A DNA stretch of 53,068 nt from a virus. Its lineage: Duplodnaviria > Caudoviricetes. The DNA is taken from positions 1 to 53,068 of the IMG/VR virus record IMGVR_UViG_3300027857_000023. One strand, written 5' to 3'. Below are positions 1 to 53,068 of this stretch, piece after piece. Each line of letters opens with the position of its first letter. The first letter of the stretch is position 1. Below the pieces are notes generated by a model, which worked only from the letters and a program-made list of their open reading frames with translations, searched no databases and was not told the DNA's origin. The translations under genes and the position numbers were made by a program.

Positions 1-3000
1 ACCTCTGGTCTCCTACGCGTCTCGCTGAAAGATACGCCAGCCAACACCAACAACCTGAACGTCAATCTGGCGGCGTCTTCCGCTACAGTGACCGTCAGTG
101 CCTCTGGAAACTTTAATAATGCCTCTATCAGTTCAACTGGCTCTGCTGTGCCTGCTTCAGCATCCTATCTCGGAGCGAACAAAAGCGGGAACCTGACTGG
201 CTTATCGCTCGACGGTTCAGGCAATCTCAACGTCAATGTCGCAGCAGGAAGCTCAGGCAATGCAGCAGCGGCGGCGACAGGGAGCGCGGTGCCTGCAAGC
301 GCCGACTATACAGGCATCAATGTTGCTGGCACACTGCGCGGGCAAACGGGCGTCAATCCATCAGGCAGCATCTACGCAGGGCAGATGGACCTTGCCTCTG
401 TTGCTGGTACCACGACGGACACCAACTCAGGTACCAAGAGCACAGGGACCTTACGCGTGGTGCTTGCAACCGATCAGCCACAGTTAACAAACGCACTCAA
501 AGTTGATGGTTCTGCCGTCACGCAGCCAGTATCAGCGACCAATCTGCAAACCAACCTCAACCAAATAGCAGGATCGACCATAGCCACAGCCGCCACCGGC
601 GTACAAAAAGTTGGCATCGTCGGCAATACTGGCGCGACCATGGATAGCACGATAGGCGCAGGCACCGCACCCACGAATGCCATTGTTACCGGATCTGTGT
701 ATAATGCGTCGGCCCCAGCTCCCACATCGGGACAGTCAATGGCACTGCAAGCAGACCAAGCAGGCAATATACGCACGTTCCCCGGCATGGCGCTCACCAC
801 ACTTGCGGCATGGAATAGCAGCACCTCACTGAATGCGACACAGACCATTTTCACGAATAGCGGTGGACCGGCGGTCGTCGTGCAGTTAGATCAAACGACC
901 ACATTGACGGCTGGTGCCATCACCTTCGAAGTGACCTTTGACGGCACCAACTGGGTCACTGCTCCTGCAGGCAGTGTGCTCGATCCAACTTCTCCCACTT
1001 TTGCCCAGATATCACTGCCCTATACAGTGCAAGCAAGCACCAATAAGGCATTTATTCTCACCAGCAGCGGATGGCAAGGACTTCGCATCAAGCTCTCGAC
1101 GCAGATCACCGGCACTGGCACCGTGACCCCCTACTATGCTCTGCTTGCTTACGATCCGGTTGATTCGGTCGTCGCGTTCTCTCCCACAGCAGCGAACTTC
1201 AACGTTTCCGCTGTCCAATCCGGGACGTGGACGGTGCAACCAGGGAACACCGCCAATACGACGCCATGGCTCGCAACCATCAACCAGGGTGGCAATAGTG
1301 CGGCCGTCACTGCCTCAAATGCGCTCAAAGTAGACGGGAGCGCAGTCACGCAGCCAGTCTCAGGAACCATCACGGCGAATATTGGAACATCAGGGAGCCT
1401 GGCGCTCGATACCTCCGTGAATGGGATATTGGTCAGCCAGGGATCGACCACGAGCGGAGAAAAAGGCCCGCTGATCCAGGGTGCGGTCACGACGAATGCG
1501 CCCAGCTATACCACTGCACAAACTTCTCCACTCTCGCTCGATACCTCTGGACTGTTGCGCGCCAGCTTGAAGGATACTCCAAGCAATACGAACAACCTGA
1601 ATGTCAATTTGGCGGCCAGCGCGGCCACAGTCACAGTCAGTGGTACGGTTACGGCCAATGCAGGCACTAACTTAAACACATCCTCCCTTGCGCTAGAGTC
1701 TGGAGGCAACCTTGCGACGATTGCAGGGGCTGTCATTGCGCAAGGCACCGCTCTTGGGACTATCAAGAACTTGATGGTAGCAGGATCGGTGACGACCAAC
1801 GCGCCCAGCTACTCAACGGGCAACATCAACCCATTGTCTCTGGATACATCGGGTTTGCTCAGGGCCTCGCTCAAAGATACCCCGTCCAACACGAATAACC
1901 TCAACGTGAACCTTGCGGCGAGTGCGGCTACTGTCACCGTTACAGCGACCAACCTGCAAACAAACCTCAATCAGGTTGCAGGGTCAACCGTTGCCACGGC
2001 GGCAACTGGTATCCAGAAAGTTGGCATCGTCGGGAACACCGGGGCAACGGTTGACAGCACCGTTGGAGCAGGCTCAGCGCCGACCAATGCGGTGACCGTA
2101 GGGGCCATATACAATGCATCAGCTCCCGCCCCAACGACCGGGCAGGCCATGGCCGTCCAACTTGATCAGGCCGGGAACGTTCGAGCGTTCCCAGGGATCG
2201 CGCTTGCCGCCCTTTCCGCATGGAGCAGTGGGACTTCGCTCAATGCCACGCAAAATATCTTTACGAATAGTGGTGCCGTGGCCGTGCTGGTTCAACTGAC
2301 ACAGACGACCACATTGACGGCTGGTGCCATCACGTTTGAAGTGAGTTATGACGGGTCAAACTGGTCAACGATTCCAGCCTCATGTGTACTTGATCCAACC
2401 TCGACAACTTTTGCCCAAATAAGTCTGCCGTATACCGTGCAGGCCAGCACCAATAAAGCGTTCCTCCTGAACATGAACGGCGCGCAAGGACTACGCATCA
2501 AACTGTCTACGCAGATCACTGGTACCGGCACCGTCACGCCAAACTATGCCTTACTGCCAGATTCCCCTGCTGATACCGTGATTGCGCTTTCACCGACTGC
2601 CGCGAACTTCAACGCGACCGCTACGATTCAGGCGGTTACCGGCACATCACTTGGTGCGGATCAATCAAACAGCATTCTCAAAACGTCGCTCTACGTCAAG
2701 AAGAGCGCTAATGCCGATACGGTTCTGGCACTTGGCTCTGCAACATCAGCCAATAGTGTCCCCGTCGTGGTGGCCAGCGACCAGGGCGCTTTCCCTGTCT
2801 CGCAGTCAGGCACGTGGACCGTGCAACCAGGAAATACGGCCAATACGACGGCCTGGCTGGTACAAGATGTAGCAGCCACTTCAGGAGGATCAACACCATC
2901 TCATACGATGTCCGCAGCCAGTACAAATGCGACCTCGCTCAAAGGAAGCGCGGGCATGGTCTACGGACTTTCAATTTCCAATGCCAATGCGTCAGCGCGT

Positions 3001-3219
3001 TACTTCAAGCTCTATAACAAGGCAAGCAGCCCTACCGTGGGCACGGATACGCCAATCTTAACACTGCAGATACCAGGGAATGGAACAGTGATCCGCGCCT
3101 ATCCTGTTGGTCTTGCACTTGGGACGGGCATAGCGTGGGCCGCGACCGGCGTGATCACCGATGCGGATACCACGGCCATTGGCGCGAATGATCTTTCTAT
3201 CGACATTGACTACAAGTAG
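1..3219 (+). CDS. Large Ala/Thr/Ser/Gly-rich repetitive virion protein (tail fibre/receptor-binding-like), 5'-truncated
   Basis: Frame 1 is open from base 1 (TSGLLRVSLKDTPANTNNLNVNLAASSAT), which repeats motifs at 1543 and 1846, so the true start is upstream of the window. Lies just before the lysis genes. Confidence 0.75.
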   Translation, partial: TSGLLRVSLKDTPANTNNLNVNLAASSATVTVSASGNFNNASISSTGSAVPASASYLGANKSGNLTGLSLDGSGNLNVNVAAGSSGNAAAAATGSAVPASADYTGINVAGTLRGQTGVNPSGSIYAGQMDLASVAGTTTDTNSGTKSTGTLRVVLATDQPQLTNALKVDGSAVTQPVSATNLQTNLNQIAGSTIATAATGVQKVGIVGNTGATMDSTIGAGTAPTNAIVTGSVYNASAPAPTSGQSMALQADQAGNIRTFPGMALTTLAAWNSSTSLNATQTIFTNSGGPAVVVQLDQTTTLTAGAITFEVTFDGTNWVTAPAGSVLDPTSPTFAQISLPYTVQASTNKAFILTSSGWQGLRIKLSTQITGTGTVTPYYALLAYDPVDSVVAFSPTAANFNVSAVQSGTWTVQPGNTANTTPWLATINQGGNSAAVTASNALKVDGSAVTQPVSGTITANIGTSGSLALDTSVNGILVSQGSTTSGEKGPLIQGAVTTNAPSYTTAQTSPLSLDTSGLLRASLKDTPSNTNNLNVNLAASAATVTVSGTVTANAGTNLNTSSLALESGGNLATIAGAVIAQGTALGTIKNLMVAGSVTTNAPSYSTGNINPLSLDTSGLLRASLKDTPSNTNNLNVNLAASAATVTVTATNLQTNLNQVAGSTVATAATGIQKVGIVGNTGATVDSTVGAGSAPTNAVTVGAIYNASAPAPTTGQAMAVQLDQAGNVRAFPGIALAALSAWSSGTSLNATQNIFTNSGAVAVLVQLTQTTTLTAGAITFEVSYDGSNWSTIPASCVLDPTSTTFAQISLPYTVQASTNKAFLLNMNGAQGLRIKLSTQITGTGTVTPNYALLPDSPADTVIALSPTAANFNATATIQAVTGTSLGADQSNSILKTSLYVKKSANADTVLALGSATSANSVPVVVASDQGAFPVSQSGTWTVQPGNTANTTAWLVQDVAATSGGSTPSHTMSAASTNATSLKGSAGMVYGLSISNANASARYFKLYNKASSPTVGTDTPILTLQIPGNGTVIRAYPVGLALGTGIAWAATGVITDADTTAIGANDLSIDIDYK
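535..2613 (+). repeat. Internal duplication of a ~223-aa module (535-1203 and 1945-2613)
   Basis: ATNLQTNLNQ(I/V)AGST...TLTAGAITFEV...LRIKLSTQITGTGTVTP...SPTAANFN occurs twice, 1410 bp apart. Confidence 0.9.
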
Positions 3220-3228
3220 AGGTGTTTT

Positions 3229-3894
3229 GTGGCAACAGCGCTCACGGTCTACATGACAGAGGCAGCAACATCGGCAACGCTTTCTACTGCCGACCAGTTG
3301 CTAGAGAATCCGACGACTGGGACGGGCAATGTCAACAAAAACACGAATGCGACTGTTGGCACGACGGGATGGATTGAGATCTGGAGCCAGGGCAATGGCA
3401 CAACATCGAGTGGAGCGGGATCAGAGCCCGCACCGAGCGGCCACGGGTGGTTTGATGACACGACCAGTACGCTTTCGGGGCAAGTGTTTGTGGCGGGAAC
3501 GTGGACCGGGAAGCTTGAACTGTCTCTTTCAGCGGGCTCTTGTACGGCAGATGTCTATGTACGTGCATATCAGTATAGTGGCGGAGTCTATACCCTTATT
3601 GCCAAGATGGTGGCCAGCGGGCAGAGTCTCACCACAACGAGAACGCTGTTTGCCTGTACGGTGAGCGCGAGTGCATCTGGCACCTTTGGAGCATCAGACC
3701 ATCTCTATACGGATGCGTTAGTCAACATCACCGCTTCGTCATCGGGCGGCAATATCAAGCTGCAGGAGTCTTCGAGCGCCACGGTTGGCTATCTCAATGG
3801 TTCGACCGGTGGAGCATTCGTGACCACACCGGGCTACGGGCCGCCCAGTACGCATCATATCATCACGGATGGTTATGGAGGAGTATTTAGCTGA
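3229..3894 (+). CDS. Beta-rich virion/tail accessory protein
   Basis: Thr/Ser/Gly-rich 221-aa ORF with GAGGT RBS, directly after the tail protein. Confidence 0.6.
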   Translation: MATALTVYMTEAATSATLSTADQLLENPTTGTGNVNKNTNATVGTTGWIEIWSQGNGTTSSGAGSEPAPSGHGWFDDTTSTLSGQVFVAGTWTGKLELSLSAGSCTADVYVRAYQYSGGVYTLIAKMVASGQSLTTTRTLFACTVSASASGTFGASDHLYTDALVNITASSSGGNIKLQESSSATVGYLNGSTGGAFVTTPGYGPPSTHHIITDGYGGVFS

Positions 3895-4064
3895 TGGCAG
3901 TAATTACCATACCCCGTGTGTTCGGCGGGACGATCATTTTGGGAACGACGCCACCCGTTCAATTTGTCGTCCGGGGGCGAGACGGGAATACCGTCGTTGT
4001 TGGCCGGGATGGTAAGGCTGTCGCCACGGGTCGCGATGGCAGTACAGTCGTCAAAGGAGCATAG
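3894..4064 (+). CDS. 56-aa peptide with three GRDG repeats (not in ORF track)
   Basis: TGATG overlap and GGAGGAG RBS. Translation: MAVITIPRVFGGTIILGTTPPVQFVVRGRDGNTVVVGRDGKAVATGRDGSTVVKGA. Confidence 0.7.
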   Translation: MAVITIPRVFGGTIILGTTPPVQFVVRGRDGNTVVVGRDGKAVATGRDGSTVVKGA

Positions 4065-4067
4065 AGT

Positions 4068-4400
4068 ATGCCAAATACAGGATGGTATAAAGGCGATCGA
4101 AAACCATTTTGGGATCTCTTAATCGAGCCAGATTCTGGAGCATTCGATATCACTGGGCTCACAACGAGCGATTTCACCCTGCAATTCATCGATATTAACA
4201 ACAATCGAGCGGTGATAGTGGGGACTGGGACATTCAGTAGTCTAACAGCAGCATCAGGGAGCAACCCGGCCTCAATCATCTACGCGCCCAGTGCGGCTGA
4301 CGTAGGCACGACCGGGATCTATGAGATCCGCCTGGTGGTGGACAGCGGGACAGCCAATCAACGAACGTTCTTGCAGGGCCTCTGGCAGTGTCAAGCGTAA
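4068..4400 (+). CDS. BppU N-terminal-like Ig-fold baseplate protein
   Basis: Pattern YKGD.KP...FDITG...IIYAPSAADVGTTGIYEI resembles BppU-like domains; AAGGAG RBS. Confidence 0.5.
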   Translation: MPNTGWYKGDRKPFWDLLIEPDSGAFDITGLTTSDFTLQFIDINNNRAVIVGTGTFSSLTAASGSNPASIIYAPSAADVGTTGIYEIRLVVDSGTANQRTFLQGLWQCQA

Positions 4401-4443
4401 GTCATTTGGTCATATTCGCTAGTGCTGAGCTAATGGAGACGCA

Positions 4444-4845
4444 ATGAGCACATCGCCGCCACAAGATCAGATTACCCTCTTACTGTTCCGTGTAGACGCT
4501 CTTGAGCGTACCGTTGCTGGCTTTAATCAGCAAATGAGTGCGTATGTACGAGAACGCGAGAATGACCTGAAATTGAAGATCTTGCAGGATACGGCTAGCC
4601 ATATTGGTGATGAGGTAGGAGGCGTCAAAAACGAAGTGCGTATCGTGAGGGATGAAGTCTCTCTGCTCAAAGACGATATCCAGAAACGAGATGCTGCGCT
4701 GAGAACGGAGATGCAAAATCGTGATATCGCACAGCAAAAAAACCAATCCCAATTGTTCTTCAAAATACTGGTAGGTGTCCTTTCGACCATATCACTTACC
4801 GTCACAGGCGTGCTTGTTGGCTATATTACCCATTTTTTTAAGTAG
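4444..4845 (+). CDS. Coiled-coil protein with C-terminal TM helix (XhlA/holin-associated-like)
   Basis: Heptad-rich N-terminus and hydrophobic C-terminus (FFKILVGVLSTISLTVTGVLVGYI); located in the lysis cassette. Confidence 0.55.
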   Translation: MSTSPPQDQITLLLFRVDALERTVAGFNQQMSAYVRERENDLKLKILQDTASHIGDEVGGVKNEVRIVRDEVSLLKDDIQKRDAALRTEMQNRDIAQQKNQSQLFFKILVGVLSTISLTVTGVLVGYITHFFK

Positions 4846-4853
4846 GGAAAGAC

Positions 4854-5498
4854 ATGAAAGCAGAAGTACAAAGAGCGTCCACTGTCTGGGTCATTGCAAC
4901 AATGCTCCTCCTCTTATTCATGCTTATCGGCTTTGATCTCTACCCGTTTATCACTAGCAATGATGACTTGGTGATTGAGCAGCAGGCGTGGCTACAGGTA
5001 GCACGCGATGAGTATTTGGCAAAGGATACCCTTATTCTTGCCTATAGACCTGCCACCTATCACTCCCAGGCGGTGAGCGATCTCCAGACGATTCTGCCTG
5101 GTCTCCAGCAGACGCAAAACGGGCTTCTCAAAGGAGACGCTTCACTTGGCCTGCCTGACAATCCATCGGATGAGGTCAAACAACTGCTCCAACGGGCACA
5201 ATCTGACTACGTTCCTCTTGTGACCGCCCTCAAAGTCATCCTCGCCCATCCTGATGGTCCTGTTGATCCGATACAGATCAACATTGTGATGATGCATGAG
5301 TATCCCTATAGCATCACCATGGCTCAGCTTGCTATTCTCATTCAACAGCAGGCGGAAGCAACTAATCTCCACATCCTCATCATCAAGATCGTCATCAAAA
5401 CGCTCCTCATCCTGGTCATTGCCGGGCATTATCTGATCATCGGCCGCAAGGTTCTCGACAAGCTGGCGGTATTGGACTCCCAGGCGTCTAGTCCCTGA
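4854..5498 (+). CDS. Two-TM membrane protein with helical extracytoplasmic domain (PilJ/NarX sensor-like)
   Basis: Hydrophobic segments at both ends flank an amphipathic helical region; no cytoplasmic signalling domain. Confidence 0.45.
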   Translation: MKAEVQRASTVWVIATMLLLLFMLIGFDLYPFITSNDDLVIEQQAWLQVARDEYLAKDTLILAYRPATYHSQAVSDLQTILPGLQQTQNGLLKGDASLGLPDNPSDEVKQLLQRAQSDYVPLVTALKVILAHPDGPVDPIQINIVMMHEYPYSITMAQLAILIQQQAEATNLHILIIKIVIKTLLILVIAGHYLIIGRKVLDKLAVLDSQASSP

Positions 5499-5572
5499 TC
5501 TATACAGCACCCTTATCGATCTCTATAATGTGAATGATTGTTCATAGTTTGTACACTTGCAAGGAGCGCTTT

Positions 5573-6472
5573 ATGCAGACTGTCACTTTTATGCCATCTC
5601 CAAATTTCTGGGCAGGACGTTTCGGCGCCAAACCACGCTACATTATTCTGCATGGCACCGCCGGGGGAACTTCAGCTCAGAATATCGCCAAATGGTTTGA
5701 GAACCCTTCTAGTCAGGTCAGTGCTCATTACATCATCGGTCAGGACGGCACGGTCGTCTGTTGTGTGAAGGAGGAAGATACCGCATGGGGCAACGGTCCT
5801 ATCAGCGGGCCTTCAGGCACAAGCGGCGACCGAATCCACCATGATGCCTGGTGGGATGCTTCCCCTGCATTAAGCGGTTACCCGAACCCGAACTTGATTA
5901 CCATCAGTATCGAGCATGTGAAACCACATGACGATAACAGCGATCCCTTAACGCCAGCACAACAAGCAGCAAGCTTTGGACTCATCAATGATATCTGCGA
6001 CAAGTGGGGCATCCCGAAAAGGAAAGCGGACGCGCTAGGAGGCATTACAGGGCACTTTTCAATGGACCCAGCTAATCGATCGGATTGCCCAGGCAACTAT
6101 GACTGGGATTCATTGTGGCGCGATTTAGGGGCAAATCCAGGACCTATTAGCGCAGGAGTTCCACAAGGGTGGACAGACGATGGAAAAACGTTGACCGCGC
6201 CCAATGGGATCCCGGTCGTGATGGGATTCCGCCAATATATTCTCGACCCTAAAAACCAATGGAGCGCGGGCAACTGGCCTATAGAGGCTGAACACGGCCA
6301 AAGCCCCTTAGAGATCAGCAACCCTGACTACGGGAGCGGATCACAACAACTCTTCCGCTGGACGATGCTCGGCTACACACAGCAGCACGGAGTCTTCGCC
6401 GAGTGGATTGGTGAGGAGCTGCTGGCGTATCGGGCAGAGGTCGCCAAGTTGAAGGCCTCGGCGCCACATTAA
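5573..6472 (+). CDS. Endolysin, N-acetylmuramoyl-L-alanine amidase (Amidase_2)
   Basis: Motifs IILHGT, VSAHYIIG, AWGNG, SIEH, GHF..D...CPG; AAGGAG RBS before ATG 5573. Confidence 0.9.
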   Translation: MQTVTFMPSPNFWAGRFGAKPRYIILHGTAGGTSAQNIAKWFENPSSQVSAHYIIGQDGTVVCCVKEEDTAWGNGPISGPSGTSGDRIHHDAWWDASPALSGYPNPNLITISIEHVKPHDDNSDPLTPAQQAASFGLINDICDKWGIPKRKADALGGITGHFSMDPANRSDCPGNYDWDSLWRDLGANPGPISAGVPQGWTDDGKTLTAPNGIPVVMGFRQYILDPKNQWSAGNWPIEAEHGQSPLEISNPDYGSGSQQLFRWTMLGYTQQHGVFAEWIGEELLAYRAEVAKLKASAPH

Positions 6473-6496
6473 TATTAAAGGAAGCAAACAGAATAT

Positions 6497-6973
6497 ATGG
6501 ACCCGGCAAACTATACCATAGGCATCCCGTTCCTCATCGTCGTCATTGCCAACTGGCTCATGCATGATACCTTGCCCAGGTGGATCAACGCGGCTATTGT
6601 GGTGATTGTCACTTTCACAGTGGCCACGATTTGGGCAGTCTTTACTCGCTCATTAGTCGGTGGATGGATTGCCAATATCATGCTCATCGCTGGTGTGAGC
6701 TTCGGCATTATGGCGGTGCCAGAACTGGCAGGAGTGCGCCAGTGGATACGCGATACCTTTCTCTCGCCATTCTCTGTGCTTGCCCCGTCTTCATCAGCGC
6801 CTCTCTCTGCTATCTCGCAGGGGATGATATCCAGTGCGGTGGCACCTGTGACAAAACGCGCCTCGATCCTGCCTGGGAATAAGACCTGGGTGAGGAGTGA
6901 TGAGGTACCGCCAGCAGGGGAGAGTGTGATTGACAAGGTGGTGCCGCCACCTGAGCAGACGCCACCCAGTTAG
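6497..6973 (+). CDS. Holin-like membrane protein
   Basis: Three hydrophobic segments; immediately follows the endolysin. Confidence 0.6.
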   Translation: MDPANYTIGIPFLIVVIANWLMHDTLPRWINAAIVVIVTFTVATIWAVFTRSLVGGWIANIMLIAGVSFGIMAVPELAGVRQWIRDTFLSPFSVLAPSSSAPLSAISQGMISSAVAPVTKRASILPGNKTWVRSDEVPPAGESVIDKVVPPPEQTPPS

Positions 6974-7014
6974 TGCTATACTGTGGCTGGGTTTGGACTA
7001 TATAAATATAAGTA

Positions 7015-7053
7015 ACATAGAGCCGAGCAGAATGGACCTGCTCGGATCTGTGT
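7015..7053. terminator. Hairpin between convergent late and early operons
   Basis: Stem ccgagcag/ctgctcgg extended by acataga/tctgtgt. Confidence 0.6.
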
Positions 7054-7080
7054 GTATGATAGGGGTGATGGGTGCAATCG

Positions 7081-7485
7081 TCAATGACTATTCTCCTTCC
7101 AGAGGTGAATCATTCCAACGATGATCTTGATGAGTCCTTGTGGCATATCCAACGCCTCTAGTGCCATGTAGAACATCGTCCAGGACTGAGACTCATCCTC
7201 AATGGCGTTCTGCTCGTGGTCAAAGAATGCCCTTGCATCAGCTCGCAGCCAGGAGACGAGTGCCGCGAACGTTTCCATGTCTGGTGTCTCTCCATTGACC
7301 AGGCGGCTCAGGGTGGATGCACTCACCCCTGAGTGCTTTGCCGCATCTCGCAAAGAAAGATGATTCTGGAGAAGCGCCGCTTGAAGGTGGGCGCGAAACA
7401 CCTGATGATTGAAACTCACTTCTTTCTTCCCTTCTTGATCTGCGCCTCTAGGCCTGCTATACTTGCCCAGGACGTTTTGATCCAT
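7081..7485 (-). CDS. XRE-family HTH regulator
   Basis: LSLRDAAKHSGVSASTLSRLVNGETP helix-turn-helix. Confidence 0.85.
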   Translation of the reverse strand: MDQNVLGKYSRPRGADQEGKKEVSFNHQVFRAHLQAALLQNHLSLRDAAKHSGVSASTLSRLVNGETPDMETFAALVSWLRADARAFFDHEQNAIEDESQSWTMFYMALEALDMPQGLIKIIVGMIHLWKENSH

Positions 7486-7565
7486 ATCACCACATACCGC
7501 ACGATCAGATCATATCAATTCGCACTGGCGGACCGAGACTCCTTCACTCGGGCCGTTGGTGTGTC

Positions 7566-7769
7566 TCAAGCCTGCCACGCTTCCTTGACGCCCTCCCACT
7601 GATCAGCATTCAGGATGCGCAGACTACGGTTCAGCTTCTCATTCTTGAGCTTCAATGCCCACCCATAGCGCGCACTGCCTCCATGCGCACTGTGAGTGAT
7701 AGCTGCCCGCACATCGGGCATCTCTGCTGCAATCTGCTCTTTGAGCATGCTCGCTTGCTGCTCCGTCAT
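7566..7769 (-). CDS. Hypothetical protein
   Basis: GGAGG RBS; overlaps upstream stop codon. Confidence 0.6.
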   Translation of the reverse strand: MTEQQASMLKEQIAAEMPDVRAAITHSAHGGSARYGWALKLKNEKLNRSLRILNADQWEGVKEAWQA

Positions 7770-8218
7770 AGCTCCTCCTTCTCGCCTATAATGATCAACT
7801 TCACATCCTTGCTCCACTCATAGACCTGGCGTAGCTCATCTGGAGTCTGCCTATTTGAGAGCCTCCACAGTTCCGCTTCTAGTTCCTTAGAGAACGTTGG
7901 AAGCGGAAGACCCAAATCTTGACATATCTGAGCAAACCGCTCACTCTCAAAGTGCTCCCTCAACACCTTGAGCCACACATAGACCTGGTAACTGTTTGGC
8001 TCTTGGAGGCCTGCCATCACTCTCGCAAGAGTGATCTGATCCGTCGTGCAGGGATCATATGGATTGAGGTCTCCACTCTCAATCAACCGCAATCGCTCAT
8101 CCTCTGCTTCTCGGGAGAGCTTGGCTTGTGTAAATCCTGCTACTTGGCAGACTTCACGCAGGAGATGACCAAACTCCTTCAGGGAAGCGTGGACGAGGGA
8201 GGTGAATGTATCAGTCAC
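7766..8218 (-). CDS. Hypothetical protein, degenerate XRE-HTH-like
   Basis: EFGHLLREVCQVAGFTQAKLSREA; translationally coupled with neighbours. Confidence 0.55.
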   Translation of the reverse strand: MTDTFTSLVHASLKEFGHLLREVCQVAGFTQAKLSREAEDERLRLIESGDLNPYDPCTTDQITLARVMAGLQEPNSYQVYVWLKVLREHFESERFAQICQDLGLPLPTFSKELEAELWRLSNRQTPDELRQVYEWSKDVKLIIIGEKEEL

Positions 8219-8466
8219 AGCAGCTCTTCCTTCTCGCCCAACTCAGCAATAATCGTTGCCCTGCTCTTGAGCCGGTACGATTGCACTGGTTTCGGGTAGA
8301 CACTGGTCAGCATTCCTCCACCCAGATGATTCTCCTCAGCAATCCTGATCTTGCACTGCTGGTAATCCCCACGACTGCTATCCGCTGCGTCCAGAACCAC
8401 CGCAGCGATAGACTTACCATTGATCTTGGCAAATGCCTTCTCGCCTCTTGCCCATCGTTTCTTCAT
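8215..8466 (-). CDS. Hypothetical protein
   Basis: ATGA overlap and GAGG RBS. Confidence 0.55.
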   Translation of the reverse strand: MKKRWARGEKAFAKINGKSIAAVVLDAADSSRGDYQQCKIRIAEENHLGGGMLTSVYPKPVQSYRLKSRATIIAELGEKEELL

Positions 8467-8813
8467 CGCCTCACCTCTCCCAGCAACGCCAGTCGCGCCT
8501 GCGTCAGCGCGGTGGCCACCGTCATCTCGCAAGAGATGAATTTTGGGCTAATGATCCGTACCGCCTCCTGCAGAACATCACGATGATTCACGTCCGTACG
8601 ATGGATATCCTTATACCAGCCCATCAATGTCACTCTGGCCTCTGGTGGCATCGGAATGGACCGATGATCCGCGTAGAACTGCGAGACCACCAGATACAGC
8701 GCACGCAACGCCAGGCGGCACGACTCCTGCTCTGTCTGCTCAAGCGGGACCGTTGCCCGCTCTGGCTGCATCAACATCAATGTGGGGACTGATAGAGCTT
8801 TCGGTCTCATCAT
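8463..8813 (-). CDS. Hypothetical protein
   Basis: Coupled ORF in the early operon. Confidence 0.55.
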   Translation of the reverse strand: MMRPKALSVPTLMLMQPERATVPLEQTEQESCRLALRALYLVVSQFYADHRSIPMPPEARVTLMGWYKDIHRTDVNHRDVLQEAVRIISPKFISCEMTVATALTQARLALLGEVRR

Positions 8814-9169
8814 GACACTGCCTCCTCAGTCTCCTCATTGGACTGGCGAATCTCGACAGAAGAGGGAGACAATTCTACCAGGACCTGCGTATACGGTGCC
8901 TTGTTGCCAATCTGGACGCCATACAAGCCACCTCCGATAACTCTTTCGCTCCCGTCCGTCACCATGATCATCAGGGCCTCGCCGGGTGTGACCTGCAGAG
9001 CTGATAGGCATTCGTCTCCATCCAGGTCATAGTCACGAACAATGGGCGAAGTATCATGAATAATTCGTATATGATCACTGTGCGCGCAGTGGCATCTGAG
9101 AGAGAGAGTCGCACACCAGGGATCGAGGACCTCGAATGTAACGGTAAATGCAGGCGCTAGCGTGACCAT
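8810..9169 (-). CDS. Hypothetical protein
   Basis: AAGGAGG RBS before ATG 9169. Confidence 0.55.
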   Translation of the reverse strand: MVTLAPAFTVTFEVLDPWCATLSLRCHCAHSDHIRIIHDTSPIVRDYDLDGDECLSALQVTPGEALMIMVTDGSERVIGGGLYGVQIGNKAPYTQVLVELSPSSVEIRQSNEETEEAVS

Positions 9170-9182
9170 GTGGCAAGCCTCC

Positions 9183-9374
9183 TTACTTCGTCTTGAGCAA
9201 CTTCTCAAGTGTTGTCAGCCGAATACGATACTGCTCTCGTGCATTGACATGAGGCAAGCGTACCGCCTCCAGCACGCCATTCTTGATCCAGCGTCTCACG
9301 GTCGTGTCATCGACGCGTAGCACCTCGGCCACTTCATGAACGGTTAACAGTTCGTTCTGTGTAGCTTGCATCAT
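9183..9374 (-). CDS. HTH_17 (excisionase/MerR-like) DNA-binding protein
   Basis: LLTVHEVAEVLRVDDTTVRRWIKNGVLEA. Confidence 0.85.
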   Translation of the reverse strand: MMQATQNELLTVHEVAEVLRVDDTTVRRWIKNGVLEAVRLPHVNAREQYRIRLTTLEKLLKTK

Positions 9375-10485
9375 TTCGCCTTTCTATTGCTACTATGCAT
9401 TCAAAAATCGGGTAAATTTGCTGAGGCACGATGGCATTGCCTAATGCCTTCAGCCTGTTTGTTCGATTGGGGAGTGTCCTCCCTGTAATCGTGCGCGGCG
9501 GCTCCCATGCCTCCTGCGCGGTGTCAGGACCTGCGGGCCAACATCCGTCCACCCGATCGGAAAGCCCATCAGTGTTTCCACCCATGCTGGATTGAGGTTC
9601 TGCCCTGGCTGTGGCGCCGCTACGTAGCACAGTTGCACCTGATTGGTCTGTGTGCTCGCTCCGCCATTCGCATCCCCTGTGTTGGGTGTCGGCCACCTGG
9701 CTGCCTGGCGCAATCTTGCGCCAGGCAGCGTGTCCCGGTCCTGTTGAGACGGGGGCAGCATCGCGTTCTTGCCATCCTGAGCTGCTGGTGTAGGCCAGAG
9801 ATCCTTTCGTGCCATCATGGCCAGCGTCGGTCGGACCGACGCTGCGGGACTGTCGCTCTTGTTGACCCTGCCCGATCCACTGTCTATCGCTGTCGGAGTG
9901 GACCACGTCGCTCGTGCCATTGCTGTCAATGTCGGTTTCCCTGACGAGGCCCGCTGATTCGGGCCTCCATGCTCTGCTTCCGATGCCAGATAAGTGGGCC
10001 ACCAGGAAGACTCGTTCACGCTGATGCGGGGCGCCGACCTCACTAGCCCCGTATACCATCCATCCAGCACGATACCCCATCTGGTCCAGGTCAGAGAGAA
10101 TGGTGGCAAAGAGTTGTCCATCGTCAACTGAGAGTAATCCGACCACGTTTTCAACCACAACCCATCGTGGTCGAGCTGCGCCGATGATCCGTCTCGTCTC
10201 AGGCCAGAGGTTCCTCTCATCGGCTGCACCCTGCCGTTTACCAGCGAGTGAATTACCCTGGCAAGGGATTCCCGCAGCGAGAAGATCGATTGCTCCAAAC
10301 TCATCACCATTTACCTCTCGAATATCACTCATCCGTTTGACATCAGGCCAATGCTTCGCCAGCACCGACTGACAAAAAGGATCAATCTCGACCTGGCCCA
10401 CCACTTCTATTTCCCCGGTCCACTCAGCGGAAAGGTCCGCCCCGCCAATACCTGAGCAGAGAGACAACAGGCGCAACTTCTCCAC
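9334..10485 (-). CDS. DNA (cytosine-5)-methyltransferase, alpha-type polypeptide
   Basis: Motif I LSLCSGIGG, IV GIPCQ, VI VENV, VIII HQRERVF, X RLKALGNAIVP; motif IX not visible in this frame. GTG start at 10485 with GAGGA RBS. Confidence 0.9.
   Translation of the reverse strand: MEKLRLLSLCSGIGGADLSAEWTGEIEVVGQVEIDPFCQSVLAKHWPDVKRMSDIREVNGDEFGAIDLLAAGIPCQGNSLAGKRQGAADERNLWPETRRIIGAARPRWVVVENVVGLLSVDDGQLFATILSDLDQMGYRAGWMVYGASEVGAPHQRERVFLVAHLSGIGSRAWRPESAGLVRETDIDSNGTSDVVHSDSDRQWIGQGQQERQSRSVGPTDAGHDGTKGSLAYTSSSGWQERDAAPVSTGPGHAAWRKIAPGSQVADTQHRGCEWRSEHTDQSGATVLRSGATARAEPQSSMGGNTDGLSDRVDGCWPAGPDTAQEAWEPPRTITGRTLPNRTNRLKALGNAIVPQQIYPIFECIVAIERRNDASYTERTVNRS
9450..10304 (-). CDS. Nested alternative-frame methyltransferase beta-type polypeptide (WPTP repeats plus motif IX)
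   Basis: 284-codon ORF wholly inside the MTase gene with GAGGT RBS, four W(P/S)T(P/Y) repeats and LNPAWVETLMGFPIGWT. Confidence 0.75.
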   Translation of the reverse strand: MSLEQSIFSLRESLARVIHSLVNGRVQPMRGTSGLRRDGSSAQLDHDGLWLKTWSDYSQLTMDNSLPPFSLTWTRWGIVLDGWYTGLVRSAPRISVNESSWWPTYLASEAEHGGPNQRASSGKPTLTAMARATWSTPTAIDSGSGRVNKSDSPAASVRPTLAMMARKDLWPTPAAQDGKNAMLPPSQQDRDTLPGARLRQAARWPTPNTGDANGGASTQTNQVQLCYVAAPQPGQNLNPAWVETLMGFPIGWTDVGPQVLTPRRRHGSRRARLQGGHSPIEQTG

Positions 10486-10486
10486 G

Positions 10487-11413
10487 TTATTGATCCTCTT
10501 TGGATTCGAGGTACATGTTGAGGACAATCAGGTCCTCTTCGTTATCGAGCGAGCTAATATTCAATTCCTTGATGAGCGCCTTCCAGCCATCCATGCTAGT
10601 AGCCGCCTTGCATTCCCTTGCTCTGAGATACAGATTGAGTGGAATAATGGTTTGATCGGTGACCTCCTCGATGCCGAGATCCTTGAGCATCTGTATCCAC
10701 TCTTCTCCATTTGTAGCAGCACCACAGGCGCGGGCCACCTTCTTCGCTCGTGCAATCCGGTTCATCAGCGAGACAGACGGCGCAGGAGCGCTAGTATCTG
10801 CAGAAGCGTTATTGTCTTCTGCTGGCACTTCCTCAATCGTGACCGTCGGTATAGGTTCACGATCCGCCTGGTCCATCTCCTCATGGGTATAGATACCTGA
10901 CATTTCAGCAGGAAAGGCTTTACGAAAGGCTAACGATTCCGCGCATTTCGCAATCATGACATCTCCCATCTTCCGCCAGAGCGGTCCCGACTCCTGGACG
11001 TAGCTGCTGTAGCGTGCAACTCCCCATACCGGCTGGGCAAAGTCTTTGCGTAGGATGCCAACACGAGCTGCTGCTGGTGGCTCTTTCTTCAACCACACAT
11101 TCACCCATTGGCCATCCTCGCCACACCACTCAGGACCGATCTGGCCAGCATATTTGCCAGTGCGCTCAGCCATGAGCCTAAACCCATCAATTGATGTTTG
11201 TACCGTCATCTGGCCCTGGCGTACCACAGCGTAGATCTGGCGTGCAAACGGGTTCAATCGATAGTGATTGCACACTTCGAGAAAGAGGTTGAATTGCTCA
11301 GGCGTGGTGCCTTTTGCAATCGTGGTGCGAATCAGAGTCAACTGATCAGCAGTAAATTGTTGTTGGGTACGAGCAACCGCTCGCGTTCCATTGGTGACTG
11401 GAGTGTTCATCAC
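10487..11413 (-). CDS. bet: Phage recombination protein Bet (Red-beta-like ssDNA annealing protein)
   Basis: [56 protein letters not shown]. Confidence 0.9.
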
Positions 11414-11449
11414 GATCTCCCATTTTCCTACGTAGAATATACGACAAAA

Positions 11450-11647
11450 CTAAGCCATTGGATCAGGCTGTCCAATTGTAGAGTCAGCATCTTGTCCACT
11501 CGACTCTACAATTGTGGGTGTCTCTGCGGTGTCCTGGTCTTGCTTGCTGGCCTTTTTTGCCCACCTTTCCATAACGATGAGCGGTGTCTCTCCCTCTGCG
11601 AACTGGTAGGGATAGAAGCTTGGCAAGATGAGGATAGGCTCATTCAT
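11450..11647 (-). CDS. Hypothetical protein
   Basis: AGGAG RBS; coupled ORF. Confidence 0.45.
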   Translation of the reverse strand: MNEPILILPSFYPYQFAEGETPLIVMERWAKKASKQDQDTAETPTIVESSGQDADSTIGQPDPMA

Positions 11648-11942
11648 CGCTTTTCTCCTCGTCTGCCGGGAGATCGACCTTCTGCGGCAAATTAAGGTAG
11701 GGCGGGCCATCATAGCGCATGAGCTGGAGGACCGTGAGCGTGTAAGAACGCGTGTGTTCATAGTCTGTACCCTTCTCCCACGTCGCCATATACTCAATCT
11801 CCCATCCTCCTGGCTGGATCTCTGGCAACAAGCTGATGGATTGGATCTCATTGTGAGGATCCTTCTGCTTGCCCCAGAACGAGTTAAAGAACTCTACAAG
11901 ATCGGCGCGGGTAAAGGCCCGCTGCGTCGGCTTCTTCTCCAT
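11640..11942 (-). CDS. Hypothetical protein
   Basis: AGGAG RBS before ATG 11942. Confidence 0.55.
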   Translation of the reverse strand: MEKKPTQRAFTRADLVEFFNSFWGKQKDPHNEIQSISLLPEIQPGGWEIEYMATWEKGTDYEHTRSYTLTVLQLMRYDGPPYLNLPQKVDLPADEEKSDE

Positions 11943-11952
11943 TGCTCTTCTC

Positions 11953-12156
11953 CTATTCTTCGATCCGAATAGTTCTCGCCTTCTGCAACGCCATGAAGAG
12001 AGCATGTGCATCTTCTTCAGTATTGCAGAGGATAGTGATATCTCCGTTGATGTACACATAATGCTGTGGAGGATCGAGCGAATCATCGTGCCATTCCATC
12101 AGGTCATCTCCACCCAGCATCTTCGCTTCTACAAAGTCCATCTTTTGCTCCTTCAA
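11953..12156 (-). CDS. Hypothetical protein
   Basis: Acidic small ORF in operon orientation; start uncertain. Confidence 0.5.
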   Translation of the reverse strand: MKEQKMDFVEAKMLGGDDLMEWHDDSLDPPQHYVYINGDITILCNTEEDAHALFMALQKARTIRIEE

Positions 12157-12226
12157 GGTAGAAAACCTTTACTATTGCTCTTTCCGTGCTATCTGCCTTA
12201 CAAACTGTCGTATCTGCTCCTGCCTC

Positions 12227-12454
12227 TTAATTCAAGCGTCCCATTCGCACATTTCGCGCTTTCTGATGAGTGGCGCGTAACTGTGCTGCTAGCTCGTAAA
12301 ACTGCTGCAAGGCCTGCTCTCGTGATTCTGGAGAAGCATAATCGTCCTTTGCAAGCAGTCGTCGTTCTAACTCTTGCAACCCTGCCTCCTCAAAGGCGAT
12401 AGCCTCTTCCGTCACCGCAGTACCAAGAAGTTCCTGAAGGTCATCCGTACTCAC
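12227..12454 (-). CDS. Hypothetical protein
   Basis: GTGA overlap with the upstream ORF. Confidence 0.5.
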   Translation of the reverse strand: MSTDDLQELLGTAVTEEAIAFEEAGLQELERRLLAKDDYASPESREQALQQFYELAAQLRATHQKARNVRMGRLN

Positions 12455-12636
12455 GCCTGCCCTCTCTCTCGTCGAATAAATTGTCGTATCTGCTCCTGCC
12501 TCTCCCACTCAGGGCAGAGGCGATTGACCACGATCGCGTGATACCTGCTGCTCTTATGGCACCAACACTGTGCAAGCAAGCAGTACGGACGATGGACCGT
12601 GTGCGCCTCCTGGGTGGGCGCTACGATGGTGATCAT
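12451..12636 (-). CDS. Small Cys/His-rich protein
   Basis: H...PYC...CWCH motif. Confidence 0.55.
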   Translation of the reverse strand: MITIVAPTQEAHTVHRPYCLLAQCWCHKSSRYHAIVVNRLCPEWERQEQIRQFIRRERGQA

Positions 12637-13094
12637 GGCGTCTGTTCCTTCTCTTCCATCTCCACCTCGTCACGCAGATAGGCGCGAACGAGCTTGCAGA
12701 CAAACGTATCGATCGTACAGTCATGCGCCGAGGCCTCGCTCGCCAACCGGAAAAGGTCTGCCTGGTGGACGCCTTCTTTCACCGCAACACGATTGAGCGT
12801 CAGAGCCAGCTCCTTCAGATCACTCTTCCAATCCGCCAACGGCGCGCACAACTCCAACCATCGTCGAGCTTCCTCTTCTGTATCCACATCGTCATCCATT
12901 CCAGCACCGACCCGAGCACCACTGGCGATATGGGTCAAAACATATCCATTCAATGGATCATTCCCAGCGTGGTGGTATGCGAGGCCAGTACCGATGCCCA
13001 CACAAGCCTGAATGCTCAGCGCTTCCACGGTAGTCGGCGTCGACCGCTTAGCGGCCATCATCTCGATGGCCTGAATCTCAAAGGTCATTGTCAT
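12633..13094 (-). CDS. Hypothetical protein
   Basis: AAGGAG RBS; YVLTHIASGA motif. Confidence 0.55.
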   Translation of the reverse strand: MTMTFEIQAIEMMAAKRSTPTTVEALSIQACVGIGTGLAYHHAGNDPLNGYVLTHIASGARVGAGMDDDVDTEEEARRWLELCAPLADWKSDLKELALTLNRVAVKEGVHQADLFRLASEASAHDCTIDTFVCKLVRAYLRDEVEMEEKEQTP

Positions 13095-13105
13095 ACGCTT
13101 GCTCC

Positions 13106-13444
13106 TTACTGTACTTCGTCCTGATTGCACACCAGGACGGTCCCTGCAATATAGTCCGTCTCTTCTCCGCTCAGATCCCCAATATAGATGATGTCGGGAT
13201 GCTCCAGTAACAGCTTAGTAACTTCAGCAGGTGAGGCAAAACCAGCCAACACGGTGGCTTGCTCATTGCGTGGCAAGTCCAGCAACTTCCCCTCATCGTT
13301 GAGCACCATCAGGCGCCCGTCACGCGTGTTGATCAGTTCGATATGCCCGCCAACGATCGCTTGAAGCTCTGGCAAGCGAAAATTGTCTCCATTGGCTGGG
13401 CTAACCTGCTTGCTTGTTCCATCGGGATACAGAATGAGTCCCAT
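13106..13444 (-). CDS. DUF3846-like protein
   Basis: LPELQAIVGGHIE, MVLNDEGKLLDLPRNEQAT, DYIAGTVLV; AAGGAGG RBS. Confidence 0.75.
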   Translation of the reverse strand: MGLILYPDGTSKQVSPANGDNFRLPELQAIVGGHIELINTRDGRLMVLNDEGKLLDLPRNEQATVLAGFASPAEVTKLLLEHPDIIYIGDLSGEETDYIAGTVLVCNQDEVQ

Positions 13445-13476
13445 GATGCCCTCCTTTGCCAGGTAGTCTGGCTGGC

Positions 13477-13680
13477 CTACTTCTTTTTCGGATAACAAAT
13501 TTCGCAGTCCTCTGCTCTCACCGCTTCCGCGTATCCAGAGTAGATGCAATCGAGTCGATACACGTGCGGCCTCCAATCGTCGCAGCATGTGATTTCGCGT
13601 GTGCCATCCGCGTAACGGACATCCAAATGCTGGTGCCAGACGATTGGTGCTGGTTCTTCCCACAAGCTCAACTGCTCCAT
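13477..13680 (-). CDS. Small Cys-rich protein
   Basis: CCDDW...CEICYP. Confidence 0.5.
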   Translation of the reverse strand: MEQLSLWEEPAPIVWHQHLDVRYADGTREITCCDDWRPHVYRLDCIYSGYAEAVRAEDCEICYPKKK

Positions 13681-13691
13681 TACATACCGCC

Positions 13692-13898
13692 CTACTCTTC
13701 ACTGGCAAAGGCTCTGGCCTGCTGCTCTACGTAGGACGGGACAGCTTGCAGCTCATTCCAGGCTTCACGCAACTCTTGCCGCTTCAGTCCAGCTTCTTCG
13801 CTCCTACGTTCTAACTCGCACTCATCGCAACCGCAATTGCTGGCATGCAAGCCCCAGCTACGGAAGCTCTTTGAATAGGTGATACTGCTCTTCATCAT
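13692..13898 (-). CDS. Small protein with HxxxCxCxxC motif
   Basis: HASNCGCDEC; AAAGGA RBS. Confidence 0.5.
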   Translation of the reverse strand: MMKSSITYSKSFRSWGLHASNCGCDECELERRSEEAGLKRQELREAWNELQAVPSYVEQQARAFASEE

Positions 13899-13923
13899 CG
13901 TGTCCTTTCTGGGAGGCGACTCC

Positions 13924-14484
13924 CTATGCCGCACTGGCCTGCTTCACGGCCGCCAACTTCGCCAAGTCCTTCGCCTTCTCCGCCTTCTGCCACGCCTTGT
14001 TGCGCTTCTCCATCGCTTTCCACTCTTGCGGTGTCATCGATGCACGCTGCTCACCGACTGTCGTGGCCTCTACAGCCACCGGGGTCGGTTGGATTGTGCT
14101 GACTTCGGGAACTTCCACCTGTTCCACTGGAGGCTCAGCGATCGCCTTCAGGTGCTTGCAGGTGTGGTTCTTGCTATTCTTACAGCCAGGACAGCTACAA
14201 CCAACGCCATCGCTGACGTAGTACCAGCCCGGCAGCTCCTCAGAAGCAACGAAGAAGAGCACCTGACCGGCAGGCACATACACATGGTGGTTGCACACGA
14301 TATGGCGGGTGCTAGCAACCATCTTCCCTCGCAGATTGAAACCCGTATGCGCAGTCACCTTGACAACCTGTCTTGAGGTCCAATCCAGCCGAACCATGAA
14401 TGCGCAGACGCTCATGGATGGGGTGATAGCGGTGGCTTTCAAGCTGCGTTTGCTGGCGCTGTGTGTGCGGGTGATTGTTGTCAT
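13924..14484 (-). CDS. SWIM zinc-finger protein, first gene of the leftward operon
   Basis: YYV...GCSCPG...TCKHLKAI; AAAGGAG RBS. Confidence 0.75.
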   Translation of the reverse strand: MTTITRTHSASKRSLKATAITPSMSVCAFMVRLDWTSRQVVKVTAHTGFNLRGKMVASTRHIVCNHHVYVPAGQVLFFVASEELPGWYYVSDGVGCSCPGCKNSKNHTCKHLKAIAEPPVEQVEVPEVSTIQPTPVAVEATTVGEQRASMTPQEWKAMEKRNKAWQKAEKAKDLAKLAAVKQASAA

Positions 14485-14532
14485 GGCTTCTATCTCCTTT
14501 GCTCTCGCGTTTCGTTTTCTCTTGATGTAGGA

Positions 14533-14668
14533 AGTATACCACGAGAACACACTATTGTCAATACATTTACACATGTATTTTGATAGGATTTTAAAAACAT
14601 GTGTAAAGTCCTTGACAAACTGACACTAGGTAGGGTATCATAAAAGCACACGAGAGCACACGTGTAAA
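14533..14668. promoter_or_regulatory. Divergent sigma70-type promoters with operator inverted repeat (genetic switch)
   Basis: Leftward TTGACA(14561-14556)-17-TATACT(14538-14533); rightward TTGACA(14612)-18-TATCAT(14636); inverted repeat tttacacatgt/acatgtgtaaa between them. Confidence 0.8.
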
Positions 14669-14697
14669 AATAACAGATTAAAAGGGAGGAGGAACGT

Positions 14698-14964
14698 ATG
14701 GCAAAGCTGATTATTCAGCGGCTTGCGCAACAGCAAAAGCTCAATCAAAGCCAGTTACAGATAAAAGCTGGAGTTACGCCGCAGCTTCTCTATCGGTACT
14801 GGCATAACTTTACCAAAAGTGTTGAGCTTGAGCAGTTAGAGCGAATTGCTACTGCGTTGGGTGTAAGACCGGGAGATTTAATTATACCGGATGCCGAGGC
14901 GGCTGCTCCTGCAGCAACGCTGGACGACCCACCAGAAGACGATGATGGGGATATTGCAGCTTAG
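14698..14964 (+). CDS. Cro/CI-type XRE repressor
   Basis: LNQSQLQIKAGVTPQLLYRYW...LERIATALGVRPGDLI; divergent from the early operon. Confidence 0.85.
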   Translation: MAKLIIQRLAQQQKLNQSQLQIKAGVTPQLLYRYWHNFTKSVELEQLERIATALGVRPGDLIIPDAEAAAPAATLDDPPEDDDGDIAA

Positions 14965-15050
14965 GCAGCCTGGCGGTGTGCTCCGCTTAGCTCTGATCGG
15001 TAAAGAGAAGTCACCGTCCAGGCCACGCTTGCACCCTAACTATACCTTAT

Positions 15051-15084
15051 CTCATATTGTCAGTCAATAATATGACAATATGAG
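15051..15084. promoter_or_regulatory. Perfect 12-bp inverted repeat upstream of xis-int (operator-like)
   Basis: ctcatattgtca-N10-tgacaatatgag. Confidence 0.6.
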
Positions 15085-15223
15085 GATGGCTATTCCCATT
15101 TTCTCCTTGTGTATGGGATGATAGAGAGAGATTGTGTCCTTCGTTTACACAAGAGAGTGTGAGAGGTAATCTACGCCTTTTGGATAGGCGTATTAGGAGG
15201 AATACACTCTATTAGTATGCAGT

Positions 15224-15463
15224 ATGCTTGCTAAATGTGCTGAATATGAGCTTGAGGTTATTGGTATGGCCGAGCACCCACAACACAAGGAGATAGCCAA
15301 ATTATTAATTACGGTGGAAGAGGCGGCCAGACTCCTCAGTCTGGGAAGGACGAAAATGTATCAGGTGGTGAAGAGGTATCATGTCCCACATGTCAAAGTG
15401 GATGGTCGGATTCTGATCAGTCCGACCAGCCTCCAGAAATGGATTGAGGACCACGAACAGTAG
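15224..15463 (+). CDS. xis: Excisionase-like HTH_17 protein
   Basis: LLITVEEAARLLSLGRTKMYQVV...KVDGRILI; directly upstream of the integrase. Confidence 0.8.
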   Translation: MLAKCAEYELEVIGMAEHPQHKEIAKLLITVEEAARLLSLGRTKMYQVVKRYHVPHVKVDGRILISPTSLQKWIEDHEQ

Positions 15464-15478
15464 GAGGAGGCTTCGCCC

Positions 15479-16621
15479 ATGTCACGCCCAACAGAAGGAT
15501 CAGTGTATCAGCGAAAGAGCGGCGACAAGCGCTGGGTTGGTAGCTTTCCGGTGGAGAATGGGAAGAGAAAGTACGTCTATGCAAAAACGAAGAAGGAGGC
15601 AAAAGACAAACTCAAGAAGGCGATGCAGGACTACGAGCAAGGAAGGCTAGTGGCGGCGACTCCCGTCACGGTCGCGGCGTATCTGCCTGAGTGGCTCAGG
15701 GTATATAGTGTCACGGCAAATCTCAAGCCATCGACGGTGGTGTCTTATCGGCAGCGGTTCCGAAGGATTTTTGAGCGATTTGGGCCAGTGAAGTTGCAGA
15801 AGGTGACGACAGAGATGATCCAGACCTGGCTGGTGGATTTGCTGGAAGAAGGGCTAGCTGCGAAAACAGTTCGCAGTCATTTTATTGTGCTCTCTATGGC
15901 CATGAGAGAAGCCTACGAGCACAGTAAAATCTCGCTCGATCCTTGCGATCGGGTGAAGGTGCCGAAGACTCAGAAGTATACCGGACTGGTGCTCACCCCT
16001 GTCCAGGCAGGTGCGCTCGTGGTACACGCCAAAGAGAGCCGATTGGCCCCGATGCTCACGGTGGCACTGGGTACGGGGATGCGCAAAGGGGAGCTGCGTA
16101 GCCTGCGGTGGGATGATGTTGATCTGGAGAAGAGGACGCTGCAGGTCAGGAGAAATGTGGCCTATCTGCCTGATAACCTGGGCAAGTATCACCATGTGGA
16201 GGGCACGCCGAAATCAGAGGCAGGAAAACGCCCGATTGATCTGCCACAGTTTGTGGTCGAGGCCCTGCGCACCCATCACGCTCAACAGGCAGAAGCGCGA
16301 CTGGCAGCCGGCCCTCGCTGGGAGAATAAGAACCTGGTCTTCTGTAATCGATCAGGCGGCTACTATAATCTCACGGTCCTCTACAGACAGTTCAAGCGGC
16401 TTCTGAAATCAGCAGACCTGCCCGAAATCCGGTTTCACGATCTTCGTCATAGCGCGGCCACCATTCTGATCGCGATGGGAGTCCACGTGAAGGTGGTGAG
16501 TGAGCTGCTGGGGCATAGCAGTGTGGCAATCACACTTGGCATCTATTCACACGTGTTGCCGGGGATGCAACGGGAGGCGATGAACGATTTAGATGCCCTG
16601 TATCGGCAAAATCAGGGGTAA
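15479..16621 (+). CDS. int: Tyrosine integrase
   Basis: N-terminal arm-binding domain, TGMRKGEL, PKS, FHDLRHSAAT, LLGHSS...IYSHV. Confidence 0.95.
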   Translation: MSRPTEGSVYQRKSGDKRWVGSFPVENGKRKYVYAKTKKEAKDKLKKAMQDYEQGRLVAATPVTVAAYLPEWLRVYSVTANLKPSTVVSYRQRFRRIFERFGPVKLQKVTTEMIQTWLVDLLEEGLAAKTVRSHFIVLSMAMREAYEHSKISLDPCDRVKVPKTQKYTGLVLTPVQAGALVVHAKESRLAPMLTVALGTGMRKGELRSLRWDDVDLEKRTLQVRRNVAYLPDNLGKYHHVEGTPKSEAGKRPIDLPQFVVEALRTHHAQQAEARLAAGPRWENKNLVFCNRSGGYYNLTVLYRQFKRLLKSADLPEIRFHDLRHSAATILIAMGVHVKVVSELLGHSSVAITLGIYSHVLPGMQREAMNDLDALYRQNQG

Positions 16622-16850
16622 CGCTGTCAAAAGCTGCTGTCAGAGGGAATGGACGGAGAAGTGATTGGGGAAGGAAGGAGGGAGGAATGGGGAGAGCAAC
16701 CAGATCCATTGGTTCTAACTTCCCCCTTTCTTCCACGCTCGAATGTCTGCTCATTTAGCAGGAAGTGAGATGACTCTGTCCGTATCAGTTCATCCGTTCT
16801 CTCTCAGTTCGCATCAGTTCAACGGCCAGGCTGTCAAATAACGCTGTCAA
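16619..16850. other. Putative attP with integrase arm-type repeats
   Basis: taacgctgtcaa at 16619 and 16839, extra gctgtca copies, and three tcagttc repeats at ~16785-16820. Confidence 0.7.
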
Positions 16851-16868
16851 GGTTTGGAAGGAGTCAGA

Positions 16869-17219
16869 ATGCAACAACCGTCGTCGCCCACAAGCGGATC
16901 GCTTCATCGCTCAGTAGATTTATCTGAGTGCTATCAAGCGCTAGGAGATCCGTTGCGTCTAAAGATTGTTGAGATACTTTGTGAGCAACCTATGGACGTC
17001 CAAACACTTAATGAACGTTTGGATAGGCATTACCAAAAACCAGTAGCACAGCCAACGGTAAGTGCCGCGCTCCAAAAGCTGAGGGATCACGGCCTGGTCA
17101 CCTACCGGCCAGCGTGGCGCAATCACGAATATAGCGCCAATAAGCTCATTCTCGAACAAATGACCAGTATCACACGCATTGTATTCCGATTGGAGTCAGG
17201 AGTGCAAACAAATGGATAA
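16869..17219 (+). CDS. ArsR/SmtB-family winged-HTH regulator
   Basis: ALGDPLRLKIVEIL...QPTVSAALQKLRDHGLV. Confidence 0.85.
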   Translation: MQQPSSPTSGSLHRSVDLSECYQALGDPLRLKIVEILCEQPMDVQTLNERLDRHYQKPVAQPTVSAALQKLRDHGLVTYRPAWRNHEYSANKLILEQMTSITRIVFRLESGVQTNG

Positions 17220-17607
17220 GACAGGGCAAGAGATCCACTTCACATCACCAGAGCACAAAGCGTTGTTTGTGGCTGTGATGCAACAGATCGGCAAGGTGTA
17301 CGCCGGGAAATTCGACCCAGAGTACGGCGCAGCGCTCTATGTGCTGACTGCCAAACTCTCGACCTGGGAGAAGGCAGAGAGCTATGTAAGCCGGCATGGC
17401 ATCGATTTTGAGGGCCTGCTGGCGGAGGTGGACTTCAGCGGAGGCTATCAGGTCCTCGTCCAGTGGGCGGGCAATCTCTTCAACAGCCAGCAGCACATCG
17501 ACCCGATAGAGCTGCTCCGACTGGACGAGCGCAATTTCGAGCTGGCCCTGGCTGCGCTCAAAATACGGCGCTATGGGCTGCGGATGGATGCGCTGCAGAG
17601 CGAGTGA
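17212..17607 (+). CDS. Hypothetical helical protein
   Basis: AGGAG RBS; coupled to the ArsR gene. Confidence 0.6.
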   Translation: MDKTGQEIHFTSPEHKALFVAVMQQIGKVYAGKFDPEYGAALYVLTAKLSTWEKAESYVSRHGIDFEGLLAEVDFSGGYQVLVQWAGNLFNSQQHIDPIELLRLDERNFELALAALKIRRYGLRMDALQSE

Positions 17608-17621
17608 GAAGGTGAAGCACA

Positions 17622-17858
17622 ATGACTGTTATCGAAGCCAGGGCACCCGATGGGCACCTGATAGAGCTTACTGAAGTCAATCTCAGCAAGTGTGGATTGC
17701 TGATCATGATCACTGATCCAGACGGAAACCAGGTACTCGTCCACCGATTTGCCTGGGATGGGATGGTCAAGGCAATACAGGACCTCTTTGCCGAAGAGAA
17801 GAGGCAGGCGCAAGAGTGGCTCCGTGAACACGAGGAGGAGGAGCAAGCACATGGATAA
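17622..17858 (+). CDS. Hypothetical protein
   Basis: AAGGTG RBS. Confidence 0.55.
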   Translation: MTVIEARAPDGHLIELTEVNLSKCGLLIMITDPDGNQVLVHRFAWDGMVKAIQDLFAEEKRQAQEWLREHEEEEQAHG

Positions 17859-18153
17859 GACAGAGCAAGATCTCTTTGAGCAAAGGGAACAGCAGAGGCA
17901 GGAGTTCATCGAACGGTGTACTCAGCGCGACATGACTTCTGTTATGCCCACTGAAGAGTTGCTGCAGCGACTGGATATCACGTTAGGGGCGCTCAAGGAG
18001 GCCATAGTGGACCCAAAGGAGCGACGGCTCGGTATGGTGGCCCAGGATTGCCTCTCAGGGGCGCTGATCCGCCTCTCACAGGCGTACTCTCACCCGGCAG
18101 TTTCGAGGAAGGTGTACGAGCTGGTATCCAGGATAACGGATATCAAGCCATAG
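17851..18153 (+). CDS. Hypothetical protein
   Basis: GGAGGAG RBS. Confidence 0.55.
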   Translation: MDKTEQDLFEQREQQRQEFIERCTQRDMTSVMPTEELLQRLDITLGALKEAIVDPKERRLGMVAQDCLSGALIRLSQAYSHPAVSRKVYELVSRITDIKP

Positions 18154-18229
18154 AGGCAGCATTAAGGCCTGCAGCATCCCCATGTAGCAGGCCCTAGCAA
18201 CAAATCGGAGTAAATCACTAAACTGTTTA

Positions 18230-18256
18230 GTTGCACTAGGAGTTAAGTAGTGCAAC
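18230..18256. promoter_or_regulatory. Inverted repeat upstream of the replication operon
   Basis: gttgcacta-N9-tagtgcaac. Confidence 0.45.
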
Positions 18257-18391
18257 CCAAAAAGAATACCCTTGCTATTCTATCATCGTATTGAGTGGAA
18301 TAGCAAGGCGGTAGGAGGAATATACTGATGATCATTCGTTCGTATAATGGCTCTGTAGACCGTTCTATCCTCATGTCAGCGAGGTGCAAGC

Positions 18392-19141
18392 ATGAGTAAA
18401 AAATATCCAACACTTGGGGAGACATTTCCCCTTCCGTCTCTTGATCTTCCCACTCTTCCCGCTCTAGATGAGTTGCAAGAGGCATTAGCCGCTCTTGAAT
18501 ATGCAGAAGCTCAACTGAAAATAGCAAAACAGAAACTGACTGAAGCCGTGTTCGCACTCCCCTCAAAAATTGGCGACAATGAAGATCTGCAGGACGAGAT
18601 AGCGTCTCAATTGTACTGGCTTGATACTCGCGTAGCGGCAAGTGACGTCAAAAAAGCCTTTCGTGTTGTGGCTCCAGGGCAGGGACCTGCAAAGAATCGC
18701 AGAGTTCTCAAGAGCGCATGGGTGGAGATGTCCTGCTTGAGCTGTCAGCGGTCATTCCAGTATGAGATTACCAGTAAATATGCGCTCAGTGGCCACTCGT
18801 GGTCAAGTGCCTGTAAAGAGTGTCGGGCGAAACATGATCAGGCATACAGACAGCGGTGGGAGAGAGAGAGAGAAGCCGAAGCGCAGCGATTAGAGGTCCT
18901 GCGCACGATGCCTTATCACGAATACCTGCAAACGCCTGAATGGCACGAGCGACGCCTGAGAGCCATGAAGCGAGCAGGATTTCACTGCCAGGTCTGTAAT
19001 GCCTCTCGTGTTCGCCTCAACGTCCATCACAGAACCTATGAGCGACGCGGCGATGAATACGATAAAGACCTGATTACGCTCTGTGAGTACTGCCACGGGA
19101 TCTTCCATAAAAACGGCAAGCTGGCCAGGGAAGAGGTGTAA
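18392..19141 (+). CDS. HNH endonuclease with N-terminal Zn-finger
   Basis: YLQTPEW...CQVC...LNVHHRTY...LITLCEYCH; upstream CLSC/CKEC. Confidence 0.85.
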   Translation: MSKKYPTLGETFPLPSLDLPTLPALDELQEALAALEYAEAQLKIAKQKLTEAVFALPSKIGDNEDLQDEIASQLYWLDTRVAASDVKKAFRVVAPGQGPAKNRRVLKSAWVEMSCLSCQRSFQYEITSKYALSGHSWSSACKECRAKHDQAYRQRWEREREAEAQRLEVLRTMPYHEYLQTPEWHERRLRAMKRAGFHCQVCNASRVRLNVHHRTYERRGDEYDKDLITLCEYCHGIFHKNGKLAREEV

Positions 19142-19142
19142 C

Positions 19143-20483
19143 ATGATGGGTTATCAGGGCATAGAAGTACAAGCTATAGAACCCCCGTTTGGAGAACTCA
19201 ATCTCGGTAACATTCTTCGCCTCTTAGCTATTTGGCTCAATGAATTCGGATTTCTTACGCCAGAGGATGGGGCCGATTATGTGAAGATCCCGCGCCAGTT
19301 TATCGTAGAAACGATGCGCAAGTTGAAAGGAGCGGCAGTAAGCGTGGTGCTCTACTTGTTTGGGCATAGCTGGGCCTATGGAGAGTATGACAAGAAACTC
19401 CACCTCACATTTGACGAGTTTGTGAATGGGCGCAAAAGAGCTGATGGGACGCGGATGGACGAGGGAACAGGACTGAGTGAGAATACTATCCGCACCGCGC
19501 TCATCCAAGCTGAAGAGGTTGGTGTTATCACCTGCCATGTTGATGACCGAGACTTAGGGCGAATCGATAAATATTACGGCATTAAAACCCGTATACCCTC
19601 AGAAGAAGAGAAGAAGCAGCTAGAGGATCGCAAGACTCGTAGGACATCAGACAAAGAAAGCAGCACGCTTGCCAGGGGTTCAAAAATTGCACCCCTGGAC
19701 CTCAAAAATTGCACCCCTGGACCTCAAAAATTGGAGGCCAGAGGTTCAAAAATTGCACCTCGATCAGTAGTAATAACTAAAGAAAGAACTCTAAGCAATA
19801 ACTTAGAGGAAGTAGTTGTACCGCCTACCACATCGTCAGTGCCTAATGGAAAATCTTCTTCTCATGAACCCTCCCATTATGGCATGGGTTATGGTGGGAA
19901 TGCTCGCCCAATCCCCGCTCTCACAGAGGACGGTCAAAGGTTCTACGATTTCTATTGCCGCTTACCTGATATCACAGTGCCACCAAATCTGACTGAGAAA
20001 TTGGCCGGGGAATGCAATTCGCTTGGCATCTATGTCAAGACGTTTGAGCAGTTTCAAAGCTGGGTAGCTGTTACCAGGAAGAAATTGCCACCAAAAGCGA
20101 AGGACGATATTATCTACCCCAAGAACATGCAAAACGTGCTCAATGCCTGGATGAAAACACAGCAACCCTCGCAATCAAACGCCAGTGCTTCACCTTCGGC
20201 GCCAACTGAGCAATTGGCAAACATGACTTACGAAGAGGCGGACCAGCTCGCACGCGACGCGATAGCAAAAGGGATGGAGATGGGATACAGCTATCAAGCA
20301 GAGGCGGTCCCGTCGAAAAAGGTGGAAGGGAAGTGGCTGGTGAAAGTGACCTGGATCGACCCCTGGGGGAAGGATCTGCTTGCTAGACCGCTAAAATCAC
20401 GTGAGCAATGGCAGGCGGCCTATCAGGAAATAGACCGAGTATGGGGCGATGATCTGAAGGGAGGCGCGTCATGCAACATCTGA
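19143..20483 (+). CDS. Replication initiator (lambda O-like, wHTH)
   Basis: N-terminal KIP...TGLSENTIRTAL wHTH, internal iterons, adjacent to the DnaC-like gene. Confidence 0.8.
   Translation: MMGYQGIEVQAIEPPFGELNLGNILRLLAIWLNEFGFLTPEDGADYVKIPRQFIVETMRKLKGAAVSVVLYLFGHSWAYGEYDKKLHLTFDEFVNGRKRADGTRMDEGTGLSENTIRTALIQAEEVGVITCHVDDRDLGRIDKYYGIKTRIPSEEEKKQLEDRKTRRTSDKESSTLARGSKIAPLDLKNCTPGPQKLEARGSKIAPRSVVITKERTLSNNLEEVVVPPTTSSVPNGKSSSHEPSHYGMGYGGNARPIPALTEDGQRFYDFYCRLPDITVPPNLTEKLAGECNSLGIYVKTFEQFQSWVAVTRKKLPPKAKDDIIYPKNMQNVLNAWMKTQQPSQSNASASPSAPTEQLANMTYEEADQLARDAIAKGMEMGYSYQAEAVPSKKVEGKWLVKVTWIDPWGKDLLARPLKSREQWQAAYQEIDRVWGDDLKGGASCNI
19672..19762 (+). repeat. Origin iterons: four 22-bp-spaced tcaaaaattg(cacc) units
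   Basis: Units start at 19680, 19702, 19724 and 19746; the first two are identical over 22 bp. Confidence 0.85.
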
Positions 20484-21250
20484 GGAACCTAATACGCACC
20501 TTCGGGGTCCGAGAGTCTACCCAAACGCGTGGACTTAAGCCTGCCATCACGATAGAGCGATGCCCCTATTGCCTGGGCGCGGGATTCACGCGCAGTGATG
20601 TGCAGCCAGGTCATCCCGATTTCGGCAAGCCGGTCAAGTGCGTCTGCAAGATTGCTGAGCAGCGAGAAAAGCGGAAGCATGAGCTGGTGGAACGTTCTGG
20701 GGTGCTGAGCCTGCACCGCTTCAAAAATGCGTCGTTCGAGTCGTTTCGCACAAATGAGCCTGACGTGAGTGTGGCCTATAAGCAGGCGCGGCAATTTGCG
20801 GCCTGTCCACTCGGCTGGCTGATCATGACTGGCCCAACTGGCTGCGGGAAGACACATCTGGCGGTAGCCATCGCAAAGGCGCGACTTGTGGCAGGTGATA
20901 CCGTCCTCATGCAGACGGCGCCTGATCTCCTGGATCATCTGCGCTCCGCATACAAGAGTGATGTGGGCTTCGATGAGACCTTTCGGCAACTGCAGGAGAT
21001 TGATCTGCTCGTGTTGGACGATTACGGCGCGGAGCTGGACACCGGGTGGGCTATGGAGAAACTCTATCAGTTACTCAATCACCGCTACAACGCGAATGCG
21101 CCGACGGTGGTTACCTCTAATTGCATTGATTTGGTAGGCATTGATTATCGCGTCGCGTCCCGGTTGCGAGACCGCGATATCGCCACTCTGGTGCAAATGA
21201 GGGAGGCGCGTGATTGTCGCCCGGACGTGCGCCAGGTCGAGGGAGATTAG
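20471..21250 (+). CDS. DnaC/IstB-like AAA+ helicase loader
   Basis: CPYC...CVC, Walker A GPTGCGKT, Walker B LLVLDD, TVVTSN, SRL. Confidence 0.9.
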   Translation: MQHLRNLIRTFGVRESTQTRGLKPAITIERCPYCLGAGFTRSDVQPGHPDFGKPVKCVCKIAEQREKRKHELVERSGVLSLHRFKNASFESFRTNEPDVSVAYKQARQFAACPLGWLIMTGPTGCGKTHLAVAIAKARLVAGDTVLMQTAPDLLDHLRSAYKSDVGFDETFRQLQEIDLLVLDDYGAELDTGWAMEKLYQLLNHRYNANAPTVVTSNCIDLVGIDYRVASRLRDRDIATLVQMREARDCRPDVRQVEGD

Positions 21251-21278
21251 AGAGATAAGAAAGCGGAGTAGAAGCGTC

Positions 21279-21620
21279 ATGGGTGTTATTCGTACGCAGG
21301 AGAATTTTGACCACATTGTCAGTGAGATTATCGAGGCTGCTAGAGGTGAGTATGGGATGTTTTCCTGCCTCTTGTGCAATGAGCAATTAACCTTTCCGGT
21401 GATTTATTGGCATGGAAACTGGGGTGTAGACATTCTCCTGCATGAGCAGTGCTGTCAGGAGTTGGTCTTCAAGCTGATGCGCGATGTCTTTGAATGTATG
21501 GGTGGAATTCCTCGCCAAACTGGCTGGAAAGGCGGAGATGTAGTGTCTCGCAGCGAGATAGAACTTATAAAGCTCAGAAAAAGGATAAAGGAGCAACAAG
21601 AGTATGAGCCAGATTTTTGA
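21279..21620 (+). CDS. Hypothetical protein with CxxC/HxxC
   Basis: GGAG RBS; CLLC...HEQC. Confidence 0.55.
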   Translation: MGVIRTQENFDHIVSEIIEAARGEYGMFSCLLCNEQLTFPVIYWHGNWGVDILLHEQCCQELVFKLMRDVFECMGGIPRQTGWKGGDVVSRSEIELIKLRKRIKEQQEYEPDF

Positions 21621-21647
21621 TTATGAGGGATGGAAAGGAGAGGGAGC

Positions 21648-21893
21648 ATGAGCAAGAGGAGCAAATGGAGAGCGCTCAGAGACCTGAGACCTGGCGCTGT
21701 TTTTGTCACGCTCAAAGGGGTCTATGCGGTCAGATCGGAATATTACAACGCTGGGGGTCCGCCATTCCAGCCCCAGTGCATCTTGCTCGCCAGTGGTGAA
21801 TATGCTCATTTCGCGGAGGGCGAAAACACACAGGTGCGCGAAGTGCAGGTGGAAGGCTTCAGCATGGAAGATGAAGAAGGAGAGGGAGCATGA
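21648..21893 (+). CDS. Hypothetical protein
   Basis: GGAG RBS. Confidence 0.55.
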   Translation: MSKRSKWRALRDLRPGAVFVTLKGVYAVRSEYYNAGGPPFQPQCILLASGEYAHFAEGENTQVREVQVEGFSMEDEEGEGA

Positions 21894-22219
21894 AAGTAGT
21901 GGGATGGATCGTCACTGTGGTGATTGGGATTGTGTTGAGTTCGGCCTGGATGGGGTATGTCCTCTCCATTTTGTGGGAGTGGTTTATCAGCCCGATCTTC
22001 CATATCGGGACCATTACGATCCCGTTGGCGATAGGGCTCTCGCTGGTCGTACGTATGCTGACGACTTCAGGGTATCAAGAGTCGGATGAGAAGCAGAAGG
22101 GCAGCACGCAGCAACTTCTCAGTTCTTGTGTGTATGTGTTTCTCTCTCTCCCCTGTTTGCGCTGCTTATTGGCGCGATTGTTCACGCTTTTGTGTAGGAA
22201 GGGAATGGAGCATGAGTGA
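21890..22219 (+). CDS. Membrane protein, probably frameshifted at (TC)5 22141-22150
   Basis: Two TM helices; removing one TC unit restores a third helix FLSPLFALLIGAIVHAFV ending at TAG 22197. Confidence 0.55.
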   Translation: MKVVGWIVTVVIGIVLSSAWMGYVLSILWEWFISPIFHIGTITIPLAIGLSLVVRMLTTSGYQESDEKQKGSTQQLLSSCVYVFLSLPCLRCLLARLFTLLCRKGMEHE

Positions 22220-22424
22220 GACGCCGATGAACGTAGCGGTCTGTGTTTCGTGGAAGACGGATGTGATGCCAGTACCGAGCTTCTTCTACTACCACAAAGG
22301 CTGCTACGACCTGGGAACCGCACGCTTGTCAAATCAGAGCGTGCGTGAGTTTCCGGCTCGCGATATATCGGTGAGCGCCTGTTGTGCATGGTGTCGCAAG
22401 AAGATCAGAGAAGATAGGGCATGA
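22212..22424 (+). CDS. Small Cys-rich protein
   Basis: GGAG RBS; HKGC...CAWC. Confidence 0.5.
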   Translation: MSETPMNVAVCVSWKTDVMPVPSFFYYHKGCYDLGTARLSNQSVREFPARDISVSACCAWCRKKIREDRA

Positions 22425-22702
22425 ATGATGATATCAAACGGTATCAGTATCTGCGTCCATCGCTGGTGCTGAGTCCGTCAGGCAAAGCCATCACCAGGCT
22501 TGTGGGCGACAAGGTGTGTGTCGTGCGATTGCTGGAAACACCAGCGTGGACTCGATACTACTATGCCGTCATTGATCTGATGACGGGAGAGGCGGCCGAG
22601 GGCCACGAATACAACCTTGCAGTGTTGCAAAGAGCCTTCGAGAACAGTGGGCTTGCCATTACGCCCTATCAGCGTATCTGGTCAGCGCTGGAATGGTGGT
22701 AG
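22421..22702 (+). CDS. Hypothetical protein
   Basis: ATGA overlap. Confidence 0.5.
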   Translation: MNDDIKRYQYLRPSLVLSPSGKAITRLVGDKVCVVRLLETPAWTRYYYAVIDLMTGEAAEGHEYNLAVLQRAFENSGLAITPYQRIWSALEWW

Positions 22703-22811
22703 CGAAGTAACAAGCAGCAAAGACGCCTGGCACGTCACACGCCAGGCGCGCACCTCGCAGCATGAGCGGCGAGATGTGGGAATTGTAAAGCATGAGAAAG
22801 GAACGTACAAC

Positions 22812-23135
22812 TTGAACATTGTACCTTACTCGTTTCGGGGAATCAGGGAATACCCCCGAACGCAACAGCAGCCCGAGACGCCTGGGCAGAATAACGGCGT
22901 CTACATTATGGTCCACCCCGATCATCTAGGGTCCACTCTTGAGATGATCACCGGATGGTTCGCCGGGCGCGATGAGATTGATCTGGTCTGTTCAGGCATC
23001 TCTGACAAGCGTGGCCTGGGCTACATCATCATGGAATGGATCGAATGTGAGATTGATCAGCTCTTCCTGGCTATCTTGCGTGATGAGGAACTTGTAGCAG
23101 ACTACACCACCTATACGCACGAATTGGAGGATTAA
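22812..23135 (+). CDS. Hypothetical protein, first gene of the membrane/ATPase module
   Basis: GAAAGGA RBS before TTG 22812. Confidence 0.55.
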   Translation: MNIVPYSFRGIREYPRTQQQPETPGQNNGVYIMVHPDHLGSTLEMITGWFAGRDEIDLVCSGISDKRGLGYIIMEWIECEIDQLFLAILRDEELVADYTTYTHELED

Positions 23136-23136
23136 C

Positions 23137-23655
23137 ATGGCAAGGATGTCACAAGTTCGGGGCGTCATCTCTCATGTTGCGGCCAACGGGGGCAATGTCC
23201 CTTTGCTCAGGCTGATACTAGGCGTCGTCCTGGTCGTCTTCTTCCTTCTCGCGCTCATGCTCCAGGTGCAAACCAGCGAGGCTTTTATGCTGGCTGGATC
23301 TCCTGTTGGGCTAGCGCCTGATTGGGGCATCCTGCGTCAGCCATACGATCTGCTGCATGGAACGCTCCAGATGGATATGAGTAAGGCAGTCATGTGGGGA
23401 TGGGGTATTGAGTTGGTCTATCTCGTCTGCGTGGTTGGTGAAGTGGCCGTGTCGCGATGGCAGGGCTGGTTTAAGACCGGGGCAATCATCCTGGTCGGCT
23501 TCAATTTCTGGACGGATCTCAATTATGGGGCCTTACCGAGTGGGTTCGGTGGCCAGCTCGCCTTTGCGGGCATTACCTCCTTTATCGTTGCTTTTTTTGG
23601 TGTGGTTGGGCTGGGCCTCATTTGGGGCGCTATCACTGAGATGTCCGGTCACTAG
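23137..23655 (+). CDS. Four-TM membrane protein
   Basis: Four hydrophobic segments; GGAGG RBS. Confidence 0.75.
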   Translation: MARMSQVRGVISHVAANGGNVPLLRLILGVVLVVFFLLALMLQVQTSEAFMLAGSPVGLAPDWGILRQPYDLLHGTLQMDMSKAVMWGWGIELVYLVCVVGEVAVSRWQGWFKTGAIILVGFNFWTDLNYGALPSGFGGQLAFAGITSFIVAFFGVVGLGLIWGAITEMSGH

Positions 23656-23668
23656 AAAGGAGACCCAG

Positions 23669-25222
23669 ATGAGCGAAGAGATGAAAGAGAAAAAATACCC
23701 CATGCAACAATCTGCGGCCTTCGCAGGGAGCACATTCGTGACGATGGGACTGTTTGATCTGTTGGCTCATCTGGGGCCAACAGGGCTCTTTGTGGGTGGG
23801 CTAGCGTCGTATGTGGCGTGGAAGCATGGACCAGAGTTGTACGAGCAGGTGAGGGGTATGTTTCCCACCTCTGAGTATCAGGAGGAAGAAGGCCCGGTCT
23901 ATGAGCCTCAGAAGGTACAGCCCAAAGGTCGGAGCTTTTGGGATCGAGCGCTGGGGATTCATCCAGATGATGATGGCGATGAGGAGATGACGCCTGATCT
24001 GGGGCGGGCAGTCGATGAGTCCAGATTGCGACGGATGCACAAAGATTGCTTGTTCCTGGGTCTGCTGCTCTGGCCTCACGCCAATGATCTTTTGAGCAAT
24101 CGTATCACTATTCTGGGCCAGCCAGGCGCGGGCAAGAGTAACACGGTCGCCGTGGTGTGTGAGGAGCTGGCCCGCTATGATGCTCCTTTGATCGTCTTTG
24201 ACACGAAGCCTGAGTATGCGGTGCTGTGCGCTCAACCCTACTTCAGCAATCCGAAGCTGGCCAGCGTAGAGAATGTTACTCCGCAAACAGCTTTCACCTT
24301 CGGCAAACAGATGATGGATGAGCGGTGGCAGGTCGTCCTCGATCTCACGTCCTACAAGAACGATACGACTGCGGCGAAAGTCATGATCAACATTCTGGCG
24401 GGCATTTGGGAATGGGAGGCGTCTCTGGCGAATGAGGACCGGCTCCCATGCGCAATTATCCTGGACGAGGCTCATACATGGCTGCCACAAAATGCAGCCA
24501 TGAGCCGTGTGAGTCGGCAAGAGGGCAGAGATGGTGAGCCTTCCATCTTTACCTGTTTGCAGCAGTCCTTCTTCAGCCTGGTCACTGGGGGACGCAGTAT
24601 GGGTATGGGGTGCATCATCTCGACGCAGCGACCAGCCGACGTTGATAAGCGGGCCATTGCTGTTGCTGAGTGGCGCATCCTGCTTAAGGCAGATATGCCT
24701 AATGATTTGGCGGTGTATCAGAAGCTGGGTATGGACCCGAAAGTGGCGTCAGGGTTGGCGAAGGGTGAGGCATATGTGCGAGGCCCTGGTGGGGTAGCAG
24801 GCATTTACCAGTTACGGCAGCGCAAGAGTCCAGACGACGCAAAAACCCCGGGGCTTTCTGCCCTGCAGCGAAAACGAGCCACTTCGGTTTCCACTTCGCA
24901 AGCAGGCATTATTCCCACTTCGGATGTACCAGAGCAAGCTCAACAAGACGAAGTGGACCGAAAGAGCCTGCGAAGAGAGCCGAAGGAGTCCGAAGTGGGG
25001 ATGCCACTTCGCCATCTTTCTGAGCTTGAAAGGCAGGTGGGAGTGATGTTCTTTGAACAGAGTATGAAGCTGACAGAAATCATGAGAGAGATGTATCCAG
25101 AGGTCAAAGGTGGCGATGCCTACCAACGGGCGACCAGTGAAGTACAGGAAGCGATCAGGCGATATGCGGCGGCGGTGCGGCATGCGGCCGTTCAATCTGT
25201 GAGACAAGAGGAGAATGCATAG
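23669..25222 (+). CDS. Membrane-anchored HerA/FtsK-superfamily P-loop ATPase (DUF87-like) with C-terminal HTH-like tail
   Basis: N-terminal TM hairpin, Walker A GQPGAGKS, IVFDTKPEY, Walker B IILDEAH, GRSMG...STQRP. Confidence 0.85.
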   Translation: MSEEMKEKKYPMQQSAAFAGSTFVTMGLFDLLAHLGPTGLFVGGLASYVAWKHGPELYEQVRGMFPTSEYQEEEGPVYEPQKVQPKGRSFWDRALGIHPDDDGDEEMTPDLGRAVDESRLRRMHKDCLFLGLLLWPHANDLLSNRITILGQPGAGKSNTVAVVCEELARYDAPLIVFDTKPEYAVLCAQPYFSNPKLASVENVTPQTAFTFGKQMMDERWQVVLDLTSYKNDTTAAKVMINILAGIWEWEASLANEDRLPCAIILDEAHTWLPQNAAMSRVSRQEGRDGEPSIFTCLQQSFFSLVTGGRSMGMGCIISTQRPADVDKRAIAVAEWRILLKADMPNDLAVYQKLGMDPKVASGLAKGEAYVRGPGGVAGIYQLRQRKSPDDAKTPGLSALQRKRATSVSTSQAGIIPTSDVPEQAQQDEVDRKSLRREPKESEVGMPLRHLSELERQVGVMFFEQSMKLTEIMREMYPEVKGGDAYQRATSEVQEAIRRYAAAVRHAAVQSVRQEENA

Positions 25223-26099
25223 TATGACAACAACGCAGCAAAAAGAGTCCACCAGATGGGAGGGGTTTGTCTCTCTGAATTGGTATGATGGCCTGATTTC
25301 GTTTCTCTTTCGATTTGTGAGCAAGACAGCAGAGCCCCTGCTGGCGGTGGGTGTCATCGTGAGTGCAGCAGACTTCCTGCTCAAGGGCCAGCTCATGGCG
25401 CACAATCCAGGGCTGGCCACCTCCTGGGCATGGACGCAGGCATTAGCGATTGAGGCCTCGACGGGGCCGGTATTGGTGTTTGGCCTCTCTGCATTTGCAG
25501 GGAAGGACATGATCAAAGGATGGCTCTATGCAGTCCTGGCGGCTCTGCTCTTCGTGGTCGGCGGCGCGATGCTGCTGCTGCAGATGGGAGCGTCAGTAAC
25601 TGGCGCGGTGGAAACATCCGTTCCTGGCTTCGTGCTGTGGTCACTCTTTGTGCTACGTGTGATCGTCAGCGGTGGCATGGTGGCGCTAAGTTGCACGAAG
25701 CATATGCGGTTTAGTGGATTGTTCGCTGAGCAACCCGTGGCACAAGTATCACTTTCTGATGAGAAGATGCAGCTCATCCTGGCAAAACTGGCAAAGTTGG
25801 ACGAGATGGAAAAAACGTTGCAAGCAACCATTGTTACCCCTCTACAAGAATCGCCAACTCTTGCCTTGCCCTCGCCGGATGCTGAAATTTTAGAGTCTCT
25901 CAGTGAAGATGGGGAGGAGAACAGGGGTTTACCAAGCGAACAGAAAGAAGGTGTACCAAACGAGCAGAGTTATGGTGATCAAATCGAGGCCCTCTACAAA
26001 GAGAATCCGAAGATCACGGCAGTAGAAGTTGAAAAGAAAATTGGATGTAGCAGGACGACAGCAGCAAACTGGCTGCGAAGAGTCAGGCCTGCAAAGTGA
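25215..26099 (+). CDS. Four-TM protein with coiled coil and C-terminal HTH (SpdB/DUF2637-like architecture)
   Basis: Hydrophobic N-terminal half; C-terminal ITAVEVEKKIGCSRTTAANWL. Confidence 0.7.
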   Translation: MHSMTTTQQKESTRWEGFVSLNWYDGLISFLFRFVSKTAEPLLAVGVIVSAADFLLKGQLMAHNPGLATSWAWTQALAIEASTGPVLVFGLSAFAGKDMIKGWLYAVLAALLFVVGGAMLLLQMGASVTGAVETSVPGFVLWSLFVLRVIVSGGMVALSCTKHMRFSGLFAEQPVAQVSLSDEKMQLILAKLAKLDEMEKTLQATIVTPLQESPTLALPSPDAEILESLSEDGEENRGLPSEQKEGVPNEQSYGDQIEALYKENPKITAVEVEKKIGCSRTTAANWLRRVRPAK

Positions 26100-26120
26100 G
26101 TGATAGAAAGGAAACAAGCA

Positions 26121-26213
26121 ATGAATGACGTATGGGTCAGCCTTCTCGGAGTTGGGATCATCCTGGAGGCGATAGGGATTTTCTGGCTAGCCAGATTTTT
26201 GAGAAGGAAATGA
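26121..26213 (+). CDS. 30-aa single-TM peptide (not in ORF track)
   Basis: GAAAGGA RBS; MNDVWVSLLGVGIILEAIGIFWLARFLRRK. Confidence 0.6.
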   Translation: MNDVWVSLLGVGIILEAIGIFWLARFLRRK

Positions 26214-26244
26214 GCGATTGCGCTCATTTTGAAAGGAATCACAC

Positions 26245-26412
26245 ATGTTGATACTCAGTAGAAAAATCGGGGAAAGGATTGTGATTGCAGGCAATATCAC
26301 GATTGCTGTCCTCGATATCAAAGGCGATCGGGTGAAGGTTGGTATTACAGCACCTCTCGAAGTATCTGCTAATCGAGAGGAAGTGCAGAAGAGAGAGGAG
26401 GCACGGAAATGA
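26245..26412 (+). CDS. csrA: CsrA/RsmA carbon storage regulator (55 aa, not in ORF track)
   Basis: MLILSRKIGERIVIAGNITIAVLDIKGDRVKVGITAPLEVSANREEV matches the CsrA pattern, including the REE arginine; GAAAGGA RBS. Confidence 0.9.
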   Translation: MLILSRKIGERIVIAGNITIAVLDIKGDRVKVGITAPLEVSANREEVQKREEARK

Positions 26413-26723
26413 ACACGGCATCAGATTATCAGGTGAGGAACATGGAAACTGGACTACTTTTAATTGAGGACGACAACCAACTGTTTTTGATTATTCCAGG
26501 GAAGGGCCGTATTGCTCTTCCGCCTGGTGCAGCCATGGAGATACGCCTGGGTGGTTATTGGATTGCCGGGCACTATTGGCCTGACCTGGATGAGCAGGAT
26601 AGACCGGTAGGCCAGCACGACTTCAAGGACATGGAGGAAGCATCATTCTGTGGTCTGACCTCAGGGATGAAAGCCCGCATTGATCACGAAACAAGAAAGG
26701 AAGCAAGCAATGTTCATGAGTAG
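26409..26723 (+). CDS. Hypothetical protein (DUF5348-like)
   Basis: LPPGAAMEIRLGGYWIAG...LTSGMKARI. Confidence 0.55.
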   Translation: MNTASDYQVRNMETGLLLIEDDNQLFLIIPGKGRIALPPGAAMEIRLGGYWIAGHYWPDLDEQDRPVGQHDFKDMEEASFCGLTSGMKARIDHETRKEASNVHE

Positions 26724-26886
26724 TATCCAGAGTTGGGTAGAAGCAACGTCGGATCAACAAGAGGTCATCATTTCCGATGATGACCTGATCTCGATCACGT
26801 CCACGATGGCTGACGGTCAATCGGGGATGCTGAGTCTGTCATCGGGCTTAGCAGTGGAAGAGGAAACGAAAGAAGGGAGCAACTAA
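26710..26886 (+). CDS. Hypothetical acidic protein
   Basis: AAAGGA RBS. Confidence 0.45.
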   Translation: MFMSSIQSWVEATSDQQEVIISDDDLISITSTMADGQSGMLSLSSGLAVEEETKEGSN

Positions 26887-27152
26887 TGGAAAAAGATACA
26901 TCACCAGTGTTCGGGCGAGCGCCCAGGCTCAGGAAGATCGTCACGATCAAGCAGGTGAACGAATTCGCGCCATCGATGGATGTCACAGCCGTCTACCTGT
27001 CAGACGAGCTACCAGAGTGGTTTGCGCCGCTACAGTCAATCGTGGAGGATGAGGGGTTTAGTAGTAGGGGCTCTATAGTAATCACGCTGGGGTCTGATGA
27101 TGGTACTGGCGGGAAGGTGGTCTATAACATTACGGCGAAGAGGGAGGACTGA
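26886..27152 (+). CDS. Hypothetical protein
   Basis: TAATG overlap. Confidence 0.55.
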   Translation: MEKDTSPVFGRAPRLRKIVTIKQVNEFAPSMDVTAVYLSDELPEWFAPLQSIVEDEGFSSRGSIVITLGSDDGTGGKVVYNITAKRED

Positions 27153-27153
27153 G

Positions 27154-27402
27154 ATGCAACTCCTTGAGCGCAACACGGAACTGACCCAGCGCCAAATCGA
27201 AATTCTCTGCCGAGTCGCCCAGGGTCTCAATAATGCAGAAATTGGTGATCGCCTGTGCGTGCATGAGGGCACGGTGTCCAACCATGTGCACGTGATTATG
27301 AACAAGCTCGGTCTCTTTAGGAGAGTTCATCTTGTCATTCACGCGCTGAAAGAGGGACTCATATCATTGGATGAAATTGAATTGGAGTATTGGATTGATT
27401 AA
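27154..27402 (+). CDS. Stand-alone LuxR/GerE HTH regulator
   Basis: LTQRQIEILCRVAQGLNNAEIGDRLCVHEGTVSNHVHVIMNKLG. Confidence 0.9.
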   Translation: MQLLERNTELTQRQIEILCRVAQGLNNAEIGDRLCVHEGTVSNHVHVIMNKLGLFRRVHLVIHALKEGLISLDEIELEYWID

Positions 27403-27814
27403 TGCATGGTTGTGCCTGGTGGGGACGATGCTCCTGCCAGGCATGGGGGTAGCCAGTGCTGTCCTGGTCTACCTGATATTCAAAAGTCCGTCAGAGATTG
27501 AGAGGACGACGAGCTATCACGTGGGCGACTTAGTAATGATCACCTATCAAGGGCAGAAGAGGACGCAGGGCAGGATCGGTGAGATTACCCCGCTTTCGCC
27601 TGGGCAATTGCCTCTGGCACGAATCGCCACTATCGGAGTCAAGTTTGATAGGCAGGGCAATATCTATCGTGACAACGTGAAAATGCCCCTCTGGCAAATC
27701 AAAGGGCGAGTGACGAGGCGTTTCAGCGCGAATGTGCATGATACCGCATATCATCTTGCCCTGGAACAGGAGTGGCTCTTGTATGGGCCGCCACGGAAGG
27801 AGCGTGTAGGGTGA
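27371..27814 (+). CDS. Membrane-anchored hypothetical protein
   Basis: N-terminal hydrophobic helix; start uncertain. Confidence 0.5.
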   Translation: MKLNWSIGLINAWLCLVGTMLLPGMGVASAVLVYLIFKSPSEIERTTSYHVGDLVMITYQGQKRTQGRIGEITPLSPGQLPLARIATIGVKFDRQGNIYRDNVKMPLWQIKGRVTRRFSANVHDTAYHLALEQEWLLYGPPRKERVG

Positions 27815-28155
27815 GAGAGACAGAGGGAGCAGTCAGAGAAGAGGTCAGGCAGGCGATAGCTGATGAGCGCGAACGACGCGACTATTGGGTGGTTGTGGGT
27901 GAGGTGTGCCCCGTGCGTCGTGTCTGGGGTGTTCCAGTACCGGAAGGACTGAGAACCTATATAGCAACGACCACTTGCACCGTGAAACATGATCACGGGA
28001 TCCCATGCGTCTGGTTTGATTATGTCTTTCTTATCAATGGCGAGCTGCGTGTGATGCTGCAGAATGACTTTGGTCGAATAGGCATGCTGATGGAAGATAG
28101 CGCAAGGCAGATCATGGAGAAGTTGAGAGGCGAGTTAAAGGAGCAAGCAGAGTGA
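27811..28155 (+). CDS. Hypothetical protein
   Basis: GTGA overlap and AAGGAG RBS. Confidence 0.5.
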   Translation: MRETEGAVREEVRQAIADERERRDYWVVVGEVCPVRRVWGVPVPEGLRTYIATTTCTVKHDHGIPCVWFDYVFLINGELRVMLQNDFGRIGMLMEDSARQIMEKLRGELKEQAE

Positions 28156-28553
28156 CGAAAACAATCACTGAAATCGATACAACGAAGACCTATAGCGGGC
28201 TGCCGGCTCCCGATGGGTGGCATATTGTTGAGCCGTGGGGTGATGGACTCATGTGGGAGCGTCTGGTGGGACAGCGTATCACGGTTATCGAAGATATCAC
28301 TCTCAAAGCGGATGGGCGTAAGTGGCTGCATGTGAGCGTGGCGAAACCAAATAGGAAGATGCCAACCTATGAGGATCTTCATGTTGCACGCACACTGTTC
28401 ATCGGCGAGCATCGGGAGTGCTATCAGGTCTTTCCCACAAAAGAGCGATACGTGAATATCGGGAATGTGCTTCATTTGTGGGCCTGCATGGAGCAACCTG
28501 AAGGAGTGTTGCCACACTTTGAGGATATCGTTGATGGCATGTTAACGGTGTAG
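28152..28553 (+). CDS. Conserved phage hypothetical protein
   Basis: WLHVSVA...MPTYEDL...YVN...LHLW motif typical of a phage family. Confidence 0.65.
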   Translation: MTKTITEIDTTKTYSGLPAPDGWHIVEPWGDGLMWERLVGQRITVIEDITLKADGRKWLHVSVAKPNRKMPTYEDLHVARTLFIGEHRECYQVFPTKERYVNIGNVLHLWACMEQPEGVLPHFEDIVDGMLTV

Positions 28554-28569
28554 AAAGCGAGCAAGCAGG

Positions 28570-28782
28570 ATGAGAAAAAGACTCTCAAAGGGGAGAGGCA
28601 GGGGACTCGCAAGTAAGAGCCCGGAAGAGAGAAAGAAGATCGCAGCGATGGGTGGAAAAGCGGCTCACGCTCTGGGAGTTGCACACAAATTTACGAGCGA
28701 AGAAGCTCAGGCTGCCGGGCGCATTGGCGGCAAGGTGAGTGGACTGCGACGACGAGAAAGCAGGGGCAATCATGAAGATTGA
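28570..28782 (+). CDS. KGG-repeat general stress protein (YciG/GsiB-like)
   Basis: RGLASKSPEERKKIAAMGGKAAHALGVAHKFTSEEAQAAGRIGG. Confidence 0.85.
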   Translation: MRKRLSKGRGRGLASKSPEERKKIAAMGGKAAHALGVAHKFTSEEAQAAGRIGGKVSGLRRRESRGNHED

Positions 28783-29002
28783 AGGAGCCTATCTGGAGCA
28801 TCGCAACCTGGCAGATGGGCGTGCGATCGCTGTCGATCAGTTGGCGCAAGGACGAGGCCTCGTGGTGATCGGGACGAGATATGCAGGGACGAGCTGGGAG
28901 TATAGCAGCATCAGCGAGGCCCTGGCTGCATGGTTTGATTGGGATCCTGCGAAGAGTCTGGAGCCAGCAGGATACCAACGGCGGAGAAGGATAGAAGTAT
29001 GA
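28772..29002 (+). CDS. Hypothetical protein
   Basis: Coupled ORF; WEY...ALAAW..WD...EPAGY. Confidence 0.55.
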   Translation: MKIEGAYLEHRNLADGRAIAVDQLAQGRGLVVIGTRYAGTSWEYSSISEALAAWFDWDPAKSLEPAGYQRRRRIEV

Positions 29003-29008
29003 GTCATT

Positions 29009-29221
29009 ATGATTAATTTTACGAGGAGAAGAAAGATGCCCACAGAAGATATAGCGACCCTTGTTACGCGCGAACTTCCCGCAGTGGGGAAGGAAACAAC
29101 CAAACTACGAGCATTGCCAGGCAGACCGATCGCGCTGCCAAGTAGACACATCCCGCTGCCGGTGCTCAGGTTGCCTTGGCTAGTGGAGGCTTTGAAAGCA
29201 GAACAGGGACGGAAGGTATGA
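29009..29221 (+). CDS. Hypothetical protein
   Basis: ORF in operon orientation; start uncertain. Confidence 0.4.
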   Translation: MINFTRRRKMPTEDIATLVTRELPAVGKETTKLRALPGRPIALPSRHIPLPVLRLPWLVEALKAEQGRKV

Positions 29222-29724
29222 GCAAGAAAGATCAGGAGTTTGTGCGCCAGGCCATGGAATTGGGCAGCCAGATCGAAGCGTTTCCATGGCGAATCCAGTG
29301 CTTGCGGCATATGATCAAGATTGGAATGGACCCCATGCAGGCCCTGGAACTACGCGTCAGCAGTGAGAAGGATAGACCAATTATCGAGCAAGTGCAAGAT
29401 GCGGCTTCCATGTTCTTCACCGCGTTTTCTCTCTACCCCACCAGTATTGCCGTACATTCAGCGATTGCCGCACTCATTGAGGCCAGCGAGGTGATCATCA
29501 AGGCGAAACATAAGCATGCTGATGCTCACCCAATGTTGCATCAGCAGTTTCTCGGGAAAGGCTTTGAGCCATGGCCTCTACGCATTGAGATCGATAATAA
29601 TCTGGATCTGCGCACGACGGCAGTGCGCTACAAGATTAGTCTGGATGACGAAGCGTATCAAGAGGCGTTTACGACATTGCTCATGCAAGGCCTGACCGCT
29701 TTGGCTGAGGAGGGCAAAGGATGA
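29218..29724 (+). CDS. Hypothetical protein
   Basis: ATGA overlap. Confidence 0.6.
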   Translation: MSKKDQEFVRQAMELGSQIEAFPWRIQCLRHMIKIGMDPMQALELRVSSEKDRPIIEQVQDAASMFFTAFSLYPTSIAVHSAIAALIEASEVIIKAKHKHADAHPMLHQQFLGKGFEPWPLRIEIDNNLDLRTTAVRYKISLDDEAYQEAFTTLLMQGLTALAEEGKG

Positions 29725-29876
29725 GCGAGCGAGAGCTAATGAAGGAGCTGAGAGTACTTGTTGAGAAGGGACTTGTGCTCATCGATGCTGATCGAGAATT
29801 GCCAGAGGTGTTGATCGAAGTGCCTCTCCCTTGTGGGACGGATCAGACAGTAGTTTCTAAAAACCAGGAGGAATAA
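29721..29876 (+). CDS. 51-aa hypothetical protein (not in ORF track)
   Basis: ATGA overlap and GGAGG RBS; MSERELMKELRVLVEKGLVLID. Confidence 0.5.
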   Translation: MSERELMKELRVLVEKGLVLIDADRELPEVLIEVPLPCGTDQTVVSKNQEE

Positions 29877-29880
29877 CACC

Positions 29881-30351
29881 ATGTTACAGCAAGCGCCCAT
29901 ATCTACGACGATACGGCGTCATATCGATACATTACGCTCCAGTGATCTGGATGCGCTTCTTGACCGTCATATATTTGGCCGCGAGCCACGATGTCGAGGC
30001 AACTGCGAGTTTCAAGTGATGATCGGATCGCAGAGCTACCATCGATGTGAGATTTGCGGAGGCATTGAGGAGCGGAGCCCAGCACAGCGCTATTTCGGCG
30101 CTGACGGACATGAGAGACTCATCCCACGCTACACAGTGGATAAGACGAGCATTCAGTGTGTCATTGACGCCATAGGAAGAATGAGCAAGACGATTCAGTC
30201 GTGCTATACCCTCAACATCTGCTGCTATTGCCCAGTTGGGGCCAGCATGACGGTCTGGCTCAACTTCGGCCCGACGCCCCGGCAAATTGCCCTGGCCGCA
30301 CTGAGAGCGGTGGACGTGGTTGATAGTGAGGGATATGTTGAAACAGTATAA
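29881..30351 (+). CDS. Phage ABA-sandwich-like protein with Zn-ribbon insert
   Basis: LDALLDRHIFG...CEICG...PRYT...IALAALRA. Confidence 0.55.
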   Translation: MLQQAPISTTIRRHIDTLRSSDLDALLDRHIFGREPRCRGNCEFQVMIGSQSYHRCEICGGIEERSPAQRYFGADGHERLIPRYTVDKTSIQCVIDAIGRMSKTIQSCYTLNICCYCPVGASMTVWLNFGPTPRQIALAALRAVDVVDSEGYVETV

Positions 30352-30385
30352 GATCCTGGACTCCATGTAGTTTAGCACGCCCACC

Positions 30386-30604
30386 GTGGTGCAGTTGACC
30401 AAGTTGCCAGATGCGCAAATTGGCGTGGTGGCAGTAGAGACCTTTGCCGAAGAGCGAGAGTGGAAAGCCTACATGGGGATCTCAGCGGGCTATAGCCAGG
30501 GTGCGGATGAGCAATTCATCGCCATGATGGGATGTGGACTACAGCCAGAAGTGGCCCATGTGCTCTTCCCCAATCTGGATATCGAGAAGTACAAAAAGTA
30601 TTGA
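30386..30604 (+). CDS. Hypothetical protein
   Basis: WKAYMG...DEQFIAMMG..L...AHVLFP. Confidence 0.55.
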   Translation: MVQLTKLPDAQIGVVAVETFAEEREWKAYMGISAGYSQGADEQFIAMMGCGLQPEVAHVLFPNLDIEKYKKY

Positions 30605-30747
30605 GCAGAAGAAGTAAATTGCTGTGGCAGGCAGTACTGAAGTGGATGCTGTATGCAGTCATCTGGCTGTTGTTGATTGCCGGGGGAGCGATAGTGCTGG
30701 TTTTCTGGTCCATCATCCTGTATTTCTGGGTGATAGCGCCAACATAG
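30601..30747 (+). CDS. Small membrane protein
   Basis: TTGA overlap; long hydrophobic stretch. Confidence 0.45.
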   Translation: MSRRSKLLWQAVLKWMLYAVIWLLLIAGGAIVLVFWSIILYFWVIAPT

Positions 30748-30766
30748 AAAGGATTGGAGAGATAAA

Positions 30767-30970
30767 ATGGCAGATTGTAACACCTCTATTCAAAAGGTGA
30801 TATTCGATTTCGCTGATCCACAAATCACGAAGGTTCGTGTTGAAATCGACTTTGACGGGGATTGCGGTATCTTGGTGAAACGTGTCTATGAAAAGTCGTT
30901 TCCTGCACGCATTCCTGCTATTGAGATTATGCAAATGCAAGACGGTGTTCCTGGCTACCTGCTGTGGTAA
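30767..30970 (+). CDS. Hypothetical protein
   Basis: GGAG RBS. Confidence 0.55.
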   Translation: MADCNTSIQKVIFDFADPQITKVRVEIDFDGDCGILVKRVYEKSFPARIPAIEIMQMQDGVPGYLLW

Positions 30971-30986
30971 AACAACTGGTGCCAAC

Positions 30987-31187
30987 ATGAGCCGGTTCTG
31001 GCGGGATATGAGCTTCTGGCTCAGTGCTGCCAGGTCCAGCTCGTTCGCTGACCTCTGGTCGTTGTGGCAGACACGCGGTCATCGGTGGAATGAGGAGGTG
31101 ACTTACGATCATTTCACCATATTACATCAGACAGATGTATCGATGGTGATAGAGGTAGATCTTCCGAGATCCAAAGTAGGAGGTTAG
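30987..31187 (+). CDS. Hypothetical protein
   Basis: ORF in operon orientation. Confidence 0.4.
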   Translation: MSRFWRDMSFWLSAARSSSFADLWSLWQTRGHRWNEEVTYDHFTILHQTDVSMVIEVDLPRSKVGG

Positions 31188-31188
31188 T

Positions 31189-31602
31189 ATGCATCTCGAT
31201 CAGTCTGCTTTCCCTGGCCAAGAGCAGGCCATCGACGAAATCGTCACACTGGCATTGCAGATTGCCAAACGCCAGCGCGGCGAGGATCATCTGCAATCGG
31301 CTGAAAGCATCAAAGGAAAGCTCCTCCTCGAATATGTGGAACTTGGTGAGGCGTTGGCCGTAAAGACGCGGTTAGACGTGCTCTCCGAAGTAGCGGATTG
31401 CACCTATTATACTGTTTGCTTATTTGCCATAAACCATAGCGAGCACAATCTACACGCTGTCCAGACGTTTGTCTGCCAGCAAGCGAGCGCAACCGTTGAG
31501 CAAGCGTATCAGGCGGCATTGGCTAAGTATCGCTATCGATCCAATCACCCCAAAAATATCCCCGCTGAGAATGAGGAGATACGGCAGGCGTTGGGGAATT
31601 GA
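31189..31602 (+). CDS. MazG-like nucleotide pyrophosphohydrolase
   Basis: KLLLEYVELGEA...LSEVADCTYY (ExxE/ExxD) and KYRYR. Confidence 0.6.
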   Translation: MHLDQSAFPGQEQAIDEIVTLALQIAKRQRGEDHLQSAESIKGKLLLEYVELGEALAVKTRLDVLSEVADCTYYTVCLFAINHSEHNLHAVQTFVCQQASATVEQAYQAALAKYRYRSNHPKNIPAENEEIRQALGN

Positions 31603-31639
31603 TGGCTGTGCTATGATGGGATTGTGGAGGAATACACAC

Positions 31640-31673
31640 AAGAGGCGCGATTCTGCAAAGGGTCGCGCTTCTT
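31640..31673 (+). terminator. Hairpin ending the rightward early operon
   Basis: aagaggcgcga...tcgcgcttctt. Confidence 0.5.
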
Positions 31674-31774
31674 GCCGTTTTGCCAGTGCTACAAATCGTT
31701 GCTAATTCTACGGATCCAATTTACCTATCCTAGAGATGAGACGGCAAAAAGGAGGAATCGCTAAAATCGAATGA

Positions 31775-32257
31775 TTACCACTCTATCCGAACTTTCTGGC
31801 CAAACTCGCGTGTCACCTCAACCCAATCATATTGGGGATCGCTGTCGCTGGTCTGCTCATCCCGCTTGACTGATTTGCCGCCCTCTATCCGCTCGGTAAT
31901 GGTAGTCGTCCTGATGATATGCTCAACTCTCCTGTACACCTGAGCAATCGTTGGACTGAAGAGGACGCTGCTCAAGCTAGGTTCGGCGCTGGCCAGGATG
32001 CTGCGTGCCGCGCGATCTTCCTGGTCCTTGATAGCGTTATCCTGAATCTCGAATTTGAGGTAAGGCTCCCACACCTCCATGTCCTCCAGGACGAAGTGGC
32101 TGAACTGGCCCTCTACATCGATGAAGACCCGTTCATGCTCTTCGCGTCGTGTCACTTTGGCTTCCTTCACCATGCCAGACATCGCATCGGCCACCGTTTC
32201 GTAGTCTTTGGTAAATCGCAGGACCGTTAACCGTGCCATATCATCCTCCGTGCTCAT
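31775..32257 (-). CDS. Hypothetical protein, isolated on the minus strand
   Basis: GAGGG RBS; 160 aa. Confidence 0.6.
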   Translation of the reverse strand: MSTEDDMARLTVLRFTKDYETVADAMSGMVKEAKVTRREEHERVFIDVEGQFSHFVLEDMEVWEPYLKFEIQDNAIKDQEDRAARSILASAEPSLSSVLFSPTIAQVYRRVEHIIRTTTITERIEGGKSVKRDEQTSDSDPQYDWVEVTREFGQKVRIEW

Positions 32258-32395
32258 CGTCTTTCCCTCATCCTACCACTGACAGGCAAGCTATGCCCTG
32301 ATACACGGTGATAAAGACTGGAAACTCTGTTATAATAAGGGCAGTGAACGCTTGCTTAAGGCGGATTCGTATAGCCTCGCAAGGAGGCCGCCCAC

Positions 32396-32797
32396 ATGGA
32401 CCTCTTGATTATACTGACGGTTGTAGGCTTTCTCCTCGGCCTACTTGCCTACTATCTCTATCGATTGTTGCTCTCCATCCAGCATACCCTCCAGGACCTG
32501 CACGCCGTTAACCGCTCTATTGCGGAGTGGTCGTACAGTACTGCGACGCAGGCCAGGTACATCCGATCTGATGCGAGATATACAGGTGAGCAGATTGATG
32601 CATGGATCAACCATTCCAACGAGCTGCGCCGCCACCAATTGCTCCAAGAAGTCCATCGCCATGCCTTTGCGACAGCCGTGACACCCATTGCTCCTCTGAT
32701 GACTCCTCACACGCCGGTGCCATCTCATACGGCCTGGATTGGCGACCAGGCTCTGAAAGCGTGGCAGGCAACGAGGTTTACCAATGACAGACACTGA
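32396..32797 (+). CDS. N-terminal TM/coiled-coil protein
   Basis: AAGGAGG RBS; TGTTATAAT promoter-like element upstream. Confidence 0.6.
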   Translation: MDLLIILTVVGFLLGLLAYYLYRLLLSIQHTLQDLHAVNRSIAEWSYSTATQARYIRSDARYTGEQIDAWINHSNELRRHQLLQEVHRHAFATAVTPIAPLMTPHTPVPSHTAWIGDQALKAWQATRFTNDRH

Positions 32798-32960
32798 GTT
32801 ATTGTGCGTCGTAGTGGTGCTCAGCACTCTTACTCAAGCTGCTACTGCCTATCTCGTCTGGCGAGTGTGTCAGCGCATGACTGAGGCCCTGGCCAGGATA
32901 GGCAATTGTCGGCCTGGGCGAGCGAGATCCGGGGTAGTGCAGCGGCAGAGGGATGTGTGA
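32784..32960 (+). CDS. 58-aa single-TM protein (not in ORF track)
   Basis: GAGGT RBS; MTDTELLCVVVVLSTLTQAATAYLVWRV. Confidence 0.5.
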   Translation: MTDTELLCVVVVLSTLTQAATAYLVWRVCQRMTEALARIGNCRPGRARSGVVQRQRDV

Positions 32961-33074
32961 ATGGAAGAGCAGGGAGATGATTTTTACAAACTGGTACTCT
33001 TGGTTGCTGTAGGGCTGATTATTGGGTCGATCCTCATCACGAGTTGTTCGATGCTGGTGTTTGGGGCTTCGTAG
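32961..33074 (+). CDS. 37-aa single-TM peptide (not in ORF track)
   Basis: MEEQGDDFYKLVLLVAVGLIIGSILITSCSMLVFGAS. Confidence 0.5.
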   Translation: MEEQGDDFYKLVLLVAVGLIIGSILITSCSMLVFGAS

Positions 33075-33111
33075 GACTATACGAATCACTGGTATGTACC
33101 ACTTAGCTCAT

Positions 33112-33155
33112 AGAGAGCGCGTTTTGGCGATGGCTCAAAAACGCGCTCTCTTTTT
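33112..33155 (+). terminator. Intrinsic terminator
   Basis: agagagcgcgtttt/aaaacgcgctctct followed by a T-run. Confidence 0.85.
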
Positions 33156-33167
33156 GCCGTATACCCC

Positions 33168-33207
33168 TTGACTTATGTACGTACATTGAGTATACTAAGT
33201 ACGTACA
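33168..33207 (+). promoter_or_regulatory. Sigma70 promoter with GTACGTAC palindromic operators
   Basis: TTGACT-17-TATACT; atgtacgtacat in the spacer and agtacgtaca just downstream. Confidence 0.8.
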
Positions 33208-33239
33208 GTAAATGATGTGCAAGAAGAGGAGTCAAAGAG

Positions 33240-33689
33240 ATGGCAAAATATACGATCACCCGCAAATGTGGACACAGTGAAGAGATGCAGATTGGTGGTC
33301 CAGAGAAAGACCGTCCAGGTAAGGCTGATTGGCTGGCAACGCAGTCGTGTGTGGCTTGTCGGCGCAATCAGACTCGCCTGAGTGTTGACGCCTGGACAGA
33401 GGAGCGTGGGCTGGTGGAATTAGAGGGGACAGAGAAGCAGGTTTCTTGGGCCGACAAGATCCGCAAAGAGTTGATTGAGGAGATGGATCGGTTTCTGGAT
33501 CTAGCGAATGCCTCTCCAGAACATCCCGACTCGCCCTATATTATTCGTGCTTACAAGTGGGCGCTTATCCAGAGCAAGGCGGCATGGTGGCTTGATCGTC
33601 GTGAGCAGACTGGAAGAACCCAACTCACCAAGATGATCGAGCAGCTCAAAGCCAACGATGCGAAGAAGGAGGCTGCCAGTGCAAAATGA
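33240..33689 (+). CDS. Conserved phage protein with CGH/CxxC and LxGTEKQxxWA motifs
   Basis: CGH...CVAC...LEGTEKQVSWADKIR...AAWWLDRR. Confidence 0.7.
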   Translation: MAKYTITRKCGHSEEMQIGGPEKDRPGKADWLATQSCVACRRNQTRLSVDAWTEERGLVELEGTEKQVSWADKIRKELIEEMDRFLDLANASPEHPDSPYIIRAYKWALIQSKAAWWLDRREQTGRTQLTKMIEQLKANDAKKEAASAK

Positions 33690-34146
33690 GATTGAATGCA
33701 AGCTCCTCGAAGCGCTCTTTGAGGCACTCATCTACGGAAAGCGCTTTTCTACCTATAGCGCGGGCTATGAAGCCAGTATTGAGCGAAATAACGAACATGT
33801 TTGGGACTCCGAAGGAAGGCTTTTAGCTCATCTGGATATTCGTCTGAAGCAGGGCGGTTCGCTTTTGTTGGATGGGGGTGCGTTCCCGATCTGGCTTTCT
33901 GCTCAGATCGATGAGTCTGTTAAGGTGAGCTGGGAGATGCCCGAAAACCCATGGGGTGCAGCGCAATCCAACGTCTGGCCATATGTGCCATACCTGAAGC
34001 AGGGAGATGATCCTCTGATGCTCACTGAACGCTATGAGGTGCGCATGGAGGCTGCATTGAAGCAGTGGATGCTAGAGCATGGCGGTGCCGCTCTTATTCG
34101 CTCTCTCTTGCGCGCTGAGCGAGCACGGCAATTGACGGGGGAGTAG
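33679..34146 (+). CDS. Protein with C-terminal ribbon-helix-helix-like domain
   Basis: YEVRMEAALKQWMLEHGGAALIRSLL; AAGGAGG RBS. Confidence 0.6.
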   Translation: MQNEIECKLLEALFEALIYGKRFSTYSAGYEASIERNNEHVWDSEGRLLAHLDIRLKQGGSLLLDGGAFPIWLSAQIDESVKVSWEMPENPWGAAQSNVWPYVPYLKQGDDPLMLTERYEVRMEAALKQWMLEHGGAALIRSLLRAERARQLTGE

Positions 34147-34396
34147 ACCACTTAGCTCATCAATGCACGGAACCGTGGTGGTGTGTCACCCGACCACGGT
34201 GGGGGTGCCAATGGAACTGTAGCAAGTGTAGCAGGGTCGTGAAAATCTGCTACAGTGGGGGTATCCACCGACTGGCGTGGGTGGACCAATGCAACCGACC
34301 ACAACGGGGATCACTCAGGGCAGCGAGCAATACGGTGGTGGACTCGGTGGACGCTTGTGTTGGCACTGCTCGCAATGATCATTACTAGAAGATACG

Positions 34397-34753
34397 TCAG
34401 AGTGTAGGAGTTGGATCACTTGTCTGTCTTTGTCCCGTCAACTCCTCGAACTTTCGATCTATCTCCTCATCCGAGTTCCCGCTCATCAAGGCTTGTTGTT
34501 TCCACTCATGAAACGCTTCTCTCGTTTTCCAGTCCACCAGCATCTTGCGAGAGTCTTTGTCGCGCCAGCCATGTGGGAACGTCCAGTAGGTCTCGATGAC
34601 TCGGAGCTTATACTCGGTCTCGTACTCCTGGCGTAGTTCGGCCTTCATCTCTTCATCAGTTAGCCAGTCTGATCCAGAGATATAGCTGTCAGTGACCGTT
34701 GACCAGATTTTCCATTTGTGGGTTTGCTTATGTTGTTTGAGTAGCCAGCCCAT
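34397..34753 (-). CDS. Hypothetical protein
   Basis: GGGAG RBS; WKIWSTVTDSYI. Confidence 0.6.
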   Translation of the reverse strand: MGWLLKQHKQTHKWKIWSTVTDSYISGSDWLTDEEMKAELRQEYETEYKLRVIETYWTFPHGWRDKDSRKMLVDWKTREAFHEWKQQALMSGNSDEEIDRKFEELTGQRQTSDPTPTL

Positions 34754-34946
34754 TATTCTCCCCTTTGTCTCCCAGATGCTGATGTTTGATGAGGAGACGG
34801 TTGTTGGCATTCTGTATCTTGAACTGCCCAGCCTTTAACAGGGCCTCTTTGCGTTCTTCGGGAGATAAGATAGTGATAATCGTGCGTTCATCTTCATCCA
34901 TCTTAGCAATTCGGATAGTTTCTGTCTCTGCCATATCGCCCTCCAC
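34728..34946 (-). CDS. Hypothetical protein
   Basis: Member of a short leftward operon. Confidence 0.5.
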   Translation of the reverse strand: MEGDMAETETIRIAKMDEDERTIITILSPEERKEALLKAGQFKIQNANNRLLIKHQHLGDKGENNGLATQTT

Positions 34947-34954
34947 TCATCCTC

Positions 34955-35143
34955 TCAGGGTGCCATTGGTTTTATTTCAACATCAGGGTCCCATATCTCG
35001 ACTTGAGCAACACGCATATTCCCTGGTTTAACCGTTATAATGCAAGTTTTAACATTGTCTAACTCTATATCCGTTCCAACCACGTAGACATGAGCAAGTC
35101 CCTGCTCATCAGTGGCAATCCTGATACGTCTTGCTTCACTCAT
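34955..35143 (-). CDS. Hypothetical protein
   Basis: AGGAG RBS. Confidence 0.55.
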   Translation of the reverse strand: MSEARRIRIATDEQGLAHVYVVGTDIELDNVKTCIITVKPGNMRVAQVEIWDPDVEIKPMAP

Positions 35144-35415
35144 CGACTGGTATCTACTCCCTTTGGCCTGTCTGACAACTCCCCCAGATCGATCATCGTT
35201 ACAGGCTGTTGTAGCTCATCTAATAGCTTACGATGAGACTGGATGGAGACTTCTACGAGGCGCATATGTTCCGCGCAGTAGGACCCATTCCAGATATGAT
35301 ATGCCGGGTGGGTCGATTCCCATCGTGAAACCGCTTCCTCTTCACATGGGACATTTTTATCAACGAAATCACAGTGTTTTCGGTGTTTATCGATTGCTGA
35401 TTCTTCGCTCATCAT
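35140..35415 (-). CDS. Small Cys/His protein
   Basis: CDF...PCEEEA...YCAEH. Confidence 0.55.
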   Translation of the reverse strand: MMSEESAIDKHRKHCDFVDKNVPCEEEAVSRWESTHPAYHIWNGSYCAEHMRLVEVSIQSHRKLLDELQQPVTMIDLGELSDRPKGVDTSR

Positions 35416-35726
35416 TCCTCTTCCTTCTTCTTGCTTGTCAGAGCTTCTCTCAACTCATTCATCATTGGCTCTTCCTCGCGTGTCAAATCTCCACATTTCT
35501 CTAACCATGAGAGATGGGCAAAGGCGGTCCTGGCTGCGGCTTCGATCTTCTTGAGTCGCTCCCATTGAACAATTCGTTTTGCGTAGTGCATTTGTGCCTG
35601 CCAACGATTCGGCGTGATCTTGTCACATTCACGACAAATCACCAAATCACCAGGTTGGAGATGAGGTGCGAAATTACTCTCTTCAACGTTCTTGTTACAA
35701 ACACTGCAAACTTGATGTGCTGTCAT
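35412..35726 (-). CDS. Zn-finger hypothetical protein
   Basis: CSVC...CREC. Confidence 0.6.
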   Translation of the reverse strand: MTAHQVCSVCNKNVEESNFAPHLQPGDLVICRECDKITPNRWQAQMHYAKRIVQWERLKKIEAAARTAFAHLSWLEKCGDLTREEEPMMNELREALTSKKKEEE

Positions 35727-35740
35727 TCCTTATCCTCCAC

Positions 35741-36136
35741 TCATGTTATCCGAAATCCTCCGCTCGTCTCAGCCCAGTCCGCAAAGGTTTCGAACAGATC
35801 AAGCAACTGAAGTTTTATGGCTGGGAAGATGGGATCACGCTTCTGGAGATCAAGCAAGCGTTGCATCGCGACGTAATTCCTGGCAATGCGTGCCAGCACC
35901 TTTGCCTCCTCCTCAGTGATTGGAAAGCCACTATTGAGTATAAGGGCAGGTCCTTCCTCGCTATCTCCCATTCTCTCGTCTACGCTTGAGACGTAAAACC
36001 AGCGTTTTCGATCAAAGACAGCAGCAAAGTACGTGCCACACTGCTCAAGCAGGAGCGGCCAATGGAAAGCGCTCATCGCAAAGGTTTCCACATCTTTGTT
36101 ATTGGGAACCATGTGATACACGACTCTCTCCTCCAC
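35741..36136 (-). CDS. Hypothetical protein
   Basis: C-terminal FADWAETSGGFRI motif. Confidence 0.6.
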   Translation of the reverse strand: MEERVVYHMVPNNKDVETFAMSAFHWPLLLEQCGTYFAAVFDRKRWFYVSSVDERMGDSEEGPALILNSGFPITEEEAKVLARIARNYVAMQRLLDLQKRDPIFPAIKLQLLDLFETFADWAETSGGFRIT

Positions 36137-36207
36137 TCATTTTCCATCGATTCTACCAGAAATCACACGCTGCTGTCACGCTCCTCCCTCTCTGGTATAA
36201 TACGCCC

Positions 36208-36399
36208 ATGATGACGATCGATGAGACTAAGGCAGAAGAGGGCCAGGCCGAGCAACCTGCTCGTTGTAGTTGCCTGGAAGGGCGCGGGCAATGCTCAATG
36301 CCTGCTCATCTCACGCTGGAGCACGACGGTGGTGTGTCATACTTTTGTATGTATCACTTCAGGGTCCTCATGGACTACTGGAGAAACATGAGAGATTGA
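36208..36399 (+). CDS. Small Cys/His protein, possibly leaderless
   Basis: TGGTATAAT ends 7 nt upstream of the ATG; CSC...QC...FCMYH. Confidence 0.5.
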   Translation: MMTIDETKAEEGQAEQPARCSCLEGRGQCSMPAHLTLEHDGGVSYFCMYHFRVLMDYWRNMRD

Positions 36400-36657
36400 A
36401 TGAGCGAAGATATTATCACACTCCGCTATGAGGTCTGGGATCGCGATATCACATCCGACTTTTTGCCTCCTGTGCCAAAGATTGGGATTGAGGAAGTATT
36501 GAGCGTGGACTTTCAGGGTGGACTCTGGGTTGTGCGTAGCACTGAGGATGGTGCGTCGCCGTGGTGGATTGGGCGGGCTGAAAACAAGCAAGAAGCTATC
36601 CTCAACTATCTGAAGGCGCGGTTAGGGCTGTATAAGGAGGAGCAAGCCAGTGACTGA
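36400..36657 (+). CDS. Hypothetical protein
   Basis: Coupled ORF. Confidence 0.55.
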   Translation: MSEDIITLRYEVWDRDITSDFLPPVPKIGIEEVLSVDFQGGLWVVRSTEDGASPWWIGRAENKQEAILNYLKARLGLYKEEQASD

Positions 36658-37084
36658 ACCAATCAAGTGGTCCGCTCTGACGCCTGAGCAGCGTGATGCG
36701 CTTGTTGCTGAGAAGGTCATGGGATGGAAGCCAGGGCAAATCTGTACAGGACTATTCTCAGATAATTATCATTGTGACCGCTGCGGCGCTACCTCCCTAT
36801 CGCATGAGGATCATCCAGCCGTGCCACTGCCCTACACGACGAGTATGGATGCTGCGTGGGCCGTTTGGGGAAAGATGAAGGAAGATGCGAAATGGCACCG
36901 GTTCTGTTTTGAACTTGATGAGGTTCTGACGCAGCACAAATATAGGAGAGAGGACAGAACCTACATCACATGGTTTGAGCAATTCTTAAGCGCACTCAAC
37001 GGCGACGCTATTTGCCTTGCTGCATTGCGGGCTGCGGGCGTCGAGATTGTGGAGCAAGAGACACTTGTCCACACAACAGGCTAA
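36650..37084 (+). CDS. Phage ABA-sandwich-like protein with Zn-ribbon insert
   Basis: RDALVAEKVMGW...CDRCG...PYTTSMDAAWAV...ICLAALRA. Confidence 0.65.
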   Translation: MTEPIKWSALTPEQRDALVAEKVMGWKPGQICTGLFSDNYHCDRCGATSLSHEDHPAVPLPYTTSMDAAWAVWGKMKEDAKWHRFCFELDEVLTQHKYRREDRTYITWFEQFLSALNGDAICLAALRAAGVEIVEQETLVHTTG

Positions 37085-37107
37085 CAATGTGTATACAATG
37101 TGGATAA
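37065..37107. promoter_or_regulatory. Cluster of DnaA-box-like 9-mers
   Basis: ttgtccaca 37065, tgtgtatac 37088 and perfect tgtggataa 37099. Confidence 0.5.
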
Positions 37108-37175
37108 GTTGCTTATAGTCTAGGGAGCCAGGCCACGAACTCCCTACTGAATTGAGGAGAAGGAAGGACGAAAGA

Positions 37176-37463
37176 ATGAGCGAATTCGTTAAAAGTGCTA
37201 TTGACTGGAAGAAGGTGCGAGACGAGCGTGTTCCGCCTGTATCAAAAGATGATCCAGCATTAGCGCGAGTATATGCCCAACTGCGATGGCTAGATACGCA
37301 TACAACACCAGAGGGAAATGACCCTCACACAGGGAGACCATGGACTGAACTTCGCGTAGAATTTCACCAGAGTCTTCTCGACGAAATAGAGCGTTACCGT
37401 TGGCGAAAAGCGGGGTTTGAACCAACACAGGAAATGTTGGATGTGTGCCGCGATAAGGCATGA
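37176..37463 (+). CDS. Hypothetical protein
   Basis: AAGGA RBS. Confidence 0.55.
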   Translation: MSEFVKSAIDWKKVRDERVPPVSKDDPALARVYAQLRWLDTHTTPEGNDPHTGRPWTELRVEFHQSLLDEIERYRWRKAGFEPTQEMLDVCRDKA

Positions 37464-37658
37464 GCATGAGGAAATAATGGACGTAAAAATAACCGATTAC
37501 ACGCTCTCCGTGCCCATGGGGAGGATAGATGTCTCTCCCGAAGGCAAGCAGGTCTGGACTTCGCTACCGTATCCAGCCCGTCTATGACGGTGGAAGTGGT
37601 ACATTATGGGAAGAAGTATAAGGGCGCGCTGTATCTGGTTGAGGATCAAGAGTCAGTC

Positions 37659-37687
37659 TTGCAGCCGTGAGCCAGGCTTGCTATACT
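37659..37687 (+). promoter_or_regulatory. Promoter for the tRNA-like RNAs
   Basis: TTGCAG-17-TATACT with extended TG, ending 6 nt before the first tRNA-like 5' end. Confidence 0.7.
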
Positions 37688-37693
37688 GAGGCC

Positions 37694-37787
37694 GGGTGAG
37701 TATCCAAACGGTAAGGAAACTGACGTATTCAGGGGGCAATACGGTACCGGGGTATTGCTATTGGAGGTTCGATTCCTCCCTCATCCA
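37694..37787 (+). tRNA. Atypical class II tRNA-like RNA (Tyr/GTA-like, 5-nt anticodon loop)
   Basis: Acceptor gggtgag/ctcatcc+A, D arm tcc-aaacggtaa-gga, ctga-cgtat-tcag, long variable arm gcaatac/gtattgc, T arm ggagg-ttcgatt-cctcc. Confidence 0.7.
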
Positions 37788-37800
37788 TCGCCAATCACAC

Positions 37801-37895
37801 GCCTGGGTAGCTCAGGGGCAGAGCACCGCACGAGCTCTGGGTAGAACTCATCTCGTATCGTGCGGAGGTCGGAGGTTCGAGTCCTCCTCCGGGCT
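37801..37895 (+). tRNA. tRNA-like RNA with expanded anticodon arm
   Basis: Acceptor gcctggg/tccgggc+U, D arm gctc-aggggca-gagc, 8-bp ccgcacga/tcgtgcgg closing 24 nt, T arm ggagg-ttcgagt-cctcc. Confidence 0.75.
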
Positions 37896-37917
37896 TCACT
37901 TCTCGTCTCTCTTCACG

Positions 37918-37954
37918 AGAAGCGCCAGGAACTGCTCTCCCGGCGCTTCTTCTT
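37918..37954 (+). terminator. Hairpin/terminator after the tRNA-like pair
   Basis: agaagcgcc/ggcgcttct followed by tctt. Confidence 0.55.
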
Positions 37955-38014
37955 GTGTATATAGACAGGGATGATAGAATGGACAGCACTATCTCGTAAA
38001 TGGAGGAATTATCT

Positions 38015-38746
38015 ATGAGCCACTTATCTCAGGTCATTGCAATCGAGAAGGACATTAAGGATAAAGCGTCACAAAAGCTCGCCCATGCCCGTGGCGTCTT
38101 TGGAAACCGTGGCGTCCTCTCAGGGATTGCCCGCACCTATACACCCATCGAAGACGGCGGAGAAGTCCTGCCCGCTGAATCCACCCGTGTGCAGCACACC
38201 GTTGCCCAGGTCCTGAAAGATACTCAGGAGAGCCTTGTGGCGCTGTTTGATACGACCGCCACGAAAGACTACACCAACTGTGTGGCAAAGGCAGATATCA
38301 TCGTTGATGGGAAGGTGCTTCTCAAAGGCGCTCCCGCAACCTATATCCTGTTTCTGGAAAAGCAGGTGGCAGAACTGTTGAACTTTGTCAAGTCGATCCC
38401 AACATTGGATGCTGCCGAGGAGTGGCGGCACAACCAGGCCCTCGATACCTGGGCCACGCCTGCCGTTGAAACCATCCGGTCGAAAAAGGTCATGCGCAAT
38501 CATGTGCTGGCCGAGGCCACCGACAAACACCCTGCACAGGTGCAAGTGTATGCAGAAGATATCCCGGCAGGCAGGTGGAAGACCATCAAGTACTCTGGCG
38601 CGATGCCAGCAACCGAGCACAATGCCATGATTGCCAGGATCGAACGATTGCAGCGAGCTATCAAGCATGCACGTGAAGATGCCAACCGGCAGGAGGTGAT
38701 CCAGCAGCACGCGGGGGAGCCACTCTTGCACTACATCTTCGGCTGA
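38015..38746 (+). CDS. Uncharacterised coiled-coil/beta-hairpin protein flanked by tRNA-like RNAs
   Basis: GGAGGA RBS; motifs LSQVIAIEK, LSGIARTYTP, LPAESTRVQ, ATDKHPAQVQ, AIKHAREDAN. Recalled as a family common in actinobacteria and their phages (possibly DUF7873; unverified). Confidence 0.8.
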   Translation: MSHLSQVIAIEKDIKDKASQKLAHARGVFGNRGVLSGIARTYTPIEDGGEVLPAESTRVQHTVAQVLKDTQESLVALFDTTATKDYTNCVAKADIIVDGKVLLKGAPATYILFLEKQVAELLNFVKSIPTLDAAEEWRHNQALDTWATPAVETIRSKKVMRNHVLAEATDKHPAQVQVYAEDIPAGRWKTIKYSGAMPATEHNAMIARIERLQRAIKHAREDANRQEVIQQHAGEPLLHYIFG

Positions 38747-38824
38747 TGTATACTCCGATCTGGAGTACAGACTGAATAGGAAGCTCAATCTCAATCAGAG
38801 TAGCAGACTCTTACTCCAGACGTA

Positions 38825-39003
38825 GTATTGTTACCTTCCAGGAAGACGTAGCATCGGCGCTTCGCCTGTAGTCGCGAGTTCGAATCTCGCCCCCGGCTCC
38901 AACATGGTTTGCAGAATCATTCATCATGCCGGGGTACATTCAGTGGCAGAATGAGCAGGCATGAGCAATCGCCAAACAAAACCGTCGGAATGGAAACAGT
39001 AAC
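38825..39003 (+). ncRNA. Circularly permuted tRNA-like (Y RNA/YrlA-like) ncRNA
   Basis: Order is T arm (38874-38890), 3' acceptor ccccggc+U+CCA, 26-nt linker, 5' acceptor gccgggg, D arm, all on a long terminal rod. Confidence 0.8.
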
Positions 39004-39008
39004 ACCTG

Positions 39009-39081
39009 CTAGTGTTAGCTCAGTTGGTAGAGCAGCAGTTTCTTAAACTGTTTGTCGTCCGTTCAAATCGGGCACACAAAA
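39009..39081 (+). tRNA. tRNA-Lys(CTT)-like RNA with degenerate acceptor stem
   Basis: D arm gctc-agttggta-gagc, gcagt-ttCTTaa-actgt, T arm gtccg-ttcaaat-cgggc; acceptor pairs contiguously only as gtgt/acac; no CCA. Confidence 0.7.
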
Positions 39082-39090
39082 AGCAAAAAG

Positions 39091-39132
39091 ACCTCCCGAG
39101 CATGGGCATCAGCTCGGGAGGTTGCTATTTTA
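39091..39132. terminator. Bidirectional terminator
   Basis: acctcccgagc/gctcgggaggt with an A-run before and T-rich sequence after, between convergent units. Confidence 0.8.
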
Positions 39133-39143
39133 TAGTGTCATGT

Positions 39144-39554
39144 CTAACTCCATCCCTGAATCGTCAGACTCCACGGGCCGGCCGCCTGCACCTCAAGATA
39201 CACACTACCTGCTCCATGCACATAGTCCGTCCCTTTGAGCAGTGATGTTGCATCACAAGGCGCATTCACCACCAGCTCCTGCCCGCTCACATAATGGGCA
39301 TACACCGTCAGGGTCACCGTCATATCCTCGCATGTGTAGGACACACTCCACTCGTTTGGGACGGTGAAGAGCGCCGTGTTATCCGAGTGTTGCCCCTCAA
39401 ACGTCACGATCGTATTCCATTGCTCCGAGACCGCCGTTACGCGACCGAGAAAGATCCCGCCCAGAAATACACCGATGAAGAGGGCGATACTGATCAAGGT
39501 GTTCAGGTTCTGCTTCCGCTTCGCCGGTTGTGGTATTGGTCCACCTGGTTGCAT
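39144..39554 (-). CDS. Single-TM protein with extracytoplasmic beta domain (moron)
   Basis: AGGAGG RBS; TM LISIALFIGVFLGGIFLG; C-terminal VYLEVQAAGPWSLTI. Confidence 0.65.
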   Translation of the reverse strand: MQPGGPIPQPAKRKQNLNTLISIALFIGVFLGGIFLGRVTAVSEQWNTIVTFEGQHSDNTALFTVPNEWSVSYTCEDMTVTLTVYAHYVSGQELVVNAPCDATSLLKGTDYVHGAGSVYLEVQAAGPWSLTIQGWS

Positions 39555-39695
39555 GATTATTCCTCCTGCCAAATAATTCGATACGAATCACTATACGCCG
39601 AATCAACGCAAATGGATGATAACGGTAACACGGGCAGGCTGGTGATACATTCTGATGCATTTCTTGTCGGTACTCAATCACTGGATACTCATATA

Positions 39696-39724
39696 TTGAA
39701 CAAGTTCATTTTTTCGGGTATACT
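39696..39724 (+). promoter_or_regulatory. Promoter for the packaging/late operon
   Basis: TTGAAC-17-TATACT upstream of the small terminase. Confidence 0.6.
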
Positions 39725-39762
39725 GCGAGCAAGCGAGTGTATTGCGAAATATGAGGAGAGAG

Positions 39763-40263
39763 ATGCCACGCACCTGCACGATCTGTAGTCATCCAGAGCG
39801 ATCTGCTATTGAAGAGGCTGTTGTTGCCGGTACATCATTTCGAATCATAGCGAGTCGTTTTTCCGTTGGGGCAGCTTCTGTTCAGAGGCATGTCGCTGAT
39901 CACGTCGCAAACTCCATTAAGCAATCACAGACGGCGAAAGAGGAAGCTCAGGGTCTGGACGTCGTGAAACAACTCAAGTTCATCAATACCGTCACTCTCG
40001 ATATTCTTGCCGAGTCGCGCAGTGGCAAGGAAAAGAAGAATGGTATGGCTCTCTTCGCCATAGACCGCGTGATTAAGCAACTTGAGCTGCAGGCGAAGCT
40101 CCTCGGTGACATCGATACACCTCAGGTGAATATCATGATATCACCCGAGTGGCAAACGATACGCGGGACGATCATTCACGCGCTTACTCCCTATCCCGAC
40201 GCCCGTGTCGCTGTAGCTGGCGCCCTTGCCACATTGGAGGGTAATCATGCTCGCCTCAACTGA
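39763..40263 (+). CDS. Terminase small subunit-like HTH protein
   Basis: CTICSHP...SFRIIASRFSVGAASVQRH; directly upstream of the ATPase gene. Confidence 0.75.
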   Translation: MPRTCTICSHPERSAIEEAVVAGTSFRIIASRFSVGAASVQRHVADHVANSIKQSQTAKEEAQGLDVVKQLKFINTVTLDILAESRSGKEKKNGMALFAIDRVIKQLELQAKLLGDIDTPQVNIMISPEWQTIRGTIIHALTPYPDARVAVAGALATLEGNHARLN

Positions 40264-40991
40264 TTTGGCTATGGGGCTTGATCCAGTACATCTGTCGTTG
40301 GCCGCTGGTATTGAACCCGATGCATGGCAAGCTCGATTGCTCAGAAGTCAATCACAACAACTGTTACTCAATTGCTCCAGGCAGGTGGGGAAAAGTACCA
40401 CCACGGCTGTGCTCTCAGACCACACTGCATTCTACGAACATGGTGCGCTTATCCTCTTGCTCTCTCCATCCATGCGACAATCGCAAGAGCTATTCAGGAA
40501 GTGCCTGGAGGTGTACCGCGCTCTTGGTCGACCAGTGCCTGCGGAATCAGAGAATGCGCTTAGTCTTGAATTAGAGAATGGTTCGAGGATTGTGAGCTTA
40601 CCAGGCAAAGAGGGTAGTATCCGGGGCATGAGTAGTGTACGACTGCTCATCATAGATGAAGCAAGTCGTGTCCCTGATGCGCTTTATATGTCGGTACGGC
40701 CAATGTTAGCTGTGAGTGGGGGGCGTATCCTTCTGTTGAGCACGCCATTCGGGACGCGTGGCTTCTTCTATGAGGCATACAAACAGCGGTCTGAATGGGA
40801 CTATTATGAGATTCCTGCTACAGAGTGCCCACGCATCTCTCCTGAGTTCCTTGCAGAAGAGAAGGAAAGCATGGGACAGTGGTGGTTCGAACAAGAACAT
40901 GTGCAAGTTTTTGGACGCTCAGACATCGGCCTTCCGTAGCGAGGATATTGAGCAGATTGTCGATCCAAAGGTGGAAACATGGCAGTTTTGA
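40247..40991 (+). CDS. Terminase large subunit ATPase domain, with +1 frameshift near 40898
   Basis: Walker A SRQVGKS, Walker B LIIDEA, LSTP; WWFEQE continues as MCKFLD...TWQF in the +1 frame. Confidence 0.85.
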
Positions 40992-41692
40992 TTGATACTC
41001 TCAATCCTATTTGCATCGGTGTAGATGTAGGACAAATTCACGACCCTACAGCCATTGCTATTGCAGAAGTAACCCAGGTCCATACAGGAAAATATCAGTA
41101 TGGACGTGAGCAGACGCTGGGGCATCATGATCATTTCGGCCAATGGATACCACCAACCGGCATTGAGCCAGTCATGCGAAGTGAATATACTATTCGCCAC
41201 ATCAGGCGGCTCCCGTTGGGAACAAGCTACCCGGATGTGGCTCTCCATATAGCGGAGATGCTCTGTAGCCAGCTCCTGGCAAACCGCAAAGTACGAGTTC
41301 TGATCGATGTTACAGGGGTTGGCCGACCCGTCTATGACGATCTCAAGAAAGAGACACGCTTGCGTCCTGAAGCCCAGCACGTCATCTTAAAGCCAATTAG
41401 CTTCTCGCATGGAGAGAAGTACAACCCAAGTACGGGCATACTTGGCAAGGCCTATCTCGTGAGTCGTCTGCAATCACTGCTCCAGGGGAAGCGCGTTCAT
41501 GGCCCGGATACATCAGAAATGAAAGCGACACTAGAAGAACTGCGCGTGTATGAGATTAAGGTTGACGATGCTGGAAAGGACACCTATGGCGCATCGATCG
41601 GCAAGCATGACGATCTGGCGACGGCGCTAGGCCTGTCCTGTTTAGAAGATCCGTGGAGTGATCGTGTCGCCTATAGCAATCGCGTGTATTGA
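40979..41692 (+). CDS. Terminase large subunit nuclease (RNase H-like) domain as a separate gene
   Basis: IGVDVGQIHDPTAI, IDVTGVG, KHDDLATAL; own AAGGTGG RBS. Confidence 0.85.
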   Translation: MAVLIDTLNPICIGVDVGQIHDPTAIAIAEVTQVHTGKYQYGREQTLGHHDHFGQWIPPTGIEPVMRSEYTIRHIRRLPLGTSYPDVALHIAEMLCSQLLANRKVRVLIDVTGVGRPVYDDLKKETRLRPEAQHVILKPISFSHGEKYNPSTGILGKAYLVSRLQSLLQGKRVHGPDTSEMKATLEELRVYEIKVDDAGKDTYGASIGKHDDLATALGLSCLEDPWSDRVAYSNRVY

Positions 41693-41703
41693 GTAGGGGA
41701 AAC

Positions 41704-41946
41704 ATGGAAGTAACACAAGACAATACGGCTATGCTGCCGCCGGGGGATTTTGAGAAGCTGAGCAAGCATGAACGAGAAGAGTTCCATGCGCTACAAGAGA
41801 AGATGGTGCAGTATCTCATCCAGGGGAGCAACCATTTTCAAGTGCAGTTTCCTGGCCTACATGTGGAGTGGCGTTTTCAGGTGGAGGTGTACTCAAGTGT
41901 GCAAATGAAGCCGTCTACTGTGCATTATAGCGGTCGTGTGTATTAG
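41704..41946 (+). CDS. Hypothetical protein
   Basis: GGGGG RBS-like sequence; its C-terminus resembles that of the nuclease gene (YS.RVY). Confidence 0.5.
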   Translation: MEVTQDNTAMLPPGDFEKLSKHEREEFHALQEKMVQYLIQGSNHFQVQFPGLHVEWRFQVEVYSSVQMKPSTVHYSGRVY

Positions 41947-41957
41947 GAGTTATCGGT

Positions 41958-42194
41958 ATGCCAGATCAAGATAGTAGGCCTCTCCCGGTGTTAGAAACGA
42001 CCATGAATCAACATGGGCTCAAGATTTCGCTTGCCTCTGAGAAGGAGGCCTTATCGGTAACGCTCCCATCTGAGATGGTCGATGCACTCTGTCTTAGGTG
42101 GCAGACATTCCAGAACGGGACCGCGACGGAGAGTGCTTTGTGGGGAAGGCACTATACAGGACACTGGCCTGATCTTGATAGTTTAGGGAAGTAG
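41958..42194 (+). CDS. Hypothetical protein
   Basis: AGGAG RBS. Confidence 0.5.
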   Translation: MPDQDSRPLPVLETTMNQHGLKISLASEKEALSVTLPSEMVDALCLRWQTFQNGTATESALWGRHYTGHWPDLDSLGK

Positions 42195-42202
42195 GAGTAG
42201 CT

Positions 42203-42403
42203 ATGCTCGTAACGACTGTCAAATGTGAGATGTGTGATGCGCAATTCCCTGTTAATATCCACCAGCGTCACTATGAATGGGATATTCCTTCTGCATGGCT
42301 TTCCGTTTTTCGTGGCAATCCTCAACACACAGAAGGTCATCATTTTTGCTCTCCTCACTGCCTATCTCAGTGGCTGGCCAACCTGAAAAGTGAGGTGAAA
42401 TAA
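42203..42403 (+). CDS. Small Zn-finger protein
   Basis: CEMC...HFCSPHC. Confidence 0.65.
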   Translation: MLVTTVKCEMCDAQFPVNIHQRHYEWDIPSAWLSVFRGNPQHTEGHHFCSPHCLSQWLANLKSEVK

Positions 42404-43899
42404 TGCAGACGATGATCCCGTCAAAAACACAAGCACAACCGGTGTACGAGATTACCGACGCCGATCGCACTCGCCAGAAGCTCATCGCCGATACCTGGAA
42501 GGCGTACCATGGACTACTTGATCCACCACTGCAGAAGATGCCTGATGGGACCGATCCCAACGTCCTTTCTAACCGCTGTATGCCGGTCGTCAACGCTGGC
42601 ATTGATTTCTTATTTGGCAAAGAGATTGAAATCAGTGTGGAGGAAGGAGCGCCAGCAGAGGCTCAGAAGGTACTCAATCGGATTTGGGGGCGCAAAGAGG
42701 CACGTCTACCACTCCTGCAAAAGCTGGCCATGAATGGCGCGATATCTGGCCAGGCCCTTCTCCGTATTGTGCCAGGTGGAAACAATACCTTTCGATTGGT
42801 AGTGGTTGACCCGGCGACGGTCTTTGTACAGTCCGCGCCGCAGGACTGTGAGACAGTGTTATTGTATTGCATTGAGTATAGCACGTCAGAAAAGACGAAT
42901 GGACAGCCAACCCAGGTCTACTATCGTGAGGAGATCACCCGTATTGATCCTCCGAAACTTGGGGATGATCCGACCTACGAGGTGGTGAACGATGAAGGCA
43001 TCGACGCTGATATCACCTGGAGTATCCAGCACTGGTCGCGCATTGGTGAGCGGGGACCATGGGTGGCAGCCGGTGACCCAATTATCTGGCCTCACCCATT
43101 CGCGCCACTCTTCCCCTGCCAAAATATGCCCAATCCGAATAGTTTCTGGGGGTTGTCCGATCTCCCGCCTGACCTGGTTGGTTTGAACAAATCGCTGAAT
43201 CTGACACAATCATGCGCTGAATTGGTCGAGATCCTCTTTGGGCACCCACTTTTGTATGCCACAGGCACTGGAGATCAGAACATTGATATTCGACCTGGCG
43301 TGATCCACGGCTTACCATTGACCGAAAGCAAGATTGCTGCGGTCCCTCTTGTGAGTGATATGGTCAACTCCCTCAAGTTCGCCGACAACCTACGCAGCGA
43401 TATCGATGAGCAGAGTGGTGTTCCTGGGATCGCGACCGGACGTGTTTCGATGATGCCACGAGGGAGCTTGAGCGGTATAGCAATCGAACTGCTGTTTATG
43501 TCGTTACTCAAAAAGACGGAAAAGAAGCAGTGTCTCTATGGCGAACTGATTATCGATGTCAGTCAAGCGCTACTCGTGCTCAATGGCATGTCTGGCGATA
43601 TCGATATCACGCTGGCCTGGCAGAATCCGTTGCCACATGACGATCTCCCATCGGTGCAGGCGGCGCTCGCGAAGAAAGAGATCAACATCTCAGACACGAC
43701 GCTGCAGCGCGAGTTGGGCTATGATCCTGATGAAGAGGCCCTGCTCAGCCAGGCAGAGGACGAGCGTAAACTTGCCAAACAGATGCCTATGGTGGATAGC
43801 CTGGCGCCTTCTGTCCCTGGCGTGCCTGCGCTGCCAGGGCAAAAGCCGCCAATGCCTACACCGGGGCTGCAAGTAGGACCAGGAGGGAATCACGCGTGA
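42403..43899 (+). CDS. Portal protein (SPP1 gp6-like)
   Basis: 498 aa after the terminase; NRC..VVN, GLSDL, SGIAIELLF, W.NPLP.D. Confidence 0.85.
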   Translation: MQTMIPSKTQAQPVYEITDADRTRQKLIADTWKAYHGLLDPPLQKMPDGTDPNVLSNRCMPVVNAGIDFLFGKEIEISVEEGAPAEAQKVLNRIWGRKEARLPLLQKLAMNGAISGQALLRIVPGGNNTFRLVVVDPATVFVQSAPQDCETVLLYCIEYSTSEKTNGQPTQVYYREEITRIDPPKLGDDPTYEVVNDEGIDADITWSIQHWSRIGERGPWVAAGDPIIWPHPFAPLFPCQNMPNPNSFWGLSDLPPDLVGLNKSLNLTQSCAELVEILFGHPLLYATGTGDQNIDIRPGVIHGLPLTESKIAAVPLVSDMVNSLKFADNLRSDIDEQSGVPGIATGRVSMMPRGSLSGIAIELLFMSLLKKTEKKQCLYGELIIDVSQALLVLNGMSGDIDITLAWQNPLPHDDLPSVQAALAKKEINISDTTLQRELGYDPDEEALLSQAEDERKLAKQMPMVDSLAPSVPGVPALPGQKPPMPTPGLQVGPGGNHA

Positions 43900-44066
43900 G
43901 AATACTCATTCAACCATTTTTCATCATCGTGTCTGCCATCCTGGTGCGTTTCGCAGACTTAGCAATCAGCTCGATTATCGCTCATGGCGTTATCCGGGCG
44001 ATTTGCTATGGCATTATTGCCGTTCTGGCGCTTGTTTTTGTCGTGGCAACACTCTTTGGACTCTGA
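43896..44066 (+). CDS. 56-aa two-TM protein (not in ORF track)
   Basis: GTGA overlap, GGAGG RBS, hydrophobic. Confidence 0.5.
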   Translation: MRILIQPFFIIVSAILVRFADLAISSIIAHGVIRAICYGIIAVLALVFVVATLFGL

Positions 44067-44080
44067 AAGGAGCATGATCT

Positions 44081-44203
44081 ATGGGTGGAAAGCCAAGTAA
44101 GGGCACCAAGCCTGACATGAGGCTTAAGGCCAACAATCCGAATGCTGGCAAGTCGAAGCCGCCAGTGAAGACGCAACCACCTCAACTCAAGAAAGGAAAC
44201 TGA
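44081..44203 (+). CDS. 40-aa basic Lys/Pro-rich peptide (not in ORF track)
   Basis: AAAGGAG RBS; MGGKPSKGTKPDMRLKANNPNAGKSKPPVK. Confidence 0.6.
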   Translation: MGGKPSKGTKPDMRLKANNPNAGKSKPPVKTQPPQLKKGN

Positions 44204-44204
44204 T

Positions 44205-44525
44205 ATGGCAGTTACGAATCAACCGTGGGACGGCTCAGCATCACGCTGGCCAGACACACCTTCGTACTGCGATTCCTGCCTCATCAACCTAAATACTGGG
44301 AGTCGCAGTACCTGGACTCAGGATAACTGCAAATTACCAATCCGTGAACCAGGTGGGGATATCAACAGCAACGCGCTAGGTCCCGCTACTGGCGCATTAA
44401 ATGGCGCACGTGGTGGACTCAAGGATGTTCCTGCCGATGCAAAGAAGAAGGCAGCAAATGCACTCGCGCGCGCCTATCGTGCGGCAAAAATGGACATCCC
44501 TGATTCGCTGAAGAGGATGATGTAA
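44205..44525 (+). CDS. Head-associated protein
   Basis: PWDGSA...CKLPI...GALNGARGG...LARAY motif. Confidence 0.6.
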   Translation: MAVTNQPWDGSASRWPDTPSYCDSCLINLNTGSRSTWTQDNCKLPIREPGGDINSNALGPATGALNGARGGLKDVPADAKKKAANALARAYRAAKMDIPDSLKRMM

Positions 44526-44770
44526 TGGCAAAAATAAGCGAGCAGAGAAAACCTGTCCATAAGCGCCGAACAGAAGAAGAGATGCGAGGTGCGCTCAGTG
44601 CGCTCGTCACCGGGAAGGAGCGAAAGCCGGACGATGAGTGGGATGTGGTTCTGGACGATACGATTACTGAGGTGATCACGACCAGGGCTCTTCTGATCGA
44701 TCTCACGCAGAAACTAGCAATAATCCAGCAGGATATGACTGCTGGCGTAAAGAACATCTTCACATCCTGA
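44525..44770 (+). CDS. Hypothetical protein
   Basis: TAATG overlap. Confidence 0.55.
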   Translation: MAKISEQRKPVHKRRTEEEMRGALSALVTGKERKPDDEWDVVLDDTITEVITTRALLIDLTQKLAIIQQDMTAGVKNIFTS

Positions 44771-44807
44771 GAAGACGTTGACAGGATAGAAGGAAGCAAG
44801 CTATACT

Positions 44808-45485
44808 ATGACTAACGAAGATCCCTCATCTGGGGCAGGCGCGACGCCCAATCCAGATCAGCCCGTGATGGGCACCCCGGCTCCCGCTGGCGCGACGCCA
44901 ACGACGAAGCCCGCAACCACGACGCTTGAGGAAGCGCTGGCACGCATTGCAGAACTTGAGCATTCTCATAAAAATGCCGTAGAAGAACGCGATAGACATC
45001 GCAAGAAGCTCTCAGGCTATGAGGAAGCAGAGAAAAAGGCTCAGGAAGCACAACTCAGCGAAGTTGAGCGCATAAAGAAGCAGCACGCAGACCTCCAATC
45101 TCAGCATGATGCCCTGGTCCGCGAGACGCAGGAACTCAGGGTCCATCAATCGGTCGAGAGGCATGCGGCACGGCTCAAGTTTATTCGCCCAGAGATAGCA
45201 GCGAAACTTTTAGATTGGTCCGAGATCGAATACGAAGAGAACGGATCTCCTAAGAATATAGATAAGCTGTTAGAGAAGTTGGTCAAATCGATGCCAGAGT
45301 TGGCTCACGCTTCCAGCCAGCAGGCACCGTCAACGCCCAATCAGCCAACGACTCCTGCGATCCCTGCCATGAATCCAGGTCGAACGGCTATACAGCAGCC
45401 AAGCGCCCAACCTGGACGGCCACCGCGCTTGAGTGATCCAGGGGTATTCGTACCGCCTGGCACACCATCGAGGTATCAGCCCTGA
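44808..45485 (+). CDS. Capsid scaffolding protein
   Basis: Pro-rich ends with a central coiled coil; immediately before the capsid gene. Confidence 0.8.
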   Translation: MTNEDPSSGAGATPNPDQPVMGTPAPAGATPTTKPATTTLEEALARIAELEHSHKNAVEERDRHRKKLSGYEEAEKKAQEAQLSEVERIKKQHADLQSQHDALVRETQELRVHQSVERHAARLKFIRPEIAAKLLDWSEIEYEENGSPKNIDKLLEKLVKSMPELAHASSQQAPSTPNQPTTPAIPAMNPGRTAIQQPSAQPGRPPRLSDPGVFVPPGTPSRYQP

Positions 45486-45510
45486 ACTGGGGCAAGAATA
45501 ATCGTCTTTT

Positions 45511-45580
45511 GTATCTCGTGCCTAGCACCTGGGACGCTCAGATGCTGTGCAGGGGATGATGGGAGAATGAGTAGATGGCC
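45511..45580 (+). promoter_or_regulatory. Structured leader, copy 1 (major capsid gene)
   Basis: gtatctcgtgcc plus 32-nt gcaggggatgatgggagaatgagtagatggcc, identical to copy 2. Confidence 0.8.
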
Positions 45581-46591
45581 ATTGGAACCGGGACCGTCAC
45601 GCTTGCCGATTATGCACAGATGAGCAACAACCCGCTCGTGCAGGCTGTGACCTATTCCCTCATCGACTACGGCAACGTCATTCAGGACGTGCCGCTGGTG
45701 ACGAAGAAATCACTTATCATTAATGGCGTGCGCTTTGAAGGCAACTTGCCAACGGTCAACTGGAGCCAGCTAAACGCAGAAGGTGTAACCACCAAAGGCA
45801 CGCCGACTCCTTACCAGGAGCAAGCGTACATCATCCGCAACTATATCGACGTAGATAAGTTTATTGTTGAGGATGAAAACCAAATCGTCGAGCCACGAGC
45901 GATTCAGGCAGAGGCCTACCTCAAGGCGCTCACCTACGATATCAATTACAAATTCTTCAAGAACGACCACGTAACTGGCGATGTCAACGCCCCTGTCGGT
46001 ATCAAGTACCGTATTGCGAACGGCGGCACGTTCGGTGTCCGTCCCGAGAACCTGATCAATGGCGGTGGACTTGACCTCACTCAAGCAACACTCGGCACCA
46101 CCCCTTCCAACGGCAACAAGTTGATTGAGTTCCTGGACCAGCTCCTCTGGTCGGTGGATAGCCCAACAGGGACTGGCGTCATCATCTACGCGAACGACAC
46201 GATGAAACGCCGTCTCAACTTCGCTGTGAGGAACCTGGGGACGAGTGGTGGTTTCAGCGTCATGCAGGACATGTTTAATCGCACCGTTGAGATGTATAAA
46301 GGCGCGGTGATCCGTGATCCTGGCTACAAAGCTGACCAAAGCACTCGTATTATCACCTCCACGGAAACGAGCGATGGTCTCTCGGACACCACGAGCACCT
46401 ATACCAGCCTCTACGCCGTCAACTACGACGTGAACCACTTCAGTGGCTGGCAGTTCAATCCGCCCAACGTACAAGACCTCGGGCTCATCTACAATGGTGC
46501 GATCTATCGCACCCTGATCGACTGGGCCATTGGCTTCAATAATGCGTCAACTCGTAGCATTGGTCGCCTCTATGGGCTGAAGTTGTCGTAA
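45575..46591 (+). CDS. Major capsid protein (HK97 fold)
   Basis: 338 aa after the scaffold; LPTVNWSQLN, IDVDKFI. Confidence 0.85.
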   Translation: MAIGTGTVTLADYAQMSNNPLVQAVTYSLIDYGNVIQDVPLVTKKSLIINGVRFEGNLPTVNWSQLNAEGVTTKGTPTPYQEQAYIIRNYIDVDKFIVEDENQIVEPRAIQAEAYLKALTYDINYKFFKNDHVTGDVNAPVGIKYRIANGGTFGVRPENLINGGGLDLTQATLGTTPSNGNKLIEFLDQLLWSVDSPTGTGVIIYANDTMKRRLNFAVRNLGTSGGFSVMQDMFNRTVEMYKGAVIRDPGYKADQSTRIITSTETSDGLSDTTSTYTSLYAVNYDVNHFSGWQFNPPNVQDLGLIYNGAIYRTLIDWAIGFNNASTRSIGRLYGLKLS

Positions 46592-46611
46592 GACGGAAAG
46601 GGAATACGCAC

Positions 46612-47022
46612 ATGCCATCTGATGCACTTTTAGCTCTTGCGGGTACTTCAGCTTCACCGATTACCAGCACGACCACACCTGTCAATAACACTGCAATCAC
46701 CCTGCCTACTGGTACGCCCCGGCGCGGACTCAAGGCACGCGTGATCTATAGCGCAGCTACTGCGGCTTCCGGTTCGGATACCGCTCAGTTCAACATCGAT
46801 GTGAGCTACGATGGTGGCTCTACGTACACTGCCACCGCGTTTGCACCTACCATCGGGCCTCTGGCCACTACGGCCCTGTCGGGCGAAATCTTCATCCCAT
46901 TTGAAGTCAGTCCAACGAGCGTAGCCAATCAGATCAAGATCCGCCTGACATTGGTGTTGAGCAGCACTGCACACACCGATACCATCACGTACTTCTCTGA
47001 TCTGTTGCTGGCCAGGCCGTAG
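46612..47022 (+). CDS. Capsid cement/decoration-like beta-sandwich protein
   Basis: Follows the capsid gene; FNIDVSYDGGSTY...IRLTL. Confidence 0.6.
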   Translation: MPSDALLALAGTSASPITSTTTPVNNTAITLPTGTPRRGLKARVIYSAATAASGSDTAQFNIDVSYDGGSTYTATAFAPTIGPLATTALSGEIFIPFEVSPTSVANQIKIRLTLVLSSTAHTDTITYFSDLLLARP

Positions 47023-47056
47023 GCGCCGCGATAAAACTTGAAAGGAGGCGAACACA

Positions 47057-47659
47057 ATGGCTGTACGATCGACTATGGCGGCACTGATCAGCCGTGTTCG
47101 CTTACTGATCAATGATCCGCTCAGCACATCCATGCAGTTCCTCGATCAGGATATTCAAGATGTGCTGGACGAGGGACGTAGCGATATCGTGAATATGCCC
47201 CTCATCCCGAAACCGACCTTTACAGGGTCAACGATCCAATACCTGAACTATTATTCGCAACTGGGTGGGTGGGAAGATGACTACGTTCTGAAGCAATTCT
47301 TGGTTACTGTGGTAACGCCGAGTGCAGTAGAGCCAATTGCGGGACACTTCCAATTCGCTGCGACAACGTTGCCGCCAGTCTATATCACTGGCAAATTATT
47401 CGATGTCTATCGTACTGCTGCAGATCTGCTAGAGCGGTGGTCAGCTCGCTGGGTCCTCTCCTACAGCGTCACGGTAGATGGCCAATCGTTGCAGCGGGCG
47501 CAAGCTGCTACGGCGCTCCAAACGCTGGCAAAGAGCTATCGCATGAAGCAGCGAGCTGGGGTGATTGCGGCAACCAGGAGTGATATCAACGTGGGGCAAA
47601 ACGCCGTCTCACTTGCGCCTACGGAGATCGACTTCATGGGAAGTGGAGATGGGAGGTAA
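47057..47659 (+). CDS. Head-tail adaptor
   Basis: LISRVRLLIND...FLDQDIQDVL...DVYRTAADLL...VTVDGQSL. Confidence 0.7.
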   Translation: MAVRSTMAALISRVRLLINDPLSTSMQFLDQDIQDVLDEGRSDIVNMPLIPKPTFTGSTIQYLNYYSQLGGWEDDYVLKQFLVTVVTPSAVEPIAGHFQFAATTLPPVYITGKLFDVYRTAADLLERWSARWVLSYSVTVDGQSLQRAQAATALQTLAKSYRMKQRAGVIAATRSDINVGQNAVSLAPTEIDFMGSGDGR

Positions 47660-47662
47660 ACA

Positions 47663-48034
47663 ATGTCCGAAGGTATCCTTGCAACGGCAGAGATTGCTTC
47701 TATCCGAGCAGACGCGGCGGCGGTCACATGTAGCCAACCTTGCACTATCCAGCGCAAGGCCACCACGCGTGATGCGTTCGGGACAGAAACCGAAATCTGG
47801 GCGACTGTTGCCACTTGCCTCGTCGGTCTTGCTGAGCCAACGGCTGGGCAACTCACGAATTACGCCTTTCTGATTGGTTCTCTAGCAGCGTGGAAGGTGC
47901 AATTGCCGTACGGGACGAATGTGCAGCGCCAGGACCACTTGCTGATTGCGGGCAAGACGCTGGTCGCGCAGGTGGATCTCTCGCCACAAAGCTACAATAT
48001 GCTCTCGACGATGTTATGCACGGAAATCCTATGA
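47663..48034 (+). CDS. Head closure protein
   Basis: CTIQRK..TRDAFG...W...LPYGTNV...D.L. Confidence 0.7.
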   Translation: MSEGILATAEIASIRADAAAVTCSQPCTIQRKATTRDAFGTETEIWATVATCLVGLAEPTAGQLTNYAFLIGSLAAWKVQLPYGTNVQRQDHLLIAGKTLVAQVDLSPQSYNMLSTMLCTEIL

Positions 48035-48043
48035 ATGAGGTGA

Positions 48044-48472
48044 GTGATGGCTCTCTCTGAGGTGATGCTCGGCATTGAATATCTCTACGCCGCACTCTCG
48101 GTGGATAGCGCGCTCACCGCGCTTGTGCCAGGAGGCGTGTGGCGCGGATTAGCCGATCCGGGGACAGCCACACCGTTCATCGTCATCGCACACCAGGCAG
48201 GGACAGACAGCATAGCCTTTGGGGCCGTGCGGGCACTCACGAGCATGCTCTATCAGGCAAAAGTGGTAGGGCCTGCCAATAACTCCGCCGACCTGGCAAC
48301 GGCTGCGGCGCGTCTCGATACGTTGATCACGACGGCGGTCCCGATAGGTATCAGTGGTGGTCTCATCAAATCGTGCTACCGTGAGCAACCGTTACTCGTG
48401 GATGAAACGGTCACGGGCGAAAAATGGGCGAACATCGGCGGACTGTATAGGATACGGGTAAGTATCGCGTAA
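48044..48472 (+). CDS. Tail terminator (DUF3168-like)
   Basis: LYAALSVDSALTALV...VWRGLA...PFIV. Confidence 0.7.
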   Translation: MMALSEVMLGIEYLYAALSVDSALTALVPGGVWRGLADPGTATPFIVIAHQAGTDSIAFGAVRALTSMLYQAKVVGPANNSADLATAAARLDTLITTAVPIGISGGLIKSCYREQPLLVDETVTGEKWANIGGLYRIRVSIA

Positions 48473-48481
48473 GGAGTAGAC

Positions 48482-48826
48482 ATGTCAGCATTTGGAGTGA
48501 TCTGGAGCGGGCTAGAGAATCTGATCTCATCCTTGACACAGGTACGGGAGCAAACGCCGCATAGCATCAGCCAAATCTATGCCGATGTTGGAGCCGAAGC
48601 GCTCGATCTTATGAATAGTCTGACTCCTGTTCGCACAGGGCGACTTAAAGCTGCCAATACGCTGACACTAGACGAAATGAGCGCTACGCTTTCCAATGAT
48701 ACACCGTATTGTGTGTTTGTTGAATTCGGGACTCGCCACATGGCTCCACAGCCGTTTTTCACTCCCGCGCTCGAATTCATGGATCAGCAATTACAACAGC
48801 GATTACCTGAAGCATTCAATACCTAG
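48482..48826 (+). CDS. HK97 gp10-like tail completion protein
   Basis: TPVRTGRLKA...YCVFVEFGTRHMAPQPFFTPA. Confidence 0.85.
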   Translation: MSAFGVIWSGLENLISSLTQVREQTPHSISQIYADVGAEALDLMNSLTPVRTGRLKAANTLTLDEMSATLSNDTPYCVFVEFGTRHMAPQPFFTPALEFMDQQLQQRLPEAFNT

Positions 48827-48845
48827 AACTTTGATTGTCACTTTC

Positions 48846-48958
48846 GTATCTCGTGCCCAGCCAAGGAATTGGGCGGCTTCCGAGCTTCTGAAAATGAGGC
48901 CGAGTAGGACCGGATTGCTTGGTTGGGCAGGGGATGATGGGAGAATGAGTAGATGGCC
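48846..48958 (+). promoter_or_regulatory. Structured leader, copy 2 (tail tube gene)
   Basis: Same 12-nt and 32-nt boxes as copy 1 around a longer hairpin. Confidence 0.8.
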
Positions 48959-49339
48959 TATCCTGCTGCTGGCGTCGGGGGCGCGATCAAGAACGGCGCC
49001 AATACCGTCGCAAATATGCAAAAGTGGGCGTTATCCCAAAAGGGCAACGTCGCAAAAACCACCGCATTCGGCGCGTCAGGCTCCTGGGAGTCCAACACCG
49101 CCACGATCAGAGGCTGGACGGCCACGATCGACGGATGGACTGATGCAGGCGACACGAATGGGCAAGTCGCTTTGTATAACGGGCTCAACAGCACCTTCAC
49201 CTTAGAAATGGATATAGACGGGACCCACCATTGGTCTGGATCTGCGATCTTAACCGGGATCGACCCAAGTGCTGACGCGCAAAACATGAACTTGACCAAA
49301 CTCAGCTTTACCGGAACCGGGGCCTGCACCTTCACCTAA
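48953..49339 (+). CDS. Major tail tube protein
   Basis: KWALS...TTAFG...WE...GWTATIDG...SGSAILT...SFTGTG. Confidence 0.8.
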   Translation: MAYPAAGVGGAIKNGANTVANMQKWALSQKGNVAKTTAFGASGSWESNTATIRGWTATIDGWTDAGDTNGQVALYNGLNSTFTLEMDIDGTHHWSGSAILTGIDPSADAQNMNLTKLSFTGTGACTFT

Positions 49340-49364
49340 AATCGGATGAGAAAGGAGCGCGCAT

Positions 49365-49994
49365 ATGGGCGTGCTGGCTGGCGTCTCGTCCGATGTGTGG
49401 ATGACTTCGACGCCGAGCGTGACGGCTACCAACGAGTCATTTACAGACAGCGGCGATCATATCAATTACACCGCGTCGGTGCATCCTTTTATGGACATCG
49501 GCGCGGGCATCACCGTACAAAACAGCCCCAATGGTAGCAGCTCATGGGTCACGGTCACCGACTACACCGTCCAATGGGCGATCGGCAAGATCGTGTTTAA
49601 CACGGCGCGGGTGCCAGGGACAAATAATTTTGTGCGCGCCACCTTCAATTACTTCTTGGCCACACAGTACGACTGGACCTCGAAATGGGCGCTTTCGCTC
49701 AAGGGCAACGTGGCGAAGACCACGTCGTTCCAGGCAACGGGCCAGTGGGAGACCTATCTGGCGACCACGCGTGGCGGCACTGGAAAGATCGATACCTTCC
49801 GCAACGACGACAGGCTCTCAAAGGAGATCGGTAACATCCTGGTCGCACAACTGTTCGTGGACAAGGGCAACAATGTGCGATGGCAGTGCTATATCCGTGT
49901 GACCGATGTTTCCCCGGCCACCGATGCACAGAACATGCAGACACAATCCATCAGCTTCTCAGTGGAAAGAGATGCCTTTTTCCTGACATCCTAA
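49365..49994 (+). CDS. Second tail-tube paralog with inserted domain
   Basis: Shares KWALS.KGNVAKTT.F and DAQNM with the preceding gene. Confidence 0.7.
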   Translation: MGVLAGVSSDVWMTSTPSVTATNESFTDSGDHINYTASVHPFMDIGAGITVQNSPNGSSSWVTVTDYTVQWAIGKIVFNTARVPGTNNFVRATFNYFLATQYDWTSKWALSLKGNVAKTTSFQATGQWETYLATTRGGTGKIDTFRNDDRLSKEIGNILVAQLFVDKGNNVRWQCYIRVTDVSPATDAQNMQTQSISFSVERDAFFLTS

Positions 49995-50016
49995 TAAAAA
50001 AGCAAGAAAGCAGCAT

Positions 50017-50532
50017 ATGACAACGATAGACACCGAACTTGAGACAACAGACGTGCAACCCGGCGCAAATGGCAGCGAGCCAGACACTGAAACGATTCAA
50101 GTGCCTGAGACACCGACCTGGACGGAGACCGCCGACGAGTTGGAGATGCGGGCGCTCATCGCAGGGAAGCAAACGCTGAAAGAGGTGCTGGTGGATGTCC
50201 CTGAATGGGGTATTCAGGTTCTCCTTCGGGCAATGTCTGGGCAGGAGCGCAGCATCTATTTCTCCTGGCTCAATGCACAGGATCAGAAAGATCCGAATCA
50301 CATTAAGCGGAACTATTGGCGTCTCATTCAGCCGTGTATGCTGCATCCGCGCACGCGCAAACCTGTTTTCAAGTCCGCTGACGAGGGCACGATTATGGCG
50401 GAACATGACGGTGCGATCTTTGAGATGCTTGCCTTTACGAGTCAGCGCCTCTCGCGCCTGGATGGCTCAACGATGACTGCTGCGAAAAAAAACTTGCTGA
50501 GCATCCCGAACTTTTCCGCTACTACCAACTAA
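50017..50532 (+). CDS. Tail assembly chaperone (gpG-like)
   Basis: VDVPEWG..VLLRAMSG.ER; precedes the tape measure gene. Confidence 0.8.
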   Translation: MTTIDTELETTDVQPGANGSEPDTETIQVPETPTWTETADELEMRALIAGKQTLKEVLVDVPEWGIQVLLRAMSGQERSIYFSWLNAQDQKDPNHIKRNYWRLIQPCMLHPRTRKPVFKSADEGTIMAEHDGAIFEMLAFTSQRLSRLDGSTMTAAKKNLLSIPNFSATTN

Positions 50533-50699
50533 CAGAGAGGCTGCATTACCAGCATGTTGATGAGATGCTGGCAGACCAACAATCGGCGGAATTATCGGGA
50601 TGGATGGCCTATCTGGCACTGGACGAAGAGATACAGATGAATCGCATGACCTACGCGGTCGCAAAGGCGATTTCCATGATGTTTGGAGCACAAGAATAA
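50017..50699 (+). CDS. Tail assembly chaperone gpGT via -1 frameshift at A AAA AAC (50487-50493)
   Basis: The -1 frame is open to TAA 50699 (KLAEHPELF...AELSGWMAYL), abutting the tape measure ATG. Confidence 0.8.
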
Positions 50700-52892
50700 A
50701 TGGCAGGAGCAGGCGGCGGCAACGTACAAGCGATCTCCGCGCAATTCAGCGCTGACGTTTCGGATTTTGTCAGTGCGCTTAGTAGTGCCATGAGCGCGGC
50801 TAAGGCCATGCAGTCATCTGCGGGAGATCTCTCGTCTGCCCTCACACAAACCACCCCAGCAGCGCAAGGAGCTGCACAGGGAGCTGCAGCGGCAGGGTCT
50901 GCAGTGCAGTCATCGGGATCTGCCTTCTCTTCTGCAGTCAGCGGGATAGGGAACTTCATCGGTGCTGCCGTGAATGCGGGACAAGCAGCCATGGCGGTAG
51001 GGCAGACGATCATCGATGGTGCCCTTTCCTTCAAGAACTTTGCGCAATCCGCTTCTGATACCATCAACTCGCTCTTTGATCTCAATGAGGCGACAGAAAC
51101 CGCCTCAGTCGCTTTCAAGTACCTCACTGGATCATCGTCGGCTGCCTCTGATGAGATGAAAGCCCTCTCCGATTTCGCGGCCAATACCCCATGGCCAACA
51201 GATCAGATCCGCGCACTGGGCGAGCACATGCTGGCGATGGGCATGAATGCGCAAGATGTCATTCCACGAATGAAAGCGGTTGGTGATGCAGTTGCCGCCA
51301 TGGGTGGTGGAGTGCCACAGATCGGGGCAGTCATCGCTGAGTTGCAGAAGATGACCGACCAGGGCAAGATTACCCAACGCCAGATGGATGTCCTGATCCA
51401 ACAAGGATTCCCAGCCTGGCAGGCCCTGGCGGCTGGTATGGGAACTTCTGTTGATCAGGCTATGGCAAAGGTCAGATCGGGAACGATGGACACCAAGCAA
51501 GCCATCGATGACATGCTTTCAGGAGCTGAATCGAAATTCTCTGGTGCTATGCAAGATCAGATGAACACGATGACTGGCCAGCTCAACAAATTTAAAGACA
51601 ACTGGAATGAGATGTGGCAATCGCTCTCAGGAGGCGCATTTGCGGCAGTGGAAGCCGTAATGGGAGGGGTGAACCAGATCTTAGAGCAGGCTATCCTGCC
51701 AGGACTCAAAGACATTAACGATGAAGCACAGAAAGTGGCTGATGACATAAAAGACTGGGCGACAAACACCAAAGATGGGCAGCAGGCAGTATCAGACCTC
51801 AATGAAGCGTTTAAGGCACTTATTGCTACCGTCAAGTTTCTGCTCGACGGGGTTGCCGGGATCATCATGATCTTGCATGACATCGGTCCCGTCCTCAAGG
51901 CCGCCTTTGACGTGATTATGTTGCCGACACAACTCCTCTTTCAGGCGATAGACGGAATCAAGCAGCTTACCGGGCAGACACAAGACTTGAGTGCGGCCAA
52001 TAAGGATGCTGCAACCAGTAGTCAGAACCTGGGTTCGTCCGTGTCATCTACTGCGGGATCTGCCTCCACTGCCGCCTCATCGTCATCTCAGGCCGCGTCA
52101 TCTATAAGTAGTATGGGGTCTGCCGCCTCCACTGCCTCTGGTCATGTCCAAACAGCGGCGTCCTACGTGGATAATGCGGGCACTTCCTTCCGCCAGTTGG
52201 GGACAAACCTGCTCCAGACCACCACATCGGCGTCTAGCTTCTCCGTCACGGCTTCCGATGTGAGCACGCACGCGAAAGCAGCAGCAGCCTCGCTCGACTC
52301 CACAGGGAAGAGCGCCGGAACGCTCTCAGATAACTTCCGCGATGCTAGCCAAGCAAGTGTATATTTTCAAGGACAACTGGATAAGGCTGCACTCTCATCA
52401 CGCTCGCTCAATCAGCAACTGGAGGATGCGGGCAAAGGTATAGGGACGCTCAAGGCGCATTTCACCGACCTGGCAGGTAATGACGTCCATTGGAAAATTA
52501 ACGACGAGATGAAGAATACGCAGGACAATGCTCATAGCCTTCAGAATGTCCTGCTCAACCTCCAGGATATCATGAACGCCCTTGGGTCTGCGATGCAGTC
52601 TATATCTGGTCCGAGAATAAGCAGCATTCCACAAGCGGCTTCTGGGGTTGAGAACTTCGAAGGTGGACTCATTCAGGTCCACAAAGATGAGATTCTCTCT
52701 CTGCCACGCGGCTCATCTGTCTATCCGGTGACAGGAGGACCTCAACTCGCGCCGATATCGCTCTCGAATGCAGGACGCGGTACGGGCGGCTCCAGCAATC
52801 TCTACTTCAATATTGATGGTCGCACGTTTGCCTCAGCTATGGGCGTCTACCTCACTGAAGAATTGCGCTTGCAACTGGGGGTGATGTCGTGA
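50700..52892 (+). CDS. Tape measure protein
   Basis: 730 aa, Ala/Ser-rich; tape-measure domain FAANTPW...IPRMKAVGDAVAAMG; C-terminal ASGVENFEGG..QVHKDE. Confidence 0.9.
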   Translation: MAGAGGGNVQAISAQFSADVSDFVSALSSAMSAAKAMQSSAGDLSSALTQTTPAAQGAAQGAAAAGSAVQSSGSAFSSAVSGIGNFIGAAVNAGQAAMAVGQTIIDGALSFKNFAQSASDTINSLFDLNEATETASVAFKYLTGSSSAASDEMKALSDFAANTPWPTDQIRALGEHMLAMGMNAQDVIPRMKAVGDAVAAMGGGVPQIGAVIAELQKMTDQGKITQRQMDVLIQQGFPAWQALAAGMGTSVDQAMAKVRSGTMDTKQAIDDMLSGAESKFSGAMQDQMNTMTGQLNKFKDNWNEMWQSLSGGAFAAVEAVMGGVNQILEQAILPGLKDINDEAQKVADDIKDWATNTKDGQQAVSDLNEAFKALIATVKFLLDGVAGIIMILHDIGPVLKAAFDVIMLPTQLLFQAIDGIKQLTGQTQDLSAANKDAATSSQNLGSSVSSTAGSASTAASSSSQAASSISSMGSAASTASGHVQTAASYVDNAGTSFRQLGTNLLQTTTSASSFSVTASDVSTHAKAAAASLDSTGKSAGTLSDNFRDASQASVYFQGQLDKAALSSRSLNQQLEDAGKGIGTLKAHFTDLAGNDVHWKINDEMKNTQDNAHSLQNVLLNLQDIMNALGSAMQSISGPRISSIPQAASGVENFEGGLIQVHKDEILSLPRGSSVYPVTGGPQLAPISLSNAGRGTGGSSNLYFNIDGRTFASAMGVYLTEELRLQLGVMS

Positions 52893-53068
52893 GCTTGCAG
52901 TGTAGCATCGGTGGGACCGTTGTGCCTACCATGATTGGGCAGATCCCTATCAAGGTTGGTACCAAGATCAAGCAGCGATCCACCTGTACCATTGGGGTGC
53001 CAGATGCGGTAGGATACACGCTCTCAGAACTCATGGCGGTTTCTATCAACGACACGACGAGCGGCGCA
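52889..53068 (+). CDS. Tail tip/distal tail protein, 3'-truncated
   Basis: GTGA overlap; frame open to the window end. Confidence 0.6.
   Translation, partial: MSLQCSIGGTVVPTMIGQIPIKVGTKIKQRSTCTIGVPDAVGYTLSELMAVSINDTTSGA

Follow-up and report, generated by a model that had tools for sequence, protein, structure and literature searches.

A run of five genes in a soil tailed phage encodes a motor of the HerA clade, as judged by fold and profile, together with membrane proteins whose order recurs in related elements. Genes A to D, possibly with E, may form a membrane-bound, ATP-driven machine that translocates or tethers double-stranded DNA, most likely that of the phage itself; this reading is put forward tentatively, at somewhat less than an even chance. 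The window, i.e. the entire 53,068-nucleotide stretch that was analysed, is the IMG/VR record IMGVR_UViG_3300027857_000023 and contains terminase, portal, capsid and integrase genes. Judged from its sequence, the module appears to be a conserved operon, previously undescribed within the open-access and bioRxiv full texts, in which searches found no paper describing it.

Gene organization and accessory proteins

The five tightly packed ORFs all lie on the plus strand. Gene A (22812..23135, +) has a TTG start with a visible RBS and encodes a soluble protein of 107 aa, and gene B (23137..23655, +; 172 aa) starts 1 nt past the stop of A. An AGGAG motif is found 13 nt past the stop of B, ahead of gene C (23669..25222, +), which encodes an ATPase of 517 aa. 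Gene D (25215..26099, +; 294 aa) overlaps the stop of C by 8 nt and is followed by gene E (26121..26213, +; 30 aa) with an AGGAA-type RBS. The short A-B gap, the C-D overlap and the shared strand confirm the coupled run of five genes that the preliminary description had proposed. Directly before the module lie a gene for a DnaC-like loader (phrog_50, 7e-46) and a weak DnaD-like gene, and A to E belong to a translationally coupled run with early and replication genes rather than forming an isolated insert. Promoter-like and terminator-like sites showed no excess over shuffled sequences.

No Pfam, NCBIfam or PADLOC family was matched by A, B, D or E at E ≤ 0.1, and profile searches against the PDB with A, B and D returned nothing significant (best E 0.4, 1.5 and 0.026, respectively). 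A and B were also without a match in PHROG, and there was no usable Atlas match for A. By tblastn, A was detected upstream of B in 21 of 94 related loci. Its alignment (A4, 14 sequences) has 12 invariant columns and is conserved from residue 1, the N-terminus aligning with homologues.

B is a polytopic membrane protein, aligned here in 25 sequences (A2). Its hydropathy profile shows clear peaks at residues 26, 85 and 141 and a weak fourth, so three to four TM segments are assigned; the membrane protein claimed earlier stands, but not the firm count of four. DUF2637 was considered for B because of an Atlas structure lead (TM 0.56 on a model with a pLDDT of 0.55) and was rejected, as PF10935 had no match in the window at E ≤ 1; this family was also absent from phiC31, and the controls gave no match.

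The earlier reading of D as a protein with four TM segments, a coiled coil and a C-terminal HTH was confirmed. Hydropathy peaks lie at residues 38, 76, 104 and 140, and the AlphaFold model comprises four long helices (22-169), a further helix (178-212), disorder and a three-helix end (250-290). Residues 254-290 match phrog_18890, annotated as 'transcriptional regulator' (E 0.006), and a relative of D (L097, 5943-7094) matches HTH_24 at E 6e-6. A Foldseek search with the D model returned HTH domains only, none of them at E ≤ 0.001. The membrane domain of D is homologous to the commonest downstream family of the related loci, c1 (hhalign 95.7 %, E 9e-9).

E has one hydrophobic segment at residues 6-24, in line with the single-TM peptide described before, but the gene itself has no homologue in the 94 related loci, so this gene call is unconfirmed. 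Small TM peptides sit elsewhere in related modules. The neighbour of the module, a CsrA homologue (26245..26412, +; Pfam CsrA E 4.8e-19; phrog_9500 E 2.9e-18), lies next to it in none of these 94 loci.

Fold and class of the ATPase

C consists of a helical hairpin (residues 1-62), a disordered linker (about 63-115), a P-loop core (about 120-390) and a three-helix end (about 450-517). In the AF2 model, the pLDDT exceeds 90 over residues 120-390 and 450-517, and residues 1-120 contain helices and disorder only, with no beta-barrel before the core. The catalytic residues are intact: across 21 homologues, K156 of Walker A, E267 of Walker B and R309/R321 show little or no variation. At the C-terminal end, homologues of C reach or exceed the Pfam cut-offs for HTH_24, HTH_IclR and HTH_Crp_2. 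Among 1.84 billion proteins, the family has 105 representatives at E ≤ 1e-30, and 1258 if the limit is relaxed to E ≤ 0.001.

Fold comparison gave VIA Z scores of 25-27 for HerA, 23 for VirB4, 20 for TrwB and 18.5 for FtsK. The HerA matches 4d2i, 8xaw (Z 27.4) and 9x1m had an rmsd of 2.1-3.3 over 245-260 residues, while Z was 23.1 for VirB4 4ag6, about 20 over 196 residues for STIV2 B204, and 18.6-18.7 for EccC and EssC. Profile matches were obtained with the DUF87/HerA central domain (E 3.4e-10), HerA and mad8 in PADLOC (1.9e-16 and 4.7e-12), HerA_antiphage in NCBIfam (3.8e-8) and phrog_2666, which is labelled 'terminase large subunit' (8.7e-14). FtsK/SpoIIIE (PF01580) was not among the matches of C at E ≤ 0.1. 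For TraB (NF041214; cut-off 800 bits) the score was 15 bits (E 0.0065), and for VirB4 (TIGR00929; cut-off 643 bits) it was 10.9 bits (E 0.091). By fold and profile, C groups with HerA and not with FtsK/TraB, and the likeness to TraB drawn in the preliminary description is not supported for the motor.

C is putatively tethered to the membrane through its hairpin. The maximum 19-residue Kyte-Doolittle mean of the hairpin is 1.36, below the usual 1.6, a value reached by 37 of 57 full-length homologues of C. The HerA-type core of the TM-anchored HerA/FtsK-type ATPase described earlier is thus retained, but the N-terminal anchor in the protein of this phage has only weak hydrophobicity.

Most of what is known of HerA-clade motors comes from DNA repair and anti-phage defence, and defence genes are frequent in temperate phages. 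An unlikely explanation is prophage defence or superinfection exclusion, in which a membrane HerA-type ATPase would sense or expel foreign DNA and protect the lysogen or the infected cell. The preliminary description had named a grouping with defence-type HerA as the result that would speak against its reading, and such a grouping is found in part: the best fold and profile matches include defence-system HerA (PADLOC HerA, mad8, HerA_antiphage, 8xaw) alongside repair HerA. C shares these best fold matches of its core and the DUF87 match with HerA-NurA, Sir2-HerA, DUF4297-HerA and the MAD7-MAD8 pair of MADS. According to PMC13662399, MAD7-MAD8 is an ATPase-nuclease module required for defence. 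However, C lacks the N-terminal HAS barrel that defines HerA, and no NurA-like protein or other nuclease, Sir2, DUF4297 or other effector is encoded beside it. C also differs from these systems in its putative membrane tether, its HTH end and its polytopic membrane partners. The coupling with early and replication genes argues against defence as well, as do the absence of PADLOC and Pfam matches for A, B, D and E and the FtsK-type motor or ParM-like gene of some relatives (see below), neither of which fits known defence systems.

Conserved order and exchange of parts among related loci

In 31 of the 94 related loci, B immediately precedes C (tblastn), which, together with the 21 loci that have A, places the gene arrangement far beyond chance. 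The B-C-D order was found again across a set of 79 distinct related loci. At least 800 nt of upstream sequence was available for 55 of the 79, with a protein of the B-slot family in 39 and either this or another protein with at least two TM segments in 43. Downstream sequence of 1500 nt or more was available for 43 loci; 22 of them have a D-family protein, and 25 have this or another multi-TM protein. The module genes thus co-occur, as had been expected, with their order kept across many elements. Mutual homology was not demonstrated among the B-slot families c2, c6 and c10 (hhalign 25-39 %).

B is likely the docking partner of the N-terminal hairpin of C. In one locus (L071), the ATPase and a membrane domain of the B-slot type (family c6, hhalign 100 %, E 3e-67) form an in-frame fusion. 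Across 29 loci, identity to the B of the window correlates positively with the similarity of the C hairpin (Spearman 0.91) and negatively with that of the motor (Spearman -0.71). The hairpin goes with B and not with its own motor, an observation that is new here. The correlation between B and the hairpin could also stem from the mere adjacency of the two coding stretches, if recombination breaks the gene within the linker. A complex prediction for B with residues 1-115 of C scored 0.00 against a mark of 0.32 and gives no evidence either way.

A further new observation is that the same A-B-hairpin can carry an FtsK/SpoIIIE-type motor in some relatives. Among the proteins that share only the hairpin of about 100 aa, 16 of 32 carry Pfam FtsK_SpoIIIE. 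In three MAG loci (L096-L098), an FtsK-type motor is preceded by A (67-70 %) and B (69-75 %) and followed by a D-like or ParM-like gene. The link to FtsK-like motors in the preliminary description is in this sense recovered in relatives, where such motors occupy the same gene slot.

The best NCBIfam matches of these FtsK-type motors are EccC/EssC, albeit very weak ones (24-28 bits against cut-offs of 346-778), and EccC and EssC also resemble C in fold. WXG100 substrates are about 100 aa long, a size similar to that of A. Both points would fit a minimal type VII-like secretion device with A, or a similar small protein, as the export substrate of the ATPase. Nevertheless, such an export function is highly improbable, as C has a single P-loop ATPase domain instead of three and no EccC/EssC profile match of its own, and A is present in just 21 of 94 loci and matches no WXG-type family. 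The HTH-type ends on both C and D also suggest that the substrate is DNA and not protein.

D and a ParM-like gene fill one slot and never co-occur, which is likewise new: judged by crude gene calls over five downstream genes, a D-type or other multi-TM protein is present in 25 of the 43 loci and a ParM-like actin gene (Pfam ALP_N 4e-17, MreB-like_C 3e-8) in 12, in the same position and never together. This exclusion, the position of the module directly after the DnaC-like loader and weak DnaD-like genes, and the layout of D would suit an organizer of replication or segregation that anchors replicating or plasmid-like phage DNA to the membrane and sorts it there within one cell, with no transfer into another, as phi29 membrane DNA-binding proteins or a partition system would do. 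The predicted layout of D, with a membrane anchor, a coiled coil and a DNA-binding end, resembles that of phi29 p16.7. We consider such a role improbable, since plain tethering would not call for a translocase that is predicted to form a ring and has its catalytic residues intact. Moreover, the phage encodes an integrase (phrog_1, 5e-84), no partition gene turned up in it, and a ParM-bearing relative (L076) also has an integrase. The exclusion of D and ParM is itself based on the crude gene calls described above.

Host range, comparison with transfer systems and proposed role

Close homologues were found only in Ktedonobacteraceae and related MAGs, which fits the Ktedonobacteria host suggested in the preliminary description. 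Matches were obtained in 21 of 169 genomes, a count that takes in the unpublished genome G459, in the class of a Ktedonobacteraceae MAG and none outside that class; among 401 genomes sampled from the phylum, all six matches fell into the same class. The module is thereby confined, in the material surveyed, to phages and prophages of a single bacterial class. Ktedonobacteria have an actinomycete-like morphology, as stated in PMC5371077. With this restriction and morphology, the host is probably a thread-forming (mycelial) member of the Ktedonobacteria, which for this particular phage we infer.

Viral contigs gave no match when scanned with a single protein and nine related records when scanned with an alignment. 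All nine IMG/VR records have a large-terminase match (phrog_2). PF05065 was tried as a capsid marker and discarded as an ill-suited family, with a match in none of the nine. INPHARED and PLSDB contained only distant DUF87 proteins of about 25 % identity, mostly from haloarchaeal plasmids.

The module is analogous to the TraB/Spd systems of pSVH1, pIJ101 and AICEs, but not a member of that family. Shared features are an ATPase of the FtsK-HerA superfamily, which in the module is predicted to be membrane-associated, to form a ring and to recognise DNA through its C-terminal end, small and polytopic membrane partners with translational coupling, and a mycelial host lineage. SpdB2 is described in PMC4447253 as a dsDNA-binding protein with a coiled-coil part and, by prediction, four TM helices. 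The module differs from these systems in its HerA-clade motor and its tailed-phage carrier. The resemblance to Tra/Spd systems claimed earlier extends to architecture; no homology of B and D with Spd-like phage proteins and no clt-like repeats were detected. At E ≤ 1, B and D gave nothing but one chance-level match in 50,697 deposited phage records. Among 15 phiC31 proteins examined, the sole 3-TM protein, gp25, had an hhalign probability below 3 %; phiC31 reportedly carries an SpdB2 homologue. The three-helix end of C (pLDDT above 90, HTH matches in homologues) is compatible with a winged-helix reader; no clt repeat array was found near the module, and repeats at 21500-27500 resemble chance pairs. 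None of the 8- to 10-mers in the window is clearly over-represented. One 8-mer has a KOPS-like strand skew of 8/0, but 12 other 8-mers reach at least 7/0. As noted before, neither a relaxase nor a T4SS part is present among the 30 window ORFs scanned.

C is predicted to share with FtsK/SpoIIIE a membrane anchor, a long linker, a motor and a C-terminal DNA reader of the winged-helix type. It differs in motor clade (Z 18.5) and in an anchor that is a single weak hairpin, seemingly dependent on a separate membrane protein, and none of the skewed 8-mers is set apart from the rest. The archaeal Ced import system (CedA, CedA1/A2, CedB) likewise combines a HerA/VirB4-like ATPase with polytopic and small membrane proteins; it belongs to another domain of life, and the CedB (NF041017) and CedD (NF053655) profiles remain far below their cut-offs (11.5 bits against 700 and 16.7 against 600). 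The packaging ATPases STIV2 B204 and PRD1 P9 are of the same superfamily, but the phage has its own conventional terminase, as had been pointed out, as well as portal and HK97-type head genes, and the module lies outside the latter in the early region.

For the membrane DNA-translocation reading, Thoma et al. is cited as precedent. B would hold the N-terminal hairpin of C at the cytoplasmic membrane, and C would form a ring like other motors of the HerA/FtsK superfamily and pull dsDNA through its pore. The three-helix end of C would select or hold the DNA, and D could tether it to the same membrane site via its HTH, with the operon being read jointly with early and replication genes. Its most probable use would lie in the transport or placement of replicating phage DNA at membranes and cross-walls of mycelial Ktedonobacteria, either across these or along them, which could mean spread between hyphal compartments or into spores. 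The module would then be a functional analogue of TraB plus Spd, but with a motor of the HerA clade and with accessory proteins that are unrelated. The 'phage-AICE hybrid' of the preliminary description, with virion-independent transfer, is conjectural; virion-independent spread is plausible. Counted against this explanation are the HerA-clade motor, the lack of Spd homology and of clt- or KOPS-like repeats, the weak hairpin, and the absence of a peptidoglycan-binding or cell-wall-cutting gene from the module.

If DNA is moved between compartments, virion-independent phage spread would exist in a second, unrelated mycelial phylum. This would also represent convergence on Streptomyces conjugation, and phages and conjugative elements would be less sharply separated. 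Whatever the role, a sizeable uncharacterised family is defined, with a HerA-clade motor predicted to be tethered to the membrane, and the swapping of HerA-type and FtsK-type motors on one membrane dock offers a natural experiment. A bolder and rather doubtful possibility is a phage 'movement machine' that would pump replicating genomes through cross-walls into hyphal compartments or spores, so that a single infection or induction could take over an entire mycelium without virions. It would consist of a fixed dock (A, B and the hairpin) combined with a HerA- or FtsK-type motor and either D as a tether or a ParM-like pusher. Such a machine can be likened to the movement proteins of plant viruses.

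The five-gene run and its phage setting

The module is a real, conserved phage module. No published description of it was found in open-access papers and bioRxiv, and within the reach of this literature search it is undescribed so far. Reading the DNA of the window confirmed the coupled run of five genes that had been proposed. All lie on the + strand: A (22812-23135, TTG start, 107 aa), B (23137-23655, 172 aa), C (23669-25222, 517 aa), D (25215-26099, 294 aa) and E (26121-26213, 30 aa), with intergenic gaps of 1, 13, -8 and 21 nt and a purine-rich ribosome site at every start. The preliminary description of membrane proteins around a membrane-anchored ATPase stands, with the corrections that the anchoring of C is weaker in the window copy, that B has three to four TM segments (three distinct hydrophobic peaks plus a faint one) and that E is not conserved. 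The hydropathy profile of D has four hydrophobic peaks and E contains one hydrophobic segment; no counterpart of E was found in the related loci (0/94). A CsrA homologue of 55 aa (26245-26412, +; Pfam CsrA 4.8e-19, phrog_9500 2.9e-18) directly follows the module; no equivalent adjoins it in these 94 loci.

The window is a tailed temperate phage and spans an entire IMG/VR virus record (53,068 bases), which is of the linear class with a CheckV completeness of 82 %. Genes for the portal, scaffold and major head protein, an endolysin, RecT and a DNA methyltransferase were identified, together with a tyrosine integrase (phrog_1, 4.8e-84) and a DnaC-like loader (phrog_50, 7.3e-46). Almost every long ORF beyond about 15.4 kb is encoded on the + strand, and the module is located in the early region, right behind the replication genes. 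Two large-terminase ORFs of 237 aa each are separated by 39 nt, the first (40226-40939, +) covering the ATPase part (phrog_7579, 1.1e-57) and the second (40979-41692, +) the C-terminal part of phrog_2 (8.9e-7), which could reflect a split gene, a frameshift or a since-removed insertion. Since a 1072-aa ORF without a PHROG match (1-3219, +), open at the 5' end of the window, follows on from the tape-measure gene at the 3' end, the record appears to be a circular permutation or to have been cut inside the tail genes. ARAGORN reported a tRNA-Lys(CTT) (39009-39081, +) and a tRNA-Asn with anticodon ATT (37694-37787, +), which at 94 nt is unusually long and may be a false call or contain an insertion. 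By eye, a 101-aa ORF (27097-27402, +) has a LuxR/GerE-type HTH end.

The ATPase C

C matches the Pfam DUF87/HerA central domain (3.4e-10) and the HerA models of PADLOC (best 1.9e-16; mad8 4.7e-12) and NCBIfam (about 1e-8), and reaches just 11-17 bits with the NCBIfam models of CedD, TraB, VirB4 and CedB, whose cut-offs are 590-800. An AlphaFold model based on an alignment of 21 homologues (mean pLDDT 78.7, above 90 over residues 120-390 and 450-517) starts with helices at residues 12-62, which a disordered linker connects to the P-loop core; a further disordered stretch separates this core from a three-helix end. No beta-barrel is present N-terminal of the core. Foldseek against the PDB returned HerA as the top match (1e-11). 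The Z scores of the model were 25-27.4 for HerA structures, 23.1 for VirB4, 22.6-23.0 for DndH and TdpA, 20.0 for TrwB, 19.9 for B204, 18.9 for TcpA, 18.6-18.7 for EccC and EssC and 18.1-18.6 for FtsK. Because of these fold matches and because G150, G155, K156, D178, E267, G308 and Q320 do not vary among the 21 homologues, with R309 and R321 almost as constant, C is predicted to be a HerA-clade motor with intact catalytic residues. Judging by the model, the HAS barrel has been lost, and C has acquired a membrane hairpin and an end domain of DNA-binding type.

This hairpin, the helical N-terminal part of C, is weakly hydrophobic in the window (maximum 1.36) and reaches a hydropathy of at least 1.6 in 37 of 57 full-length homologues (median 1.82). 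The C-terminal domain of the window's own C has a weak Spo0A_C match (E 0.026), and at the aligned position homologues reach or exceed the Pfam cut-offs for HTH_24, HTH_IclR and HTH_Crp_2. Four ATPase homologues of 719-766 aa (L039 225-2468, L040 3325-5625, L048 5027-7270 and L060 9713-11872) carry an extra N-terminal part of about 95 residues in which Cys-x-x-Cys motifs occur in pairs and histidines are conserved; by eye, this part resembles a zinc-ribbon or HNH-like domain.

Gene order and exchange of parts

A word-based search for C found 96 proteins, and an exhaustive search 1258 representatives at E<=0.001 (469 at 1e-10, 105 at 1e-30). Gene order was analyzed in 94 related loci from alignment-based scans, comprising five genome loci (by title four Ktedonobacteraceae and one Chloroflexia), nine from viruses and the best 80 of the 204 from metagenomes. 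With tblastn, the window's B was found in 31/94 loci, each time directly upstream of C, A in 21/94 and D in 3/94. After duplicate removal, 79 distinct loci were compared on the basis of crude gene calls made for this analysis and of BLAST clustering. Among the 55 loci with at least 800 nt upstream, 39 have a B-slot family (c2, c6, c10 or c98) and 43 either such a family or another protein with at least two TM segments; A lies within three genes before C in ten. The 12 upstream misses are partly gene-call errors, since L016 and L035 contain B by tblastn. Mutual homology between the B-slot families could not be demonstrated (hhalign 25-39 %). A protein of 264-280 aa with an N-terminal HTH_17 (7.5e-8; cluster c4, 19 loci) is often encoded on the other strand ahead of the module, for example at L096 5960-6754 (-), and may be a switch or regulator; the window has no counterpart.

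Downstream, 43 loci with at least 1500 nt could be counted. A D-type family is present in 22 and a D-type or other multi-TM protein in 25, a ParM-like actin gene in 12, and neither multi-TM nor ParM-like genes in six. The membrane domain of D shares homology with the most frequent downstream family (hhalign 95.7 %, E 9.3e-9), and the common layout in the D family alignment A3 is four helices, then a coiled coil whose length varies, then an HTH end. The ParM-like gene (cluster c3; L008 5094-6182 and 18 other loci; ALP_N 4.3e-17, MreB-like_C 2.6e-8) lies just downstream of the ATPase and is followed by a small gene of about 100 aa (cluster c7, 12 loci). By the crude gene calls, D-type and ParM-like genes occur together in 0/43 loci, and c3 or c7 genes never share a locus with a D-type gene in the related elements.

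About 32 proteins from the word-based search match just the first ~100 residues of C at 50-70 % identity, and 16/32 carry Pfam FtsK_SpoIIIE; P0073, for example, shares 60 % identity over residues 1-100 and shows no relation after that. In MAG loci with FtsK-type motors, A (67-70 %) and B (69-75 %) are retained upstream, and a D-like protein (L097: 383 aa, 4 TM, HTH_24 6e-6) or a ParM-like gene (L098, whose motor matches PF01580 at 3.1e-6) lies downstream. The best NCBIfam matches of these motors are EccC/EssC, at very weak scores.

Across 29 loci, the higher the identity of B to that of the window, the higher the hairpin score (Spearman 0.91) and the lower the motor score (Spearman -0.71). This suggests two separately travelling units, one made up of A, B and the hairpin, the other of the motor, the end domain and the genes downstream. 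The correlation of B and hairpin could be explained by adjacency and a breakpoint in the linker, without physical contact. In L071 (8960-11161), a c6-type six-TM domain is joined in frame with the ATPase in one 733-aa ORF (hhalign 100 %, E 2.9e-67), through either genuine gene fusion or misassembly; this joining favours a real association of the B-type membrane domain and the motor. The Ktedonobacteraceae MAG contig L006 has two modules side by side (~9900-13300 and beyond), one with a DUF87-type ATPase and, a few kb downstream, one in which an A gene and a c10-type B gene accompany an FtsK-type motor with 55 % identity to that of L096.

Probable substrate, known systems and carriers

From its sequences and models, the module is best filed among putative membrane dsDNA translocases. 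The predicted ring motor of a dsDNA-pumping superfamily, its two flanking membrane partners and the HTH-type ends on C and D argue for DNA held at the membrane as the substrate. The interchange with FtsK/SpoIIIE-type motors and the alternation of D with an actin-like segregation gene point in the same direction. We rank first that the module would act on the DNA of the phage itself, spreading or positioning it across the compartments of a mycelial host. Intracellular tethering or partition of DNA comes second, about level with defence or exclusion, and protein export ranks last by a wide margin. The HAS barrel and the partner gene of HerA systems are absent, and the module is not a member of these.

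The proposal of a membrane module resembling TraB/Spd transfer systems was partly supported. According to Thoma et al. 2015 (PMC4447253), TraB is an FtsK-like translocase, intramycelial spreading requires the spdB3-spd79-spdB2 operon with translational coupling of spd genes, and SpdB2, a four-TM protein, forms oligomeric pores and binds dsDNA. The module would resemble this system in the outline of its working but differs in motor clade, and neither Spd homology of B or D among deposited phages nor a clt-like repeat array in the window was detected, so it does not count as a member. According to PMC3583192, transfer of the plasmid-phage pZL12 depends on a major tra gene and adjacent genes, which gives the combination of phage and transfer a precedent in Streptomyces.

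No close relative of C was found among deposited phages and plasmids (INPHARED, PLSDB), and none of B or D in 50,697 deposited phage records searched at E<=1, aside from one chance-level match. All nine related IMG/VR records match the phrog_2 large terminase (one weakly, 3e-4); three reach 96-100 % completeness, and two are listed as proviruses. Of 401 genomes sampled across the phylum to which the Ktedonobacteraceae MAG G001 belongs, the C profile matched six, all of the same class as G001. Ktedonobacteria are described as actinomycetes-like in morphology (PMC5371077; PMC6497799). Within the class of G001, 21/169 genomes matched (including G459, flagged unpublished), some with two or three copies; the MAGs G003 and G004 have three matches each.
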